Shown here in pieces: positions 1-64,000 of a DNA stretch of 64,000 bases. A program made the position numbers and the translations under genes. Origin of the DNA: Planctomycetota bacterium (GTDB lineage Bacteria; Planctomycetota; UBA1135; UBA2386); the NCBI GenBank assembly GCA_046290465.1, contig JBKAGP010000001.1, positions 1,696,001 through 1,760,000 of the forward strand. Direction: 5' to 3'. Position 1 is the first letter of the stretch. Each line of letters starts with the position of its first letter. The notes under the pieces are model-generated. The model saw only the letters and a list, made by a program, of their open reading frames with translations. It was not told the origin of the DNA and did no database searches.

Positions 1-102
1 GCGACTTCCGGTGCCGTCTCCCCTCGTCGGCACCCGTCCACCCATTTTCGGTTCCCGAATTCCCTGCAGCCCTTCTCTGCAGCCAACCATCGGAGTCTGT
101 CT

Positions 103-2985
103 GTGATCAGCCTTCTCGCGCGCCTCGACGGCGCCAAGTTCGCGGCGCTCGCGCTTGCCATCGGCACGCTTTCGCCTGCCCTGCTCGCCCAGGATCAGCT
201 GGGTCGCGAGATCAACTTCGTGCGTGCCCTCGCCAAGGACATGCGCTTCATCGAGCTGGCCAAGTCCGAGGCGGAGCGCCTCGCGACCGCGTTCCGCGGC
301 GCCGGTGACCAGGACAAGATCGCGCAACTGTCGGTCGAGGTCGCCTACTACGGCGCCCGCTCGCGCAGCGACCGCAACCAGCAGCGCGCGCTGTTCAAGG
401 AGACCGTCGACAAGTCGCAGGACCTGATCGACCGCTCGACGGACGCCGACGTCAAGCTGCAGGCGCAGTCGACGCTGGCCAACGCGACGCAGGACTTCGG
501 CCAGTTCCTGATCGAGGAACTCGACATCGCGCGCACCGAGTCGCCGGAGCGCGTCGCCGAACTGCAGGCCGAGGCGATCGAGGTCCTGAAGGCCGGCAAG
601 GCCGCCTGCAAGGACGTTCGCGCCGCGCTCGAGAGCCAGCGGGGCGACGACCCGCAGAAGGAGATCGAGTTCTTCCTGATGTGGATGAAGGAAGCCGTGC
701 TGACGCGCGAGCAGGCCAAGGCCGACAAGGAGAACCGCAACGTGCTCGTCGACCGCGCCATCGAGGAGCTCGAAGAGATGGTGCTCGAAGCCGGCGAGGA
801 GTCGGCGCTCGGCCTGCGCGGCCTGTTCGAGATCGCGCAGTGCTACGAGGTCAAGGGCGAGATGTCCGAGGCCATCGACTGGTACAGCAGCACCATCGAG
901 TCGATCACGACCGCGCTGAGCGACCACGAGAAGGGCGAGCTGCAGCTGACCGGCGACATGCTGAACTTCCTGTTCGGCATGATGCAGGAGGTCTACGTGC
1001 GCGCCGGTGAGACGATGGCCCGCGAAGGCGCCGAGGGCACCGAGGAGCTGTTCACCAACTTCCGCAAGCACATTGCGCAGTTCGGCGAGAAGGGCGTCGA
1101 CCTGTTCGACGTGGTCTCGGAGAGCTACGGCCACCTGATGCTGCTCGCCGAGAGCCGCTGGAAGGCCGAGTCCGGCGACCCGCAGAAGGTGCAGGAAGCG
1201 CTCGCGATGACGCAGCGCATCAACGACAAGCACCCGGCCGACTACGTCGGCGTCAAGGCCAAGGCCGTGCTGGCCGACATCCTGGCGCTGCAGAAGGACC
1301 TGGTGTCGGGCTCGCTGCTGTTCGAGGTCGGCAAGGGCGAACTGCAGAAGAAGAACTACGAGGCCGCGGTCCAGAACCTGCGCGGCGCGATCGCCGCGTT
1401 GACCGCCGAGGAGAAGAAGACCCTCGGCATGGAAGCGCACCTGATGCTCGGCAACGCCTACCGCCGCACCGACCGCCAGCTCGAGGCGATCATCGCGCTG
1501 GTCGAGGGCGCCAAGCTCTACGGCGACAAGGCCGACCCGATCTCCAACGACGCCGGCGACGCGATCGACCGCGCGGTCTCGGCGCACAAGCGCGAGACCA
1601 AGGACGATCCGTTCTTCGCCAGCTTCTGGAGCGAGGCGATCAACGAGGCCGCCAAGATCAACACCGGCGGCGCCGACAAGGTCGCCTACAAGGAAGGCAC
1701 CAAGCTGTTCAACGAACGCAAGTGGGCCGAGGCCGCAGCGGAGTTCGCCAAGGTCACCTCCGACTACGTCTACTACGAGCAGGCCGCGGTGCGCGTCGCG
1801 CGCGCCTACGCGTCGGCCGGCGACTTCGCCAAGTCGCGCGAGGCGCTCGCCAAGTACCGCCAGTACGTCGCCGGCAACGAACTGCACGCCCGCGACACCG
1901 GCAAGCAGCAGGTCCGCAAGGCCGCGCTCGCGTCGGGCGCCTACAACGACGTGCAGATCGCCTACTACGAAGCGCGCGGCAACGACAAGTTCGGCATCGA
2001 GCGCGACCTGTCGAAGTACGGCGCCGCGGTCGACGCGGTGAACAACTTCCTCAGCAACTTCTCGGCCGACGGCGACGTCTACGTGCCGCAGGTGCTGGCC
2101 TTCCTCGGCCGCCTGCACATCGACACCGGCGCGCTCGACAAGGCCGAGCAGGCCTACACGCAGCTGAAGGGCAAGGACGGCACGCGCGCCGCGCGTCTGG
2201 CGACCGAGATCTTCAAGGAGTACCAGAACCAGGTGAAGGGCCTCGTCGCCGAGCTCGACAAGGGCATCGCCGCGGGCAAGACGGACCAGCAGCTGGCCGA
2301 CCAGAACCGCGAGATCGCGGAGGCCCGCCGCAAGCTGACCGCGCTCGGCACCGACTACATCAAGAGCTCGCCGGAGCCGCAGCTCGCGATCCTGGTCAAC
2401 ACGATGCTCAACTGGCAGCAGCTCGAGGAGTGGGAGCGCGTCGACGAGGTCGCCAAGAAGACCCTGGCGCTCTACGGCGACGTCAGCGACGAGGCTTCGA
2501 AGAACGTCGTCGACCAGCTGGTCCGCCCGATGGTCGGTGAGGCGCTGCTGCAGCAGCGTCGCTTCCAGGAGGCCTACGACATGCTGATCGCGGCCGAGAA
2601 GGCCAACCCGGCCCAGTGGGAGCTCAAGCGCCAGATCGCGCGTGCGCTCGGCGGCTGGTTCGAGTTCTCGAAGACGGGTGCCGCGGTTCGTGAGCCCGGC
2701 CTGGACCGTCCGATCGAGGCCTACATGAAGTACTACGGCGACCCCGAGAAGTCCTACCGCATCTGGGCGACGCGTCCGGACGTGAAGAAGTTCAGCCTCG
2801 AGTGGTACCGCTTCATGTGGGAGTCGTTCTGGTTCGCCAAGCAGGCCGGCAAGAAGGACAGCAGCTACGAGGACATCGCCGACAAGTTCTACCGCATCGC
2901 GCGGAGCACGAACGACTTCGCGACCCTGCTGACCTACGGCGCGGAAGGCAAGAAGCTGCACAGCTACTTCCAGACCAACCGCTAG
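103..2985 (+). CDS. Large secreted TPR-like alpha-helical protein (960 aa)
   Basis: GTG start; signal peptide ending ALLA-Q; repeated TPR-like helix pairs (e.g. LFEIAQCYEVKGEMSEAIDWY, LFEVGKGELQKKNYEAAVQNL); strong GC3 bias. Confidence 0.75.
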   Translation: MISLLARLDGAKFAALALAIGTLSPALLAQDQLGREINFVRALAKDMRFIELAKSEAERLATAFRGAGDQDKIAQLSVEVAYYGARSRSDRNQQRALFKETVDKSQDLIDRSTDADVKLQAQSTLANATQDFGQFLIEELDIARTESPERVAELQAEAIEVLKAGKAACKDVRAALESQRGDDPQKEIEFFLMWMKEAVLTREQAKADKENRNVLVDRAIEELEEMVLEAGEESALGLRGLFEIAQCYEVKGEMSEAIDWYSSTIESITTALSDHEKGELQLTGDMLNFLFGMMQEVYVRAGETMAREGAEGTEELFTNFRKHIAQFGEKGVDLFDVVSESYGHLMLLAESRWKAESGDPQKVQEALAMTQRINDKHPADYVGVKAKAVLADILALQKDLVSGSLLFEVGKGELQKKNYEAAVQNLRGAIAALTAEEKKTLGMEAHLMLGNAYRRTDRQLEAIIALVEGAKLYGDKADPISNDAGDAIDRAVSAHKRETKDDPFFASFWSEAINEAAKINTGGADKVAYKEGTKLFNERKWAEAAAEFAKVTSDYVYYEQAAVRVARAYASAGDFAKSREALAKYRQYVAGNELHARDTGKQQVRKAALASGAYNDVQIAYYEARGNDKFGIERDLSKYGAAVDAVNNFLSNFSADGDVYVPQVLAFLGRLHIDTGALDKAEQAYTQLKGKDGTRAARLATEIFKEYQNQVKGLVAELDKGIAAGKTDQQLADQNREIAEARRKLTALGTDYIKSSPEPQLAILVNTMLNWQQLEEWERVDEVAKKTLALYGDVSDEASKNVVDQLVRPMVGEALLQQRRFQEAYDMLIAAEKANPAQWELKRQIARALGGWFEFSKTGAAVREPGLDRPIEAYMKYYGDPEKSYRIWATRPDVKKFSLEWYRFMWESFWFAKQAGKKDSSYEDIADKFYRIARSTNDFATLLTYGAEGKKLHSYFQTNR

Positions 2986-3021
2986 TCCCCCACCGCAACA
3001 CACATCCAAGGACTGACCACG

Positions 3022-4140
3022 ATGCGATTCCTCCCCCTGTTGTTGCCGGTGGCGCTGCTGCTGCCGGCCACCGCGACCGCCCAGAAGATCAACGACGTCG
3101 TCCTCAAGAAGGACGGCGCGCGGGTGCGCGGTCTCGAGATCACCGACTTCCTGCTCTCGGGCGTGCGCGGCAAGCGCGGCTCGGATGACTTCGAGCTGCC
3201 CGCGCACCTCGTCAAGGACATCGAGTGGAGCGACCTGCCCGAAGAGTTCACCGCCGGCAAGGGCGCGATGGGCCGCGGCGACTTCGCCGCCGCCGCGCAG
3301 TTCTTCGGCGCGGTGCAGAGCGACCGGCCGCTGGTGAAGGCCGACGCCGAGTTCTTCAAGATCAAGGCCGCCGTCGCCGGCATCGGCGCGGACAAGGGCG
3401 CCGCCGCCACCGCGGCGTCGCACATGAAGGACTGGATCAGCAGCAACGTGAACCACTGGCGCACGCCCGAGGCCCTGCTGCTGCAGGGTCGCGCCGAGCG
3501 CCTGGCCGGCACCGCCGGCGCGGCCACGACGACGCTGAAGGAACTCGACGACCGCGCGATCCGCGACGGCTTCGGCACGATCTGGAGCGCGCGCGCCAAG
3601 TACGAACTGGCCCTGACGCTGGTCGCCGACGGCAAGGCCGCCGAGGCCCGCACGCAGTTCAAGTCGGCCAGCTCGGCCGCCGACACGGCGCTCAGCACGA
3701 CCGATACCGACAAGCCGGAGCTCGAGAACCTGAAGACGCTCGCGCGCGTCGGCGAAGGCGAGACCTACCTCGTCGACAAGGACTTCAAGCAGGCGGCGGC
3801 GTTCTTCAAGAGCCTCGCCAACAGCAGCACGCCCGCGCTGAAGGCCGCCGCGGCCGCCGGCGAGGGCGAAGCGATCTTCCTCGACGCCGTCGCCAAGGAC
3901 GACGCCAACGGCCTGCGCCGCGCGCAGATGGCGCTGGCTCGCGCCAGCGTCTTCGACAGCACCAGCGGCGAGTCGAGCGCCAAGGCGAACTACTACCTCG
4001 GCCGCTGCCTGCTGGCGCTCGGCGCGCAGAAGGAGGGCGACTCGTTCAAGCAACGCGCCCAGCAGTACTTCGAGATCGTCTACACGTCGTACCCGTCGAC
4101 CCGCTGGGCCGGCCTGGCGAAGACCGAGTCGCAGAAGTAG
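3022..4140 (+). CDS. Secreted TPR-like protein (372 aa)
   Basis: AAGGA RBS; signal peptide (ATA-Q); TPR-like segments (AKANYYLGRCLLALG); ends YPSTRWA like outer-membrane-associated TPR proteins. Confidence 0.7.
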   Translation: MRFLPLLLPVALLLPATATAQKINDVVLKKDGARVRGLEITDFLLSGVRGKRGSDDFELPAHLVKDIEWSDLPEEFTAGKGAMGRGDFAAAAQFFGAVQSDRPLVKADAEFFKIKAAVAGIGADKGAAATAASHMKDWISSNVNHWRTPEALLLQGRAERLAGTAGAATTTLKELDDRAIRDGFGTIWSARAKYELALTLVADGKAAEARTQFKSASSAADTALSTTDTDKPELENLKTLARVGEGETYLVDKDFKQAAAFFKSLANSSTPALKAAAAAGEGEAIFLDAVAKDDANGLRRAQMALARASVFDSTSGESSAKANYYLGRCLLALGAQKEGDSFKQRAQQYFEIVYTSYPSTRWAGLAKTESQK

Positions 4141-4337
4141 TCGTCGCTCTGCCGCTGGGCCAACCCGCTGGGCCAACCCGCCTGGCAGGGCGCCACGAGG
4201 CCGTTCCCGGCGCAGATTTGTTTGCGCCGGGGGCTTCCCAGCGGCCCCCCGGTCGAGCAAACTTCCTCCCCCCTCTTTTTCGAATCCTTCGAAGCCCCTC
4301 TCCCCCGCCTCGCGCCCGTTGTGAGGCCGCAGTTCCC

Positions 4338-5060
4338 ATGATCCTCAAGCACGTGCCGTCCGTTCGGTTCCTCGCCGTTTCCGCGCCCCTTCTGTTCGCC
4401 AGCTCGCTGTTCGCCCAGGAAGGGGATGGCGGCGCGACGGAGAAGCCGGGCTTCCTCGAAGACGTCATCGACAACGCCGGCGTCATCGGTGGCCTCATCG
4501 TCCTCATGTCGATCATCGCGCTGGCGCTGATCATCGAGAACTTCATGTCGATCAAGCGCGAGAAGATCGCGCCGCCCGACCTGCTCGACGAGATCGAGGC
4601 GCTGTTCGACGGCGAGAACTTCCAGGACGCGGTCGAGCTGTGCGAGCAGGAGAAGAACTACATGACCAACGTCGTCGGCGCTGGTCTGTCGAAGCTCGGC
4701 CACGAGTTCGAGACCATGCAGACGTCGATCCGCGAGATGCAGACCGAGGAGTCGGTCAAGCTCTTCCAGAAGATCGGCTGGCTGTCGCTGATCTCGGCCA
4801 TCGCGCCGATGATGGGTCTGTTCGGCACGGTGACGGGCATGTTCGACACGTTCGGCACGATCGCGGCGTCGGGCGGCAACGTCTCGCCGGCGAAGCTCGC
4901 AGGCGGCATTAAGGGCGCGCTCGTCACGACGATGCTCGGCCTGATGGTCGCCATCCCGGTCGGCATCGGCTTCTTCGTGATGCGCAACCGCGTCATCCGC
5001 ACCTCGACGGAAGTCAACGCCATCACCGAGGACCTGTTCGAGCGCTTCCGCTCGAAGTAG
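4338..5060 (+). CDS. exbB: MotA/TolQ/ExbB proton-channel family protein (240 aa)
   Basis: ATG at 4338 inside track ORF 3225..5060; motifs APMMGLFGTVTGM and ALVTTMLGLMVAIP; followed by two ExbD genes. Confidence 0.9.
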   Translation: MILKHVPSVRFLAVSAPLLFASSLFAQEGDGGATEKPGFLEDVIDNAGVIGGLIVLMSIIALALIIENFMSIKREKIAPPDLLDEIEALFDGENFQDAVELCEQEKNYMTNVVGAGLSKLGHEFETMQTSIREMQTEESVKLFQKIGWLSLISAIAPMMGLFGTVTGMFDTFGTIAASGGNVSPAKLAGGIKGALVTTMLGLMVAIPVGIGFFVMRNRVIRTSTEVNAITEDLFERFRSK

Positions 5061-5184
5061 TCCCCCGGAACAGGCCGATCCGAGCCGCACCGAACCTCCC
5101 GCACGGGAACCACGTTCGTAGCGGCCTGGATCTCACCCCGCATCGCGTCGCCCCACGGCGGCGCACAACCGGAGGAACCGCCGA

Positions 5185-5727
5185 GTGAACATCGAAAAAA
5201 TCGTTCAGGAGGAGCTCGACATGGACATGACGCCCATGATCGATTGCGTCTTCCTGCTGATGATCTTCTTCGTGCTGGTCATCGACCTCAGCCAGAAGAA
5301 CCTCGAGGACCTGATCCTGCCGCGTGCAGAGTTCCAGGAGCCTGACGACGAGCCGCCCGAGAACCGCCCGATCCTGAACGTGCTGCAGAACGGCACGGTC
5401 ATCTATCAGGGCAAGGTCTACTACGACGCGCTCAAGGACGGCAAGAACTACGCCCCCATCAAGAAGCTGCTCGCGGAGATCCGCCGTGTCGGCATCACCA
5501 ACAAGACGCTGCACCTCGTCCCGAAGGACGTCGGCGGGGTCGACGCGATGGTGATGGACGAGCCGGTGCTGATCCGTGCCGACAAGTGGACCGAATGGCA
5601 CTACGTCGGCGAGATCATGAAGCAGTGCTCGCAGCCCGACATCGCGTTCTGGAAGGTGCAGCTTGCCCTTTCGGAAGAGGACAAGGAAACCGGCGAGAAG
5701 AACACCAGCCTGACGAGGGGGCAGTAA
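5185..5727 (+). CDS. exbD: ExbD/TolR family protein (180 aa)
   Basis: GGAGG RBS, GTG start; TM motif MDMTPMIDCVFLLMIFF with conserved Asp; periplasmic VLIRADK motif. Confidence 0.9.
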   Translation: MNIEKIVQEELDMDMTPMIDCVFLLMIFFVLVIDLSQKNLEDLILPRAEFQEPDDEPPENRPILNVLQNGTVIYQGKVYYDALKDGKNYAPIKKLLAEIRRVGITNKTLHLVPKDVGGVDAMVMDEPVLIRADKWTEWHYVGEIMKQCSQPDIAFWKVQLALSEEDKETGEKNTSLTRGQ

Positions 5728-5730
5728 GCC

Positions 5731-6279
5731 ATGAGCGCAATCGACGACGCCCAGGAAGAAGCCAAGGCCGACATGACGCCGATGATCGACGTCGTGTTCC
5801 TGATGATCATCTTCTTCATCTGCATCGAGTTCAAAGTCCTCGAGTCGAAGCTCGACGCGTTCCTGCCGACGGACAAGGGCAGCCAGAACACCGTCGTGGA
5901 GCCCGAAGAGCAGCTCGCCATCAAGATCCACGTCGAGAGCAACGGCTCCAAGGACTTCAGCAAGTACGGTGGTCAGGGCATCAACCCGGGAACGGGTCGC
6001 CCGAACCGCTTCGTGCTGAACGGCCACAAGGTGAAGTGGGAGATCGGCCCGAAGCCGGTCTACTCGCTCGCCGAGGTCCAGAAGGAGCTGAAGCGGATCG
6101 CCGACGATCCGGCCAGCCAGATCCCGGACAAGAAGACCGGTGGCACCAAGCTGATGAGCTGTGTCATCGAGGCCTACCCGGGCACCTACTACGAAGACGT
6201 CGCCAAGACCAACGACGCCGCCAACAACGCCGGCTTCACGGAAGTCAACTTCGGCGGCGGCCTCGGCCCGGGCAAGTAG
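5731..6279 (+). CDS. exbD: Second ExbD/TolR family protein (182 aa)
   Basis: DMTPMIDVVFLMIIFF TM motif; C-terminal AGFTEVNF; 3 nt after previous stop. Confidence 0.88.
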   Translation: MSAIDDAQEEAKADMTPMIDVVFLMIIFFICIEFKVLESKLDAFLPTDKGSQNTVVEPEEQLAIKIHVESNGSKDFSKYGGQGINPGTGRPNRFVLNGHKVKWEIGPKPVYSLAEVQKELKRIADDPASQIPDKKTGGTKLMSCVIEAYPGTYYEDVAKTNDAANNAGFTEVNFGGGLGPGK

Positions 6280-6405
6280 GGCAGCAGACGCGGGCAACTC
6301 CAGCCCGCTTCTCCAGCCAGCTCCTCTTGCAAGCTGGCCGCTGCACTCTCCCGCTGCACTCTCCCGCTGGCCGCAGCCCGCCCCCCGCGGGCAGCTCGGC
6401 GCCCC

Positions 6406-6445
6406 GAACAGGCCCGCACCCCGGTGCGGGCCTGTTCTGGTTTTG
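6406..6445 (+). terminator. Probable intrinsic terminator after exbD2
   Basis: Inverted repeat gaacaggcccgcacc / ggtgcgggcctgttc followed by tggttttg. Confidence 0.6.
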
Positions 6446-6825
6446 CAGTGCCTCGCGGCCGCGCCCACCCCACCCCGGTCGGGTTCTCGAGTACTGCCCC
6501 GGCATTGCGACACTGCCGGCCGCAACCACGCCCCCATTGGCTCCACAACCCACTGCCACATCGCGAAAAACCCCTGGCACGACCTCTCGGGTGCCGCTAG
6601 CGTTTGGCCCCTTGCGACCGGCTCTCCCTACGTTTGCCGGCCGCAACAACGTCCGCTCCGTGTCGTCGCAAGTCCCTCTCGATCGGTCGCATGTGAAACG
6701 TCCCCTCCACATGCGGCGATGCCTCCACATCGTGTTCGTCCACCGATCGCTTGTCGCCGTCTCGGAAATCGGGCCCATCCCCAATGGGTCCAATCGCAAT
6801 CTGGTTACGCACCGAGCGTGAAACG

Positions 6826-9420
6826 ATGGCTCTCGAACATCCGCGCCTTCTCGCTGCTTCGCTGACGGTCGCCTTCCTGGCGGCCTCCTGCTCCACCCCG
6901 AACGACGGCTCCAACGAGTCGTCGAACCCGAACGTCGCCAACGAGTCCAACTCGAACGGCGGCTCGGCGATGACGGGCGAGCCTTCCTCCAACCAAGACC
7001 CGCAGTCCCCCGGCCGGCAAGGCCAGGGCACGGTCGCCGACCAGCGCAAGGCCGTGCTGGTTGCCAACTGGCTCGACAATGCGCGCAAGCTGCGCATGCA
7101 GGGCGAGCTGCAGGCGGCCAAGCTCGAGCTGCTGAAGGCCAAGGACCTGGCGCCCACCAACGAGCAGGTGCGCAGCGAACTGGCTGCGGTGCAGGCCGAG
7201 CTCGGCGAGCCGGTCGGCGTCATCACCACCTACGGTGACGAGGTCATGCGCCTGCAGAAGATCGCCGAGGAGCGCGCCCGCGCCACGGTGCAGAACCAGC
7301 TGCAGACCGCCCAGCAGCAGATGGCGGACAAGAACTTCGCCGGCGCGATCGAAGAGCTGCGCCGCGCGTCGCTCGCGATCGAGATCAAGGACGACGTCGA
7401 CTGGATGGGCCTGCCCAGCCAGGTCGCCGCGGCCAAGGCCGAGGCCGAGCGCCTCTACGACGAGCAGCAACGCTCCAGCCAGGCGGCCGAGAACGCCCAG
7501 CTGGCCGAGCAGCTGCGCCGCGAGTTCGAGCGCAACCAGGCGCGCAAGCGCGCGCAGGTCGACGGCCTGATCCAGCAGTCGCAGGTTGCCTTCGAGGCGC
7601 GCCAGTTCGAGCGTTCGCAGGACTTCGCCCAGCGCGCGCTGGAGATGGACCCGTCGAACTCGCTGGCCTACGAGATGCTCAACGCCGCGACCAAGGCGGC
7701 GCGTGACTCGGCCAACGACGACTACTGGCGCCGTCGCGCCCTCGAGATCCGGCAGATGCTCGAGGCGCACGAGGAGCTCAAGACGCCCCAGACCGACATC
7801 CTGGTCATGGACGACGAGGTCTGGGAGCGCGCCAACCGGCGCAGCACCCGCCGCGGCGACAAGCGCCTGCTCAGCCCCGAGGACGCGGCGCTGACGCAGC
7901 TGGTCGACACCGCGCAGGTCGGCCGTCTCACCTACACGGACGAGACCGGCGCCTACCTCGACGTGCTCAAGAACCTGAGCCTGATCACGGGCGTGCAGAT
8001 CCTGACCACGCCGGAAGCGCGCACCGTCATCGAGGACGAGAGCCTGACCGTCGTCATCGAGCTGGCCTCGTCGATGACGCTCAAGAACTTCCTCAACCAC
8101 ATGGTCTCGCGCAGCGAGAACCTCGCCTGGACGATCCGCGAAGGCGTGGTCGTGGTCGGCGACAAGTCGCAGGCCGCCGGCACGCTGATCACCGAGATCT
8201 ACCCGGTCAAGGACCTGATCTTCCAGCAGACGCAGTTCCTGCCGCCGACCATCCGCGACATCCCGACCGAGGACGCCGGCGATGTCCCGCGCACCGGCGG
8301 TGAGGGCGACGATCCGATCGCCGGCATCGAGCTGACCGACCTGGTCGACACGCTGATGAACGCCACGGACCCGACCTACTGGGAGACCGAAGGCGTCGAG
8401 ATCCGCCCGGAGGACTCGGGCCTGCTGTCGGTGACGGCGAGCCCGGAGATGCAGGACAAGCTGGTCAAGGTGCTGGCGAACATGCGTCGCTTCCAGACGC
8501 CGATCGTCACCATCGACTCGAAGTTCCTGACCATCTCCCGCAACTTCCTGCAGGAGATCGGCATCGACATCCGCGGCCTCGGCGGCTCGGGCAACAAGGG
8601 CGACACCGTGTCGCTCGACGACGTCACCAACGGCCTGGTCAACAACGCTTCGCGCGGCCAGGACAACGGCGGCACCGGCGACCCGGCGGCCAACCCGCTG
8701 GCCGGCGCGTTCTTCAACGACGGCAGCGACGGCGACATCCGCGCCCGCACCGAGAACTACTTCGTCAACGACCTGGGTCGCGTGCTCTCCCCCACCGGTG
8801 GCCTGACCGCCGGCTGGACGCTGATCGACGACACCCAGCTCAACCTGATCCTGCGCGCCGTCGAGAAGCGCCAGGACGGCGAGGTCGTCAACAGCCAGAT
8901 CCTGTCGGTCGTCAACCGCGGCCGCGGCCACGTCGCCGTCATCAACCAGACGGCCTACGTGCGCGACTTCGACGTCGAAGTGGCGCAGGCGGCGTTCATC
9001 GCCGACCCGAAGGTCGACGTGATCCAGGACGGCATCGTGCTGGACGTGCAGCCGATCATCCAGAACGACCGGAAGTACATCACGCTCAACCTCAACCCGA
9101 CGGTTGCCGAACTGCAGCGCCCGATCCCGACGTTCACGACGTCGCTCGCCGGCTCGACGCTGCCGGTCACGGTCCAGCTGCCGAACCTCACGGTCACGAA
9201 CTTCTCGACGACCGTGAAGGTCCCGGACGGCGGCACGGTGCTGCTGGGCGGCCTGCGTCAGGTGCTCACCAAGGAGCGCCGCGCCGAGGTCCCGCTGCTG
9301 TCGCGCCTGCCGCTGATCTCGTTCCTGTTCAAGCAGGAGGGCTCGGCCGACGAGAACCGCAGCCTGATGGTGATGGTGCGCGCGCAGATCACCGACATCG
9401 TCGAAGAGAGCGAGCGCTAG
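6826..9420 (+). CDS. Secretin family (GspD/PilQ-like) outer-membrane lipoprotein with helical/TPR-like N-terminus (864 aa)
   Basis: ATG 6826; lipobox LAASC; C-terminal secretin motifs IVTIDSKFL, GIVLDVQP, TTVKVPDGGTVLLGGL, VPLLSRLPLISFLFK. Confidence 0.85.
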   Translation: MALEHPRLLAASLTVAFLAASCSTPNDGSNESSNPNVANESNSNGGSAMTGEPSSNQDPQSPGRQGQGTVADQRKAVLVANWLDNARKLRMQGELQAAKLELLKAKDLAPTNEQVRSELAAVQAELGEPVGVITTYGDEVMRLQKIAEERARATVQNQLQTAQQQMADKNFAGAIEELRRASLAIEIKDDVDWMGLPSQVAAAKAEAERLYDEQQRSSQAAENAQLAEQLRREFERNQARKRAQVDGLIQQSQVAFEARQFERSQDFAQRALEMDPSNSLAYEMLNAATKAARDSANDDYWRRRALEIRQMLEAHEELKTPQTDILVMDDEVWERANRRSTRRGDKRLLSPEDAALTQLVDTAQVGRLTYTDETGAYLDVLKNLSLITGVQILTTPEARTVIEDESLTVVIELASSMTLKNFLNHMVSRSENLAWTIREGVVVVGDKSQAAGTLITEIYPVKDLIFQQTQFLPPTIRDIPTEDAGDVPRTGGEGDDPIAGIELTDLVDTLMNATDPTYWETEGVEIRPEDSGLLSVTASPEMQDKLVKVLANMRRFQTPIVTIDSKFLTISRNFLQEIGIDIRGLGGSGNKGDTVSLDDVTNGLVNNASRGQDNGGTGDPAANPLAGAFFNDGSDGDIRARTENYFVNDLGRVLSPTGGLTAGWTLIDDTQLNLILRAVEKRQDGEVVNSQILSVVNRGRGHVAVINQTAYVRDFDVEVAQAAFIADPKVDVIQDGIVLDVQPIIQNDRKYITLNLNPTVAELQRPIPTFTTSLAGSTLPVTVQLPNLTVTNFSTTVKVPDGGTVLLGGLRQVLTKERRAEVPLLSRLPLISFLFKQEGSADENRSLMVMVRAQITDIVEESER

Positions 9421-9461
9421 TCGCCGACCAGACCCGCCGCCGGAGGACGACCGGCGGCGAG

Positions 9462-9507
9462 CGAACGAGCCGCCGCGGCCCTGGCCGCGGCGGCTCGTTC
9501 GGTTTTG
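9462..9507 (+). terminator. Probable intrinsic terminator after secretin
   Basis: 19-nt inverted repeat cgaacgagccgccgcggcc / ggccgcggcggctcgttcg followed by gttttg. Confidence 0.65.
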
Positions 9508-9611
9508 CGCGCTTGCTGCGCGCGCGCACCTTGCCAGCGCGCCCGTCTTGCGCCACAACTAACCGGCGGAGTCTCTCCCCCACCGCGCCCGGACTTGGCG
9601 AGCCCACCACC

Positions 9612-10331
9612 ATGACCAAGCCCCTCGACGCCATCTTCTTCGACATCGACGACACGCTGTTCTCGACGACCGTGTTCGCCGACAAGGCGCGTCGCAACGC
9701 CGTCGACGCGATGATCCGCGCCGGTCTGCAGGCCGACCGCAAGGACGCGATGCGCGAGTTGGAGGACGTGATCGCCGAGTTCTCGAGCAACTACGGCGGC
9801 CACTTCGACAAGGTGCTGGATCGCCTCGGCAAGGAGTCGCACGAGGGCCACAACCGGGCCGTCATCGTGGCCGCCGGCGTGGTCGCCTACCACGGCACCA
9901 AGGAGAGCGAGCTGAAGGTCTACGACGACGTCTACGCGACGCTGAAGTGGCTCGCCGACAAGCCAATCGTGCGCGGCATCATCTCGGCCGGCATCACGAT
10001 CAAGCAGGCCGAGAAGCTCGTGCGCCTCGACGTGCTCGAGTTCGTCACGCCGTCGGCGATCTTCTTCACCGACCAGGTCGGCTTCAGCAAGCCCAACCAC
10101 AAGCTCTACAAGCGCGCGCTGCAGCCGTTCGGGCTCGACCCGTCGCGCTGCATCTACGTCGGCGACAACCCGACGCACGACATCGATCCCTGCAACGAGC
10201 TCGGCTGGACCACCGTGCGCATCCGCCGCAGCGGCCGCTACGCGCACGTCGACGGCCAGACCGAGGCCGACCACGAGATCCGCGACTTCCTCGAACTGCG
10301 CCGCCTGCTCGAGACCGAGTACGGGCTGTAG
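9612..10331 (+). CDS. HAD-superfamily hydrolase, subfamily IA (resembles archaeal TIGR02253-type) (239 aa)
   Basis: ATG 9612; motif I FFDIDDTL, motif III SKP, motif IV YVGDNPTHDI; cap segment AGVVAYHGTK. Confidence 0.85.
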   Translation: MTKPLDAIFFDIDDTLFSTTVFADKARRNAVDAMIRAGLQADRKDAMRELEDVIAEFSSNYGGHFDKVLDRLGKESHEGHNRAVIVAAGVVAYHGTKESELKVYDDVYATLKWLADKPIVRGIISAGITIKQAEKLVRLDVLEFVTPSAIFFTDQVGFSKPNHKLYKRALQPFGLDPSRCIYVGDNPTHDIDPCNELGWTTVRIRRSGRYAHVDGQTEADHEIRDFLELRRLLETEYGL

Positions 10332-10346
10332 CGGCCGATCGGTCTC

Positions 10347-10406
10347 GGTGACCAGGAGCAGGGTGGCCAGGCGCACGGTGGCCTGGCGCACGGTGGCCAG
10401 GCTGCG
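10347..10406. repeat. 15-nt tandem repeat x4 (consensus ggtggccaggcgcac)
   Basis: Units ggtgaccaggagcag, ggtggccaggcgcac, ggtggcctggcgcac, ggtggccaggctgcg between convergent genes. Confidence 0.8.
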
Positions 10407-10429
10407 ACCAGCGCCCCGCGCCTACGCCC

Positions 10430-11521
10430 CTACTTGAGCTGCTCCCAGAAGTCCTCGGGCATGTCGTGCGCGATCTTCAGCGCGCCGTTGCTGCCGCCGT
10501 AGATCGGCTCCTCGATGCGGATCACCTTGCCGCCGCCGAGGTGCTCCTTCATCGCGTTCTCGACCGCGCTGTCGAGTCCCTTGACCATCGAACCGCCGCC
10601 GGCGAGCAGCACGCGGTCCTTCAGCCGGGCCTGGAACTCCGGGTCGAACGTCGAGACCAGCTTCTTGATGCCCTCGAGGATCGGCTCGATCAGGATCGAG
10701 CAGGCCTTCTGCAGCTGGTCGGTCAGGTCGAACTGGGTCGGCTTGCCGTCGACCGGCAGCTCGACCTTGACGCGCTCGGGGGCGTCTCCGACGAAGCCGT
10801 AGCGCTCCTTGATCTGCTTGATCATCTGCACCGTGAACTGCGCGCCCGGGCAGCTCGCTTCGATCTGCCTCGCCAGCTCGGCATCGACCGCGTCGCCGGC
10901 GATGTCGAACATCACCTGGTCGGTCTCCTCCGGCATCGTGCCGTGCATGCGGCAGAGGTCGGTGGTGCCTGCGCCGATGTCGATGACCAGCACGTCCTCG
11001 AGCCAGTCGAGGCCGTAGGCGACCGCGAACGGCTCCGAGCACAGCATCACCGAGTCGACCGTCTCGCGAGCGGCTTCGATGATCGCCTCGCGGTTCTTCA
11101 TCGAGGCTTCGGCCGGCGCGCCGATCACGCAGTAGACCAGCTCGTCCGAGCGCGGCTTGGCCAGCCGGATGGCTTCGGCGATCAGGTCACGCGCGGCCTT
11201 CATGTTGGCCTTGGACTCCTCGTCGGCGTCGGCGCCGCTCTTGATGACGCCCTTCTCGAGCGGCTTGTAGAGCTTCAGCGACATGCGCTTCTCGATCGCT
11301 TCCTTGCCGAACAGCACGTCCTTCTTGAGGAGCTTCTTGGCGACGACGTCCTTCGGGTAGCCGACGGTCGAGAAGACCGTCTCGCGGACGCCGTTGCTCG
11401 CCGACACCGAAGTGCGCGACGTGCCGAGGTCCATCCCGATGTAGAGCACGCCGTGGTCCTTGTTGGCGTCGTCGCCGCCCTGACCGGCCGCGTTCGTATC
11501 CGTGTCGTTCGTATCCGTCAT
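10430..11521 (-). CDS. mamK: MamK-family actin-like ATPase (363 aa)
   Basis: Actin motifs IGMDLGTSRT, SEPFAVAYGL, IDIGAGTTD, LAGGGS; MamK-like segments VGYPKDV, P..DQV, GKP, C-terminal MPEDFWEQL; GGAGG RBS. Confidence 0.85.
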   Translation of the reverse strand: MTDTNDTDTNAAGQGGDDANKDHGVLYIGMDLGTSRTSVSASNGVRETVFSTVGYPKDVVAKKLLKKDVLFGKEAIEKRMSLKLYKPLEKGVIKSGADADEESKANMKAARDLIAEAIRLAKPRSDELVYCVIGAPAEASMKNREAIIEAARETVDSVMLCSEPFAVAYGLDWLEDVLVIDIGAGTTDLCRMHGTMPEETDQVMFDIAGDAVDAELARQIEASCPGAQFTVQMIKQIKERYGFVGDAPERVKVELPVDGKPTQFDLTDQLQKACSILIEPILEGIKKLVSTFDPEFQARLKDRVLLAGGGSMVKGLDSAVENAMKEHLGGGKVIRIEEPIYGGSNGALKIAHDMPEDFWEQLK

Positions 11522-11548
11522 GAGTTCCTAACCTCCAACTGGCGGACC

Positions 11549-12343
11549 TCAGGCGCCCTTGCTGCGCTTCTGCAGCTTCAGGTTGGCCTTGAAGATGTCC
11601 GCCATCAGTTCTTTCTTCTTGCCGGCCTGCGTGTCGGATTCGTCGAGGCCCTGGACCTCACGATAGATCGACGAGATCCCGGACTCGACATCCTTCATCG
11701 CCGAGACCTTCGCGAGCCGCTGCTCGGTCGACGCCAGCGTATCGTTGAGCTTCTTGATGCGCCGCTGCAGGTTGCCGACCTCGCGGTCCTGCAGCGCCTT
11801 GCGCGCGGTCTCGGCGGTCTTGCGCTCACCGCCGACGACGTCCATCACCAGCGCCATCAGCCGCTCTTCGACGGTGCCCATGTCGGCCTCGCCGCCGCCG
11901 GCCAGCGAACGCACGACCTCGGCGACCTTGGTCGCGATCTCGGCGTTCTCGCCCTGGTAGCGGGTCGCCAGCTCGACCGCGTCCTGCTCGAGCTTGAGCT
12001 TCAGCGCGCCCTGCTTCTGCGCCAGTTCGCGGCGCATCAGGTCGATCTCCTCCTCGGCGCGCTCACGCGCCCGCTCGACCTCGGACTTCTCGCGCTGCAG
12101 GTCCTCGTTGCTGCGCAGCAGGCGCAGGAACTCGGCCTTGGTCGACTCCGCGACCGCCTCGCGCTCGATGCCGACCAGCCGCGACTTGAGGCTGCGGTGC
12201 ACCGCCGCCTCGATCAGCGCGATGATGCGATCGATGCCGAGCACGTTGACGTTCTGGACGCCCTTCTTCTTGAGCTTGTCCAGCGACGTGCGGAACGACA
12301 TCTGCCGCACCGCGTCCTTCAGCGTCTCCTTGAACCCGGCCAC
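11549..12343 (-). CDS. Coiled-coil protein of unknown function (264 aa)
   Basis: GTG start 3 nt after upstream stop; long E/K/R/L heptad-like runs; no TM segment or signal peptide. Confidence 0.75.
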   Translation of the reverse strand: MAGFKETLKDAVRQMSFRTSLDKLKKKGVQNVNVLGIDRIIALIEAAVHRSLKSRLVGIEREAVAESTKAEFLRLLRSNEDLQREKSEVERARERAEEEIDLMRRELAQKQGALKLKLEQDAVELATRYQGENAEIATKVAEVVRSLAGGGEADMGTVEERLMALVMDVVGGERKTAETARKALQDREVGNLQRRIKKLNDTLASTEQRLAKVSAMKDVESGISSIYREVQGLDESDTQAGKKKELMADIFKANLKLQKRSKGA

Positions 12344-12346
12344 GCG

Positions 12347-13117
12347 CTACTCCGCCTCCTCCGGGATCGGGTCGTAGGCCAGCCGCCGGTCGCTGTCCGG
12401 GTCCTGGCCGCGCACCTCGGTGACGAACGTGCCGAGCACGTTGCCGCCCATGTCGCTGAGCACCTGCCACGCGTCGCGCGACTGCTTCTTCAGCGAGTGC
12501 TCGAGCCGCACCACCAGCAGCGTGCCGTCGGCCGCCGACGACAGCACGCCGGCGTCGGTCGACGGCAGCACCGGCGGCGTGTCGATGACGACGTACTGGA
12601 ACCGTTCCTTCAGCCGCTGCAGCAGCTGATCGAGGCGCGACGAGCTGAGCACCTCGGCCGGATTCTCGACGCGCGAACCGGCCCCCAGCAACATCAGGTT
12701 GCGGTAGCCCGCGGGGCGCAGCAGCTTGTCGACCGGCGCGTGGCCGAGCAGCACGTCGGTCAGGCCGGCCTCGTGGTTGAGGTTGAGGTAGCGCTCGCAG
12801 CTCGGCCGCCGCAGGTCCGCGTCGACCAGCACGACCTCCTGCCGCTCGAGTTCGGCGAACGCCATCGCGAGGTTCAGCGCCGACACCGTCTTGCCCTCGC
12901 CGCGCACCGCCGAGGTCACCACCAGCGTCTTCGGCTCGCCGTCCGGGTTCATCGCCACCAGGCGGTTGCGCAGCCCGCGCACCTGCTCGGCGCGGAAGCC
13001 CGCAGGCTCGTGGAACAGCACCAGGTACGGGTTCACCGACTGGTCGACGACGACGACCATGTCGTCCTCCCCGAGCTCGGGATCACCTGGTTGGGTTGGC
13101 TTCTTGCGACGGAACAT
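12347..13117 (-). CDS. CpsD/CapB-like (BY-kinase/MinD-ParA superfamily) P-loop protein, soluble (256 aa)
   Basis: EQVRGLRNRL (ExxRxxR), Walker A SAVRGEGKT, A' VLVDADLRRP, Walker B VVIDTPPVL; no Tyr-rich tail. Confidence 0.85.
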   Translation of the reverse strand: MFRRKKPTQPGDPELGEDDMVVVVDQSVNPYLVLFHEPAGFRAEQVRGLRNRLVAMNPDGEPKTLVVTSAVRGEGKTVSALNLAMAFAELERQEVVLVDADLRRPSCERYLNLNHEAGLTDVLLGHAPVDKLLRPAGYRNLMLLGAGSRVENPAEVLSSSRLDQLLQRLKERFQYVVIDTPPVLPSTDAGVLSSAADGTLLVVRLEHSLKKQSRDAWQVLSDMGGNVLGTFVTEVRGQDPDSDRRLAYDPIPEEAE

Positions 13118-13325
13118 GCAGACGGACGCGGCTGTAGCCGCTCATCGGGTTTTCGGAATCCGTGCGGGTCGCACTTGTTCCGGACTGGATGCGATTGGCG
13201 GATACGAGACGCCCGCACGGGCGGGCAGCCGCTGTGGGCGCCGGCAAGCCGCCATGCGAACGGCAACTCGTGACGTGGTGCGCGCCCACGGCTTTGCAGT
13301 GTATAGCGATTTGGAATCGCGGGGA

Positions 13326-13922
13326 CTACGGACAAACGCGTCCGGAAAAACCGGGGCCCGAGAATGCTCCGGTGCCATCGAGGTCGAACGTCAGCCAGCC
13401 GAACCGGAACCGGTAGGCCTCGACCGCGCCACTGGCGCCGAGCGTCGCCGTGACCTCGCCGCCGCCCAGCGCCGGGCAGAGCCGCACCTCGGTACGGCCG
13501 CCATCGGCCGCGCGCTCGGCCAGCACGCGCGCCGACGTCGGCGGCACGGCCAGTTCGGCCAGGATGCCGGCGAGCACCAGCGCCAGGTGCGGCTCGGCGT
13601 CGGCCAGCGGCGGCGGCGCCCGGTAGTCGCCGTCCGGCGTGCTCGCCGCAAGGCCGCCCTGCCGTGCCGTGACGTCGAGCACCTTGCCACCGATGTCCGG
13701 AAACAGCTGCACGCGCAGCACCCCGTCGGACCGGTCCCAGACGCCGTCGAACACGCCGGCGAGCTGGTCGGACTCGAGTTCGAGCACGAACGTGCCGCCG
13801 AGCTGGCCGGCGAGCGGCATCGGCGCGACGCGCTGCAGCGTGCTCGCGGTCGGCGGCCCGAACGAACGGCACCCGGCGACCACGAGCAGCGCCAGCAACA
13901 GCGACCGCGAGCGCCTCGTCAT
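13326..13922 (-). CDS. Hypothetical lipoprotein of the PKS-like cluster (198 aa)
   Basis: ATG overlaps the MMPL stop (ATGA); lipobox VAGC; beta-rich body. Confidence 0.65.
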   Translation of the reverse strand: MTRRSRSLLLALLVVAGCRSFGPPTASTLQRVAPMPLAGQLGGTFVLELESDQLAGVFDGVWDRSDGVLRVQLFPDIGGKVLDVTARQGGLAASTPDGDYRAPPPLADAEPHLALVLAGILAELAVPPTSARVLAERAADGGRTEVRLCPALGGGEVTATLGASGAVEAYRFRFGWLTFDLDGTGAFSGPGFSGRVCP

Positions 13923-16276
13923 CCGGCCCTCCGCGTGCGCGCCAGCAGCGGCGCCAGGACGAACAGGCAGCTCAGCATGCACGCCATCGAGCCGAACGCC
14001 ACCACGCCGCCGAGCAGCTGCAGGCCGGGCGTAGCCGCCAGCAGCAGCGACGAGAATCCGAGCACCGTGCCGACGCTGGTGCGCACGATGCCGACCCCGG
14101 TCGCGCCGGTGTCGGTCGCACCGTGGCGGTAGTGGCCGACCAGGTGCACGCCCTCGTCGACCCCGATGCCGAGCACGAACGGCACCGACACGAAGCTGAT
14201 CATCGACAGCGGCACGTCGAACAGCCGCAGCAGCACCAGCGTCACCACCAGCCCGAGCACGCTCGGCACCAGCGCCAGCAGGCCGTGTCGCAGCGAGCGC
14301 AGCCACCAGGTGACCATGCCGACCGCGAGCAGCGCGGCGATCCAGCACGCCCGCTGCAGGTCGCGCACCAGCATCTCCTCGAGCGCCGCGGTCAGCGTCG
14401 GCCCGCCGTGCAGCACGACGTCGTCGCCGGCGACCTCGCGCAGCTGCTGCTGCAGGTCGAAGAACGCCTCCCGATCCTGGCGCTGCGCCGGCCACAGCGT
14501 CACCGCGCGGTGCGGCCGTCCTTCGAACGTGACAACCTTGCCGGCGGCGGGCGCGTCGCCGTCGTTCGCCAGCCGCCGCTGCAGGTCCGCCAGCGCTGGC
14601 CGGAACGCGGCCGCCTGCAGCCCCTCCCGGTCCAGCGCGGCCTCGGCCCGGCCGACGAAGCCGTCGAGATCGGCCCGGCACGCCTGCACCGCCGCGCGGC
14701 CGGCGGCGGTGTCGCGACGATCGAGGCCGGTCCAGAAGCGCAGCTGCTGCCGTTCGCGCAGCCCGACCAGCGCGGCGTGCAGCGGCGACGCGTCGACCTG
14801 CTCGGGCCACAGCGCCAACACCGGCACGGTCGAGAAGCCGACGCGCTGCTCGATCGTGCGCCGCGCCGCCGACACCGGGTCGCCCTTCGGCCGCACCGCT
14901 TCGGCTTCGGCCGACAGCTCGATGCCGGCGACCAGCAGGTAGCCGACGCCGGCGAGCGCCAGCGCGATGGCCGCCCACGCCGAAAGCGGCGCCGCCCGGT
15001 GCAGCAGCCAGCGATCGGCGGCCGCGGCCAGCGCGCTGCGCTCCGGATCGGGACGGTCGCCGGCCCAGCGCAGCAGCACCGGCAGGGCGAAGATCGTGAA
15101 CAGCACGCTGCCGACGAGGCCGAGCGCCAGCAGCAGGCCGAACGCGCGCAGGCCGCCCTCGGTGCCGGCTCCGATCGCCAGGAACGTCACCGCCGTCGTC
15201 ATCATGTCGATCAGCAGTTCGGGCACCGTGGTGCGCTGCACCTCGCGCACCGCGTCGTCGTGCGCCAGCTCGAGCCGCGCGCGCCGGTAGCGGGCCGCGT
15301 AGTGGATCGCGAAGTCGACCCCGAGGCCGCACAGCACCGCGACCGCAGCGACCGCCACCGTCGGCAGCGCGCCGAAGCAGACCGCGCCGAACGGGATCGC
15401 CCACAGGATCGACAGCATCGCCGGCAGCTGCACCAGCAGCGGCAGGCGCACGCCGCGCATCACCCAGCACAGGTAGAGCGCGATCGCCAGCACCGACCAG
15501 GTGCTGGCGCGTTCGAAGTCGGCCTTGATGCGACGCTGGTCGGCACGCGCGATCGCGTAGCCGCCGAACACGTCGGCCTCGACGTCGAGCGCCTGCAGTT
15601 CGCGGTCGACGAACGCACACAGCTCGGTCGCGAAGTCGGCGTCGTAGGCGTCCCGGGTGCCGCGCAGCTGCAGCAGCGCGCGGGTGCCCTGCTCGAGCAG
15701 CAGCAGGTCCGTGCCCTCGTCGAAGCCGAGCGCCGCGAGCGGATCGGCGTCGGCCAGCACGAAGCGCAGCCCCAGCGGATCCCGCAGCGCCAGCTCGCGC
15801 GCCGCGAGCGGGTCGTCGGCGAGGTCGAACGCGAGCTCCGTGGCCGCCTCCTGCAGCCCTTCCGCCGACAGCCGCGCCGACAGCCGCGCCAGCTGGTCGT
15901 CGTCGAGCTGCCACAGCGGCGCCCGTTCGAAGTGCGCGCGCTGCTCGGCGAACAGCTCACCGCGAGTGCTGGCGACCGCGTCGATCTGCGCGGACGCGCG
16001 CAGCCGTTCGGCGAGTCGGCCGACCTTGTCGGCCAACCCGTCGCCGCGCAGCAGCAGCCACATCACGCGCGCCGGCCGCGAACGGTCGTCGAGCAGCTGC
16101 GCGATGCGCACGTGCGGGTGGTCCGACGGCAGCACCCGCGAGATGTCGGGCTCGAAGCGCACCAGCGGCCAGGCCAGCAGCGCCAGGATCGTGACGACCA
16201 GCGCCGCCGAGATCGTCATGCGCGGCCGCCGCAGCGGCAGCGTGACGACCGTCTCGAACCAGCGCGGCGCACTCAC
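13919..16276 (-). CDS. MMPL/RND family lipid exporter (785 aa)
   Basis: GTG at 16276 overlapping the ligase stop; two TM bundles with GLGVDFAIH and GIGVDEGVH motifs. Confidence 0.88.
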   Translation of the reverse strand: MSAPRWFETVVTLPLRRPRMTISAALVVTILALLAWPLVRFEPDISRVLPSDHPHVRIAQLLDDRSRPARVMWLLLRGDGLADKVGRLAERLRASAQIDAVASTRGELFAEQRAHFERAPLWQLDDDQLARLSARLSAEGLQEAATELAFDLADDPLAARELALRDPLGLRFVLADADPLAALGFDEGTDLLLLEQGTRALLQLRGTRDAYDADFATELCAFVDRELQALDVEADVFGGYAIARADQRRIKADFERASTWSVLAIALYLCWVMRGVRLPLLVQLPAMLSILWAIPFGAVCFGALPTVAVAAVAVLCGLGVDFAIHYAARYRRARLELAHDDAVREVQRTTVPELLIDMMTTAVTFLAIGAGTEGGLRAFGLLLALGLVGSVLFTIFALPVLLRWAGDRPDPERSALAAAADRWLLHRAAPLSAWAAIALALAGVGYLLVAGIELSAEAEAVRPKGDPVSAARRTIEQRVGFSTVPVLALWPEQVDASPLHAALVGLRERQQLRFWTGLDRRDTAAGRAAVQACRADLDGFVGRAEAALDREGLQAAAFRPALADLQRRLANDGDAPAAGKVVTFEGRPHRAVTLWPAQRQDREAFFDLQQQLREVAGDDVVLHGGPTLTAALEEMLVRDLQRACWIAALLAVGMVTWWLRSLRHGLLALVPSVLGLVVTLVLLRLFDVPLSMISFVSVPFVLGIGVDEGVHLVGHYRHGATDTGATGVGIVRTSVGTVLGFSSLLLAATPGLQLLGGVVAFGSMACMLSCLFVLAPLLARTRRAG

Positions 16277-17613
16277 GCGTCGTCTCTCTGCAGCAGCCGT
16301 TCGAGCTGTTCGCGGACCAGCTTGCCGCGCTCGCTGCGCGGCAGCGATGGCACCACCGTGATCCGTCGCGGCACCTTGGCCGCCGGCAGCACCTCGGCGC
16401 AGTGGCGCCGCACGCGTTCGGCGCAGGCGTCGTCCGATGCGACGATCGCGGCGCACGCCGCGCGCCCCTGCTCGTCGCGCCACGGCAGCACCGCGACGTC
16501 CTGCACGTCGTCGAGCTGCGCGATGATGCGTTCGACCTCGCGCGGGTCGACCTTGTGCCCGCCGACGTCGAACACGTCGCCGGCGCGGCCCTGCAGCACC
16601 AGCTCGCCGTCGACGAACGCCCCGAGGTCGGGCGCGACGAAGCGGCCGCCGGCCGGGTTGCCGCAGCCGGACAGCGCGGTGCCGACCGCCGGCGAGGTCA
16701 CCACCACGCGGCCGTCGTCGTCGATCGTCACGTCGACGCCGTCGACCGGCCTGCCGACCGTGCCGCGCTCGGCCGCCTCGCCGGTGCGGTCGTAGCTGAT
16801 GCCGCCGCTCTCGGTCGAGCCGTAGAACGTATGCACCGGCAGGGTGAAGCGCCGCCGGAACGCGGCCGCGACGTCGCGCTGCAGCACCGCCCCCGCCGAC
16901 AGCACCAGCCGCAGGCTGTCGGGCAGCGCGGGCGCGCCGCTGCACAGCGCGCGCAGCAGCGCCGGCACCGCCGGCAGCACCGTGGGTGCCGCCGCGCGCA
17001 TCGCGCCGAGCAGGCCGAGCGGGCCGCTGCCCGGCAGCACCAGTTCGCGGCCCCGGCAGAGCGCCGGCACCAGCAGGTTGCCGACGCCGTAGCTGAACGA
17101 CATCGGCACCGCGGCCAGCACCCGGTCGCCGTCGCCGATGCCCATGGTCCCTTCCAGCGCCGCGCCGTCCGCCAGCAGCTCGGCATCGCCGACCGCGACC
17201 GCGTTGGGTTCGCCGGTCGACCCCGACGTCAACTTGATCGCGCGGTGCTGCCCGGCCGGCGCGCGGCCCTCGCACGGCAGCACGCGCGGTGCCGGCGCAT
17301 CGACGACGATCGCACGCAGCCCGAATCGCGCCGCCAGGTCCAACCGCGGCGCCCGCGGATCGGCCGCGTCGAACAGCATCGCCGCGTCGCCGCGCCGGAC
17401 GCAGGCCAGGAACGCCCCGAGGAACGCGAAGCCGTCCCGCACGCACAGCCCGACCCTCGAGCCCACCGGCGTGCCTGCCAGCAGCTGCTCGAAGAGGCCG
17501 GCGCTTGCATCCAGGTCGGCCCGGCAGCGAATCCCGTCGGGCGTCCATGCGACCGTGGCCGTCGGGTCGGCTTCGAGCAGCGCGGCAAAGGCATCACGGA
17601 CCGTCAACGGCAT
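16273..17613 (-). CDS. AMP-dependent acyl-CoA/acyl-ACP ligase (446 aa)
   Basis: ATG 17613; LTSGSTGEP, FYGSTESG, GRAGDVFDVGGHKVDPREVE, LPRSERGKL. Confidence 0.88.
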   Translation of the reverse strand: MPLTVRDAFAALLEADPTATVAWTPDGIRCRADLDASAGLFEQLLAGTPVGSRVGLCVRDGFAFLGAFLACVRRGDAAMLFDAADPRAPRLDLAARFGLRAIVVDAPAPRVLPCEGRAPAGQHRAIKLTSGSTGEPNAVAVGDAELLADGAALEGTMGIGDGDRVLAAVPMSFSYGVGNLLVPALCRGRELVLPGSGPLGLLGAMRAAAPTVLPAVPALLRALCSGAPALPDSLRLVLSAGAVLQRDVAAAFRRRFTLPVHTFYGSTESGGISYDRTGEAAERGTVGRPVDGVDVTIDDDGRVVVTSPAVGTALSGCGNPAGGRFVAPDLGAFVDGELVLQGRAGDVFDVGGHKVDPREVERIIAQLDDVQDVAVLPWRDEQGRAACAAIVASDDACAERVRRHCAEVLPAAKVPRRITVVPSLPRSERGKLVREQLERLLQRDDA

Positions 17614-17733
17614 GGAACGCCGAGCGAGACTACGGACTGCCCCCGAACCGGCAAGCCTGCATTGCCCCAGGGACGCCACAACCCGGCCAAACGCGGGACC
17701 TGACGCGTCCGCACCGCTACACTCCAGGCGCAC

Positions 17734-18021
17734 ATGACCAACCAGGTATCGGTCGACCAGCTCAAGGTGATGCTCGTCGACAAGCTCAACTTGAAGTCGG
17801 TGACCGCCGACCAGATCACCGACGATCACGCCCTGTTCGGCCCCGAGGGCCTCGGCCTCGACTCCGTCGACGCGCTCGAACTGGTGCTCGCGATCGAGTC
17901 CGAGTATGGCATCCAGATCCAGGACGAAGAGGTCGGCCGCGAGGCCTTCCACTCCGTGCAGGTGCTCTGCAACTTCATCAACCAACGCCTCGCCGCGGGC
18001 GACGCATCCGCCGGCGCGTGA
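17734..18021 (+). CDS. Acyl carrier protein (95 aa)
   Basis: GLGLDSVDALELV phosphopantetheine motif; acidic. Confidence 0.92.
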   Translation: MTNQVSVDQLKVMLVDKLNLKSVTADQITDDHALFGPEGLGLDSVDALELVLAIESEYGIQIQDEEVGREAFHSVQVLCNFINQRLAAGDASAGA

Positions 18022-19211
18022 ACGAGCAGGTCGTCGTCACCGGCGTCGGCTCCGTCAGCGGACTCGGCGCCACCGCGGAACAGCTGTGGCAGCGCGCGCT
18101 GCAGGGCCAGCGCGGCATGCGCGAACTCGACCTGTTCTCGACCGACAGCCATCGCACGCGGCTGGCGGTCCAGGTCGACGATGCGTCGCTGCCCGCGCGG
18201 TTCGCCCACCTGGCGCGGGCCGATCGCTTCGGCTGCACCGCGACCGCGGCGGCCGTCGCCGGCCTGCCCACCGAGGCGCTGCATTCGCCGCGCGCCGGCG
18301 TGTTCTTCGGCAGCAGCACCGGTGCCTTGTTCGAGGGCGAACGGTTCCTCAAGGAGCTGCTGGCCGAACGCGAGGGCGACCTGCACACGATCGTCGGCCT
18401 GCAGAACGACGGGCCCGGCAACGCGGTCGCGCACGAGTTTGCGGTGCGCGGCCCGGTGATGACGTTCTCGACCGCGTGCACGTCGGCCAACGTCGCGCTC
18501 GGCGCCGCACTCGACGCGCTGCGCTCGGGCGAGGTCGACGTCGCGATCGCCGGTGGCGCCGACGAACTGTGCGAGATCACCTACGCCGGCTTCAACAGCC
18601 TGCGCGCGATCGACGCCAGGCCGACGCGGCCGTTCCGCGCGGATCGCGCCGGCCTGTCGATGGGCGAGGGCTCGGGCGTGCTGCTGCTCGAGACCCGTAG
18701 CCATGCCGAGGCACGCGGCGCGACCGTGCTGGCCGAGCTGTGCGGCGCGGCGCGCTCCTGCGACGCGCAGCACGTCTCGGCGCCGGATCCCGAAGGCATC
18801 GGGGCCGCGACCGCGATCGAGACGGCGCTGCGCGAAGGCGGCTTGACCGCGGCGGACGTGACGTTCGTCAACGCGCACGGCACCGGCACGCCGCACAACG
18901 ACGTCTCCGAGAGCCACGCGATGCGCCGCGTGTTCGGCGAGCGCACGGCGCAGCTGCCGATCACGTCGACCAAGAGCATGGTCGGCCACCTGCTGGGTGC
19001 TGCCGGCGGCATCGAAGCGGTGCTGACCGTGCAGGCGATCGTGCACCGGCTGCTGCCGCCGACCGCCGGCGACGCGCCCGCCGACCCCGAGCTCTTTCTC
19101 GACGTGGTCGTCGACGAACCGCGGGCGCTGCCGACGCGCAACGTCGGCCTGTCCACCAACCTGGCGTTCGGCGGCAACAACGCCGTCGTGGTGCTGAGGA
19201 GCGTCTCGTGA
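18018..19211 (+). CDS. Beta-ketoacyl-ACP synthase (FabF/type II PKS KS) (397 aa)
   Basis: GTG overlapping the ACP stop; catalytic STACTS, NAHGTGT, KSMVGHLLGAAG; C-terminal NLAFGGNN. Confidence 0.92.
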   Translation: MNEQVVVTGVGSVSGLGATAEQLWQRALQGQRGMRELDLFSTDSHRTRLAVQVDDASLPARFAHLARADRFGCTATAAAVAGLPTEALHSPRAGVFFGSSTGALFEGERFLKELLAEREGDLHTIVGLQNDGPGNAVAHEFAVRGPVMTFSTACTSANVALGAALDALRSGEVDVAIAGGADELCEITYAGFNSLRAIDARPTRPFRADRAGLSMGEGSGVLLLETRSHAEARGATVLAELCGAARSCDAQHVSAPDPEGIGAATAIETALREGGLTAADVTFVNAHGTGTPHNDVSESHAMRRVFGERTAQLPITSTKSMVGHLLGAAGGIEAVLTVQAIVHRLLPPTAGDAPADPELFLDVVVDEPRALPTRNVGLSTNLAFGGNNAVVVLRSVS

Positions 19212-20401
19212 GCGACGTCGTGGTCACCGGGGTCGGTTGCCTCGGCGCCTACGGGCTCGGCCTCGACGCCCTGCGCACCGCGCTGGCCGCCGGTGCTCCG
19301 CTGGCCAGCGAGGTCGATCGCTCCGCCGGCTACCACCGCCGGGGTTCGGCGCAGACCGTCGCGTCGTGCGGCGAGCTGTCGTTCGAGCCGTGGCTGTCCG
19401 AGGATGCCGGCCGCCGGATGAGCGACCTGTCGCAGTATGCGGTCACCTGCGCGCGCATGGCGCTGCACGACGCCGGCCTCGACGAGGTCCCGAAGGAGCG
19501 CACGGCGGTCTCGATCGCGACCGCGTTCGGTCCCGGCGGCTTCACCGAACGGCTGGCGCTGCAGGTGCTGCAGAAAGGTGGCAAGTTCGCGTCGCCGTTC
19601 TTGTTCACCGACTGCGTCGCCAACGCCGCCGCCGGCCAGATCGCGATCGCGACCGGTGCGCGCGGCGCCAACACGACCATCTGCCAGCGTGAGGCCGGCC
19701 CGCTGCTGGCCGTCGGCCAGGCGATGCTCGACCTGCAGCTCGGCCGCGCCGACGTCTGCCTGGCCGGCGCGATCGACGAGCTCAAGCCGCTGTCGCACGC
19801 GATCCTCGACCGCTTCCGCGCGGTCGCGCGGCCGCGTGACGGCGAGGAGCTGCCACGGCCGTTCGACGCGCGCCGCAATGGTTACCTCGCCGGCGAAGGC
19901 GGCGCGGTGCTGGTGCTCGAACGCGAGCAGCACGCGCGTGCCCGCGGCGCCACCGTGCTGGCTCGCGTGCGCGCGGCGGCGCGCGGCTTCGACCCGACCG
20001 CCCCGCGCACCGGGATCGGCCAGGGCCACCGCGAGCTCGCTGCGCTGCTGCGCGACCGCATCGGCGACGGGCTGCTGGCCGAGACCGACACCGTCGTCAG
20101 CGCGGCCAGCGGCGCCGTGCGCGGCGACGCGCTCGAGGCCCAGGTGCTCGCAGCGGCGCTGCCCCACGCTCCGCGCGTGCTGGCGCCGAAGGCCGTCACC
20201 GGCGAGTTCGGCGGCGGCACGCTGGCACCGGCCATTTTGGCTCTGCAGGGGGCAAGGTTCGCGGTGCCGGTTGGCTGCAACCACCCCGATCCCATGCTCG
20301 AAGTCCGGCTCGAAGCCGGCCCCGCGCACGCGCAACGGCTGCTGTGTTCGGCACACGGCGCGGGCGGCGTCAGCGCCTGGATCCTGTTCGAACGACCATG
20401 A
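19208..20401 (+). CDS. Catalytically inactive KS homologue / chain-length-factor-like (397 aa)
   Basis: KS fold (VVVTGVG, RPFDARRNG, GEGG) but the Cys position reads CQRE and the His motifs are replaced (SAASGA, KAVTGE). Confidence 0.8.
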   Translation: MSDVVVTGVGCLGAYGLGLDALRTALAAGAPLASEVDRSAGYHRRGSAQTVASCGELSFEPWLSEDAGRRMSDLSQYAVTCARMALHDAGLDEVPKERTAVSIATAFGPGGFTERLALQVLQKGGKFASPFLFTDCVANAAAGQIAIATGARGANTTICQREAGPLLAVGQAMLDLQLGRADVCLAGAIDELKPLSHAILDRFRAVARPRDGEELPRPFDARRNGYLAGEGGAVLVLEREQHARARGATVLARVRAAARGFDPTAPRTGIGQGHRELAALLRDRIGDGLLAETDTVVSAASGAVRGDALEAQVLAAALPHAPRVLAPKAVTGEFGGGTLAPAILALQGARFAVPVGCNHPDPMLEVRLEAGPAHAQRLLCSAHGAGGVSAWILFERP

Positions 20402-21951
20402 CGAATCCCGACTACGACCTCGTCATCCTCGGCGGCGGCCTCGCCGGCGGCCTGCTGGCGCGCCAGATGCGGCTACAGCGCCAGGACCTCAAGGTGCTCG
20501 TGCTCGAGCGCCGCACCGAGACCTCCTACAAAGTCGGCGAAGCGACCGTCGAGCTGTTCTCCAACTACCTGGTCCGCAAGCTCGGCCTGACGACCTACCT
20601 CTACGAGAACCACCTGCCGAAGAACGGCCTGCGGTTCTTCTTCGACCGGGAGGGCATGGACGCGAAGATCACCGAGATGAGCGAGATCGGCAGCTACGGC
20701 CTGCCGTTCCACCCGAGCTTCCAGCTCGACCGCTCGGCCCTCGAACGCGAACTGCTCGACGGCAGCGCCGCCCGCGGCGCCGATGTGCTCGAGGGCTGCA
20801 AGGTCACCGACGTGATCTTCGGTGACCCCCACCACGAGGTCGAGTTCGAAGAGAACGGCGCGACGCGCAAGGTGTCGACCACGTGGGTCGTCGACGCGAC
20901 CGGCCGCACCAGCCTGATCGCCAAGAAGCTGGACCTGCGCGTTCCGGAGCGGCAGCACCGCTGCCTCGCCTCGTGGGGACGCCTCGGCAACGTCGTCGAC
21001 CTCGACGCGCACGAGATCGACCAGGCGTGGCGCGACCGCACCCGCAACACGTCACGGCGGCTGTCGACGGTGCACTTCATGCATCGCGGCCACTGGGTCT
21101 GGCTGATCCCGCTGCGCGGCGGCGTCACCAGCATCGGCGTGGTCGGCGACACCCGCCACGTCAGCCGCGAGGTGCTGAGCCAGAAGGGGCTGCAGGGCTT
21201 CCTGCGCGGCCAGCGCGCCTGCCAGGAGCTGATCGCCGACGCCGAGTGGCTCGACTTCGGCGCCTACGGCCAGCTCGCCTACGGCACCAAGCAGTGGATC
21301 GGCGACCGCTGGGCCGTGGTCGGCGAGGCCGCGGCGTTCAGCGACCCGTTCTACAGCCCGGGCAGCGACTTCATCACGCTGGCCAACGACTACGTCAGCG
21401 ACCTGATCGCGCGCAGCCACGACGGTGAGGACATCGACGAACGCCGGAAGCTCTACGAGGGCTACCTGCAGTTCCGCTACCAGGCCAACCTGCCGCTCTA
21501 TCGCGAACAGTACGACTTGTTCGGCAGCTATGAGCTGATGTCGATCAAGTGGAACTTCGACATCGCCGCCTACTACGCGCTGTGGGTCAACAGCTACCTG
21601 CAGGACCTGCACCTCGACGTCGACGAGCTGCGGCACGAACTGCGGCAGTCGACGTTCGTCATCAAGGCGCTCGAACGCTTCGCCGCGCTGTTCAACCAGA
21701 CCGAGCGCAAGGTCAGCGCCGACGGCAACTACCACCGCAAGAACCTCGGCGAGTTCGGCGAGGGGCTGGGCGACCTGACGTTCCCGACCGAGGTCGGCAT
21801 GATGGACCGCAAGCAGGCCGAGGCCTACTCGCTGGAGGCGTTCGCCAAGGCGCGCGCCCGCTGCTTCGAACTGCTCGACCACCCCGTGCAGCAAGAGGAG
21901 AAGCTAGGCTTCGTCGACTTCGTCAACGGCCGAGCCCTCCAACCCAACTGA
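20398..21951 (+). CDS. Flavin-dependent halogenase-like FAD oxidoreductase (517 aa)
   Basis: ATG overlapping previous stop; GGGLAG, KVGEAT, HLPKNG (candidate catalytic Lys), WVWLIPL (WxWxIP), FSDPFYSPG. Confidence 0.8.
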   Translation: MTNPDYDLVILGGGLAGGLLARQMRLQRQDLKVLVLERRTETSYKVGEATVELFSNYLVRKLGLTTYLYENHLPKNGLRFFFDREGMDAKITEMSEIGSYGLPFHPSFQLDRSALERELLDGSAARGADVLEGCKVTDVIFGDPHHEVEFEENGATRKVSTTWVVDATGRTSLIAKKLDLRVPERQHRCLASWGRLGNVVDLDAHEIDQAWRDRTRNTSRRLSTVHFMHRGHWVWLIPLRGGVTSIGVVGDTRHVSREVLSQKGLQGFLRGQRACQELIADAEWLDFGAYGQLAYGTKQWIGDRWAVVGEAAAFSDPFYSPGSDFITLANDYVSDLIARSHDGEDIDERRKLYEGYLQFRYQANLPLYREQYDLFGSYELMSIKWNFDIAAYYALWVNSYLQDLHLDVDELRHELRQSTFVIKALERFAALFNQTERKVSADGNYHRKNLGEFGEGLGDLTFPTEVGMMDRKQAEAYSLEAFAKARARCFELLDHPVQQEEKLGFVDFVNGRALQPN

Positions 21952-22330
21952 GTTGCCGTACGGTACGCGGTTCATCCTCCAACTTTCCCCCGCCGGAAGT
22001 TGCAGGATCAGCCAGGCACCGTGCCGCAACCCGGGCTGCGAGCGCTGGGCCATGGCGCGCTGCAACCGCCGCTAGAACGCGTCGAGGCAGCGCTCCACCG
22101 CGCGTTCGCTCTGGGGTGACCGCCAGCAGCGGACGAAGCTGGCGGTGCACGAACCCGCAGCTGAACGATCCGCTCGCCCCGTCTCGCTGCGTCGCAACGT
22201 CTCGCTGCGTGGTTGCCTCGCTGCCACGCAACGTCGCTACTCGCTGGCGACCGGCTCGCCCTCAGCGGACTCGGCCACCCGTGCCCTCACGAACGTTGCA
22301 GGATGAACCAGGTACCGTACCGCAACTCAG
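21948..22330. repeat. REP-like element: three ~36-nt copies (21948-21983 reversed, 21999-22034, 22295-22330)
   Basis: Reference copy gttgcaggatgaaccaggtaccgtaccgcaactcag; first copy is its reverse complement with 4 mismatches. Confidence 0.75.
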
Positions 22331-24042
22331 CGGCCGCGGCGGCGGCGGCCGGAGAGTTGGTCCTTCTTCATCTTGGCGGTGACTTCCTTGTCGCCGCGCT
22401 GGAACGTGAACTCGACCGAGTCGCCCTCGGTCTCGCGCGCGAACTGGAAGATCTGGCGCAGCGAGGTCAGCTGCTTGCCGCCGATCTTGGTCAGCTTGTC
22501 GCCGGCCTTGACGCCCATCTTGGCGGCGCGGCCGTCCTTCTGCACCGACTTGAACGTGAAGCCGTCCATCTCGGCCTCGAACCACGCGGCGGCGAACGCC
22601 GACGACTGGCCGCCGCCGCGACGACGCGTGCGGATGTTCTCACGGTCGAGCAGCGTGTCCATGTTGGCCGTGCCGAGCGCGGCCATCGCGACCACGGTCG
22701 CCGTGTGCCGCTGGTACTCCTCGATCGCCACGTCGAACGTGTCCCACTGCGTGTGCCACGTGTGCTGGAAGTAGTCGCTGCGACCCTTCAGACCCCAGCC
22801 GAGGCCCGGCACCTTGGCCGCCAGGAACGACGCATGGTCGCTGCCGCCCCGACCGCCGCCGATCTGCGCGACGCCGCGCAGTTCGAAGACCGGGCCGTCC
22901 CAGTCCTGGTCCGGCGCGCGCAGCAGACGGTTGACCTGGGCCGCGATCGGCTCGAGCTGCTCCTTCATCTTGTGCGTCACGGTCAGCGACTGCGCCCAGT
23001 TGGTGCCGGTGTCGTGGTTGAAGCACGCCGACACCTTCTCCATGTTCGCGCGGTGCCGCTGCACGAAGCCACGGCTGCCGAGCAGCCCCTGCTCCTCACC
23101 GCCCCACAGGCAGAACTTGATCGAACGCTTCGGCTTGGCGCCGAGCGTCGCCAGGATGCGCGCCGACTCCATCGTCGTCGCACTGCCGGTGCCGTTGTCG
23201 GTGCAGCCCTGCGCCTGGTGCCAGCTGTCGAGGTGCGACGACACCACCACCCACTCGTCCGGCTTCTCGGTGCCTTCGAGCGTCGCGATCACGTTGTGCA
23301 GCTTGATCGGCCCCGGCTTGAACTCGTTCTGGATGTCGAACTGGCAGACCGGCTGCTTGCCCTCGTCGAACAGCGACCACAGCCGATCGAAGTCGTCGGC
23401 GCGCACCGCGATCTCCGGCAGCTTCGGCGCCTGGTCGACCGGCATGCGAGCGACCCGCGAATCGCCGAACACGCGCACGCGCGTCGGATACTTCTGGTTG
23501 GGGTCGTTGGCGCGGTAGACGACGCCGAGCGCGCCCGCCTCCTCGACCGCCTTGCGCACGCGGCTGGTCGGCTTGCGGCGCGAGATCACCCACTTGCCCT
23601 TGGTGTCGGCGACCGCCTCGTCCGTCGAAGAACGCGGCGCCTCGACGAAGCCCGCGGTCTGCATGCCGTCGGTGCCCGCCGTCCACGCGTCGGTCGCGAC
23701 GTACATGTCGAGCTCGATCGGCTCGACGATGCGGCCGATCCACTTGCCGCGCGACCACACCGTCTGCCACTCGTCCCACTCCTCGAGCTCGACCTTCAGG
23801 CCCATCTTCTCGAAGTGGTCCCTGGCCCATTCGCACGCCTTGGTGAAGTTCTCGGAGCCGGTCAGCCGGTGGCCGATGCTGCCGGTCATCTCACCGAGGA
23901 TCGCGTGCACCTGGCTGTTCTCGATGCCCTCCTTGGCGATGCGCGCCGCCATCTCGTCGGACAGAGGCTTCTGGGCCTCCTGCGCGAAGGCGAGCGAGGA
24001 CAGCAGCGGGAGGGCGAGGGACGACGTGCGCAGGAACGGCAT
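22327..24042 (-). CDS. Secreted M28 family metallopeptidase with C-terminal PDZ-like domain (571 aa)
   Basis: Signal peptide AFA-Q; SHLDSW, GCTDNGTG, GEEQGLLGS, SDHASF, WHTQWDT; C-terminal GVKAGDKLTKIGG. Confidence 0.88.
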   Translation of the reverse strand: MPFLRTSSLALPLLSSLAFAQEAQKPLSDEMAARIAKEGIENSQVHAILGEMTGSIGHRLTGSENFTKACEWARDHFEKMGLKVELEEWDEWQTVWSRGKWIGRIVEPIELDMYVATDAWTAGTDGMQTAGFVEAPRSSTDEAVADTKGKWVISRRKPTSRVRKAVEEAGALGVVYRANDPNQKYPTRVRVFGDSRVARMPVDQAPKLPEIAVRADDFDRLWSLFDEGKQPVCQFDIQNEFKPGPIKLHNVIATLEGTEKPDEWVVVSSHLDSWHQAQGCTDNGTGSATTMESARILATLGAKPKRSIKFCLWGGEEQGLLGSRGFVQRHRANMEKVSACFNHDTGTNWAQSLTVTHKMKEQLEPIAAQVNRLLRAPDQDWDGPVFELRGVAQIGGGRGGSDHASFLAAKVPGLGWGLKGRSDYFQHTWHTQWDTFDVAIEEYQRHTATVVAMAALGTANMDTLLDRENIRTRRRGGGQSSAFAAAWFEAEMDGFTFKSVQKDGRAAKMGVKAGDKLTKIGGKQLTSLRQIFQFARETEGDSVEFTFQRGDKEVTAKMKKDQLSGRRRRGR

Positions 24043-24230
24043 GCTATGCAGGTTCGGGGAGTTCGGAGCAGTCCATACAAACAGACCCCACTGCGAATGC
24101 GAGCGCGGCAACGGTCCCGAATGCGTCCCGATCCTGCCCCGCCGACGTCCAGACGCAGGCAGCTCGCCGGCGCGCCAGGTCCGCGCATGCCGCTTGCCGT
24201 AGGGCCGCGACCATTGGGTATCCTCGCAGC

Positions 24231-27200
24231 GTGCTCGATCGCTTCCACCCTACCGTCGCCACCTGGTTCCGCGACCGCCTCGGCGACCCGTCACCACCGC
24301 AGGTCGCAGGCTGGCCGCACATCGCCGGCGGCGAGCACACCCTGATCGCCGCGCCAACCGGCTCTGGCAAGACGCTCGCCGCGTTCCTGCACGCGCTCGA
24401 CGACCTGCTGCGACTCGGCGACGCGCTCGGCGACGACCTGCACGTCGTCTACGTCTCGCCGCTGCGCGCGCTGGCCAACGACGTGCAGAAGAACCTGCAG
24501 CAGCCACTCGCCGAACTGCGCGCGCGCAACCCGTCGCTGCCGGACGTGCGCGTCGCGGTGCGCAGCGGCGACACGCCCCAGAAGGACCGCCAGGCGATGC
24601 TGCGCAAGCCGCCGCACATCCTGGTGACGACGCCCGAGTCGCTCTACATCCTGACGACGACCGAGCGCGGCCGCGCGATGCTCGGCAAGGCACGCACGCT
24701 GATCGTCGACGAGATCCATGCGCTCGCCGGCAGCAAGCGCGGCAGCCACTTCGCACTGACCTGCGAACGGTTCGACCACCTGGTGCGCGAGCAGGGCGGG
24801 CAGCTGCAGCGCATCGGCTTGTCGGCGACCCAGAAGCCGATCGAGCAGACCGCGGGGCTCTTGGCCGGCCGCGGCCGCGACTGCCGGATCGTCGACGTCG
24901 GCCACCGACGCGAACTCGACCTCGCCGTCGTCGTGCCCGGCGCACCGCTCGACACGATCTGCAGCGGCGAGACCTGGACCGAGGTGTTCGCCCGCATCTG
25001 CGCGCTGATCGAACAGCACCGCACGACCCTGGTGTTCACCAACACCCGCAAGATGGCCGAGCGCGTCGCCGCGCGGCTGCGCGAGACGCTCGGCAAGGAG
25101 GCGGTCACCAGCCACCACGGCTCCCTTGCCAAGGAACGCCGCCTCGACGCCGAGCAGCGGCTCAAGCGCGGGGAGCTGCGCGCGCTGGTCGCGACCAGTT
25201 CGCTGGAGCTCGGCATCGACGTCGGCGACGTCGAACTGGTCGTGCAGATCGGGCCGACGCCGACGATCGCCGCGTTCCTGCAGCGCGTCGGCCGCGCCGG
25301 CCACACGCTCGGCGCCACCCCGAAGGGCCGCCTGTTCCCGCTGACCCGCGACGAACTGGTCGCCGCCGCGGCGACCGTGCACGCGGTGCGCGCGGGCGAA
25401 CTCGACCGGACGATCCAGCCGCAGAACGCGCTCGACATCCTGGCGCAGCAGATCGTCGCCGCCGGCGCGACTGCGACCTGGGCCGAGGACGAGCTGTTCG
25501 AACTGGTCACGACGGCCTGGCCGTTCCGCACGCTCTCGCGCGAGCGCTTCGACGCGGTGCTGGCGATGCACGCCGACGGCCGCACCGCGCTGCTGCACAG
25601 GGACTCGGTGCACGGCACGGTGCGCGGCACGCGGCGCGCGCGGCTGACCGCGGTGACCTGCGGCGGCGCGATCCCCGACGTCGCCGACTGGCAGGTCGTG
25701 CTCGACGACGACGACACCCCGGTCGGCACGGTGCACGAGGACTTCGCGATCGAGTCGTCGATCGGCGACGTGTTCCAGCTCGGCACCACCAGCTGGCAGG
25801 TCCGCCGCATCAGCAACGGCACGCTGCGCGTGGCCGACGCCCACGGCGTGCCGCCGAGCCTGCCGTTCTGGATCGCCGAGGGGCCGTCGCGATCGGACGA
25901 GCTGGCGCGCGCGGTGTCGCGCGTGCGCCAGCGCGGCGTCGACGTCGGCTGGCTGCGCGAGGCGTGCGGGCTCGGCGACGACGCTGCCGAACAGCTCGCC
26001 GAATACCTGCAGCAGGGCCGCGACGCGCTCGGCGCGACCCCGTCGCACGACACGCTGGTGCTCGAACGGTTCTTCGACGAGACCGGCGGCCAGCAGCTGA
26101 TCCTGCACGCGCCGTTCGGCAGCCGCATCAACCGCGCGTTCGGCCTGGCGCTGCGCAAGCGGTTCTGCGTCGGCTTCGGCTTCGAGCTGCAGGCGGCGGC
26201 CAACGAAGAGGCGCTGCTGATCTCGCTCGGCCCGATGCACAGCTTCCCGCTGACCGACGTCTGGCAGTTCTTGAACCCGAAGACGGTCAAGGACGTGCTG
26301 ATCCAGGCGATGCTGCCGGCTCCGCTGTTCCAGGCCCGCTGGCGCTGGAACGTCACGCGCTCGCTGCTGGTCGAGCGGTTCCGATCCGGTGGCAAGGTCC
26401 CGGCGCCGCTGCTGCGGTTCCGCGCCGACGACGCACTGGCGACCGCGTTCCCGGCCGCGCAGGCGTGTCCCGAGACGCTCCCCGGCGGGCCGATCGACGT
26501 GCCGCTCGACCACCCGATGGTCGACCAGACCGTGCACGACAGCCTCTACGAGGCGATGGACTTCGACGGTCTGCACGCGCTGCTGGTCCGGATCCAGAAC
26601 GGCGGCGTGCAGCTGCTCGAGTGCGAGCGCAGCGAACCGTCGCCGTTCGCCGCCAGCATCCTCAACGCGATGCCGTACGCGTTCCTCGACGACGCCCCGC
26701 TCGAAGAGCGACGCACCCAGGCGGTCGTCACCGCGCAACGCGGCGGCGCCGCGCGCACCCGTGACGAGTCCGACAGCGAGCTCGACCCCGACGCACTGCA
26801 GCAGGTCCGCGAGGAGTGTTGGCCGGAGCCGCGCGACGCCGCCGAACTGCACGAGGCGCTCGGCTGGATGGGCTGGCTCGAGCGCAGCGAGGTCGGTGAC
26901 GACTGGCGGCCGTGGCTCGACGAGCTGCTCGCCGACGGCCGCGCGCTGCCCGACGGCGAACGGCTGTTCGCGCCGGAGGCCGATCGCGCCCCGCTGGCCG
27001 CGTGGCGCGGTCGCCTCGAAGCGGTCATCCCGGTCTGGGACGACCAGCTCGACGACGACGACCGCGAATCGCTGCGCGCGCTCGAGGCCGAAGGCACCGC
27101 GATGCGCGCGCGCTGCCAGGGCCGCGAGCTGTGGGCCCACCGCCGCCTGCTCGCGCGCGTGCGCCGCGCCATGGTCGAACGGCTGCGCCGCGCGGTGCGG

Positions 27201-28061
27201 CCGGTCAGCAAGGCGGACTACGAGGCGTTCGTTCCGATCTGGCAGAAGGCGACCCCGACGACGCGGCGCACCGGTCCGCTCGGACTGTCGGAGACCCTGT
27301 CGCAGCTCGGCTGCCTCGCCTGCCCGACCGAGCGCTGGGAGGACGAGGTGCTGCCCAACCACCTCGATCGCTACCACCGCGAGTGGCTCGACCAGGTGAC
27401 GCTGTCCGGCGAACTGGTCTGGCTGCGGCTCTGGGGGCCCTGGCGCGGACCGCTGTCGAAGCTGCCGCTGTCGATCGTGCCGCGCAGCGAGCTGCACCTG
27501 TGGCTGCAGCTGCCGCTCGACCGCGCCGACGTCGACGACCTCGGCGGCGACGCGCGCGGCCTCTACGACCTGCTGCAAGAACGCGGCGCGCTGTTCCCCA
27601 CCGACCTGCAGGCCCACGCCAAGCTGCTGCCGAGCCACTTCGAGGACGCGCTCGGGGAGCTGGTCGGCGCCGGGCTGGTGACCTGCGACTCGTTCGCCGC
27701 GATGCGGCAGCTGGCGATCGCGCCGAGCAAGCGACGCTTCCCGCTGTTCGCGGTCGGCCGCTGGAGCCTGCTGCCGGTGCCGGCCGCCGACACCCGCGCC
27801 AGCGACGAGGCGATCGAGATGGTCGCCGGTGCGCTGCTGCGACGGTTCGGGGTGCTGAGCCACGCGCTGCTGCTCGACCACAAGGTGCCGATCCCGTGGC
27901 GCCTGCTGCTGCGCACGCTGCGGCAGTTCGAGCTGCGCGGCGACGTGCGCGGCGGCCGCTTCGTCAGCGGCTGGGCCGGCGAGCAGTACGCGCTGCCCGA
28001 CGCGGTGGCCGAGCTGCGCCGCGTCGCACGGGCCGATGCGAACGCCAAGAGCGCGGGCTGA
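24231..28061 (+). CDS. lhr: Lhr family DEAD/DEAH-box helicase with long C-terminal extension (1276 aa)
   Basis: APTGSGKT, SPLRAL, TTPESL, DEIH, SAT, SSLELGID, QRVGRAGH; C-terminal RGGRFVSGWAGEQYALP. Confidence 0.92.
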   Translation: MLDRFHPTVATWFRDRLGDPSPPQVAGWPHIAGGEHTLIAAPTGSGKTLAAFLHALDDLLRLGDALGDDLHVVYVSPLRALANDVQKNLQQPLAELRARNPSLPDVRVAVRSGDTPQKDRQAMLRKPPHILVTTPESLYILTTTERGRAMLGKARTLIVDEIHALAGSKRGSHFALTCERFDHLVREQGGQLQRIGLSATQKPIEQTAGLLAGRGRDCRIVDVGHRRELDLAVVVPGAPLDTICSGETWTEVFARICALIEQHRTTLVFTNTRKMAERVAARLRETLGKEAVTSHHGSLAKERRLDAEQRLKRGELRALVATSSLELGIDVGDVELVVQIGPTPTIAAFLQRVGRAGHTLGATPKGRLFPLTRDELVAAAATVHAVRAGELDRTIQPQNALDILAQQIVAAGATATWAEDELFELVTTAWPFRTLSRERFDAVLAMHADGRTALLHRDSVHGTVRGTRRARLTAVTCGGAIPDVADWQVVLDDDDTPVGTVHEDFAIESSIGDVFQLGTTSWQVRRISNGTLRVADAHGVPPSLPFWIAEGPSRSDELARAVSRVRQRGVDVGWLREACGLGDDAAEQLAEYLQQGRDALGATPSHDTLVLERFFDETGGQQLILHAPFGSRINRAFGLALRKRFCVGFGFELQAAANEEALLISLGPMHSFPLTDVWQFLNPKTVKDVLIQAMLPAPLFQARWRWNVTRSLLVERFRSGGKVPAPLLRFRADDALATAFPAAQACPETLPGGPIDVPLDHPMVDQTVHDSLYEAMDFDGLHALLVRIQNGGVQLLECERSEPSPFAASILNAMPYAFLDDAPLEERRTQAVVTAQRGGAARTRDESDSELDPDALQQVREECWPEPRDAAELHEALGWMGWLERSEVGDDWRPWLDELLADGRALPDGERLFAPEADRAPLAAWRGRLEAVIPVWDDQLDDDDRESLRALEAEGTAMRARCQGRELWAHRRLLARVRRAMVERLRRAVRPVSKADYEAFVPIWQKATPTTRRTGPLGLSETLSQLGCLACPTERWEDEVLPNHLDRYHREWLDQVTLSGELVWLRLWGPWRGPLSKLPLSIVPRSELHLWLQLPLDRADVDDLGGDARGLYDLLQERGALFPTDLQAHAKLLPSHFEDALGELVGAGLVTCDSFAAMRQLAIAPSKRRFPLFAVGRWSLLPVPAADTRASDEAIEMVAGALLRRFGVLSHALLLDHKVPIPWRLLLRTLRQFELRGDVRGGRFVSGWAGEQYALPDAVAELRRVARADANAKSAG

Positions 28062-28086
28062 TCGCCTCGCCCCCCGGCGCGGGCCG

Positions 28087-28440
28087 ATGAACGCGTCGAG
28101 GAACGACGTGACCAACACCAGCCGACGCGATGCCTACTCCGCGCGCGTGATGCTCCGCCGCATCGGCGGGCGCGACGAGCAGTTCGGAGCGACGATCCGC
28201 GAGCGCATCGACGAGATGATGGCGTTCCTGGACGCGGTCATCCTGCGCCTGCCGGACGATCCGCCCGACGACATGGTCGAAGAACTCGAGCGCGTCGTCA
28301 CCACCCTCAGCACCGCCGACGCCAGCCTCGCCAGCGGCAACAGCACCGCATCCCTGCAGATGATCGACCTCGCCCGAGCCCGCCTCGAGCGCTTCGTCCG
28401 CAAGACCCCCTCCCTCCCCGATCCAAACACCGCAACCTGA
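28087..28440 (+). CDS. Hypothetical helical protein (~117 aa)
   Basis: Open frame with coding-like GC3 directly after lhr; start uncertain. Confidence 0.5.
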   Translation: MNASRNDVTNTSRRDAYSARVMLRRIGGRDEQFGATIRERIDEMMAFLDAVILRLPDDPPDDMVEELERVVTTLSTADASLASGNSTASLQMIDLARARLERFVRKTPSLPDPNTAT

Positions 28441-28493
28441 ACCCGGTTCCGTATGCGGCGCCAGACACCGCATACGGAACCGGGTTCAGGTTG
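28433..28493. repeat. Perfect 26-bp inverted repeat (hairpin; possible bidirectional terminator or REP-like)
   Basis: caacctgaacccggttccgtatgcgg - 9 nt - ccgcatacggaaccgggttcaggttg; contains both convergent stop codons. Confidence 0.8.
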
Positions 28494-29027
28494 TGGCTTC
28501 GAGCAGGGCGGGGAGGTCGAGTTGGTCGCCGCCGGCGCGGTCCTGCCATTGGTAGCGGAGGGTGCCTGTGGCGTCGAAGACCAGGGCGCCGCCCTGCTGC
28601 CAGGGGTCGCCCTGGACGCGGGCGGGCAGGAAGCCGCCGAACAGCGCGCGCAGGCCGTGCAGGATCGTGCGCCAGTGGAACGTCGCCAGCACGCCGCGCT
28701 TCATGCCGGCGGCGGTGAAGGCGTCGCGCGACGGATCGCCCAGCACCGGGCAGGAGAGCTGCTGGTCGTCGCGGAACGCTTTGGCCATCGCCGGGGTGCC
28801 GGGGCCGACGAACACCATCTGCGCGCCGCGCTCGGCGAACTGCTGCTCGTGGCCGCGCAACTGCGCGACCCGTTCGCGGGTGAACAGTCAACCGAAGTGC
28901 CGCACGAACACGACCACCAGCGCGCCGCCTGCCGACGACGGTTCCGCGCCGCCGGGCAGCAGGCTGCGCAGCGTCACCGGCCGGTCGTCGCCGTCGCGCA
29001 GCGCGACGTCGAGCACGTCGTCGGGAC

Positions 29028-29031
<4 letters not shown>
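28486..29031 (-). CDS. Probable selenoprotein: peroxiredoxin-like AhpC/TSA (AhpC-TSA_2-type) protein with Sec at codon 48 (181 aa)
   Basis: ATG overlaps the sulfatase stop; VVFVRHFG-TGA-LFTR continues in frame into ORF 28486..28860 (QGDPWQQGGALVFD); TGA sits at the redox Cys position. Confidence 0.75.
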
Positions 29032-32396
<3,365 letters not shown>

Positions 32397-32397
<1 letters not shown>

Positions 32398-33248
32398 TGT
32401 CGCTGCAAGGACTCGAATCCCTCGAGCGCCGCGCCGCGTTCGGCGGCACGCAGCTGGTCTACGCGCACGACAGCGAGACGCTCGGCTGCCGGATGCAGTT
32501 CGCGGTGTTCCTGCCGCCCGGCGTCGAGCCGGGAGCGGCCTGCGATGCGCCGGCGCTGTTCTTCCTGTCGGGGCTGACCTGCACCGAACAGAACGTGATC
32601 CAGAAGTCCGGTCTGCAGCGCGCCTGCGCCGAACACGGCCTGGTGCTGGTATGTCCGGACACCTCGCCGCGCGGCGACGACGTCGCTGACGACGACGGCT
32701 GGGACCTCGGCCAGGGAGCCGGGTTCTACCTGACGGCGACGCAGCAGCCGTGGAGCAAGCACTACCGCATGGACCGCTACGTGACCGACGAACTGGTCGA
32801 GGTCGTGCGGCAGTTCACGCGCAGCGACGCGCTCGGCGTCACCGGCCACTCGATGGGCGGCATGGGCGCGATCCGGCTGGCGCTGGCCAACCCCGGCCGC
32901 TTCGGCAGCGTGTCGGCGTTTGCGCCGATCCTGCAGCCGCTCGACGTCCCGTGGGGACACAAGGCGTTCGCCGCCTATCTCGGCGACGACCGCGACGCAT
33001 GGGCGAAGCACGATCCGGCCTCGCTGATCGCGGCCGCGCCCGAACGGCTGCCGCTGCTGATCGACCAGGGCGACGCCGACACGTTCTACCCGGCCCAGCT
33101 GGTCGCCGAGCGCTTCCTGGCCGCGTGCAAACAGCACGACCACCCGGTCACCTACCGGCTGCAGCCCGGCTACGACCACAGCTACTACTTCGTGGCGACG
33201 TTCGCCGCCGACCACGTCGCGCACCACGCGGCCGTGCTGCTCCCCTGA
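32397..33248 (+). CDS. fghA: S-formylglutathione hydrolase (283 aa)
   Basis: TGATG coupling to frmA; LSGLTC, PDTSPRG, GHSMGG, GYDHSYYF. Confidence 0.93.
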
Positions 33249-33252
33249 CTCG

Positions 33253-33312
33253 ACGGACTCTGGCTACACGGACTCTGGCTACACGGACTCTGGCTACACG
33301 GACCCTGGGTTC
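33253..33312. repeat. 15-nt tandem repeat acggactctggctac x3 perfect + 1 degenerate
   Basis: Read directly; lies between convergent genes. Confidence 0.9.
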
Positions 33313-33350
33313 CCGGTTCCCGCGGCGCTGCTGCCGCAGCCCCGCCGCAC

Positions 33351-34151
33351 TCAGGTCGCGAACATCAAGAACCGCATGACCTCGAACATCGACGGCGCGA
33401 CCAGCTGCACGCAGGTCGGCTCGACCAGCTCGGCGCCGGGGTAGAACGACTTGCGGTAGGCCATCGCCTGGTCCCGGTAGCGAACGCGCACCTCGGGCTT
33501 TGCAGGAGGCGTCAACCGGCACGCGCCGAGGTCGCCGGCGAGCGCGCGCCCGACCGCGTCGGCGAGCTGGCGGTCGACCTCGTCCGGGTGCACCGACATC
33601 GTCGACGCGCCGAACCCGCGCAGCGTCTCGACCGTGGCGATCGCGCCATTGGTCTCGCGCACCTCGGCACACAGGCCCGCGTCGCCCGCGACCAGCGCGA
33701 CCGGCACACCCAGCTCGGCCGCGAACAGCGCGTGCAGCCGGAACTCCGAACAGCGCACGCCGTCCAGCCGCACTTCGGCGAGGCTCTGCGACGACAGCGT
33801 GTGCGCGAGCGGGTTGTCGCCGGCAGCCGCGGGGCCGTGCCAGCCGACCAGCAGGATCGCGTCGAAGCCCGCGTCGAGTTCCTGCAGCATGCAGCTCGGG
33901 TGCCCGCTCCAGCCGCGGATCAACGACGCCGGCGACGGCAGGTCCTCGGGACGCAGGTTGCGGCCGGTGCCGTGCGCGTCCTTGACCACCAGCCGACGGG
34001 CGCCGGCGCGCAGGGCCGCCTCGCAGGCGACCGCGGCCTCGCGCGCCATCCGGTCGCGGAAGGGCGGATGGTCCGGATGTTCCTTGCGGGCCTCTTCCCA
34101 CGCCGCGATCCCGGCGATTCCCTCGATGTCGACGCTGACGTAGACGTCCAT
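33351..34151 (-). CDS. M55 family D-aminopeptidase (266 aa)
   Basis: ATG 34151; YVSVDIEG, DAHG, GWHG, LAHT, VAGD. Confidence 0.9.
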   Translation of the reverse strand: MDVYVSVDIEGIAGIAAWEEARKEHPDHPPFRDRMAREAAVACEAALRAGARRLVVKDAHGTGRNLRPEDLPSPASLIRGWSGHPSCMLQELDAGFDAILLVGWHGPAAAGDNPLAHTLSSQSLAEVRLDGVRCSEFRLHALFAAELGVPVALVAGDAGLCAEVRETNGAIATVETLRGFGASTMSVHPDEVDRQLADAVGRALAGDLGACRLTPPAKPEVRVRYRDQAMAYRKSFYPGAELVEPTCVQLVAPSMFEVMRFLMFAT

Positions 34152-34332
34152 GCGGCCATCATCGCGGCTCGGCGCCGTCGCGTCGACGGCAACGGCGATG
34201 CGACGGCGCCGAGCGCCGGGCAGATCGCGTGCGCCATGGGTGCGATCCCCGAGCACTGGCGAACGGTCACCACGGCCCGACCGCGGGAAAGTCCGGTAGG
34301 GAAGCCGTTGTCCGCAGGACGATCAGGACTTC

Positions 34333-35487
34333 ATGCCCGCAACCCGGACGCAGACTTCGATCCCGGTCGCCACGATCGCGACCCGCGACGCCGAAGAGGC
34401 CGCCGACGCGCTGCTCGCGCAGCTCGGCCCGGGGCCGCACGCCGCGGTGATGGTGTTCGCCTCGCCGACGATCGACCGACCTGCGCTCGCGGCCGCGATG
34501 CAGGCGCGCTTCGAGGACACGCCGGTGCTCGGCGCCACCACCGCCGGCGAGATCGGCCTCGGCGGCCTGCGCGACGGCTGCGTCACCGCGGCGGCCCTGC
34601 CGACCGACCACTTTCGGGTCGCGTGGACCGTCATCGAGGACCTGCGCGCCGCCCCCGTCGAACAGGGCCGCAGCGCCGCCCACGAGGTGCTGCAGCAGCT
34701 GTCCGACACCGGCCCGGCGCCGACGGTGCGCGACAGCATCGCGCTGCTGCTGGTCGACGGCCTGTCGGTCGCCGAGGAGCGCCTGGCGAGCACGCTGTTC
34801 AACGAACTCGGCGACATCCGGCTGGTCGGCGGCTCGGCCGGTGACGGCCTCGAGTTCGGTTCGACGGCCGTGTTCGCCGACGGTCGCGCCCACGACCACG
34901 GCGCCGTGGTCGCGCTGCTGCAGACCGACCTGCCGTTCACCGACTTCCGCACCCAGAACTTCGTGCCGAGCGAACGCCGCATGGTGGTGACCTCGGCCGA
35001 CGCGGCCCGCCGCGTCGTGCACGAACTGGACGGCGAGCCCGCCGCAGCCTACCTGGCGGCATCGCTCAGCATGTCGGTCGACGACCTCGGCCCGGCGGTG
35101 TTCGCAATCCACCCGGTCGTCGTCCGCATCGGCGGCTGCGAGTACGTGCGATCGATCCAGAAGGTCGAGGACGACGGCAGCCTGACGTTCTACTGTGCGA
35201 TCGAAGAGGGCGTGGTGCTGCGCGACGCCGACGCGGTCGGCATCGTCGACAACCTCGAGGCGGCGCTCGCCGACGTGCGCCAGCAGGTCGGCGAGCCGCA
35301 GCTGACGATCGCCTTCGACTGCATCCAGCGACGGCTGGCGTGCATCCGCGAGGACACGGTCGCGCCGGTCGGCGCGGCGCTCGAGCGGGCGCGCAGCATC
35401 GGCTTCTCGACCTACGGGGAGCAGTTCGGCGGCATGCACGTCAACCAGACCCTGACCGGGGTCGCGTTCGGCTTCCCGCGCGACTGA
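34333..35487 (+). CDS. nosP: FIST-domain sensor, NosP-like (384 aa)
   Basis: [43 protein letters not shown]...HVNQTLTG. Confidence 0.85.
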
Positions 35488-36854
35488 TGACCGACCCGGC
35501 GGATCGCGACGAGCTCGAACGGCTGGCCAAGGAGAACGCCAGGCTGACGCGCATCAACGACGTGTTGATGCAGCGCGTCGAGCAGTCCATGGACGCGAGC
35601 AGCAGCTCGTTCGCCGTGTTCGAGAACGCGATCCTGCTCGAGCGTCAGGTCAAGGCCCGCACCCAGGAGCTGGCGGAAGCGCTCGGGGCGCTGCAGAACA
35701 CCAACCGCGAGCTCGAGGACGCCAAGCAGCAGGCCGACGCGGGCAACCAGGCGAAGAGCGAGTTCCTGGCGATGATGAGCCACGAGATCCGGACGCCGCT
35801 CAACGGCATCCTCGGTCTCGGCGAACTGCTCCAGCACACCCAGCTCGACCACGAACAGCAGGACCTCGTCGACGGCATCGCGCGCAGCGCCGAAGCGTTG
35901 CTGGCAATCCTAAACGACGTGCTCGACCTGTCGAAGATCGAGGCCGGCCGGCTCGTGCTCGACCCGCGGCCGTTCGATCTGGACGGCATGCTCGACGACG
36001 TGCGCATGCTGTTCGACGGCGCCTGCATGCAGAAGGCCCTGCGCATGCGCACCGACGTCGGCGACGACGTCCCTCGCCAGCTGCTCGCCGACGGCATGCG
36101 GCTGCGCCAGGTGCTCGTCAACCTGGTCGGCAACGCAGTCAAGTTCACCGAGCGCGGCGGCATCGCGGTCGCGGTGCGCTGCGGCGACGCTCCGGGCGAG
36201 GTGCGGTTCACGGTCGAGGACACCGGGATCGGCATCGCGCCGCACCAGCAGGCCAAGCTGTTCCAACCGTTCAGCCAGGCGGACCTGTCGACCGCGCGCC
36301 GCTACGGCGGCACCGGCCTCGGCCTGACGATCAGCCGGCGCCTGTGCCGGATGATGGGCGGCGACCTGACCGTCGACAGCGAACCCGGTCACGGCTCGCG
36401 GTTCACGTTCTCGATCCACGCCGAAGCGGCCGCGACCGACGCGACCCGACCGGACCCGCGCCGCGAACGGCCGCGCTTCTGCGGCCGCGTGCTGGTCGTC
36501 GACGACAACCCGGTCAACCTCAAGGTCGCGACGCACATGGTCGAGCGCCTCGGCTGCGTGGCCGCCCGCGCCGAGAACGGCCAGCAGGCCCTGGATCGCT
36601 GCGCGGCCGAGCGCTTCGACCTCGTGCTGATGGACATGCAGATGCCGGAGATGGACGGCATCGAGGCGACCGAGCGCCTGCGCGCGCGCGGCGACGCGTT
36701 CGCCGTGGTCGCGCTGACCGCCAACGCGATGCCCGGGGACCGCGAACGGTGCCTGGCGGCCGGCATGAACGGCTACATCAGCAAGCCGCTGCGGATCGAC
36801 GACCTCGAAGGCTGCCTGCGCGACTACCTGGAGATCGTCGCCGACGCCGGCTGA
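35487..36854 (+). CDS. Hybrid histidine kinase/receiver with NahK-like N-terminal coiled coil (455 aa)
   Basis: TGATG coupling to the FIST gene; [41 protein letters not shown]. Confidence 0.9.
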
Positions 36855-36935
36855 CGGCGTTCGCCCTTGCCGCCCCGGCCGGGCTTCTGCAGACTGAACG
36901 GGTCGCCCGGCGCCCGGCGGGCGATGAGGTGGCCG

Positions 36936-39014
36936 ATGCCGACCCGATCGAGAGAGGAACTGCTGCAGCTGCACGCGACGATCCTGCGCGATCTGTCGCG
37001 CCGTGGCCTTTGGCACCGCGGTGACCGTCGCGAGGCGTTCGCGCAGTTGTGCGAGGTGGCCGCGACCACGCTCGACGTCGAACGCGTCAGCATCTGGCTC
37101 TACGACGAGTCGCGCTCGTCGATCGTCTGCGCCGAGCTGTACGAACGCAGCCTCGACCGCCACTCCGCCGGTGCGGTGCTGGCGCGCGCCGACTTCCCGG
37201 CCTACTTCGAAGCGCTCGAGGACGAGCGTTCGATCGCGGCGCACGACGCCGCCCGCGATCCGCGCACCTGTGAGTTCGCCGACTCCTACCTGGCTCCGCT
37301 CGGCATCACGTCGATGCTCGACGCGCCGATCCAGACCGGCGGCCGCAGCGTCGGCGTCGTCTGCCACGAGCACGTCGGGCCGGAGCGGACCTGGTCGCAC
37401 GAGGAGGAGTCGTTCGCGGCGTCGCTCGGCGACTTCGCAGCGCTGACGCTCGAGGCCGAACAGCGGCGCCTGGTCGAAGCACGGCTGCGCGAGAGCAACC
37501 TCGAACTGCGGCTCGCGCTGCAGGCCGCGTCGATGGGGATCTGGAGCTGGGATCTCGCGTCCGACCTGGTGCAGGTGTCCGACGAGACCGCGCGGCTGTT
37601 CGGTCGCGGCGACAACTGGCAGCCGGACAGCCTCGACGCGTTCGTCGAACTGGCGCATCCCGAGGATCGTGCGCCGCTGCGCGAGACGCTGCGTCGCGCC
37701 GTCGCCACGCCGCGCCAGCCGCGCGACCTGCAGTTCCGGATCGCGCTGCCGAGCGGCGACCACCGCTGGGTCGAGCTGCGCGGCCAGGCCGAGGTCGACG
37801 CGAATGGTCGCACCAACCGCATCCTCGGCACCGTCGGGGACCGCACCGAGCAGCGCGAACTCGAGGCGCAGCTGTTCCACGCCCAGAAGATGGAGGGCAT
37901 CGGGCACCTGGCCGGCGGCATCGCGCACGACTTCAACAACCTGCTGCTGGTCATCATGGGGTTCGCCGACCTGCTCGACAGCCACGGGGACCGGCGCGAG
38001 GACCGGCAGGAGTCGGTGCGCGCGATCCAGGACGCCAGCTCGCGGGCGGCGGGGCTGACGCGACAACTGCTGTCGTTCGCGCGCCGACAACCGGTGCAGA
38101 GCGAACCGGTCGACGTCGCCGCGCTGATCGCAGGCATGTCCGAACTGCTGCAGCGGCTGCTCGGCGAGACGATCCAGCTGCGCATCCGTTCGTCGACCTC
38201 GGCGACGACCCGGGCCGACGCGACCCAGCTCGAGCAGGTCGTCGTCAACCTGTGCGTCAACGCCCGCGACGCGCTGCCGGACGGCGGCCACATCACGATC
38301 TCGGTGGACGAGGTCGACCACGTGCCCGGAGCCGCCGACGGCTGCGGGCCCGACGAGGCGGGAGCACCGGGACGGCACCTGCACCTCACCGTCGTCGACG
38401 ACGGCGTCGGCATCGCCGAGGACGTGCTGCCGAACGTGTTCGACCCGTTCTTCACGACCAAGGGGATCGGCAAGGGCACCGGGCTCGGGCTCGCCACCTG
38501 CTACGGCATCGTGCACCAGTCCGACGGCGACATCCGCATCGACAGCGAGGTCTCGGTCGGCACCACGGTGCACGTCTACCTGCCGATCTCGACGTCCGCG
38601 CGGCTGCCCGAACGTGCAGGTCGCGCCGGCGCTGCCACCGCGCGAGGCGGCGAGACGGTGCTGGTCGTCGAGGACGAGGACCTGGTGCTGCGCCTGATGG
38701 AGTCGGTGCTCGGCGGCGCCGGCTACGAAGTGCTGACCGCCAGGAGCGCGGCCGATGCGCTGCAGGTGCTCGCTGCGCGGGAGCGCGACGTGCAGATGCT
38801 GGTCTCGGACGTGGTGCTGCCCGACCGCACCGGCATCGACCTCGCCGAGCAGATCCGCCGGCGCCGCCCGGGCTTGCCGGCGCTGTTCGTCTCGGGCTAC
38901 GCGCACCAGCACCTGCGCACGCGCGACGAGTTCCTGCCCAAGCCGTTCTTGCCGGCGCAGCTGTTGCGCGCGGTCCGCAGCGTGCTCGATCGCGCGCCCG
39001 GAGAGGCGACCTGA
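36936..39014 (+). CDS. GAF-PAS hybrid histidine kinase with receiver (~692 aa)
   Basis: GAF (ITSMLDAPI), PAS (HPEDR), GGIAHDFNN, FDPFFTTKG, GTGLGL, REC VEDE; start uncertain. Confidence 0.88.
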   Translation: MPTRSREELLQLHATILRDLSRRGLWHRGDRREAFAQLCEVAATTLDVERVSIWLYDESRSSIVCAELYERSLDRHSAGAVLARADFPAYFEALEDERSIAAHDAARDPRTCEFADSYLAPLGITSMLDAPIQTGGRSVGVVCHEHVGPERTWSHEEESFAASLGDFAALTLEAEQRRLVEARLRESNLELRLALQAASMGIWSWDLASDLVQVSDETARLFGRGDNWQPDSLDAFVELAHPEDRAPLRETLRRAVATPRQPRDLQFRIALPSGDHRWVELRGQAEVDANGRTNRILGTVGDRTEQRELEAQLFHAQKMEGIGHLAGGIAHDFNNLLLVIMGFADLLDSHGDRREDRQESVRAIQDASSRAAGLTRQLLSFARRQPVQSEPVDVAALIAGMSELLQRLLGETIQLRIRSSTSATTRADATQLEQVVVNLCVNARDALPDGGHITISVDEVDHVPGAADGCGPDEAGAPGRHLHLTVVDDGVGIAEDVLPNVFDPFFTTKGIGKGTGLGLATCYGIVHQSDGDIRIDSEVSVGTTVHVYLPISTSARLPERAGRAGAATARGGETVLVVEDEDLVLRLMESVLGGAGYEVLTARSAADALQVLAARERDVQMLVSDVVLPDRTGIDLAEQIRRRRPGLPALFVSGYAHQHLRTRDEFLPKPFLPAQLLRAVRSVLDRAPGEAT

Positions 39015-39063
39015 CGACCGGCTGCCTGGCGAACGGCTACCTGGCGAACGGCTACTTGACGAC
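39004..39063. repeat. 15-nt period repeat x4 (cggctacctggcgaa-like)
   Basis: Units aggcgacctgacgac, cggctgcctggcgaa, cggctacctggcgaa, cggctacttgacgac spanning both convergent stops. Confidence 0.7.
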
Positions 39064-39951
39064 CTGCGTGCGCGCCGCGACGACGTGGAACGGCAGCGCG
39101 TCCGGCGGTTCGAGTCCGAGCTGGCGGTTGATCGCCCACAGGTGGTGGTCGACGCCGATCTCCGAACGCGGCACGAACCCCGGCACCGAGATCACCTGCA
39201 CCAGCGCGCCACCGAGGCCGCGGTGCATCGTGCCACGCGGCAGGTAGACCAGATCGCCAACGTGCAACTCGCGCGACTGCAGCAGGGTGCGGGCCTGCTC
39301 CCTGGTCACCGAGCGCGATTCGATCGCCGCGACGTCTTGCGACGTCAGCAGCCGGGCGCCCGCCGGCGCCTGCTGCACCAGGTAGAACTCGTCGAAGCCG
39401 CCGTCGACCGGGTGGTAGTGCGAGAAGCTGTCGGTGATGCGCACGCGGTGCGCGTTGAGCTGGTGCAGGATGTACGGGCCGACCTCGGGCTGCCACGTCA
39501 GCAGGATGCGGCGGTAGGCGTCGCCTTCGGTCGCGCAGCCGCCGGGCGTGTCGGTGATGCGCGGGTCCCAGTCCGGACGCACGGTCGCCGGCAGGTCCGC
39601 GGGCAGCGGCGCGGGCAGCGTGAACGCGACCAGGTCGACGGCGCCGTCGCCGTCGAGCCGCCAGGCCTCCCCGGCGCGCACCAGCAGCACGTCGCCGACG
39701 GTCGGCGCCTCGCTGCGCGCCGCCGGTCCCTGCACGAACACGACGCGGTCCCGTTCGGCCGGCGGCAGCTGGCGACAGGCGCCGTGGAACGCCAGGTCGT
39801 AGCCGGGATTGTTGGCCGCGAACGCCGCACGCAGGGCCTCGAACGCGGCCGGGTCGCCCACCTGGGCGTGACGGATCTCGGTGCCGCGCGCCGCCTGGCA
39901 GCCACACGCGAACCACAGCAACAACGACGGTACGAGCGGGAGCAGGCGCAT
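39052..39951 (-). CDS. Exported cupin-fold protein (299 aa)
   Basis: Lipoprotein-like signal (FACGC); cupin motifs SHYHP...DEFYLV and GDLVYLPRGTMHR. Confidence 0.65.
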   Translation of the reverse strand: MRLLPLVPSLLLWFACGCQAARGTEIRHAQVGDPAAFEALRAAFAANNPGYDLAFHGACRQLPPAERDRVVFVQGPAARSEAPTVGDVLLVRAGEAWRLDGDGAVDLVAFTLPAPLPADLPATVRPDWDPRITDTPGGCATEGDAYRRILLTWQPEVGPYILHQLNAHRVRITDSFSHYHPVDGGFDEFYLVQQAPAGARLLTSQDVAAIESRSVTREQARTLLQSRELHVGDLVYLPRGTMHRGLGGALVQVISVPGFVPRSEIGVDHHLWAINRQLGLEPPDALPFHVVAARTQVVK

Positions 39952-40014
39952 GAGGATTGGCAGCGAGGCGACAGGCGATACCCTAGCGCGACCTCGTCCC
40001 CCCAAGGAGCAAGC

Positions 40015-41520
40015 ATGCCCAACTTCTCACGTCGCCGCTTCCTGCAGGGCAGCGGCGCCACCGCGCTGACGCTCGGCGTCGCCCCCGCCGCAAGCCCGCT
40101 GAGCCACCCGGCATTCCTGCGCAATCCCGTCTGGCAGCCCAACAACGAACTGCGCGTCGCGTGCGTCGGCATCCGCAGCCGCGGCACCTCGCACATCGGT
40201 GGCCTCAACCGACTGCAGGACGTCAAGGTCGTCGCGCTGGTCGACGTCGATCGCAACGTGCTGGCCCGCGAGAAGAAGAAGCTCGCCGACGGCAAGTACG
40301 GCGACAAGGTCGAGGCCGACACCTACACCGACCTGCGCCGCGTGCTCGATCGCGACGACATCGATGCGATCAGCGTCGCGTCGCCCAACCACTGGCACGC
40401 GCTGCAGGCGGTCTGGGCCTGCCAGGCCGGCAAGGACGTCTACCTCGAGAAGCCGGTCAGCCACAACGTCTGGGAAGGTGGCCAGATCGTGAAGGCGGCG
40501 CGCAAGTACGGCAGAATCGTGCAGACCGGCACGCAGTGCCGTTCGAGCCAGGGCATCGCCGACGGCATCGCGTTCATCCAGGCCGGCAAGCTCGGCGAGA
40601 TCGAGCTGGCGCGCGGCCTCTGCTACAAGCCGCGCAGCAGCATCGGCAAGGTCTCCGGCGCGCAGACCGTTCCCGAGCACATCGACTACGATATGTGGCT
40701 CGGCCCGGCGCCGAACGTGCCGCTGATGCGCAAGAGCCTGCACTACGACTGGCACTGGGTCTTCGACACCGGCAACGGCGACGTCGGCAACCAGGGCATC
40801 CACCAGATGGACCTGGCGCGCTGGGCGCTCGGGCAGGACAAGCTGCCCGCGCACACGCTGAGCATCGGCGGCCGCGTCGGCTACGACGACGACGGCAACA
40901 CGCCCAACACCCAGATCGTGTTCCACGAGTTCGAGCAGGGCCCGCCGCTGTTGTTCGAGGTCCGCGGCCTGCCGCGCGACAAGGCCTCGCAGCAGAAGGG
41001 CTGGGGCAAGAACATGGACGACTACAAGGGCGCGCGCATCGGGGTCATCGTGCACTGCGAGGGCGGCTACCTGCGCATCCCCAACTACTCGACCGCGATC
41101 GCGCTCGACAAGGACGGCAAGGAGATCCAGAAGTGGCGCGGCAGCAGCAACCACTTCGCCAACTTCGTCGACGCGGTGCGCAGTCGCCGGACGGAGGACC
41201 TGAAGGCCGACATCCGCGAGGGCCACGTGTCGAGCGCGATGTGCCACATGGGCAACGTCTCGCACCTGCTCGGCAAGACCCACAGCAAGCAGGAGCTCGA
41301 CGCGATGGCGGGCAGGAACCGGTGGACGGCGGAGGCTTGGGAGCGCATGCACGCGCACCTGGTCAAGAACGGCGTCGACGTCGACACCGTCGAGGGCGGT
41401 GTGCGCATGGGCCCGCGGCTGACGATGGACCCCGACACCGAACGGTTCGCCGACGCGGCGTCCAACGAGCTGTTGGCGCGCAACTACCGCAAGGGCTTCG
41501 AGGTCCCGGAGAAGGTCTGA
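40015..41520 (+). CDS. Tat-exported Gfo/Idh/MocA oxidoreductase (501 aa)
   Basis: AAGGAG RBS; SRRRFL Tat motif; PNHWHA, KDVYLEKPV, GNQGIHQMD. Confidence 0.9.
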   Translation: MPNFSRRRFLQGSGATALTLGVAPAASPLSHPAFLRNPVWQPNNELRVACVGIRSRGTSHIGGLNRLQDVKVVALVDVDRNVLAREKKKLADGKYGDKVEADTYTDLRRVLDRDDIDAISVASPNHWHALQAVWACQAGKDVYLEKPVSHNVWEGGQIVKAARKYGRIVQTGTQCRSSQGIADGIAFIQAGKLGEIELARGLCYKPRSSIGKVSGAQTVPEHIDYDMWLGPAPNVPLMRKSLHYDWHWVFDTGNGDVGNQGIHQMDLARWALGQDKLPAHTLSIGGRVGYDDDGNTPNTQIVFHEFEQGPPLLFEVRGLPRDKASQQKGWGKNMDDYKGARIGVIVHCEGGYLRIPNYSTAIALDKDGKEIQKWRGSSNHFANFVDAVRSRRTEDLKADIREGHVSSAMCHMGNVSHLLGKTHSKQELDAMAGRNRWTAEAWERMHAHLVKNGVDVDTVEGGVRMGPRLTMDPDTERFADAASNELLARNYRKGFEVPEKV

Positions 41521-42239
41521 TGCGGCGTTCGTCGCTGCTGGCCCTGATGGCCCTGCTGTTGGCCCCGCTGCCGGCGACCGTGCTGGCCGGCTGCTCGCTG
41601 TTGGGCGACGACGGCTACGACGTGGTGTTCGAGCAGCGCTGCGCCGACGCGACGTGCCTGCACGCGTTCGTTCGCAGCGACGACGGCAAGTGGCGCATGC
41701 ATGACGGCGAGCACGCGCCGGCGATGGAGCTGCTCGGCAAGTCGGACTACCGGCCGCCCCACCGTTCGCCGCACAGCATCGCGTTGATCGAGGGCATCGA
41801 GGTCGCCGACTTCGACCTCGACGTCGACCTGCTGCAGACGGGCCGCAACTACGGCCACCGCGACCTGTGCCTGTTCTTCGGCTTCCAGTCGGACCGCCGC
41901 TTCTACTACACGCACCTGGCGACCAAACCCGACCCGAACGCGCACAACGTGTTCGTCGTCGACGATGCGCCGCGCAAGAACCTGATCGAGCCGCCGGCCG
42001 CGGGCATCGATTGGGGGCGCGACGTCTGGCACCACGTGCGCGTCGAGCGCCGCATCGCCGACGGCACCATCAAGGTCTACTGGGACCGCCAGCGAGAGCC
42101 GGTGCTGGTCGCCACCGACTCGACGTTCGACTGGGGCCGCGTCGGCTTCGGCTCGTTCGACGACTCGGGCCTGGTGCGCAACATCGTGCTGCGCGCGCCG
42201 CGCTACCGCTTCGCCGAGGGCAACCCGTTCTCGAGGTGA
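41520..42239 (+). CDS. Lipoprotein with concanavalin/DUF1080-like beta-sandwich (239 aa)
   Basis: TGATG coupling; LAGC lipobox; WHHVRVER, GRVGFGSFDD. Confidence 0.6.
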   Translation: MRRSSLLALMALLLAPLPATVLAGCSLLGDDGYDVVFEQRCADATCLHAFVRSDDGKWRMHDGEHAPAMELLGKSDYRPPHRSPHSIALIEGIEVADFDLDVDLLQTGRNYGHRDLCLFFGFQSDRRFYYTHLATKPDPNAHNVFVVDDAPRKNLIEPPAAGIDWGRDVWHHVRVERRIADGTIKVYWDRQREPVLVATDSTFDWGRVGFGSFDDSGLVRNIVLRAPRYRFAEGNPFSR

Positions 42240-42328
42240 ACGGCGACCGACGCCGGATCGCGCTCGACAAGGCCCACGACTCGACAGGGCCTGCTACCGG
42301 TCGGATAGGCCTGCTACCAGAACCAACC

Positions 42329-43267
42329 TCACGAACCCTGGCGCTTGGACCAGGTTTGCCAGGATTGGTCGAGGCGTTCGGGGGTCCAGAGGCCGGCGTG
42401 CACGAGGATGCGGTAGCGCAGGGTCAGTTCTTCGCCCGGCTGGAGGACCAGGTCGCCGGTGCCCTTCGGCTTCTTCTCGAAGTCGTGCACGCCGAACGGA
42501 TTGGCGGCCACCAGGCCGTAGCTGCGGGCGTGCCACCAGGTCGGGTGGCGCAGGTTGTCCGGGTGGTCGAAGATCGCGATGCCGACGTCCTTGCCGTCGA
42601 CCGGGCCGGAGTCGTCGACCCAGCGCGCGCGCTGGCCCCAGACCGGCTTGCCGGTGACGCCCTCGCTGTTGCGCAGCGTGCCCTTGGCGACCTTGCCGTC
42701 GACGCGCAGCTGCGGATGCACGCGCAGCGCGAACGTGCCCTCCTTGGTGTCGCCGAACGTCACCGCGCCGTCGGTGGCCTTCAACGTGATCGTGGCGTCG
42801 ATCGTGCGGTGGTCGCCGTGGTCCTCGAAGCGCAGCTGCCGCGACTCGCGCAGCACCACGGTGGCGTCGTCGACCTCCCAGCGGTAGTCGCTGTGCACCA
42901 CCGCGAACGGGTCGTGGCCGACGCGCGCGTAGGTGGCCTCGTGCACGATGCGCTCGCGGTGCCCCTTGCCGTGCCAGAAGTCGAAGCCGTTGACGTTGCC
43001 GTGCGCGAACCACAGCGACTGGTGGTGCGGATGGTCGTGCTGCTCGCCGTCGCGCTCGCCCATCGGGTGGTTGCGCGTCACGGCGCGGTCGCCCGGCGCA
43101 TGGATCGGCCAGACGAACGGGCGCGGCTGCGCCTCGTTGTGCACGGTGGCGAACACGGCGCCATCGCTGAGGATCGTGATGGCGTCGTCGTCGATACGCA
43201 TCGACAGCGACGGACCGCTGCACGCCGCGACGAGAACGAGACAACTGGCTGCCAGCGTGCGCTTCAT
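42329..43267 (-). CDS. DUF6807 (PmoA-named family) lipoprotein (312 aa)
   Basis: VAAC lipobox; DHPHHQSLWF, FGDTKEG, FDHPDN, WHARSYGL, LRYRILVH. Confidence 0.75.
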   Translation of the reverse strand: MKRTLAASCLVLVAACSGPSLSMRIDDDAITILSDGAVFATVHNEAQPRPFVWPIHAPGDRAVTRNHPMGERDGEQHDHPHHQSLWFAHGNVNGFDFWHGKGHRERIVHEATYARVGHDPFAVVHSDYRWEVDDATVVLRESRQLRFEDHGDHRTIDATITLKATDGAVTFGDTKEGTFALRVHPQLRVDGKVAKGTLRNSEGVTGKPVWGQRARWVDDSGPVDGKDVGIAIFDHPDNLRHPTWWHARSYGLVAANPFGVHDFEKKPKGTGDLVLQPGEELTLRYRILVHAGLWTPERLDQSWQTWSKRQGS

Positions 43268-43356
43268 GAGGATCCGCAGAGTCTGCATGCTGGCCCTGGG
43301 CACGTCGAGTGCATTGCATAGACTCGGTCCCGCACGCCCTCCCTCCGGAGCCATCC

Positions 43357-43968
43357 ATGTCGCATCCACCCGATCGCGGCGGGGTTTCCCGCCGTTCGTT
43401 CCTCAAGGGTTCTGCCGTCGCCGGCATCGCCACCACCGGGCTGACTGCCGCTGCCGAAGCGGCCAAGGCCCCGCCCACGCCCGAGACGTTCGGGCAGGGC
43501 GAGCACGAGATCACGCTGCGCATCAACGGCGCCGACAAGCAGGTCAAGGTCGAGACCCGCACGACGCTGCTCGACGCGCTGCGCGACCGCATGGACCTGA
43601 CCGGCGCCAAGAAGATCTGCGACCGCGGCTCGTGCGGCGGCTGCACGGTGCTGGTCGACGATGCGCCGGTCAACAGCTGCCTGATGCTGGCGATGGACGC
43701 GGTCGGCGCCGAGGTGCGCACCGTCGAAGGCCTCGTCGACGGCGACAAGGCCCACCCGCTGGTCCACAACTTCGTGCAGTGTGACGCCCTGCAGTGCGGC
43801 TTCTGCACGCCGGGCATGGTCATGAGCTCGGTCGCCTGCCTCGAGAAGCGCGGCAAGCCGACGCCGGAGCAGATGCGCCAGGACCTGTCCGGCAACCTCT
43901 GCCGCTGCGGCACCTACGGCCGCGTGATGGAGGCCATCGACAAGACGGCCAAGGAGGGCGGCAAGTGA
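43357..43968 (+). CDS. Tat-signal [2Fe-2S] subunit of xanthine/aldehyde dehydrogenase family (PaoA-like) (203 aa)
   Basis: SRRSFLK; CDRGSCGGC, QCGFCTPG, NLCRC. Confidence 0.92.
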   Translation: MSHPPDRGGVSRRSFLKGSAVAGIATTGLTAAAEAAKAPPTPETFGQGEHEITLRINGADKQVKVETRTTLLDALRDRMDLTGAKKICDRGSCGGCTVLVDDAPVNSCLMLAMDAVGAEVRTVEGLVDGDKAHPLVHNFVQCDALQCGFCTPGMVMSSVACLEKRGKPTPEQMRQDLSGNLCRCGTYGRVMEAIDKTAKEGGK

Positions 43969-46241
43969 GCACCTCTCCCGACCACCGGACGTCCCCCGAG
44001 AACGCCCCCCGCGCCGTCGAGATCACCGGCGGCTACCGTGCGCTGCCCGGCGGCAAGGACAACCTGCGCAAGCTGCAGGTCAACCCCGAGGAAGGCGACG
44101 CCCCGCCGTGGGACGCCAACACCAGGTTCACGACGGTCGGCACCGACGTCGACCGCGTCGACGGCCTCGCCAAGGCGACCGGCCGGGCCAAGTACGCCTA
44201 CGACATCAACTTTCCGGACCTGCAGCAGGCGATGATCCTGCGCGCGTCGATCGCGCGCGGCGTGCTGAAGGGTCTCGACCTGACCGAGGCGCGCGGCATG
44301 CCCGGCATCACCGCGGTGGTGCGCCTCAAGGACGACGGCGCCAAGGTGCGCTTCGTCGGCGACGCGATCGCCGCGGTCGCCGGGCGCACGCTCGACGACG
44401 TGCGCGACGCGATCGAGAAGATCCGCGCCGACTACGAGGCCGACGAACACAACGTCGACTACCTGATGGACGAGAACGCCCCGATGCTCGACATGCAGGG
44501 GCAGATCGACGAGGAGTGGCCCGAGTCGTCCAAGATCGAGGACGCGCTGGCCGCGGCCGCCCACCAGCACGTCGCCTCCGACCGCACCGAAGTGCAGACG
44601 CACAGCTCGCTGGAGACCCACGGCAACGTCTGCAGGTGGAACGGCAACGAGCTCGAGGTCTGGGCCTCGACGCAGGCGACGTTCGGCGTGCAGAACGAGC
44701 TGTCGCGCGCGCTCAACGCCCGCGGCATCAAGGTCGAGGCGGTCGACGTGCACTCCGAGTTCGTCGGCGGTGGCTTCGGCTCGAAGTTCTCGGCCGGCAT
44801 CGAGGGACTCGCCTGCGCGCTGCTGGCGCACGAGGCCAAGAAGCCGGTCAAGCTGATGCTCGACCGCTTCGAGGAGCACACCACCGCCGGCAACCGTCCG
44901 GCGGCGCTGATGCAGGTGCGCGGCGCATTCGACCAGAACGGCGACCTCAGCGCGTGGGACTGGCGCAGCTTCGGCGGGGTCGGCTTCAACGGCTTCGGCG
45001 GCGCGGTGCGCTACCCCAACTACTACCTCGGCGACGCGGCCACCCGCAGAAAGCACCGGGACATCGCCACCGACACCGACCCGGCGCGTTCGATGCGCGC
45101 CCCCGGCTACCCGCAGGGCTGGTTCGGCGCCGAGCTGTTCCTCGACGAGCTGTGCCAGAAGGCCGGCGTCGACCCGCTGGAGTGGCGCATGAAGCACGAC
45201 GCGGAGGACATCCGCCGCGACCAGTGGCGGTTCGCGGCCGACAAGTTCGGCTGGGACAAGCTGCGCAAGCGCAAGAACGAGGCGGGCGCCCGCTACGTCA
45301 AGGGCGTCGGCTGCGCCAGCGCGCGCTGGGGCCAGCTCGGCCGCCACGGCGGCCGCCGCTTCCGCTACGGCATCACCTGCCGAATCCACGCCGACGGCCG
45401 CATCGAGACCCGCAGCGGCGCGCAGGACATCGGCACCGGCCTGAAGACCGCGATGGCGATGCTGACCGCCGAGGAGCTCGGCGTGCCGGTGTCGCGCGTC
45501 AAGGCGACGACCGGCCACACCGCCGATCCGATCGGCCCGGGCTCGGGCGGCAGCACGACCACGCCGTCGGTGGCGCCGGCCGTGCGCCACGCCGCGTTCC
45601 TGGCCAAGAACGAGCTGATCGCGCTGGTCGCCAAGCACCTCGGTGTGCCGGTCCAGGACGTCACCTGCGAAGGCGACAAGGTCGGCACCAAGGACGCGCG
45701 CATGGAGTGGACCGAGGCGTGCAAGCTGGTCGGCACCACGCCGATCGAGGTGCGCGGCGAGCGCTTCCCCAACTACCGCGACAAGCCGTTCCACGGCGGC
45801 GTCTGCGGCGCGCAGTTCGCCGAGGTCACGGTCGACACCTGGACCGGTGAGGTCCAGGTCGACCGCATGTTCGGCATCCAGGACTGCGGCCTGGTCATCG
45901 CCAGGAAGCTGGCCGAGAGCCAGGTGCTCGGCGCGATGATCCAGGGCGTCAGCTACGCCGTGCACGAGCAGCGCATCATGGACCCGCGCAGCGGCCGCAT
46001 GCTCAACGGCGACTTCCTGCGCTACAAGGTCACCGGCACCAAGGACCTGCCCGAGCTCGAGTGCCACATGCACTCGATCGCCAACGGCCACAACAACACC
46101 GGCGCGGCCGGCCTCGGCGAGCCGCCGTCGACGGCGTCCGCCGCGGCGATCGCCAACGCCGTCTTCCACGCGATCGGCGCGCCCGTTCGCCACCTCCCGA
46201 TCACCCCGGAGAAGGTCCTCGCGGCCCTCCAGTCCAAGTAA
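43965..46241 (+). CDS. Molybdopterin-binding subunit (PaoC/XdhA-like) (758 aa)
   Basis: GTG overlapping previous stop; GGGFGSK, MRAPG, QDIGTG, GGSTT, GLGEPP, LPITPEKV. Confidence 0.92.
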   Translation: MSTSPDHRTSPENAPRAVEITGGYRALPGGKDNLRKLQVNPEEGDAPPWDANTRFTTVGTDVDRVDGLAKATGRAKYAYDINFPDLQQAMILRASIARGVLKGLDLTEARGMPGITAVVRLKDDGAKVRFVGDAIAAVAGRTLDDVRDAIEKIRADYEADEHNVDYLMDENAPMLDMQGQIDEEWPESSKIEDALAAAAHQHVASDRTEVQTHSSLETHGNVCRWNGNELEVWASTQATFGVQNELSRALNARGIKVEAVDVHSEFVGGGFGSKFSAGIEGLACALLAHEAKKPVKLMLDRFEEHTTAGNRPAALMQVRGAFDQNGDLSAWDWRSFGGVGFNGFGGAVRYPNYYLGDAATRRKHRDIATDTDPARSMRAPGYPQGWFGAELFLDELCQKAGVDPLEWRMKHDAEDIRRDQWRFAADKFGWDKLRKRKNEAGARYVKGVGCASARWGQLGRHGGRRFRYGITCRIHADGRIETRSGAQDIGTGLKTAMAMLTAEELGVPVSRVKATTGHTADPIGPGSGGSTTTPSVAPAVRHAAFLAKNELIALVAKHLGVPVQDVTCEGDKVGTKDARMEWTEACKLVGTTPIEVRGERFPNYRDKPFHGGVCGAQFAEVTVDTWTGEVQVDRMFGIQDCGLVIARKLAESQVLGAMIQGVSYAVHEQRIMDPRSGRMLNGDFLRYKVTGTKDLPELECHMHSIANGHNNTGAAGLGEPPSTASAAAIANAVFHAIGAPVRHLPITPEKVLAALQSK

Positions 46242-46259
46242 CGGCACGGAGCAACCCAG

Positions 46260-47243
46260 ATGAAACCGTTCACCTACGTCGTGCCCAAGTCGCTGGACGA
46301 GGCCAAGGAAGCGGCGGCCAAGCCCGACACCATCGTCAAGGGTGCCGGCCTCGACATCGTCGACCGCATGAAGGAGCGCCTGCAGACGCCGAGCAACGTC
46401 GTCAACCTGCTGCCGCTCGCGAAGGACCTGGCCGGCGTCACCGTCGCGGCCGACGGCTCGGTCACCATCGGCGCGCTGACGACGCTGACCGATCTCGAGA
46501 ACCACGAGGCGCTGCAGGGCCGCGCGTTCGCGGCGCTGACGAAGTCGGCGTCGACGACCGGCACCCCACAGGTCCGCAACCGCGCGACCGTCGCCGGCAA
46601 CATCCTGCAGTTCACGCGCTGCTGGTACGTGCGCAGCGAGGCCTTCCACTGCCTGCACGGCGGCCGCGGCCCGACCTGCCTGGCGATGACCGGCCAGAAC
46701 CGCTACCACGCAGTGATGGGCTGGTCGGACTGCGTGCGCGTGCACCCGAGCAACCTGGCGCCGCCGCTGCTGGCGATGGGCGCCGAATACTCGACGGTGC
46801 TCGGCGACCAGGTGCGCCGCCGCAAGCTGATCGACCTGTTCCCGGAGCAACCGCGCGCGCAACTCGCCGAGCACACGCTCGAAGAAGGTGAGATCGTCAC
46901 CGCGCTGCACCTCCCCAAGCAGGCCGACGACGTGCGCACGGCCTACACCGAGAGCCGCGAGAAGCAGTCGTTCGACTGGTCGACCACCGCCTGCGCGGTG
47001 CGGCTGGTGATGGACGGCGGCAAGATCGCCGAGGCCGACCTGGTGCTCGGCGCCGTCGCGCCCAACCCGATGCCGCGGCCGCAGGCTGCGCGCATGCTGG
47101 TCGGCAAGGAGCCGTCGACCAGGCTGTTCCAACGCGTCGCCGAGATGGCCTTCCAGGGCGCGGCGCCGCTGGCCCACAACGCGTTCAAGCTGCCGATCGG
47201 CAAGAGCGTCGTCCGCGCAGCCCTCGAGGAGGCAACCCGATGA
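46260..47243 (+). CDS. FAD-binding subunit (PaoB-like, with Fe-S cysteines) (327 aa)
   Basis: GAGLD, QVRNRATVAGN, RCWY...C...C...C, HPSN. Confidence 0.9.
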   Translation: MKPFTYVVPKSLDEAKEAAAKPDTIVKGAGLDIVDRMKERLQTPSNVVNLLPLAKDLAGVTVAADGSVTIGALTTLTDLENHEALQGRAFAALTKSASTTGTPQVRNRATVAGNILQFTRCWYVRSEAFHCLHGGRGPTCLAMTGQNRYHAVMGWSDCVRVHPSNLAPPLLAMGAEYSTVLGDQVRRRKLIDLFPEQPRAQLAEHTLEEGEIVTALHLPKQADDVRTAYTESREKQSFDWSTTACAVRLVMDGGKIAEADLVLGAVAPNPMPRPQAARMLVGKEPSTRLFQRVAEMAFQGAAPLAHNAFKLPIGKSVVRAALEEATR

Positions 47244-47479
47244 GCGACCGACAGAAGACCCACGAGGACCTGATGCCGCCGCACGCGTGCCCGTCCTTGT
47301 TGATGAAGCACATCCTGACCAACTCGATGGCCGACGTCGTCTACGACGACCGCGAGCAGCCGGGCGACGGCTACTACTGGTGCGCGCGAACCTGCACCGT
47401 GGTCGGCCCTGACGACGAAATCGTCGCGCCGAAGGCGTGCTGCCCCGGCCGCAGCTGCTACGACGGCCCGCGCGGCTGA
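47240..47479 (+). CDS. Small Cys-rich protein (79 aa)
   Basis: ATGA overlap; GAGGAGG RBS; six Cys (HACP, YWCARTC, ACCPGRSCY). Confidence 0.7.
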   Translation: MSDRQKTHEDLMPPHACPSLLMKHILTNSMADVVYDDREQPGDGYYWCARTCTVVGPDDEIVAPKACCPGRSCYDGPRG

Positions 47480-47516
47480 CCGCGGGCTTGCCTTCGCGGC
47501 GCGCGCCTGCGAACGG

Positions 47517-49682
47517 CTACTCGTCGAGCAGCTTCTGCAGCCGCCGCCACTGGAACTCGCTGCTGTGCTGGCGGACCTGGCCGTTGAGGCCGTGGCGCGA
47601 GCGCGGGTAGACCATCAGCTCGACGTTCTGCCGGTTGGCCTTCTGCAGTTCCCACAGCAGCTGCATGGTGTTCTGCATGTGCACGTTGTCGTCCTTGGTG
47701 CCGTGGATCAGCACCAGGTGGCCGTGCAGGTTCTTGGCGGCCTTGACCACCGATGTCGCGTCGTAGCCCTGCTGGTTCTCCTGCGGCGTGCGCATGTAGC
47801 GCTCGGTGTAGATCGTGTCGTAGAGGCGCCAGTCGTGCACGCCGGCGCCGGCCAGGCCGAGCGCGAACTTCTTGCTGTGCGTCAGCGCGTAGGCAGACAT
47901 GAACCCGCCGTAGCTCCAGCCGCTGATCGCGACCTTGTCCGGGTTGCCGCCGAAGTGCTTGCAGACGTGGTCGACCGCGTCCTCGAGGTCCTTCAGCTCC
48001 TGCACCCCGAGCTGCCGGTAGCAGGTCCCGGTGTGTTGCTGGCCGCGGCCGGACGCCGAACGCACGTTGCACTGCAGGACGATGAAGCCCTGCTGCGCCA
48101 GGAACTGGTAGTAGGTCGAGTGCGACCAGCGGTCGCGAACCGACGGTGCGTCCGGCCCCGAGTAGGTCGGCAGGAAGATCGGGTAGCGCTTGCCCGACTG
48201 CCAGTCCGGCGGCAGCTGCACCGACGCGTCGAGCGGGTAGCCGTCGCGCGCCGGGATCGACAGGCGCTTCTTCTCGCTGAACGCGTAGTCCTTGGCCGCA
48301 CCCTTGCCGGCCCTGCCGAGTTCGCGCACCGCCTCACCGGTTTGGCCGTCGCAGACGCGCACGATCGTCGGGTGCTCCATCGACGACCAGCGGTCGAGCA
48401 CGTAGCGGCCGTCGTCACCGAGCGAGAACGAGTGCGTGCCGACGCCGGGCGTCAGGCAGACGAGCCCCGAGCCATCGAACGCGACGCGGTAGAGGTGCCG
48501 GCCGGTAGCGCCGTCCTTGGTGCCCTCGAACCACAGCAGCTTCTTCTGCTCGTCGACGCGCACGATCGAGCGCACCTGCCACTCACCGCTGGTCGGCGTC
48601 TCGATCAGCTTGCCGCCCTTCTGGTAGTGGTAGACGTGCTGGTAGCCGGTGCGCTCCGACAGCCACAAGAACGTGCCGTCCGCGAGCCAGCGCGGCGAGC
48701 TCGGCCGGTTGACCCAGGTCGGCGACTCCTCGCGGATCCAGGTGGTCGCCTCGCCGGTCTTCGGGTCGATCGCGCACAGCTCCGCCCAGGTCTGGATGCG
48801 GTCCTGGATCGTCGCCAGCAGCGTCTCGCCGTCCGGTGTCCAGTCGACGCGCACCACCAGCAGGTCCTTCGGGAACCGCGACAGGTCGCACTTCACGACC
48901 TTGCCGCTGTCCATGTGCGCAACCGACAGGCTGGCGAACGGGTTGGGGTCGCCCGCCTTCGGGTAGTTGGTGACCTCGCTGACCACCGAACGCTCCTTGT
49001 CGAGGAAGTCCTGCGGCACGTGGTCGATCACGGTGAACTCGCGCACCGGCGCCTCGTCGAGCGACAGGAACGCGCAGCGGCCGCCCTTCGGGCTCCACCA
49101 GTGCGCCTGGAAGTCGCCGCGCCCGTACAGCTCCTCCTGGTAGACCCAGTCGAGCTTGCCGTGGAACAGCTCCGGGCCGCCGTCCTCGGTGACGCGCCAG
49201 ACGTCGCCGCCGCCGACCAGGTGCAGGTCGTTGTGCTGCACGTAGCTGATGTAAGAGCCGTCGCCGCTGACGTGCACCTCCGAGATCGCGCCGCGCGCGA
49301 GGTCGACCTTGCCGCGGTTGCGGCTGTTCTTGCTCGGCGCCATCCGACGACCGCGGAACCGCCGCGCTGCCGGCCCGGCGATCTCGTCGCTCCACAGTTC
49401 GCCCTTGTACTCGAACGCGATCGTGCGCTTGCCCGCCGCCGCTGCCGGCTCGGCCTCGGACTTCACCTCCTTGCCGGTCGCCGGATCGATCCAGCGCTTG
49501 CCGATCTCGACGTAGCGGCCGCCGGCGACGAGTCGCGCGCGCGGGGCGGCGGACTCCCAGCGGATGCCCTTGCGCACGTCCTCGTAGCTGAGGCGCTTCT
49601 GCGCGAGCAACGGCGAACAGAACAGGGACGAACCGGACAGGACCACGAGCGGCACGGCCGCGACGGCGAGGAGTCGACGCAT
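47517..49682 (-). CDS. Secreted S9B dipeptidyl peptidase IV family (721 aa)
   Basis: Signal peptide; DWVYQEE, YPKAG, GWSYGG, DDNVH, His motif SRHG. Confidence 0.92.
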   Translation of the reverse strand: MRRLLAVAAVPLVVLSGSSLFCSPLLAQKRLSYEDVRKGIRWESAAPRARLVAGGRYVEIGKRWIDPATGKEVKSEAEPAAAAGKRTIAFEYKGELWSDEIAGPAARRFRGRRMAPSKNSRNRGKVDLARGAISEVHVSGDGSYISYVQHNDLHLVGGGDVWRVTEDGGPELFHGKLDWVYQEELYGRGDFQAHWWSPKGGRCAFLSLDEAPVREFTVIDHVPQDFLDKERSVVSEVTNYPKAGDPNPFASLSVAHMDSGKVVKCDLSRFPKDLLVVRVDWTPDGETLLATIQDRIQTWAELCAIDPKTGEATTWIREESPTWVNRPSSPRWLADGTFLWLSERTGYQHVYHYQKGGKLIETPTSGEWQVRSIVRVDEQKKLLWFEGTKDGATGRHLYRVAFDGSGLVCLTPGVGTHSFSLGDDGRYVLDRWSSMEHPTIVRVCDGQTGEAVRELGRAGKGAAKDYAFSEKKRLSIPARDGYPLDASVQLPPDWQSGKRYPIFLPTYSGPDAPSVRDRWSHSTYYQFLAQQGFIVLQCNVRSASGRGQQHTGTCYRQLGVQELKDLEDAVDHVCKHFGGNPDKVAISGWSYGGFMSAYALTHSKKFALGLAGAGVHDWRLYDTIYTERYMRTPQENQQGYDATSVVKAAKNLHGHLVLIHGTKDDNVHMQNTMQLLWELQKANRQNVELMVYPRSRHGLNGQVRQHSSEFQWRRLQKLLDE

Positions 49683-49789
49683 CACGGCATGCTACGGAGC
49701 GCGGCCGGCAGCGGCGGCACGACTCGGTACCATCGATGTCCTGGCGCTTCGTGTTTGCCCGCCCAGCTCGCCTCTTGCACGATGCGTGC

Positions 49790-51358
49790 ATGCGCATCCT
49801 CGCCGTCCCCTCCCCTGATTCGGCCGCCGCAGCTGGCGGTGGTTACGACGCCGTGGTCCTGGTCGGCCACGACCCGCTGGCCGTCGGACTGAAGCCGCTG
49901 CAGCAGACGCTGCAGGCGCTCGGATCGGCCGACGCGTCGGCCAACGGCGCGGTCAACCTGGTGCCGGCCGACGGCGTCGCCGGCGGCCGCCTGGTGGTCG
50001 CCCCCACCGGCCCGCTCGGCCGCGACTACGACGACGTGCGCCGCCATGCCGACGCCGCCGGCCGCGGCGTGCAGCGCGCCCGCGACGCCGGCGCCAAGAG
50101 CGTGCTGCTGCTGGTGCAGGCGCCGCCGCAGGACGACCTCTACGCCCACGCCGCGTGCATCGCCGCGCTCGGCGCGTGCGGCGGCCTGTGGCAGCCGCTC
50201 GAAGCGCGCGAGGACCTCGGCGAGAAGAACGTCGAGCCGGTGCAGAAGCTCGGCGTCGCGGTGCTCGACGGCGCGTTTTCGAAGAAGCAGGCCGACTGGG
50301 TCTCTGCGGTCGACGCCGGCGTGCGGCTGGCGCGCGACCTGTGCGGCACCAACCCCGAACGCATGGCGCCGCAGAAGTTCGCCGCCTACGTGCAGGCCGC
50401 GTGCAAGGGCAGCGGCGTCAAGGTGACGGTCGACAAGGACGGCAAGAAGCTGCTCAAGGACTACCCGCTGCTGATGGCGGTGTCGCGCGCGTCGATGGCG
50501 GTGGCCCGGCATCGGCCGTGCGTCGTGCGCATGGAGTACAAGCCGACCGGCAAGATCGAGCGCACGATCCTGATCGCCGGCAAGGGCGTCACCTACGACA
50601 CCGGCGGCGCCGACCTGAAGGTCAACGGCATCATGGCCGGCATGAGCCGCGACAAGGGCGGCGCCGCCGCTGCGGCCGGCGTCGTGCTCGCCGCCGCGAA
50701 GCTCAAGCTCAAGGGCGTGCAGGTGATCGCCGAGCTCGGACTGGTGCGCAACAGCATCGGCGCCGACGCGTTCGTCGCCGACGAGATCATCGAGAGCCAC
50801 GCCGGCTGCCGGGTGCGCATCGGCAACACCGACGCCGAGGGCCGGCTGGTGCTCGCCGACCTGCTGTCGCACCTGCGCGTGACCGGCAACAAGGCCAAGA
50901 ACCCCGAGCTGTTCTCGGTCGCGACGCTGACCGGCCACGCCGCGCGCGCGGTCGGCCCCTACAACATCGCGCTCGACAACGGCCCGGCGCACGAGCGCTT
51001 CACGTCGGAGTCGCTGAGCGAGGCCGGCGACCTCCTGGGCGACCCGTTCGAGGTCTCGCGCCTGCGCCGCGAGGACTATTCCTTCATCGCGCCGCGCACC
51101 AAGGCCGACGACGTGCTGCAGTGCAACAACGCCGCCAGCTCGGCGACCCCGCGCGGCCACCAGTTCCCGGCCGCATTCCTGGTGCTGGCCGCCGGCCTCG
51201 GCGAACACGGCATCGACAGCAAGAAGCCGATGCCGTTCACGCACATCGACATCGGCGGCAGCGGCTGCGAAGGCGGCGACTGGCAGCACGGCAAGCCGTC
51301 CGGCCGGCCGGTGGTCGCGATGCTGGCCGCGCTGTGCGGCGGCAACCCGCCGGTCTAG
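49790..51358 (+). CDS. M17 leucyl aminopeptidase family (522 aa)
   Basis: GKGVTYDTGG, MSRDKGG, NTDAEGRL, ATLTG, HIDI. Confidence 0.9.
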   Translation: MRILAVPSPDSAAAAGGGYDAVVLVGHDPLAVGLKPLQQTLQALGSADASANGAVNLVPADGVAGGRLVVAPTGPLGRDYDDVRRHADAAGRGVQRARDAGAKSVLLLVQAPPQDDLYAHAACIAALGACGGLWQPLEAREDLGEKNVEPVQKLGVAVLDGAFSKKQADWVSAVDAGVRLARDLCGTNPERMAPQKFAAYVQAACKGSGVKVTVDKDGKKLLKDYPLLMAVSRASMAVARHRPCVVRMEYKPTGKIERTILIAGKGVTYDTGGADLKVNGIMAGMSRDKGGAAAAAGVVLAAAKLKLKGVQVIAELGLVRNSIGADAFVADEIIESHAGCRVRIGNTDAEGRLVLADLLSHLRVTGNKAKNPELFSVATLTGHAARAVGPYNIALDNGPAHERFTSESLSEAGDLLGDPFEVSRLRREDYSFIAPRTKADDVLQCNNAASSATPRGHQFPAAFLVLAAGLGEHGIDSKKPMPFTHIDIGGSGCEGGDWQHGKPSGRPVVAMLAALCGGNPPV

Positions 51359-51429
51359 GCCGACGCGCAGGAAATGCGCGAACGGACTGATCCGGCGGGC
51401 ACCGCCCGCCGTTGCAGGCAGGCAATCCC

Positions 51430-51960
51430 ATGGCACAGATTGCGACGCCGGACGACGAGCAGAAGGGGGACATGACGCCGATGATCGACGTCGTCTTCCT
51501 GCTCATCGTGTTCTTCCTCTGCATCGAGTTCAAAGTGCTCGAGTCCCGCCTCGACGCGTTCCTGCCGACGGACAAGGGCTCGGCCCCGACCGTGACCCCC
51601 GTGGTCGAGCAGCTGGTCGTGCGCGTGCACGTCGCCAACGAAGGCACCGTGATGACGCCCGACGGGGCCCGCGCGGTCGACGGCCGGCCGCCGCGCCACC
51701 AGCTGGTCGGCCACCAGGTGCGGCTCGAGGTCGGGCCGGTCCCGTGCGCCGACCTCGCCTCGGGCCGCCGCGAACTCGAACGGCTGGCCGACAGCGACGC
51801 CAGCTACGTCGACGACCCGAAGACCGGCGGCAGGAAGCGCATCCCGCTGGTCGTCGAGGGCTACCCCGGCACGCGCTACGACGACATCGCGCGCACCGCC
51901 GACCTGTGCCGCGGCGCGGGCTTCGACGACATCACGTTCGGCGGCGGCGTGCGCCGCTGA
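51430..51960 (+). CDS. exbD: Orphan ExbD/TolR family protein, paralogue of 5731..6279 (176 aa)
   Basis: DMTPMIDVVFLLIVFFLCIEFKVLESRLDAFLPTDKGS nearly identical to the N-terminus of exbD2. Confidence 0.85.
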   Translation: MAQIATPDDEQKGDMTPMIDVVFLLIVFFLCIEFKVLESRLDAFLPTDKGSAPTVTPVVEQLVVRVHVANEGTVMTPDGARAVDGRPPRHQLVGHQVRLEVGPVPCADLASGRRELERLADSDASYVDDPKTGGRKRIPLVVEGYPGTRYDDIARTADLCRGAGFDDITFGGGVRR

Positions 51961-51988
51961 CCGCTGGACCGCCGCTGACCGCTGGACC
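51953..51988. repeat. 18-nt direct repeat x2 (gccgctgaccgctggacc)
   Basis: Read directly; includes the exbD stop codon. Confidence 0.75.
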
Positions 51989-52003
51989 ACCGAACCGGCC
52001 GCG

Positions 52004-53896
52004 CTACGGCGCGACCCGCTGCAGCCAGGCCTTGACGACCGGCTCGTTCTCGGCGGCGGCGAGGATCTCTTGCTTGCGTCCCTGCCACTGCGGCTGCAGC
52101 CCGCACGCCGGCAGGATCTTGGCGCCGAGCCGCGCGAACGGGCTGTTGGCTGGCGACTGGCGGAAGATCTCGGAGACCAGCCGCGCGTGCTCGAGCGGCA
52201 CCTTGCTGCCGAGATCGCGCAGCACGCACATCGCCGAGCCGAGCGCCCAGAAGCCCGGCTGCCAGCGGGTCTCGGCGAGCGCCGCTCCCTGCAGCCACTG
52301 GGCGACGAAGCGCACGCCGTAGAGGCGCTCCTTCGGCATGCCGCCGGTCGCGGTGATCACGACGGCCGAGTGCTGCGCCAGCGCGTCGGCGTAGCGGTGC
52401 CAGAACGGAGCGTCGCCGACGCCGGGCTTGTGGCCGGCGGCGCCGCCGATCACCGGCCACAGCTCGGCCATCAGCTTTAGCAGCAGGTCGCCGTGCTCGT
52501 GGTGCGCGCCCTCGGCGACCGCCGAGCCGACGCGCTGGCGCGTGCCGCAGTCGAACGCGTGCAGCTCGATGCGCCGACGGTCACCGTCGATCTTGAGCTG
52601 GCCCGTGACCAGGATCGTGTCGGCGCGTTCGTTCTCGGGCAGCTGGTCGCACAGCTGCTCCTCGGGCCACGGCCGGCCGAGCACCGCCCAACCGCCGTGC
52701 TGCGCCATCGCGAGCGCCGCGGTGCCGCGGTTCTGCGTGGTCAGCCAGACCTGCTCGGCGAACCACAGCGGCAGGCTGCGCGTCGCGCGGCCGACCTCTT
52801 CTTCCTGGTGCGGCTCGAGCTTCGGCTGCCCGTCCAGCGCCAGCGAGAACAGGATCACGTGCTTGTGGCCCTGGCCCTTGGGCGGCAGCACCCACTGCGG
52901 GTCGTCGAGGCCGGCGTACCAGACCGGCCGGTCGAGCCGCAGGATGTTGACCTGCGGGTTGGCCGGCGGCTGCGGCGGCGGCGGCAACGTCGCCAGGCGC
53001 ATGCGGTCGAACTCGGCCGTGAACGGCTGCAGCTCGTTGCCGATCATGTGGCCGTAGTTGACGTGCATCCGGTGCAGCAGCTCCTCGCCGGCGACGTGGT
53101 CCTGCTTCATCCGGTAGTGCTGCAGCAGCACCATGCCGGTCTGCGGGTGGTGCTTGCCGGGCTCGAACCGCGGCAGGATCAGCTCTTCCAGCAGCTCGGT
53201 CTTGCCGGCCTGCAGCAGGTCGCCCGCCGCCATCACCATGCCGTCGATCTGCGCGGCCTCGTTCTCGAGCACGCCGCGGTAGATCGTCGCCGCCCGGTCG
53301 TCCTCGTTGGCGGTCAGGTGCAGGCGCGCGCGCCACAGGTGCGGCCGCCAGGCCCCGTCGAGCGCCATCAGCTTCTCGACCTCTGCGGGGTAGCCCTCGT
53401 CGCCGACGCGACGATGGCGCACCTGCAGGTAGCCGTGCACGGCGTCGGGGTGGTTCGGGTCCTTCTCGAGCGCCTGCATCAGGAACTCCTCGCACTCGTC
53501 GAGGTTGCCCTGCTTCTCCTGCAGCATGCCGAGGCCGACCAGACCGGCCGGCGAACCCGGATGACGCTGCAGCAGCTCGTTGAGCGTGCCCTCGGCGAGG
53601 TCGAGGTCGCCGCAGTCGCGCTGCACCACGGCCAGCACCGTCAGCGCGCGCTCCAAGTTGTTCTTGTCGATCACCGTCAGCCGGTTGGCCGCGGCGATCA
53701 GGTCGTCGGCGAAGCCCTCGCGCAAGCCCTGCATGATCACGGCCGTCAGCCGCTCGGGGTCGTTCTCGTGCGCCTTGATCATGTCGGGAAGCACGCGCTT
53801 GCGGTACTCCTCGCGCTCGATCTGGACCGCACGTCCCTGCGGATCGACGGCCTGGATGTGGGTCGGCTTCTCGGGTTTGGGTTGCTCGTTCGACAT
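52004..53896 (-). CDS. Cytoplasmic TPR-containing protein (630 aa)
   Basis: ATG 53896; TPR-like LVGLGMLQEKQGNLDECEEFLMQALEKDPNHPDA; proline linker; unknown C-terminal domain. Confidence 0.7.
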   Translation of the reverse strand: MSNEQPKPEKPTHIQAVDPQGRAVQIEREEYRKRVLPDMIKAHENDPERLTAVIMQGLREGFADDLIAAANRLTVIDKNNLERALTVLAVVQRDCGDLDLAEGTLNELLQRHPGSPAGLVGLGMLQEKQGNLDECEEFLMQALEKDPNHPDAVHGYLQVRHRRVGDEGYPAEVEKLMALDGAWRPHLWRARLHLTANEDDRAATIYRGVLENEAAQIDGMVMAAGDLLQAGKTELLEELILPRFEPGKHHPQTGMVLLQHYRMKQDHVAGEELLHRMHVNYGHMIGNELQPFTAEFDRMRLATLPPPPQPPANPQVNILRLDRPVWYAGLDDPQWVLPPKGQGHKHVILFSLALDGQPKLEPHQEEEVGRATRSLPLWFAEQVWLTTQNRGTAALAMAQHGGWAVLGRPWPEEQLCDQLPENERADTILVTGQLKIDGDRRRIELHAFDCGTRQRVGSAVAEGAHHEHGDLLLKLMAELWPVIGGAAGHKPGVGDAPFWHRYADALAQHSAVVITATGGMPKERLYGVRFVAQWLQGAALAETRWQPGFWALGSAMCVLRDLGSKVPLEHARLVSEIFRQSPANSPFARLGAKILPACGLQPQWQGRKQEILAAAENEPVVKAWLQRVAP

Positions 53897-54077
53897 GATC
53901 TGGCTCTCGGAAATCGGCGGACGACGGTAGCCGTGGCGCACGCCAGAACCAACGTCGGGAACCGTGCCACACCGGATTGTTCGCCTCTGCAACGCGCACC
54001 TTGCGTAGGAAGGCCGCCGGCCTGCCCTGCCGGCCAACGCTCGCGATCCGCGAACCCATACCCCCTAGAGAAACGTC

Positions 54078-54677
54078 ATGCGCTTCCCCCTGATCTCCGC
54101 CGCCCTCGCGGCCCTCTGCTTCGCCCTCCCCACCACCGCCCAGAAGGTCCAGGTCTTCGGCGGCAACGGCCAACGCGCCGCCAGCACGATGATCCTGTTC
54201 GGTCAGGACATCATGGCCGGCCTGACCATCAACCACGGCCAGCCGGAGTGGAAGGACGAATACACCGGCATGATGGACAAGCTGAAGGGCAAGACCAACC
54301 GCCTCGGCAAGGACCTCTGGACCACGTTCATGACCAGCACGCCGGTCGAGATCGGCGGCGCCAAGGTCGCGCCGGGCTGCTACTGCGTCGGCCTGCACTG
54401 CGACAACGACGGCAAGATGGCGCTGGCGATGATCGATTCGACCAAGGCGATGAAGAAGGGCCTGATGCCGTTCGGCCCGCAGAACTGGAAGGCCGACGTG
54501 GTCGTGCCGATGACGCTCAACAAGAACGTCAGCGAAGAGGTCCAGCAGAAGATGCTGATGACCCTGAAGGCCAACAAGGAGAACCCGATGACCGGCTCGC
54601 TGACGTTGGCCTGGGGCCCGCACACGCTGACGGCGCCGGTGAAGGTGCACAAGGCGGAGAAGAAGGACCAGAAGTAG
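54078..54677 (+). CDS. Secreted DUF2911-like protein (199 aa)
   Basis: Signal peptide (TTA-Q); ITINHGQP-like segment, RLGKDLWTTF, VEIGGAKVAPGCY, LTLAWG. Confidence 0.6.
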   Translation: MRFPLISAALAALCFALPTTAQKVQVFGGNGQRAASTMILFGQDIMAGLTINHGQPEWKDEYTGMMDKLKGKTNRLGKDLWTTFMTSTPVEIGGAKVAPGCYCVGLHCDNDGKMALAMIDSTKAMKKGLMPFGPQNWKADVVVPMTLNKNVSEEVQQKMLMTLKANKENPMTGSLTLAWGPHTLTAPVKVHKAEKKDQK

Positions 54678-54728
54678 GCCGGGCGCATCGCCCGCTGCGG
54701 CGCTCCAACCCTCTGCTACCATGCGCGC

Positions 54729-55835
54729 ATGGATGCGAAGGAGACTGGAGCCGCCGCGCGGATCTGCTCAGCCCTTTTCTCGGTCTGCCTGCCGATCGCG
54801 GCGCAGCAGACGATTCAGGTAGGCGGCGCTTCTGGCGTCTCGTCGATCCCGGCCGCCATCGCGATGGCCCAGCCCGGCGATACGATCGTGGTCGGGCCCG
54901 GCATCTGGCCCGCGGACTTCACCGTCGACAAGGGGATCGCGATCCTCGGCGACGGAGCGCAGCTGACCCGAGGACCGTTCGGGCCGTTCGTCATCGACGT
55001 GGCCAACGTCCCCGCCGGCCAGACCTTCGTGCTGCGCGGCTTCGACACCGATGCGGCAGCGGCCAGCGACCTGTCGATCGATGCCAGCAACTGCGCCGGC
55101 CGGGTGCTGCTGCAGGAGCTGGGCATGAACGGCTTCAACGCGTGGCGCCTGAGCGCGATCGACGTCGCGCAACTGCAGGTCGCAGGTGTGGTGGCCCGCT
55201 CGTTCGTCGCAGCAAACTGCTCCACCGTCGTCGAACGACTGATCTACGACCCGGGCTTGACCGGATTGGTGATCCAGGGCGGACGCGCGGTGTTCGATTC
55301 GTGCTCGCTCAATGCCCCGTCTTCCGGGTTCGGCGGCCCAGCGCTGTGGATCCAGGACGCGCAAGTCGCGCTGACTCGGAGCACGGTGACATCGACAGGA
55401 CAGACCGCGGCGATCGGCATCGGTTCGGGCACGTTGTTGCTCGACCCGAGTTGCTCCGTTTCGGTGGCCTCGGGCCCGACCATCTCGGGCGGCGGTGTCG
55501 CAACGCCGTTCGAACTGACCACCCTGACGACGCGCGCCGATGCGCAGGAACTGACCATCGACCAGCATGGCCGTGCTGGTGACGGCTTCGTAACCGTCGC
55601 CGGTCTGCCTGGCGCCGAACTGCCGACACCGCTCGGCATCGCCTGGATCGATCCCGCGTCGCTGACGATCGCAGCGTTCGGCGCGTTCGGAGCCTCGCGT
55701 CGCCAGGTCGATACCGTGCCGCTCGCGGCCCTTCCGCTATTGCCTGCCGGGCTGACGCTGGTTCTGCAGACGGTGACCTTTGCGCCTGGTGGCGCCATCG
55801 GGCTGGGCTCGCCTTCGCTGGTCACGCTGCCATAG
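54729..55835 (+). CDS. Hypothetical secreted protein, beta-helix-like N-terminus (368 aa)
   Basis: SIPAAIAMAQPGDTIVVGPG opening typical of parallel beta-helix proteins; more A/T-ending codons than neighbours. Confidence 0.55.
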   Translation: MDAKETGAAARICSALFSVCLPIAAQQTIQVGGASGVSSIPAAIAMAQPGDTIVVGPGIWPADFTVDKGIAILGDGAQLTRGPFGPFVIDVANVPAGQTFVLRGFDTDAAAASDLSIDASNCAGRVLLQELGMNGFNAWRLSAIDVAQLQVAGVVARSFVAANCSTVVERLIYDPGLTGLVIQGGRAVFDSCSLNAPSSGFGGPALWIQDAQVALTRSTVTSTGQTAAIGIGSGTLLLDPSCSVSVASGPTISGGGVATPFELTTLTTRADAQELTIDQHGRAGDGFVTVAGLPGAELPTPLGIAWIDPASLTIAAFGAFGASRRQVDTVPLAALPLLPAGLTLVLQTVTFAPGGAIGLGSPSLVTLP

Positions 55836-56056
55836 CGGAGCAGCCACCGGCCCGGCGCGAGTCGACCAAGGGGCGTTCTGCACGGCCACGCCATACATAG
55901 GTCGGATTCGACGCGCCGGCCCCCGACATACGTATTCCTCGTGGTCGCTTCCAACCGAGGCCGCCGTATGTTCTGCGCCCGGCGCCCCCCGGCATCGGGC
56001 CGCGCGTCGCCCGACCAACAGTACGGCGCCACCCCTGCGCCGAAGGAGAAGGAAGG

Positions 56057-56581
56057 ATGGAACCATTCATCGGTCAGATCATCATGTTCGCCGGCAACTT
56101 CGCGCCGCGCGGCTGGGCCCTGTGCGACGGCCAGTTGCTCGCGGTCAGCACCCACTCGGCGCTGTTCTCGATCCTCGGCACGACCTACGGCGGCGATGGC
56201 CGCACGACCTTCGGACTGCCCGACCTGCGCGGCCGCGTGCCGATGCATGCCGGCCACGGGCCGGGGCTCAGCAACCGCAAGCTCGGTGAGAAGGGTGGCA
56301 CCGAGACCGTGACGCTGGGCACCAACGAGATCCCGACGCACCACCACCTGATGACCGTCACCGACCAGCCGGGCAGCGTCGGTCGGCCGAGCGACCAGTA
56401 CCTGGCGACCAACGATCAGCGCGGGCAGAACTACGGCACGCCCATCGACGGCGAGAACGCGCACCTCAACCAGGCCGCGATCCAGAACACCGGCGGCGGC
56501 CAGCCGCACGCGAACGTGCAGCCGTTCCAGACGGTCCACTACATCATCGCGCTGACCGGCCTGTTCCCGTCACGTTCGTAG
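56057..56581 (+). CDS. Phage tail-collar domain protein (microcystin-dependent-protein-like) (174 aa)
   Basis: AAGGA RBS; FAGNFAPRGWALCDGQLL, LFSILGTTYGGDG, FGLPDLRGR, YIIALTGLFPSR. Confidence 0.9.
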   Translation: MEPFIGQIIMFAGNFAPRGWALCDGQLLAVSTHSALFSILGTTYGGDGRTTFGLPDLRGRVPMHAGHGPGLSNRKLGEKGGTETVTLGTNEIPTHHHLMTVTDQPGSVGRPSDQYLATNDQRGQNYGTPIDGENAHLNQAAIQNTGGGQPHANVQPFQTVHYIIALTGLFPSRS

Positions 56582-56644
56582 CGGCTGCGGCGAACCGGCG
56601 ACACACGTTGCGGCGTGCCCCGGCGATGCGCGATGCTGCCCGGC

Positions 56645-57388
56645 ATGCTCGCCCGCCTGCTCGAGGTCCTCGTCCTGCCGCCCGCCTCGGTGTTCCTGCT
56701 GCTGGTCGCCGGCACCGCGCTGCTGCGCTGGAAGCGGCGGCTCGGCCGCACGCTGCAGGTGCTCGCGCTGGTCTGGCTGTGGCTGGCCGCGACGCCGTGC
56801 ATCGGCGGACTGCTGCTGTGCTCGCTGCAGAGCTACCCGGCGCTGCCGCCTGCACAGAGGTTGCCCGAGGCGCAGGCGATCGTCGTGCTGGCCGCCGGCG
56901 CCGACCGCGTTGGTGAGGAGTACGGCGGTGCGGTGATCGGGCCGATGACGATGCAGCGGCTGCGCTACGGCGCGCAGCTGCAGCGGCGCACGGGCCTGCC
57001 GATGCTGGTCAGCGGCGGCCGGCCGGCGACCGGCGCGCCGTCGCTGGCCGCGATGATGAAGCAGGCCGCCGAACGCGAACTCGGTGTCGAGGTTCGCTGG
57101 GTCGAGGAGCGCTCGGCCAACACGTTCGGCAACGCGCGCGAGAGCGCCCGCATCCTGACCGAGGCCGGCGTGCGGCGGGCACTGCTGGTGACCAGCGCGT
57201 GGCACATGCCGCGCTCGGTGGAGTCGTTTGCGGGGTTCGGCCTCGAGGTCGTGGCCGCGCCGACCGGCTTCCGCACCGAGCTGTTCGCGAGCTGGCGCAG
57301 CTTCGTCCCCCACTGGAACGGGCTGCGCGACACCTGCCTGGCGATGCACGAGTGGGGCGGGCGGATCGTCTACGCGATGACGCCGTGA
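56645..57388 (+). CDS. YdcF/ElyC (DUF218) family membrane protein (247 aa)
   Basis: Two N-terminal TM helices; LVSGG, EERSANTFGNA, LVTSAWHMPRS, HEWGG. Confidence 0.88.
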   Translation: MLARLLEVLVLPPASVFLLLVAGTALLRWKRRLGRTLQVLALVWLWLAATPCIGGLLLCSLQSYPALPPAQRLPEAQAIVVLAAGADRVGEEYGGAVIGPMTMQRLRYGAQLQRRTGLPMLVSGGRPATGAPSLAAMMKQAAERELGVEVRWVEERSANTFGNARESARILTEAGVRRALLVTSAWHMPRSVESFAGFGLEVVAAPTGFRTELFASWRSFVPHWNGLRDTCLAMHEWGGRIVYAMTP

Positions 57389-57418
57389 GTGGCCCCACCC
57401 GGGCCGTCGCCGACAGGG

Positions 57419-59335
57419 CTACTGCATCAGGATCGGGTCCGTGAACGGGCCGACGCCGCCGTTGTTGTCGACGGTCGCACCGATCGCGTAGACCGGCAGG
57501 CCGAGCAGCTGGCCGACGTTCGGGATCAGCGGGAAGTTGACCGAACCGTTGGCGCCGACGAGGTCGCGGTTGACCGACGGCAGCGACTGCGTCGCGATGA
57601 TCACCGAAGCCTCGGTCAGCGGGTCGTAGCCGATGTTGAGCGTCGTGCCGAGGGTGTCCAGCGGGATCGTGTTCGGCGCGCTCGACAGCGAGAAGAACAC
57701 GTAGCACTGCAGACCCTGCGAGCTGGCCGCGTCGTTCTGGTACATCACACCACCGTTGCTCGCGGTGTTGTCGATCAGGCGCGGGTACTTGATGCCCGAG
57801 ACCCACAGGTTGTTGACCGTGTTGCCGCCGCCGGTGCCGGCGAAGGTGCGGTCGTCCTGCCACAGGATGTTGCAGTCGCCGTTGGCCGTCAGGCACATGC
57901 GCGGGTTGTCGACGTCGACGCCGCTCGGGAACGTGCCGCAGCCGTCGAAGCTGGTGACGTCCAGGTGCTCGAAGGTCTGGCCGCCGTCCGAGCTCAGCGA
58001 CACGGTGATGCCCTCACCGCCGCCGCAGTTGTTCTCGTACATCGCCGCGATCATGTCGCCGGCCATGTAGATGTCGTAGATCGGGTTGGGGTCGAGCTGG
58101 CTCAGCGGGACCTCGACGTGGGTGCCGTTGACGAAGTCGAGGCCACCGTTGTTGCTGACCGCGACGACCGCCTGGTTGTTGGCGTTGTTGTTGCTGCCGT
58201 TGAGGCGGTCGTCGACGTAGAGCACGGCGACGCGCTGGTTCTGCGCGACGACCAGCATGTCGTCGATGTCGCCGCCGCTGCCGAGCGTCAGGGTGTTGAT
58301 CGCGACGCCGGTCGCGCCCCACGTCAGGCCGAGGTCCTGCGACCAGTCCATCCAGACGTCGTCCTGACCGTTGAGCGAGTGCTCCATGAACGTGTAGACG
58401 TTGGGCAGGTCGACGGCGGCGCGCGGGCGGCGCGGCGCGGCCCAGCTGAGCGTCGGCAGCACCGTGTGCTGGTACTCGGGGATCGTCGCCCAGTCGGTGC
58501 CGTTGTTGCGCGAGGTCATCGAGAAGTAGTCGTTGGAGACGCCGCTGCGGTCGTCGCACCAGATCACGTGCACGACCGGGCCGTCACAGTCGATCGCCGT
58601 GAAGTCGACGTCGAACTGCTGCGCCGTCCAGGCGACGTTGAGGCGCGTCGTCGGCACCGTGACGTTGAGCGCACCGCCCTGGACCTCGGCCTGCACGAAG
58701 TAGATGTCCTCGTTGCCGGCCGTCGGCGTGTCCGACTCGAACACGACGTTGAGGCTGGCGGCGGCGCCGTTGCGCGAGATCGCGCAGTTGACCTCGTCGG
58801 CGTCGCGCAGCGTGGTCAGGAACTCGGGCGACAGCAGCGTCGGCGCCGTCCAGGTCTGCCCCTGGTCGTCCGAGCCGATCGCGAACACCGCCTGCTCGCC
58901 GGCGACCAGCGTGTGGCCGTTGCTGGCCCAGACGATGAAGACGTCGTGCTCGCTGGCGACGATGCGGGTGTCGCCGGTCGAGAAGACCTCGTTGGTCTGG
59001 ACCGTGTAGAGCACCTGCGCCGACTCCCAGCTCCAGCCGCCGTCGATCGAGCGACGGAAGCGCACGCTCTCGACGCCCGACGCGTCGGTGTCGAGGTAGG
59101 TCATGTAGCAGACGTTGGCGGTCGGCACGGTGCCGGCCGGGCCGGCGGGCAGACGCTCCGACGGGCACGCGATGCGCCACGAGCCGTAGCCGTGCACGGC
59201 GTTGTTGACGAAGTTCTCGTTGACCTTCACTTCGTCGCGCGGGAGGCGCGACGAACGCGGGTAGAGTTGGGCGGTGGCCGTGGCGCCGAAGGAGGCGACG
59301 GCCAGCAGGATCATTGCGGACTTGGTTGCTTGCAT
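57419..59335 (-). CDS. Secreted BNR/Asp-box (sialidase-fold) beta-propeller protein (638 aa)
   Basis: Signal peptide ATA-Q; six Asp-box-like motifs [48 protein letters not shown]. Confidence 0.8.
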
Positions 59336-59554
59336 TGCGTTTGGATCTCTGGGTCCAGGTGGAAGCGCACCTGTCTAGACCTCCCCCGCACACCCACCGT
59401 GAACGCCGTGTCAAGCAACCAAGTTGGCGGATCCTTCACGGCGTCCAAACAGGGTCGTGCGCACGACGACGTAGCCGACGGCGCCCGCGGCCCGAGCCCG
59501 GTTGGGAATCCCGGTCGAGAATCTGCACGAGCCCCTTGCCAGCGCCGCTCGCCG

Positions 59555-59593
59555 CATGCATATTCATGCGCTTCCTCCGCATAATTATGCCCT
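59555..59593 (+). promoter_or_regulatory. Tandem ARG boxes (ArgR operator)
   Basis: Cores TGCATATTCATGCG (59557-59570) and CGCATAATTATGCC (59578-59591) 21 nt apart (18+3 geometry); possible -35 TTGCCA 59536 / -10 CATATT 59559. Confidence 0.8.
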
Positions 59594-60072
59594 CGAACAC
59601 CCAGACCGACCGCCAGCAGCGCCGGGACAAGATCCTGCAGCTGGTCGCGCGCCACCGCATCACCAGCCAGGCCCAGCTCCAGGACCTGCTGCTCGAGGCG
59701 AACATCGAGGTCAACCAGGCGACGCTGTCGCGCGACCTGCGCGACCTGCTGATCGTCAAGACCCAGCACGGCTACCAGCTGCCCGGCGACGCCGCCGCAG
59801 CGCCGGCCGAGACCCTGCAGAGCAGCCTCTGGCACGCGGTGCGCACCTGGCTGCGCGCGGCCACCGCGGCGCAGAACCTGCTGGTCCTGCACACCCCGCC
59901 CGGCGGCGCCCAGGCGCTCGGCCTGGCGCTCGACAAGGCCGGCCTCGGTGAGGTCGTCGGCACGATCGCCGGCGACGACACGGTGCTGGTGATCTGCCCC
60001 AGCGACGCCAAGGCGCGGCGGCTGCAGAAGCAGCTGCTGCAGCAGGCGGACCTGCACCGGAGCGTGACATGA
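59587..60072 (+). CDS. argR: Arginine repressor (161 aa)
   Basis: [26 protein letters not shown]. Confidence 0.93.
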
Positions 60073-61031
60073 AGACCTGCGCGATCGTCGGAGCCACCGG
60101 CTACACCGGCCAGGAGCTGCTGCAGCTGCTGGCTCGCCACCCCCACCTCGACGCGACCGTGGCGATGACCGCGCGCGCCGGCGTGGTCCCCGACCAGCCC
60201 GGCATCGACGCGCTCGACCTCGACCGGCTCGCACACGTCGACGGGGTGTTCCTGTGCACGCCGCACGGCGCCGCCAGCGCGATCGCCACCGCTGCGCTCG
60301 AGGCCGGTCGCAAGGTCGTCGACCTGTCGGCCGACTTCCGGCTGCGCGATCCGGCGACGTTCGCGGCCACCTACGGCGACCAGCACCCGGCCCCGCAGCT
60401 GCTCGGCGAGGCCGTCTACGGACTGACCGAGCACGCGCGCGCCCGGGTCGCGCAGGCGCGGCTGGTCGCCAACCCGGGCTGCTACCCGACGTCGGTGCTG
60501 CTGCCGCTGCTGCCGCTCGCCGCGGCGGGCCTGCTCGACGCCGACGCGGTGGTGATCGCCGACAGCAAGAGCGGCGTCAGCGGTGCCGGCAAGAACCCGA
60601 GCGAGCGCACCCACTTCGGCAACGTGCACGAGAACTTCCTGGCCTACGGCATCGGCAGCCACCGCCACGCGCCCGAGATCGCCCAGGAGTTCGGCCGGTC
60701 GATCGTGTTCACGCCGCACCTGCTGCCGACGTTCCGCGGCATCCTCAGCACGATCTACGTGCAGCCGACGGCCGGCAGCTCCGTCGACGACGTGCGCGCG
60801 TGCCTGCACGAGCGCTACGCCGACGAGCCGTTCGTCCGGGTGCTGGCCGAAGGCACGCCCGAGCTGCGCGACGTGCAGCGCAGCAACCGCTGCCACGTCG
60901 CCGTGCACGCGAGCGGACCGCTGGTCGTGATCACCAGCGCGATCGACAACCTGGTCAAGGGCGCCGCCGGCCAGGCGCTGCAGAACATGAACCTGATGCT
61001 CGGACTCGACGAACCGGAGGGATTGCAATGA
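60069..61031 (+). CDS. argC: N-acetyl-gamma-glutamyl-phosphate reductase (320 aa)
   Basis: [41 protein letters not shown]. Confidence 0.95.
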
Positions 61032-61849
61032 GGATCCTCGTCAAGATCGGTGGCGCCCAGCTCGAGCGCCCCGAACCGCGCGCGCGGCTGTGCGCGGCGA
61101 TCGCGAGCGCGCGCAGCCACGGCGACGAGGTCGTCGTGGTGCACGGCGGCGGCAACCAGATCCGCGAACTGGGCGGCCGCCTGGGCCTGGCCGACCGCTA
61201 CCACGAAGGCCTGCGCATCACCGACGAGGCCACCGCCAGCGCCGCGCTGATGGTGCTCGGCGGCGCCGTCAACCGCACCCTGGTGCAGGCGCTGCAGACC
61301 GCCGGCGTCGGCTCGGTCGGCCTGACCGGCGCCGACGGCGCCACCTTCACAGCCGCCCCGCTGCGCCGCGACGGCGTCGACCTCGGCTACGTCGGCGAGG
61401 TCGACCAGGTCGATGGCCGGCTGGTCGAAACGCTGCTGAAGGCCTCGATGGTGCCGGTGATCGGCACGGTCGCGCCGCGCGCCGACGCGACCGCGGGCGA
61501 GCCGTTCTTCAACATCAACGCCGACCACGCCGCCGGCCCGCTGTGCCGCGCGCTGCGCTGCGATGCGCTGCTGTTCCTGACCGACGTCGCCGGCGTGCTC
61601 GACGGCAACGGCAAGCTGATGCCGCTGCTGACCGAGGCCGACTGCGACCGCCTGGTCGCGACCGGCGTCGCCACCGGTGGCATGCTGCCGAAGCTCGACG
61701 CGGCGCGCCGGGCCGCGCGCGAGAACCCGCGCGCGATCGTCAAGATCGCGCCGGCCGACGCCGACGACTGCGTGCGCAGCGCCCTGCGCGACGGCGCCGG
61801 CAGCCGGTTCTTCGCCAGCCAGAACGGCAAGGAGCTGCAGCATGGCTGA
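61028..61849 (+). CDS. argB: Acetylglutamate kinase (273 aa)
   Basis: VKIGG, VHGGG, GLRIT, NINAD, LTDV, GGMLPK. Confidence 0.93.
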   Translation: MRILVKIGGAQLERPEPRARLCAAIASARSHGDEVVVVHGGGNQIRELGGRLGLADRYHEGLRITDEATASAALMVLGGAVNRTLVQALQTAGVGSVGLTGADGATFTAAPLRRDGVDLGYVGEVDQVDGRLVETLLKASMVPVIGTVAPRADATAGEPFFNINADHAAGPLCRALRCDALLFLTDVAGVLDGNGKLMPLLTEADCDRLVATGVATGGMLPKLDAARRAARENPRAIVKIAPADADDCVRSALRDGAGSRFFASQNGKELQHG

Positions 61850-63026
61850 CAGCATCGAACCGCACGTCATGCCGACCTACGCGCGCGGCGACGAGGTGTT
61901 CGTCGACGGCCGCGGCGCGGTCGTGTGCGACGCCGACGGCAACCAGCACCTCGACTTCCTCAGCGGCATCGCGGTGACCGCGCTCGGCCACGCCCACCCG
62001 CGGCTGACGGCGGCGCTGCAGGATCAGGTCGCCAAGATCACCCACCTCAGCAACCTGTTCCGGCATCCGTACACCGAGGACGTCGCCGCGCGGCTGTGCG
62101 GCTACGCCGGCATGCACAAGGCGTTCTTCACCAACTCGGGCGCTGAGTCGATCGAGTGCGCGCTGAAGATCGCGCGCAAGGCGATGCACGTCGCCGGCAC
62201 GCCGGAGCGCACCTCGTTCGTCGCGCTCGAGGGCGCGTTCCACGGCCGCACGCTCGGCGCGCTGTCGCTGACGCACTCCGCCAGGTACCGCGAGCCGTTC
62301 GCGCCGCTGCTCGAGGTGGCCTGGGTGCCCCCGGACGACGTCGACGCGCTGGCGGCGACGCTGCGCGAGCGGCGACCCGCCGCACTGGTGCTCGAGCCGA
62401 TCCAGGGCGAGGGCGGCATCCGCGAGCTGTCGGGCGCGTTCCTGCAGGCGGCGCGCGCGCTTTGCAGCGAGACCGGCACGGTGCTGGTGCACGACGAGAT
62501 CCAGTCCGGCTGCGGCCGCACCGGCACGTTCCTGGCGGCACAGCACCACGACGTCACCCCGGACGTCGTCGCGCTGGCCAAGCCGATCGCGGCCGGCCTG
62601 CCGATGGGCGCGTGCCTCGCGAGCGCGGCGTTCGCCGACACGCTGCAGCCCGGCGAGCACGGCACCACATTCGGCGGCGGCCCGCTGGTCTGCCGCGCCG
62701 CGTCGGTGTTCCTCGACGAGCTCGACGACGGCCTGCTCGACGCGGTCCGGGACCGCGGCGCGCAGCTGCGGCACGGACTCGAACGGATCGCCGCCAGCGC
62801 CCCCGCCGTGCGCGAGGTGCGCGGCCGCGGCCTGATGCTCGGCGTGCAGCTCGACCGCCCCGCCAAGGACGCCCAGCAGCTGCTGCACGGCCGCGGCCTG
62901 CTGGTCAACGTCACCCAGACCGACGTGCTGCGGATCGTGCCGCCGTTCGTCGTCACCGAAGCCCAGATCGACGACGCGTTGCAGTGCCTGCAAGAGGTGC
63001 TGGTGTCGCTGCCCACCCAACCCTGA
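61842..63026 (+). CDS. argD: Acetylornithine aminotransferase (394 aa)
   Basis: NSGAES, FHGRT, EPIQGEGG, DEIQSG, LAKPIAAG, HGTTFGG. Confidence 0.92.
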   Translation: MADSIEPHVMPTYARGDEVFVDGRGAVVCDADGNQHLDFLSGIAVTALGHAHPRLTAALQDQVAKITHLSNLFRHPYTEDVAARLCGYAGMHKAFFTNSGAESIECALKIARKAMHVAGTPERTSFVALEGAFHGRTLGALSLTHSARYREPFAPLLEVAWVPPDDVDALAATLRERRPAALVLEPIQGEGGIRELSGAFLQAARALCSETGTVLVHDEIQSGCGRTGTFLAAQHHDVTPDVVALAKPIAAGLPMGACLASAAFADTLQPGEHGTTFGGGPLVCRAASVFLDELDDGLLDAVRDRGAQLRHGLERIAASAPAVREVRGRGLMLGVQLDRPAKDAQQLLHGRGLLVNVTQTDVLRIVPPFVVTEAQIDDALQCLQEVLVSLPTQP

Positions 63027-63034
63027 CCGAAGCC

Positions 63035-63988
63035 ATGACCTCCCACTCCCTGCCGTTGCCCGAGCTGTCGGTGCCCGACGTGCTGTGCACGTCCAACCTG
63101 ACCACCGCGGACCTCGACGCGATCTTCGCCACCGCCAAGGCGCTGAAGAGCAAGCGCGACGAACACGCGCACGTGTCCGTGCTGGCGCACAAGCGCCTGG
63201 CGATGATCTTCGAGAAGGACTCGCTGCGCACGCGCTTCACGTTCGACGTCGGCATGCAGGACCTCGGTGGCAGCGTCGTGTTCATGGACCACCGCGACGC
63301 GCGCCTCGGCTCGCGCGAGTCGGTCAAGGACATGGCGCGCAACCTCGAGCGCTGGGTGCACGGCATCGTCGCCCGCACGTTCAAGCACAAGGTGCTCGAA
63401 GAGCTGGCGGCCAACGCCGACGTGCCGGTGATCAACGGCCTGTCCGACTTCGTGCACCCGTGCCAGGCGCTGGCCGACTTCCTGACGCTCTACGAGAAGT
63501 GGGGCGACGTGCGCGGCAAGACGCTGACCTACGTCGGTGACGGCAACAACACCTGCCACTCGCTGATCTACACCGCCGCCAAGCTCGGCACCAACATCCG
63601 CGCGTGCTCGCCCGAGGGCTACGAGCCGAACGCGCGGGTCGTCAATGAGGCGATGCGCACCGCGCAGGAGACCGGCGCCGAGATCTCGATCGTCAACGAC
63701 CCCGCGGCGGCCGCCGAGGGCGCCGACGCGATCTACACCGACGTCTGGGCCAGCATGGGCCAGGAGGACGAGATCGAAGAACGCAACGGCGTGTTCGCGC
63801 CCTACCAGGTCGACGCCGCGATGATGGCGCGCGCCAAGGACGACGCGCTGTTCCTGCACTGCCTGCCGGCGCACCGCGGCTGGGAGGTCACCCAGGAGGT
63901 CATGGACGGCCCGCAGAGCGTCGTCTACGACATCGCCGAGAACCGCCTGCACGTGCAGAAGGCGCTGATGGCGCTGCTGATCCGCTAG
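63035..63988 (+). CDS. argF: Ornithine carbamoyltransferase (317 aa)
   Basis: SLRTR, HPCQ, DVWASMG, FLHCLP, AENRLH. Confidence 0.93.
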   Translation: MTSHSLPLPELSVPDVLCTSNLTTADLDAIFATAKALKSKRDEHAHVSVLAHKRLAMIFEKDSLRTRFTFDVGMQDLGGSVVFMDHRDARLGSRESVKDMARNLERWVHGIVARTFKHKVLEELAANADVPVINGLSDFVHPCQALADFLTLYEKWGDVRGKTLTYVGDGNNTCHSLIYTAAKLGTNIRACSPEGYEPNARVVNEAMRTAQETGAEISIVNDPAAAAEGADAIYTDVWASMGQEDEIEERNGVFAPYQVDAAMMARAKDDALFLHCLPAHRGWEVTQEVMDGPQSVVYDIAENRLHVQKALMALLIR

Positions 63989-64000
63989 CCCGACGCCACC

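Follow-up and report, generated by a model that had tools for sequence, protein, structure and literature searches.

A MamK-family actin encoded with a putative helical adaptor and a BY-kinase-fold ATPase in Planctomycetota, outside a magnetosome context

What is the function of a MamK-family actin that is encoded on a planctomycete chromosome next to a coiled-coil protein and a kinase-like ATPase, rather than among magnetosome genes? This question was raised by a locus in the window, the 64,000-nucleotide stretch of DNA analysed here. Three minus-strand genes encoded the actin (10430–11521, 363 aa, ATG start), a helical protein (11549–12343, 264 aa, GTG start) and a P-loop ATPase with the BY-kinase fold (12347–13117, 256 aa, ATG start). 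The intergenic gaps were 27 nt between actin and helical protein (11522–11548) and 3 nt between helical protein and ATPase (12344–12346), exactly the tight operon described in the first-pass annotation. The GC3 of all three open reading frames (ORFs) was 0.95–0.96, as is typical of coding sequence in this genome (70% GC). The 208-nt upstream intergenic region (13118–13325, minus strand) is presumed, by position alone, to hold the operon promoter; no sigma-70-like site was found in a promoter scan of this region. Farther upstream, beyond 13325, the genes were conserved in just 8 loci, which makes this region the most likely start of the operon. A terminator scan returned a single terminator-like site, on the opposite strand and at chance level. 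None of the runs on record as RNA contained this stretch; four RNA read sets sharing a label with a DNA run that contains it gave 0 reads, a count that does not bear on expression. Among the 41 window ORFs scanned (30 + 11, chosen by composition, with four added by hand), there were no mreCD, mam or capsule-export genes, as had been noted at first pass.

The actin scored 414.4 bits against the NCBIfam MamK model NF040964 (cutoff 400; 414.9 bits in the genome search) and at most 70 bits against MreB models. Scores against the ParM model (21.8 bits, cutoff 417) and Alp7A_like_C (19.3 bits, cutoff 22) were below the cutoffs. Among solved structures, phmmer gave 249 bits for MamK (5jyg/5ljv), 140 bits for BeeR (8r2n) and at most 47 bits for MreB. 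The segments VGYPKDV, SEPF.V.YGLD, DIGAGTTD..C...GT.P...DQV and the C-terminal P..(F/Y)W.QL were aligned in the actin and the MamK structures, and together with the scores they upheld the original assignment to a MamK type rather than to MreB or plasmid Alps. The motifs of an actin-fold ATPase were present (phosphate-1, D31–T37; phosphate-2, D181–D188; adenosine, G308–S311). These three motifs aligned to MamK and, like the C-terminal tail H352–K363, were invariant in 25 orthologs (alignment A2). BeeR, a MamK-related three-stranded tubular actin of Verrucomicrobiota, resembles the window's actin in being MamK-related and in occurring in a non-magnetotactic PVC host (PMC11929497). However, with the BeeR model the window's actin scored 212 bits (cutoff 530), compared with 414 on MamK. 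The genes surrounding BeeR are not described in that paper (PMC11929497).

The probable ortholog of the window's actin is a MamK-like protein from Saltatorellus ferox Poly30 that received the name "saltatorellin" in 2019 and assembles into filaments when produced in heterologous hosts (bioRxiv 10.1101/817700). The Poly30 saltatorellin reverse primer given there matched the 3' end of the actin gene (10430–10451) with 3 mismatches, while the forward primer had no match at ≤3 mismatches (10.1101/817700). Placed by its sequence, the actin is probably of the already named saltatorellin type within the MamK family; this placement combines curated model scores, solved-structure scores and the statement in the preprint. 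As described for S. ferox Poly30 and related isolates, the same protein family occurs here in the same organism group and coexists with MreB, in a host that is not magnetotactic (10.1101/817700). The true MreB of the window's genome was encoded elsewhere (C1:1031127–1032107, 438.6 bits), and the genome also had an actin of the Volactin family, which comes in addition to the two actin homologs per strain mentioned in the preprint (10.1101/817700). The locus had been proposed as an undescribed system. For the actin this no longer holds, as actins of this type were named in 2019 and filaments are known for the Poly30 ortholog (10.1101/817700). The partners, however, look undescribed: the main text of the preprint does not describe the operon partners of the actin (10.1101/817700), and an adaptor and an ATPase as partners of a saltatorellin-type actin appear undescribed in the literature.

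Since the actin exceeds the NCBIfam MamK cutoff, the gene might be a displaced mamK or the remnant of a magnetosome cluster. Yet profile searches of the single-contig genome, run without a magnetotactic positive-control genome, gave no match for MamI or the magnetochrome domain (PF18509) and only sub-cutoff scores for MamP (best 23 bits, cutoff 300) and MamQ (best 70 bits, cutoff 250). Across 301 genomes sampled from the phylum, the MamK model passed its cutoff in 74, whereas MamQ did so in none. The same locus structure was also kept across the order. We therefore regard a magnetosomal origin of this gene as extremely improbable, and the first-pass view that the actin lies outside a magnetosome context was borne out. 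In magnetotactic bacteria MamK is served by adaptors; Magnetospirillum uses MamJ, whereas Desulfovibrio magneticus RS-1 has a network of the coiled-coil proteins Mad20/23/25/26 (PMC12748827). The likeness to our locus consists in a MamK-family actin with soluble coiled-coil partner proteins (PMC12748827). The two differ in that the magnetosome genes searched for are absent here, in that the helical protein matches no Pfam or NCBIfam family, and in that a kinase-type ATPase partner is not mentioned in that work (PMC12748827).

The middle gene had been described as encoding a 264-aa coiled-coil protein, which agreed with its predicted structure. The AlphaFold2 monomer was all-helical, with long helices at residues 59–148 and 155–216 (mean pLDDT 67). 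Searches of Pfam and NCBIfam returned no family match, including none to a DNA-binding family. An alignment of 21 orthologs (A3) contained two conserved blocks, one N-terminal (residues 1–85; 12089–12343, minus strand) and one C-terminal (residues 183–264; 11549–11797, minus strand), with a coiled coil of variable sequence between them. The C-terminal block of approximately 80 aa, supported by alignment A1 and the complex prediction described below, is the putative actin-docking module. It consisted of an invariant motif followed by an amphipathic helix; R195, E207, G222, S225, Y227, V230, Q231, G232, N254 and L257 were invariant (alignment A1). The motif G222–L233 (11645–11680, minus strand; alignment A1) lies in a stretch (218–233) that was invariant in sequence, although the monomer model assigned it a pLDDT below 50. 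A profile search with the module retrieved 915 clusters at E ≤ 1e-3, and the module was C-terminal in all matches listed. A word-indexed search retrieved close relatives only, with generic labels rather than informative names.

Conservation across genomes, which the first-pass annotation had left to be checked, was found for the trio as well as, more widely, for the pair of actin and helical protein. In 31/40 relatives, covering several families of the order and extending down to approximately 40% protein identity, the three genes lay side by side in unchanged order. The remaining relatives had only the actin–adaptor pair (3/40) or no actin (6/40); in G032, G033 and G040 the pair was kept without an adjacent P-loop gene. 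Of 52 loci from planctomycete metagenome-assembled genomes, 49 had an adaptor match immediately upstream of the actin and 27 had a P-loop gene. Of the 301 genomes, 107 contained the actin (E ≤ 1e-60) and 59 contained the module (E ≤ 1e-6); every one of these 59 encoded the actin and none of the 194 actin-less genomes had the module, although the relatives and the sampled genomes share kinship and such counts are not independent samples. The module was located on the same strand and within approximately 1.5 kb upstream of the actin in 60 of 70 places. In 48 of the 107 actin genomes the module was not matched at E ≤ 1e-6, so some lineages use a diverged adaptor or lack one. The phylum-wide conserved unit is the pair of actin and C-terminal module, not the trio.

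The N-terminal part of the adaptor varied with the gene neighbourhood. In sister lineages, a degenerate GGDEF domain was joined to the module in one protein, and an HDOD gene lay ahead of the adaptor gene. GGDEF domains were recognised in 40/110 adaptors; the GG[D/E]EF active-site motif of diguanylate cyclases was present in none of the 37 of these that were examined, while an RxxD motif five residues upstream of the degenerate site was kept in 33/37, plus 3/3 loci. Degenerate GGDEF domains can serve as c-di-GMP receptors. By analogy, the adaptors of the sister lineages, which lack the catalytic motif and mostly keep RxxD, may bind a nucleotide. The likeness is confined to these relatives and does not extend to the window's own adaptor.

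A multimer prediction of the pair, which had been suggested at first pass, was run for the actin and the module. The three runs gave ipSAE values of 0.79, 0.76 and 0.78 (median 0.78), compared with 0.00 for the best of three controls. The mark for a complex was reached by 116/157 solved complexes and 2/215 mismatched pairs, a calibration that holds only roughly here because the alignments behind the prediction were self-made, and the score is the model's own confidence. The runs shared at least 57% of contacts, and the pLDDT of the partner was at least 63. On the adaptor side, the predicted interface comprised residues 220–234 and 239–261, including invariant module residues; on the actin side it comprised residues 159–161, 169–175, 194–196 and 350–362, among others. 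Docking is predicted to involve subdomain IA of the actin, its IA/IIA hinge and its own C-terminal tail, a surface that includes what we take to be the groove offered by other actins to end-binding and monomer-binding partners. This groove assignment was made by mapping the interface residue ranges onto the general actin topology. The prediction supports binding of the module to the actin, although the score could also mirror a likeness to solved actin–peptide complexes. Together with the co-occurrence of the two genes, it indicates that the product of the middle gene acts as an adaptor for the actin, and this part of the role proposed for it at first pass stood.

Two other functions of the helical protein have to be weighed against this interface. 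The protein may regulate polymerisation, by sequestering monomers or capping filaments, and have no separate cargo. The predicted interface spans three elements of the actin, namely its hinge, its 194–196 hairpin and its C-terminal helix, which by the same mapping line the groove of longitudinal filament contacts. On the other hand, the long coiled coil, the separate conserved N-terminal block and the swapped inputs in other lineages suggest a connecting or signal-integrating role, and capping and connecting can coexist. We consider a purely regulatory protein possible, though rather unlikely. The second function is DNA segregation by a ParMRC- or Alp7-like cassette. ParR binds ParM by a helix in the actin groove, and in ParM–ParR as well as in eukaryotic actin–peptide complexes a short helix occupies the cleft between subdomains IA and IIA. 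Our locus shares with such cassettes the pairing of an actin gene with an adaptor gene, and a short C-terminal helix of the adaptor is predicted, by mapping only, to lie ParR-like in this groove, on the actin hinge, residues 194–196 and the C-terminal helix. Unlike ParR, however, the adaptor has no match to a DNA-binding family, and the ParM and Alp7A_like_C scores of the actin were low. The region 13118–13325 contained no direct repeats and no iteron-like or ParMRC-like centromere repeats. The locus is chromosomal and stable in position, with convergent neighbours conserved in 21–22 loci. A segregation cassette is therefore highly improbable.

The first gene of the operon was confirmed to encode a CpsD/CapB-like P-loop protein. 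It scored 121.9 bits against the BY-kinase domain model TIGR01007 (cutoff 108.05), and exopolysaccharide tyrosine kinases were its top family matches; its best solved relative was the CapA/CapB chimera 4jlv (105.8 bits). By score it was not a MinD/ParA protein (TIGR01968, 45.9 bits, cutoff 212.9; NF041546, 30.7 bits, cutoff 180). The catalytic motifs aligned to CapB and were conserved in 28 sequences: E44-x2-R47-x2-R50, Walker A (G73–T77), Walker A' (V98–D101) and Walker B (V176–D179). The fold, the Walker A/A'/B motifs and E-x2-R-x2-R are thus common to the Firmicute-type split BY-kinases, in which CapB works with CapA (4jlv, 3bfv, 2ved). In contrast to CapB, the P-loop protein has a single C-terminal tyrosine (Y248, kept in 26/28 sequences), and the tyrosine cluster that is a trait of functional autokinases was absent from the 28-sequence alignment. 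The 256-aa protein, of the soluble type, aligned with the catalytic domain only and had no transmembrane activator domain. Nor did the 41 scanned window ORFs include a gene for a membrane activator or co-polymerase, a Wza-type protein or a glycosyltransferase; the gene is instead encoded with an actin and an adaptor. With one C-terminal tyrosine and no membrane activator nearby, kinase activity is uncertain.

These properties bear on the reading that the P-loop protein is a bystander to a two-gene actin–adaptor unit, being either a BY-kinase of the usual polysaccharide type or a ParA-like ATPase of unrelated function. Its top family matches fit this reading, as does the conservation of the pair rather than the trio across the phylum. 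In G033, G040 and G029, orthologs with 43–45% identity were also encoded apart from the actin, beside unrelated proteins of approximately 680 aa. The type in G040 and G033 was unrelated to that in G029, and the neighbour in G040 (approximately 685 aa) had no match in the window's genome, so these neighbours offered no clue to function. The contiguity in 31/40 relatives and the 3-nt gap to the adaptor gene argue against a bystander, as do the missing tyrosine cluster and activator domain and the lack of polysaccharide genes among the scanned ORFs. A further argument comes from the adaptor itself: at all 27 of the 52 loci with a P-loop gene the adaptor match began at query residue ≤8, whereas the loci without this gene matched only the C-terminal part, with the exception of L083, which matched from residue 32. 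We consider a bystander unlikely. The first-pass proposal of a P-loop regulator was overstated: the regulatory role is inferred, and in some relatives orthologs occur in unrelated contexts. The link of the ATPase to the actin–adaptor pair would be lineage-specific.

On balance, the three genes probably form the operon of a regulated chromosomal actin cytoskeleton unrelated to magnetosomes. The actin would be a saltatorellin, a filament former of the MamK family like its Poly30 ortholog (10.1101/817700). The helical protein would be its dedicated adaptor, the C-terminal module of which is predicted to dock on the actin surface. Because that surface includes the partner-binding groove, the adaptor may capture or control monomers or the end of a filament. 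The coiled coil and the N-terminal block of the adaptor would meanwhile connect to something else. The BY-kinase-fold ATPase would be a lineage-specific input acting on the N-terminal block, as gene order and co-occurrence suggest, by ATP-dependent ring assembly or by tyrosine phosphorylation. Since other lineages fuse the module to a degenerate GGDEF domain with an HDOD gene before it, the general design may be a signal input that acts through a docking module on the actin. The output is the weakest point. It is most likely cell-shape or membrane remodelling, a role proposed for saltatorellin (bioRxiv 10.1101/817700). Organelle positioning seems less likely, and nothing was found in support of the earlier suggestion that a non-magnetic organelle is positioned.

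A broader hypothesis, which we regard as doubtful, is that throughout the Planctomycetota, which lack FtsZ, the pair works as a cytoskeletal machine gated by signals. Its inputs would be interchangeable, either a tyrosine-kinase-type ATPase or a degenerate GGDEF receptor domain with its HDOD partner, and would couple phosphorylation or second-messenger signals directly to filament ends, driving budding or a change of shape. In that case the MamK of magnetosomes would have branched off this housekeeping family as a specialised form rather than founding it.

For the shape-shifting and pseudopod-like behaviour of these bacteria, the one candidate motor put forward is saltatorellin, and its control was previously undescribed. 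With a putative adaptor that has a mappable docking motif, and with a kinase-type ATPase, this proposal becomes open to experiment. Sister lineages appear to swap the kinase-linked end of the adaptor for a nucleotide-receptor-like domain. As approximately one third of the sampled planctomycete genomes have MamK-family actins and none has MamQ above the cutoff, the annotation 'MamK' is no evidence of magnetotaxis.

The minus-strand operon described in the first-pass annotation was reproduced in the ORF listing: genes encoding a P-loop ATPase with a BY-kinase fold (12347–13117, 256 aa), a helical adaptor protein (11549–12343, 264 aa) and a MamK-family actin (10430–11521, 363 aa) follow each other with intergenic gaps of 3 and 27 nt, respectively. 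The codon-position GC of all three ORFs had the pattern of real genes (genome GC content 70%). The actin scored 414.4 bits with the NCBIfam MamK model (cutoff 400), 212 bits with the BeeR model (cutoff 530) and at most 70 bits with the MreB models. Against solved structures, the scores were 249 bits for MamK, 140 bits for BeeR and at most 47 bits for MreB, and the previously listed actin motifs aligned with MamK, in agreement with the earlier assignment to the MamK type rather than MreB. The middle protein matched no Pfam or NCBIfam family; its predicted fold consists of helices only, two of them long (mean pLDDT 67, pTM 0.35). The observation made in the first-pass annotation was confirmed, and its interpretation received partial support.

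The actin belongs to a protein that has already been described and named. According to a 2019 preprint (bioRxiv 10.1101/817700), each 'Saltatorellota' isolate encodes MreB and a second actin, 'saltatorellin', which branches near MamK. An mCherry fusion of saltatorellin from strain Poly30 (Saltatorellus ferox) formed filamentous structures in E. coli and also in M. gryphiswaldense lacking mamK, and its authors proposed that saltatorellin drives shape-shifting (bioRxiv 10.1101/817700). The Poly30 reverse primer from the preprint fitted the 3′ end of the actin gene with three mismatches, whereas the forward primer had no match to the gene within three mismatches, which points to an ortholog from another strain. 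The main text of the preprint, supplements aside, contains neither partner genes nor the gene context of saltatorellin (bioRxiv 10.1101/817700), and no account of partner genes was found in the literature on MamK-like actins in Planctomycetota/Planctomycetes. Within the literature searched, the name saltatorellin recurs in one other paper, as a citation. Of the system proposed to be undescribed, the partner genes appear to retain that status and the actin does not.

The genome that contains the window is one contig of 6.59 Mb. A genome search detected no MamK-family gene other than this one, and a true MreB (438.6 bits) was encoded elsewhere. MamI and the magnetochrome domain had no match in the genome, and the best matches to MamP (23 bits, cutoff 300) and MamQ (70 bits, cutoff 250) were below the cutoffs; the controls of these searches included no magnetotactic genome and therefore no positive control. 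No mreCD, mam or capsule-export genes were present among the 41 ORFs scanned across the whole window, as had been noted from the sequence. In an even sample of 301 Planctomycetota genomes, the MamK cutoff was exceeded in 74 and the MamQ cutoff in none (best 119.7 bits). The placement of the trio outside a magnetosome island, with none of the searched magnetosome markers above cutoff elsewhere in the genome, was upheld, and both a magnetosome and a plasmid-partition origin of the trio were excluded as far as these analyses allow. The best MamQ-like match of the sample (G084, contig C232, 1469–2002) occurred in a genome that also carries a MamK-family actin (377.9 bits), and this organism might be a magnetotactic planctomycete.

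Each of the three proteins was used to search 40 relatives at the level of genus, family or order, and coordinates were tallied by hand. Consistent with the conservation test proposed earlier, the trio was contiguous and in the same order (P-loop, helical protein, actin) in 31 relatives, with P-loop protein identities down to about 40% in the most distant of these. Three relatives (G032, G033 and G040) had the actin/adaptor pair without an adjacent P-loop gene, and six (G009, G015, G024, G027, G029 and G039; completeness 69–91%) had no saltatorellin-level match. Among 52 loci from named planctomycete MAGs, 49 had a helical-protein match as the immediate upstream neighbour of the actin, and in 27 a P-loop gene lay upstream of that match. 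The convergent HAD hydrolase downstream was kept in 22 of these loci and the secretin gene in 21, compared with only 8 for the genes that precede the P-loop gene, which argues that the trio is a self-contained block. The HAD gene separates the trio from a convergent cluster of TPR, two ExbD and secretin genes (1–9420); a second ExbD and TPR pair was found at 51412–54037. The 98-nt convergent gap between the HAD and actin genes contains a GC-rich repeat (10346–10402, three overlapping copies, 15-nt period) that may be a shared terminator or REP-like element. On its other side, the trio adjoins a lipid-type biosynthetic cluster (13326–21951) of a small putative lipoprotein, MMPL transporter, AMP-ligase, acyl carrier protein, ketoacyl synthase and halogenase-like flavoprotein; its first two genes (lipoprotein and MMPL), those compared, preceded the trio in no more than 8 loci. 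At 56057–56581, a gene standing alone encodes a phage tail collar domain protein (103.7 bits).

The description of the ATPase as CpsD/CapB-like was borne out by a score of 121.9 bits with TIGR01007, the model of the BY-kinase domain (cutoff 108.05), and by alignment with the BY-kinase CapB over Walker A (G73–T77), A′ (V98–D101) and B (V176–D179). An E-x2-R-x2-R motif (E44, R47, R50), which forms ring contacts in BY-kinases, likewise aligned with CapB, and all these elements were kept in 28 sequences. The same sequences lacked a C-terminal tyrosine cluster; a single C-terminal tyrosine (Y248) was kept in 26. A transmembrane part is absent, and the 41 window ORFs scanned include no gene for a co-polymerase. 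The protein thus has the BY-kinase fold and lacks two functional features of these kinases. Orthologs (43–45% identity) in G033, G040 and G029 were located beside unrelated proteins of about 680 aa, of which the one in G040 had no match in the genome studied here, indicating that the link to the actin is lineage-specific. The evidence for this link consists of gene order and co-occurrence, and the kinase-type ATPase is a plausible candidate for a regulator. Of the filament, adaptor and regulator system put forward initially, the adaptor gained support from co-occurrence and complex prediction, and the moved or shaped target did not.

In loci without a P-loop gene, the helical-protein match was limited to the last approximately 80 residues, a conserved tail that the proteins upstream of the actin have in common. 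Ten tail positions were invariant in 25 diverse sequences (R195, E207, G222, S225, Y227, V230, Q231, G232, N254 and L257). An exhaustive search of 1.84 billion representatives with a profile of this module (residues 183–264) yielded 915 clusters at E ≤ 1e-3, of which 789 also reached E ≤ 1e-10. Among the 150 matches listed, the module was always C-terminal, and protein lengths clustered around 260 and 340–390 residues. Of the 301 sampled genomes, 59 had the module (E ≤ 1e-6), and all of these carry a MamK-family actin (E ≤ 1e-60; 107 genomes); the module was absent from all 194 genomes without the actin. The other 48 of the 107 actin genomes had no module match at E ≤ 1e-6. By hand tally, 60 of 70 module places were followed on the same strand by an actin place no more than about 1.5 kb downstream. 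Two module-bearing frames in tandem preceded one actin gene in G217 (contig C944, 22736–24038), and in G266 (contig C2, 114938–117728) a single module match preceded the actin by about 1.5 kb.

A second conserved block comprised adaptor residues 1–85. The adaptor match started at residue 8 or earlier in all 27 loci with a P-loop gene and was C-terminal only in those without, except for L083 (from residue 32) and L037 (cut by the contig end). In sister lineages, a degenerate GGDEF domain was fused to the module upstream of the actin (L057, 3839–5942; L059, 3869–5913; L060, 3844–5944; L075, 4874–5929). The GGDEF-module gene was preceded by an HDOD gene in L057 and L059 (Pfam) and, by sequence likeness, in L060; L075 had a Lysine_decarbox/SLOG family gene in its place. 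The putative input end of the adaptor would be interchangeable between lineages. Of 110 near-full-length representatives, 40 matched GGDEF (E ≤ 1e-4), the others having no family or marginal ones. None of 37 aligned GGDEF-type adaptors had the GG[D/E]EF motif, and RxxD five residues upstream of its position was present in 33 of them and in all three locus proteins. Retention of RxxD without GG[D/E]EF is the pattern of receptor-type degenerate GGDEF domains, which these domains resemble; nucleotide binding is putative.

Outside the window, the genome has a second pair in which a coiled-coil gene precedes an actin gene (contig C1, approximately 6477471–6479381; L102, 5472–7381). Its 269-aa helical protein weakly resembles the adaptor N-terminal block (E 4.6e-4; 22% identity, alignment A4), and the adjacent downstream gene encodes an actin-like protein of 347 aa from the Pfam Volactin family (278.7 bits, cutoff 35). 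Together with MreB and saltatorellin, the genome thus encodes three actin-like proteins, in contrast to the two reported for each preprint strain (bioRxiv 10.1101/817700). In L103 (G031, contig C26, 35500–44000; locus positions 3090–4920), a MamK-family paralogue (382.9 bits, just under the cutoff) shares 45% identity with the window's actin. Upstream of it lies a gene for a protein of 230 aa with 34% identity to adaptor residues 8–150 and only a degenerate tail.

Complex prediction with 25-row alignments of actin and module gave ipSAE values of 0.79, 0.76 and 0.78 (median 0.78), whereas the highest of three controls was 0.00. In the benchmark, 116 of 157 solved complexes and 2 of 215 mismatched pairs attained this mark, a rough calibration only, given the custom-made alignments. 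The runs shared at least 57% of contacts, with partner pLDDT of at least 63. The prediction supports, but does not show, binding of the module to actin. The confidently predicted interface comprised adaptor residues 220–234 (invariant motif) and 239–261 (last helix) and actin residues 23–27, 41–45, 122–130, 141–152, 159–161, 169–175, 194–196 and 350–362. When the adaptor was folded alone, motif 218–233 had a pLDDT below 50, which would fit a segment ordering upon binding. When residue ranges are mapped onto general actin topology, actin residues 163–175, 194–196 and 350–362 probably correspond to the hinge helix, a subdomain IIA hairpin and the C-terminal helix. These elements border the cleft to which many actin partners bind; ParR occupies its counterpart on ParM. 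Since the predicted interface maps to this cleft, end capture or monomer control is favoured as the way in which the adaptor would act on the actin. The core of the system is the actin/adaptor pair, joined via the C-terminal module, rather than the trio, and co-occurrence and controlled complex prediction make a dedicated adaptor family with a putative docking module well supported.
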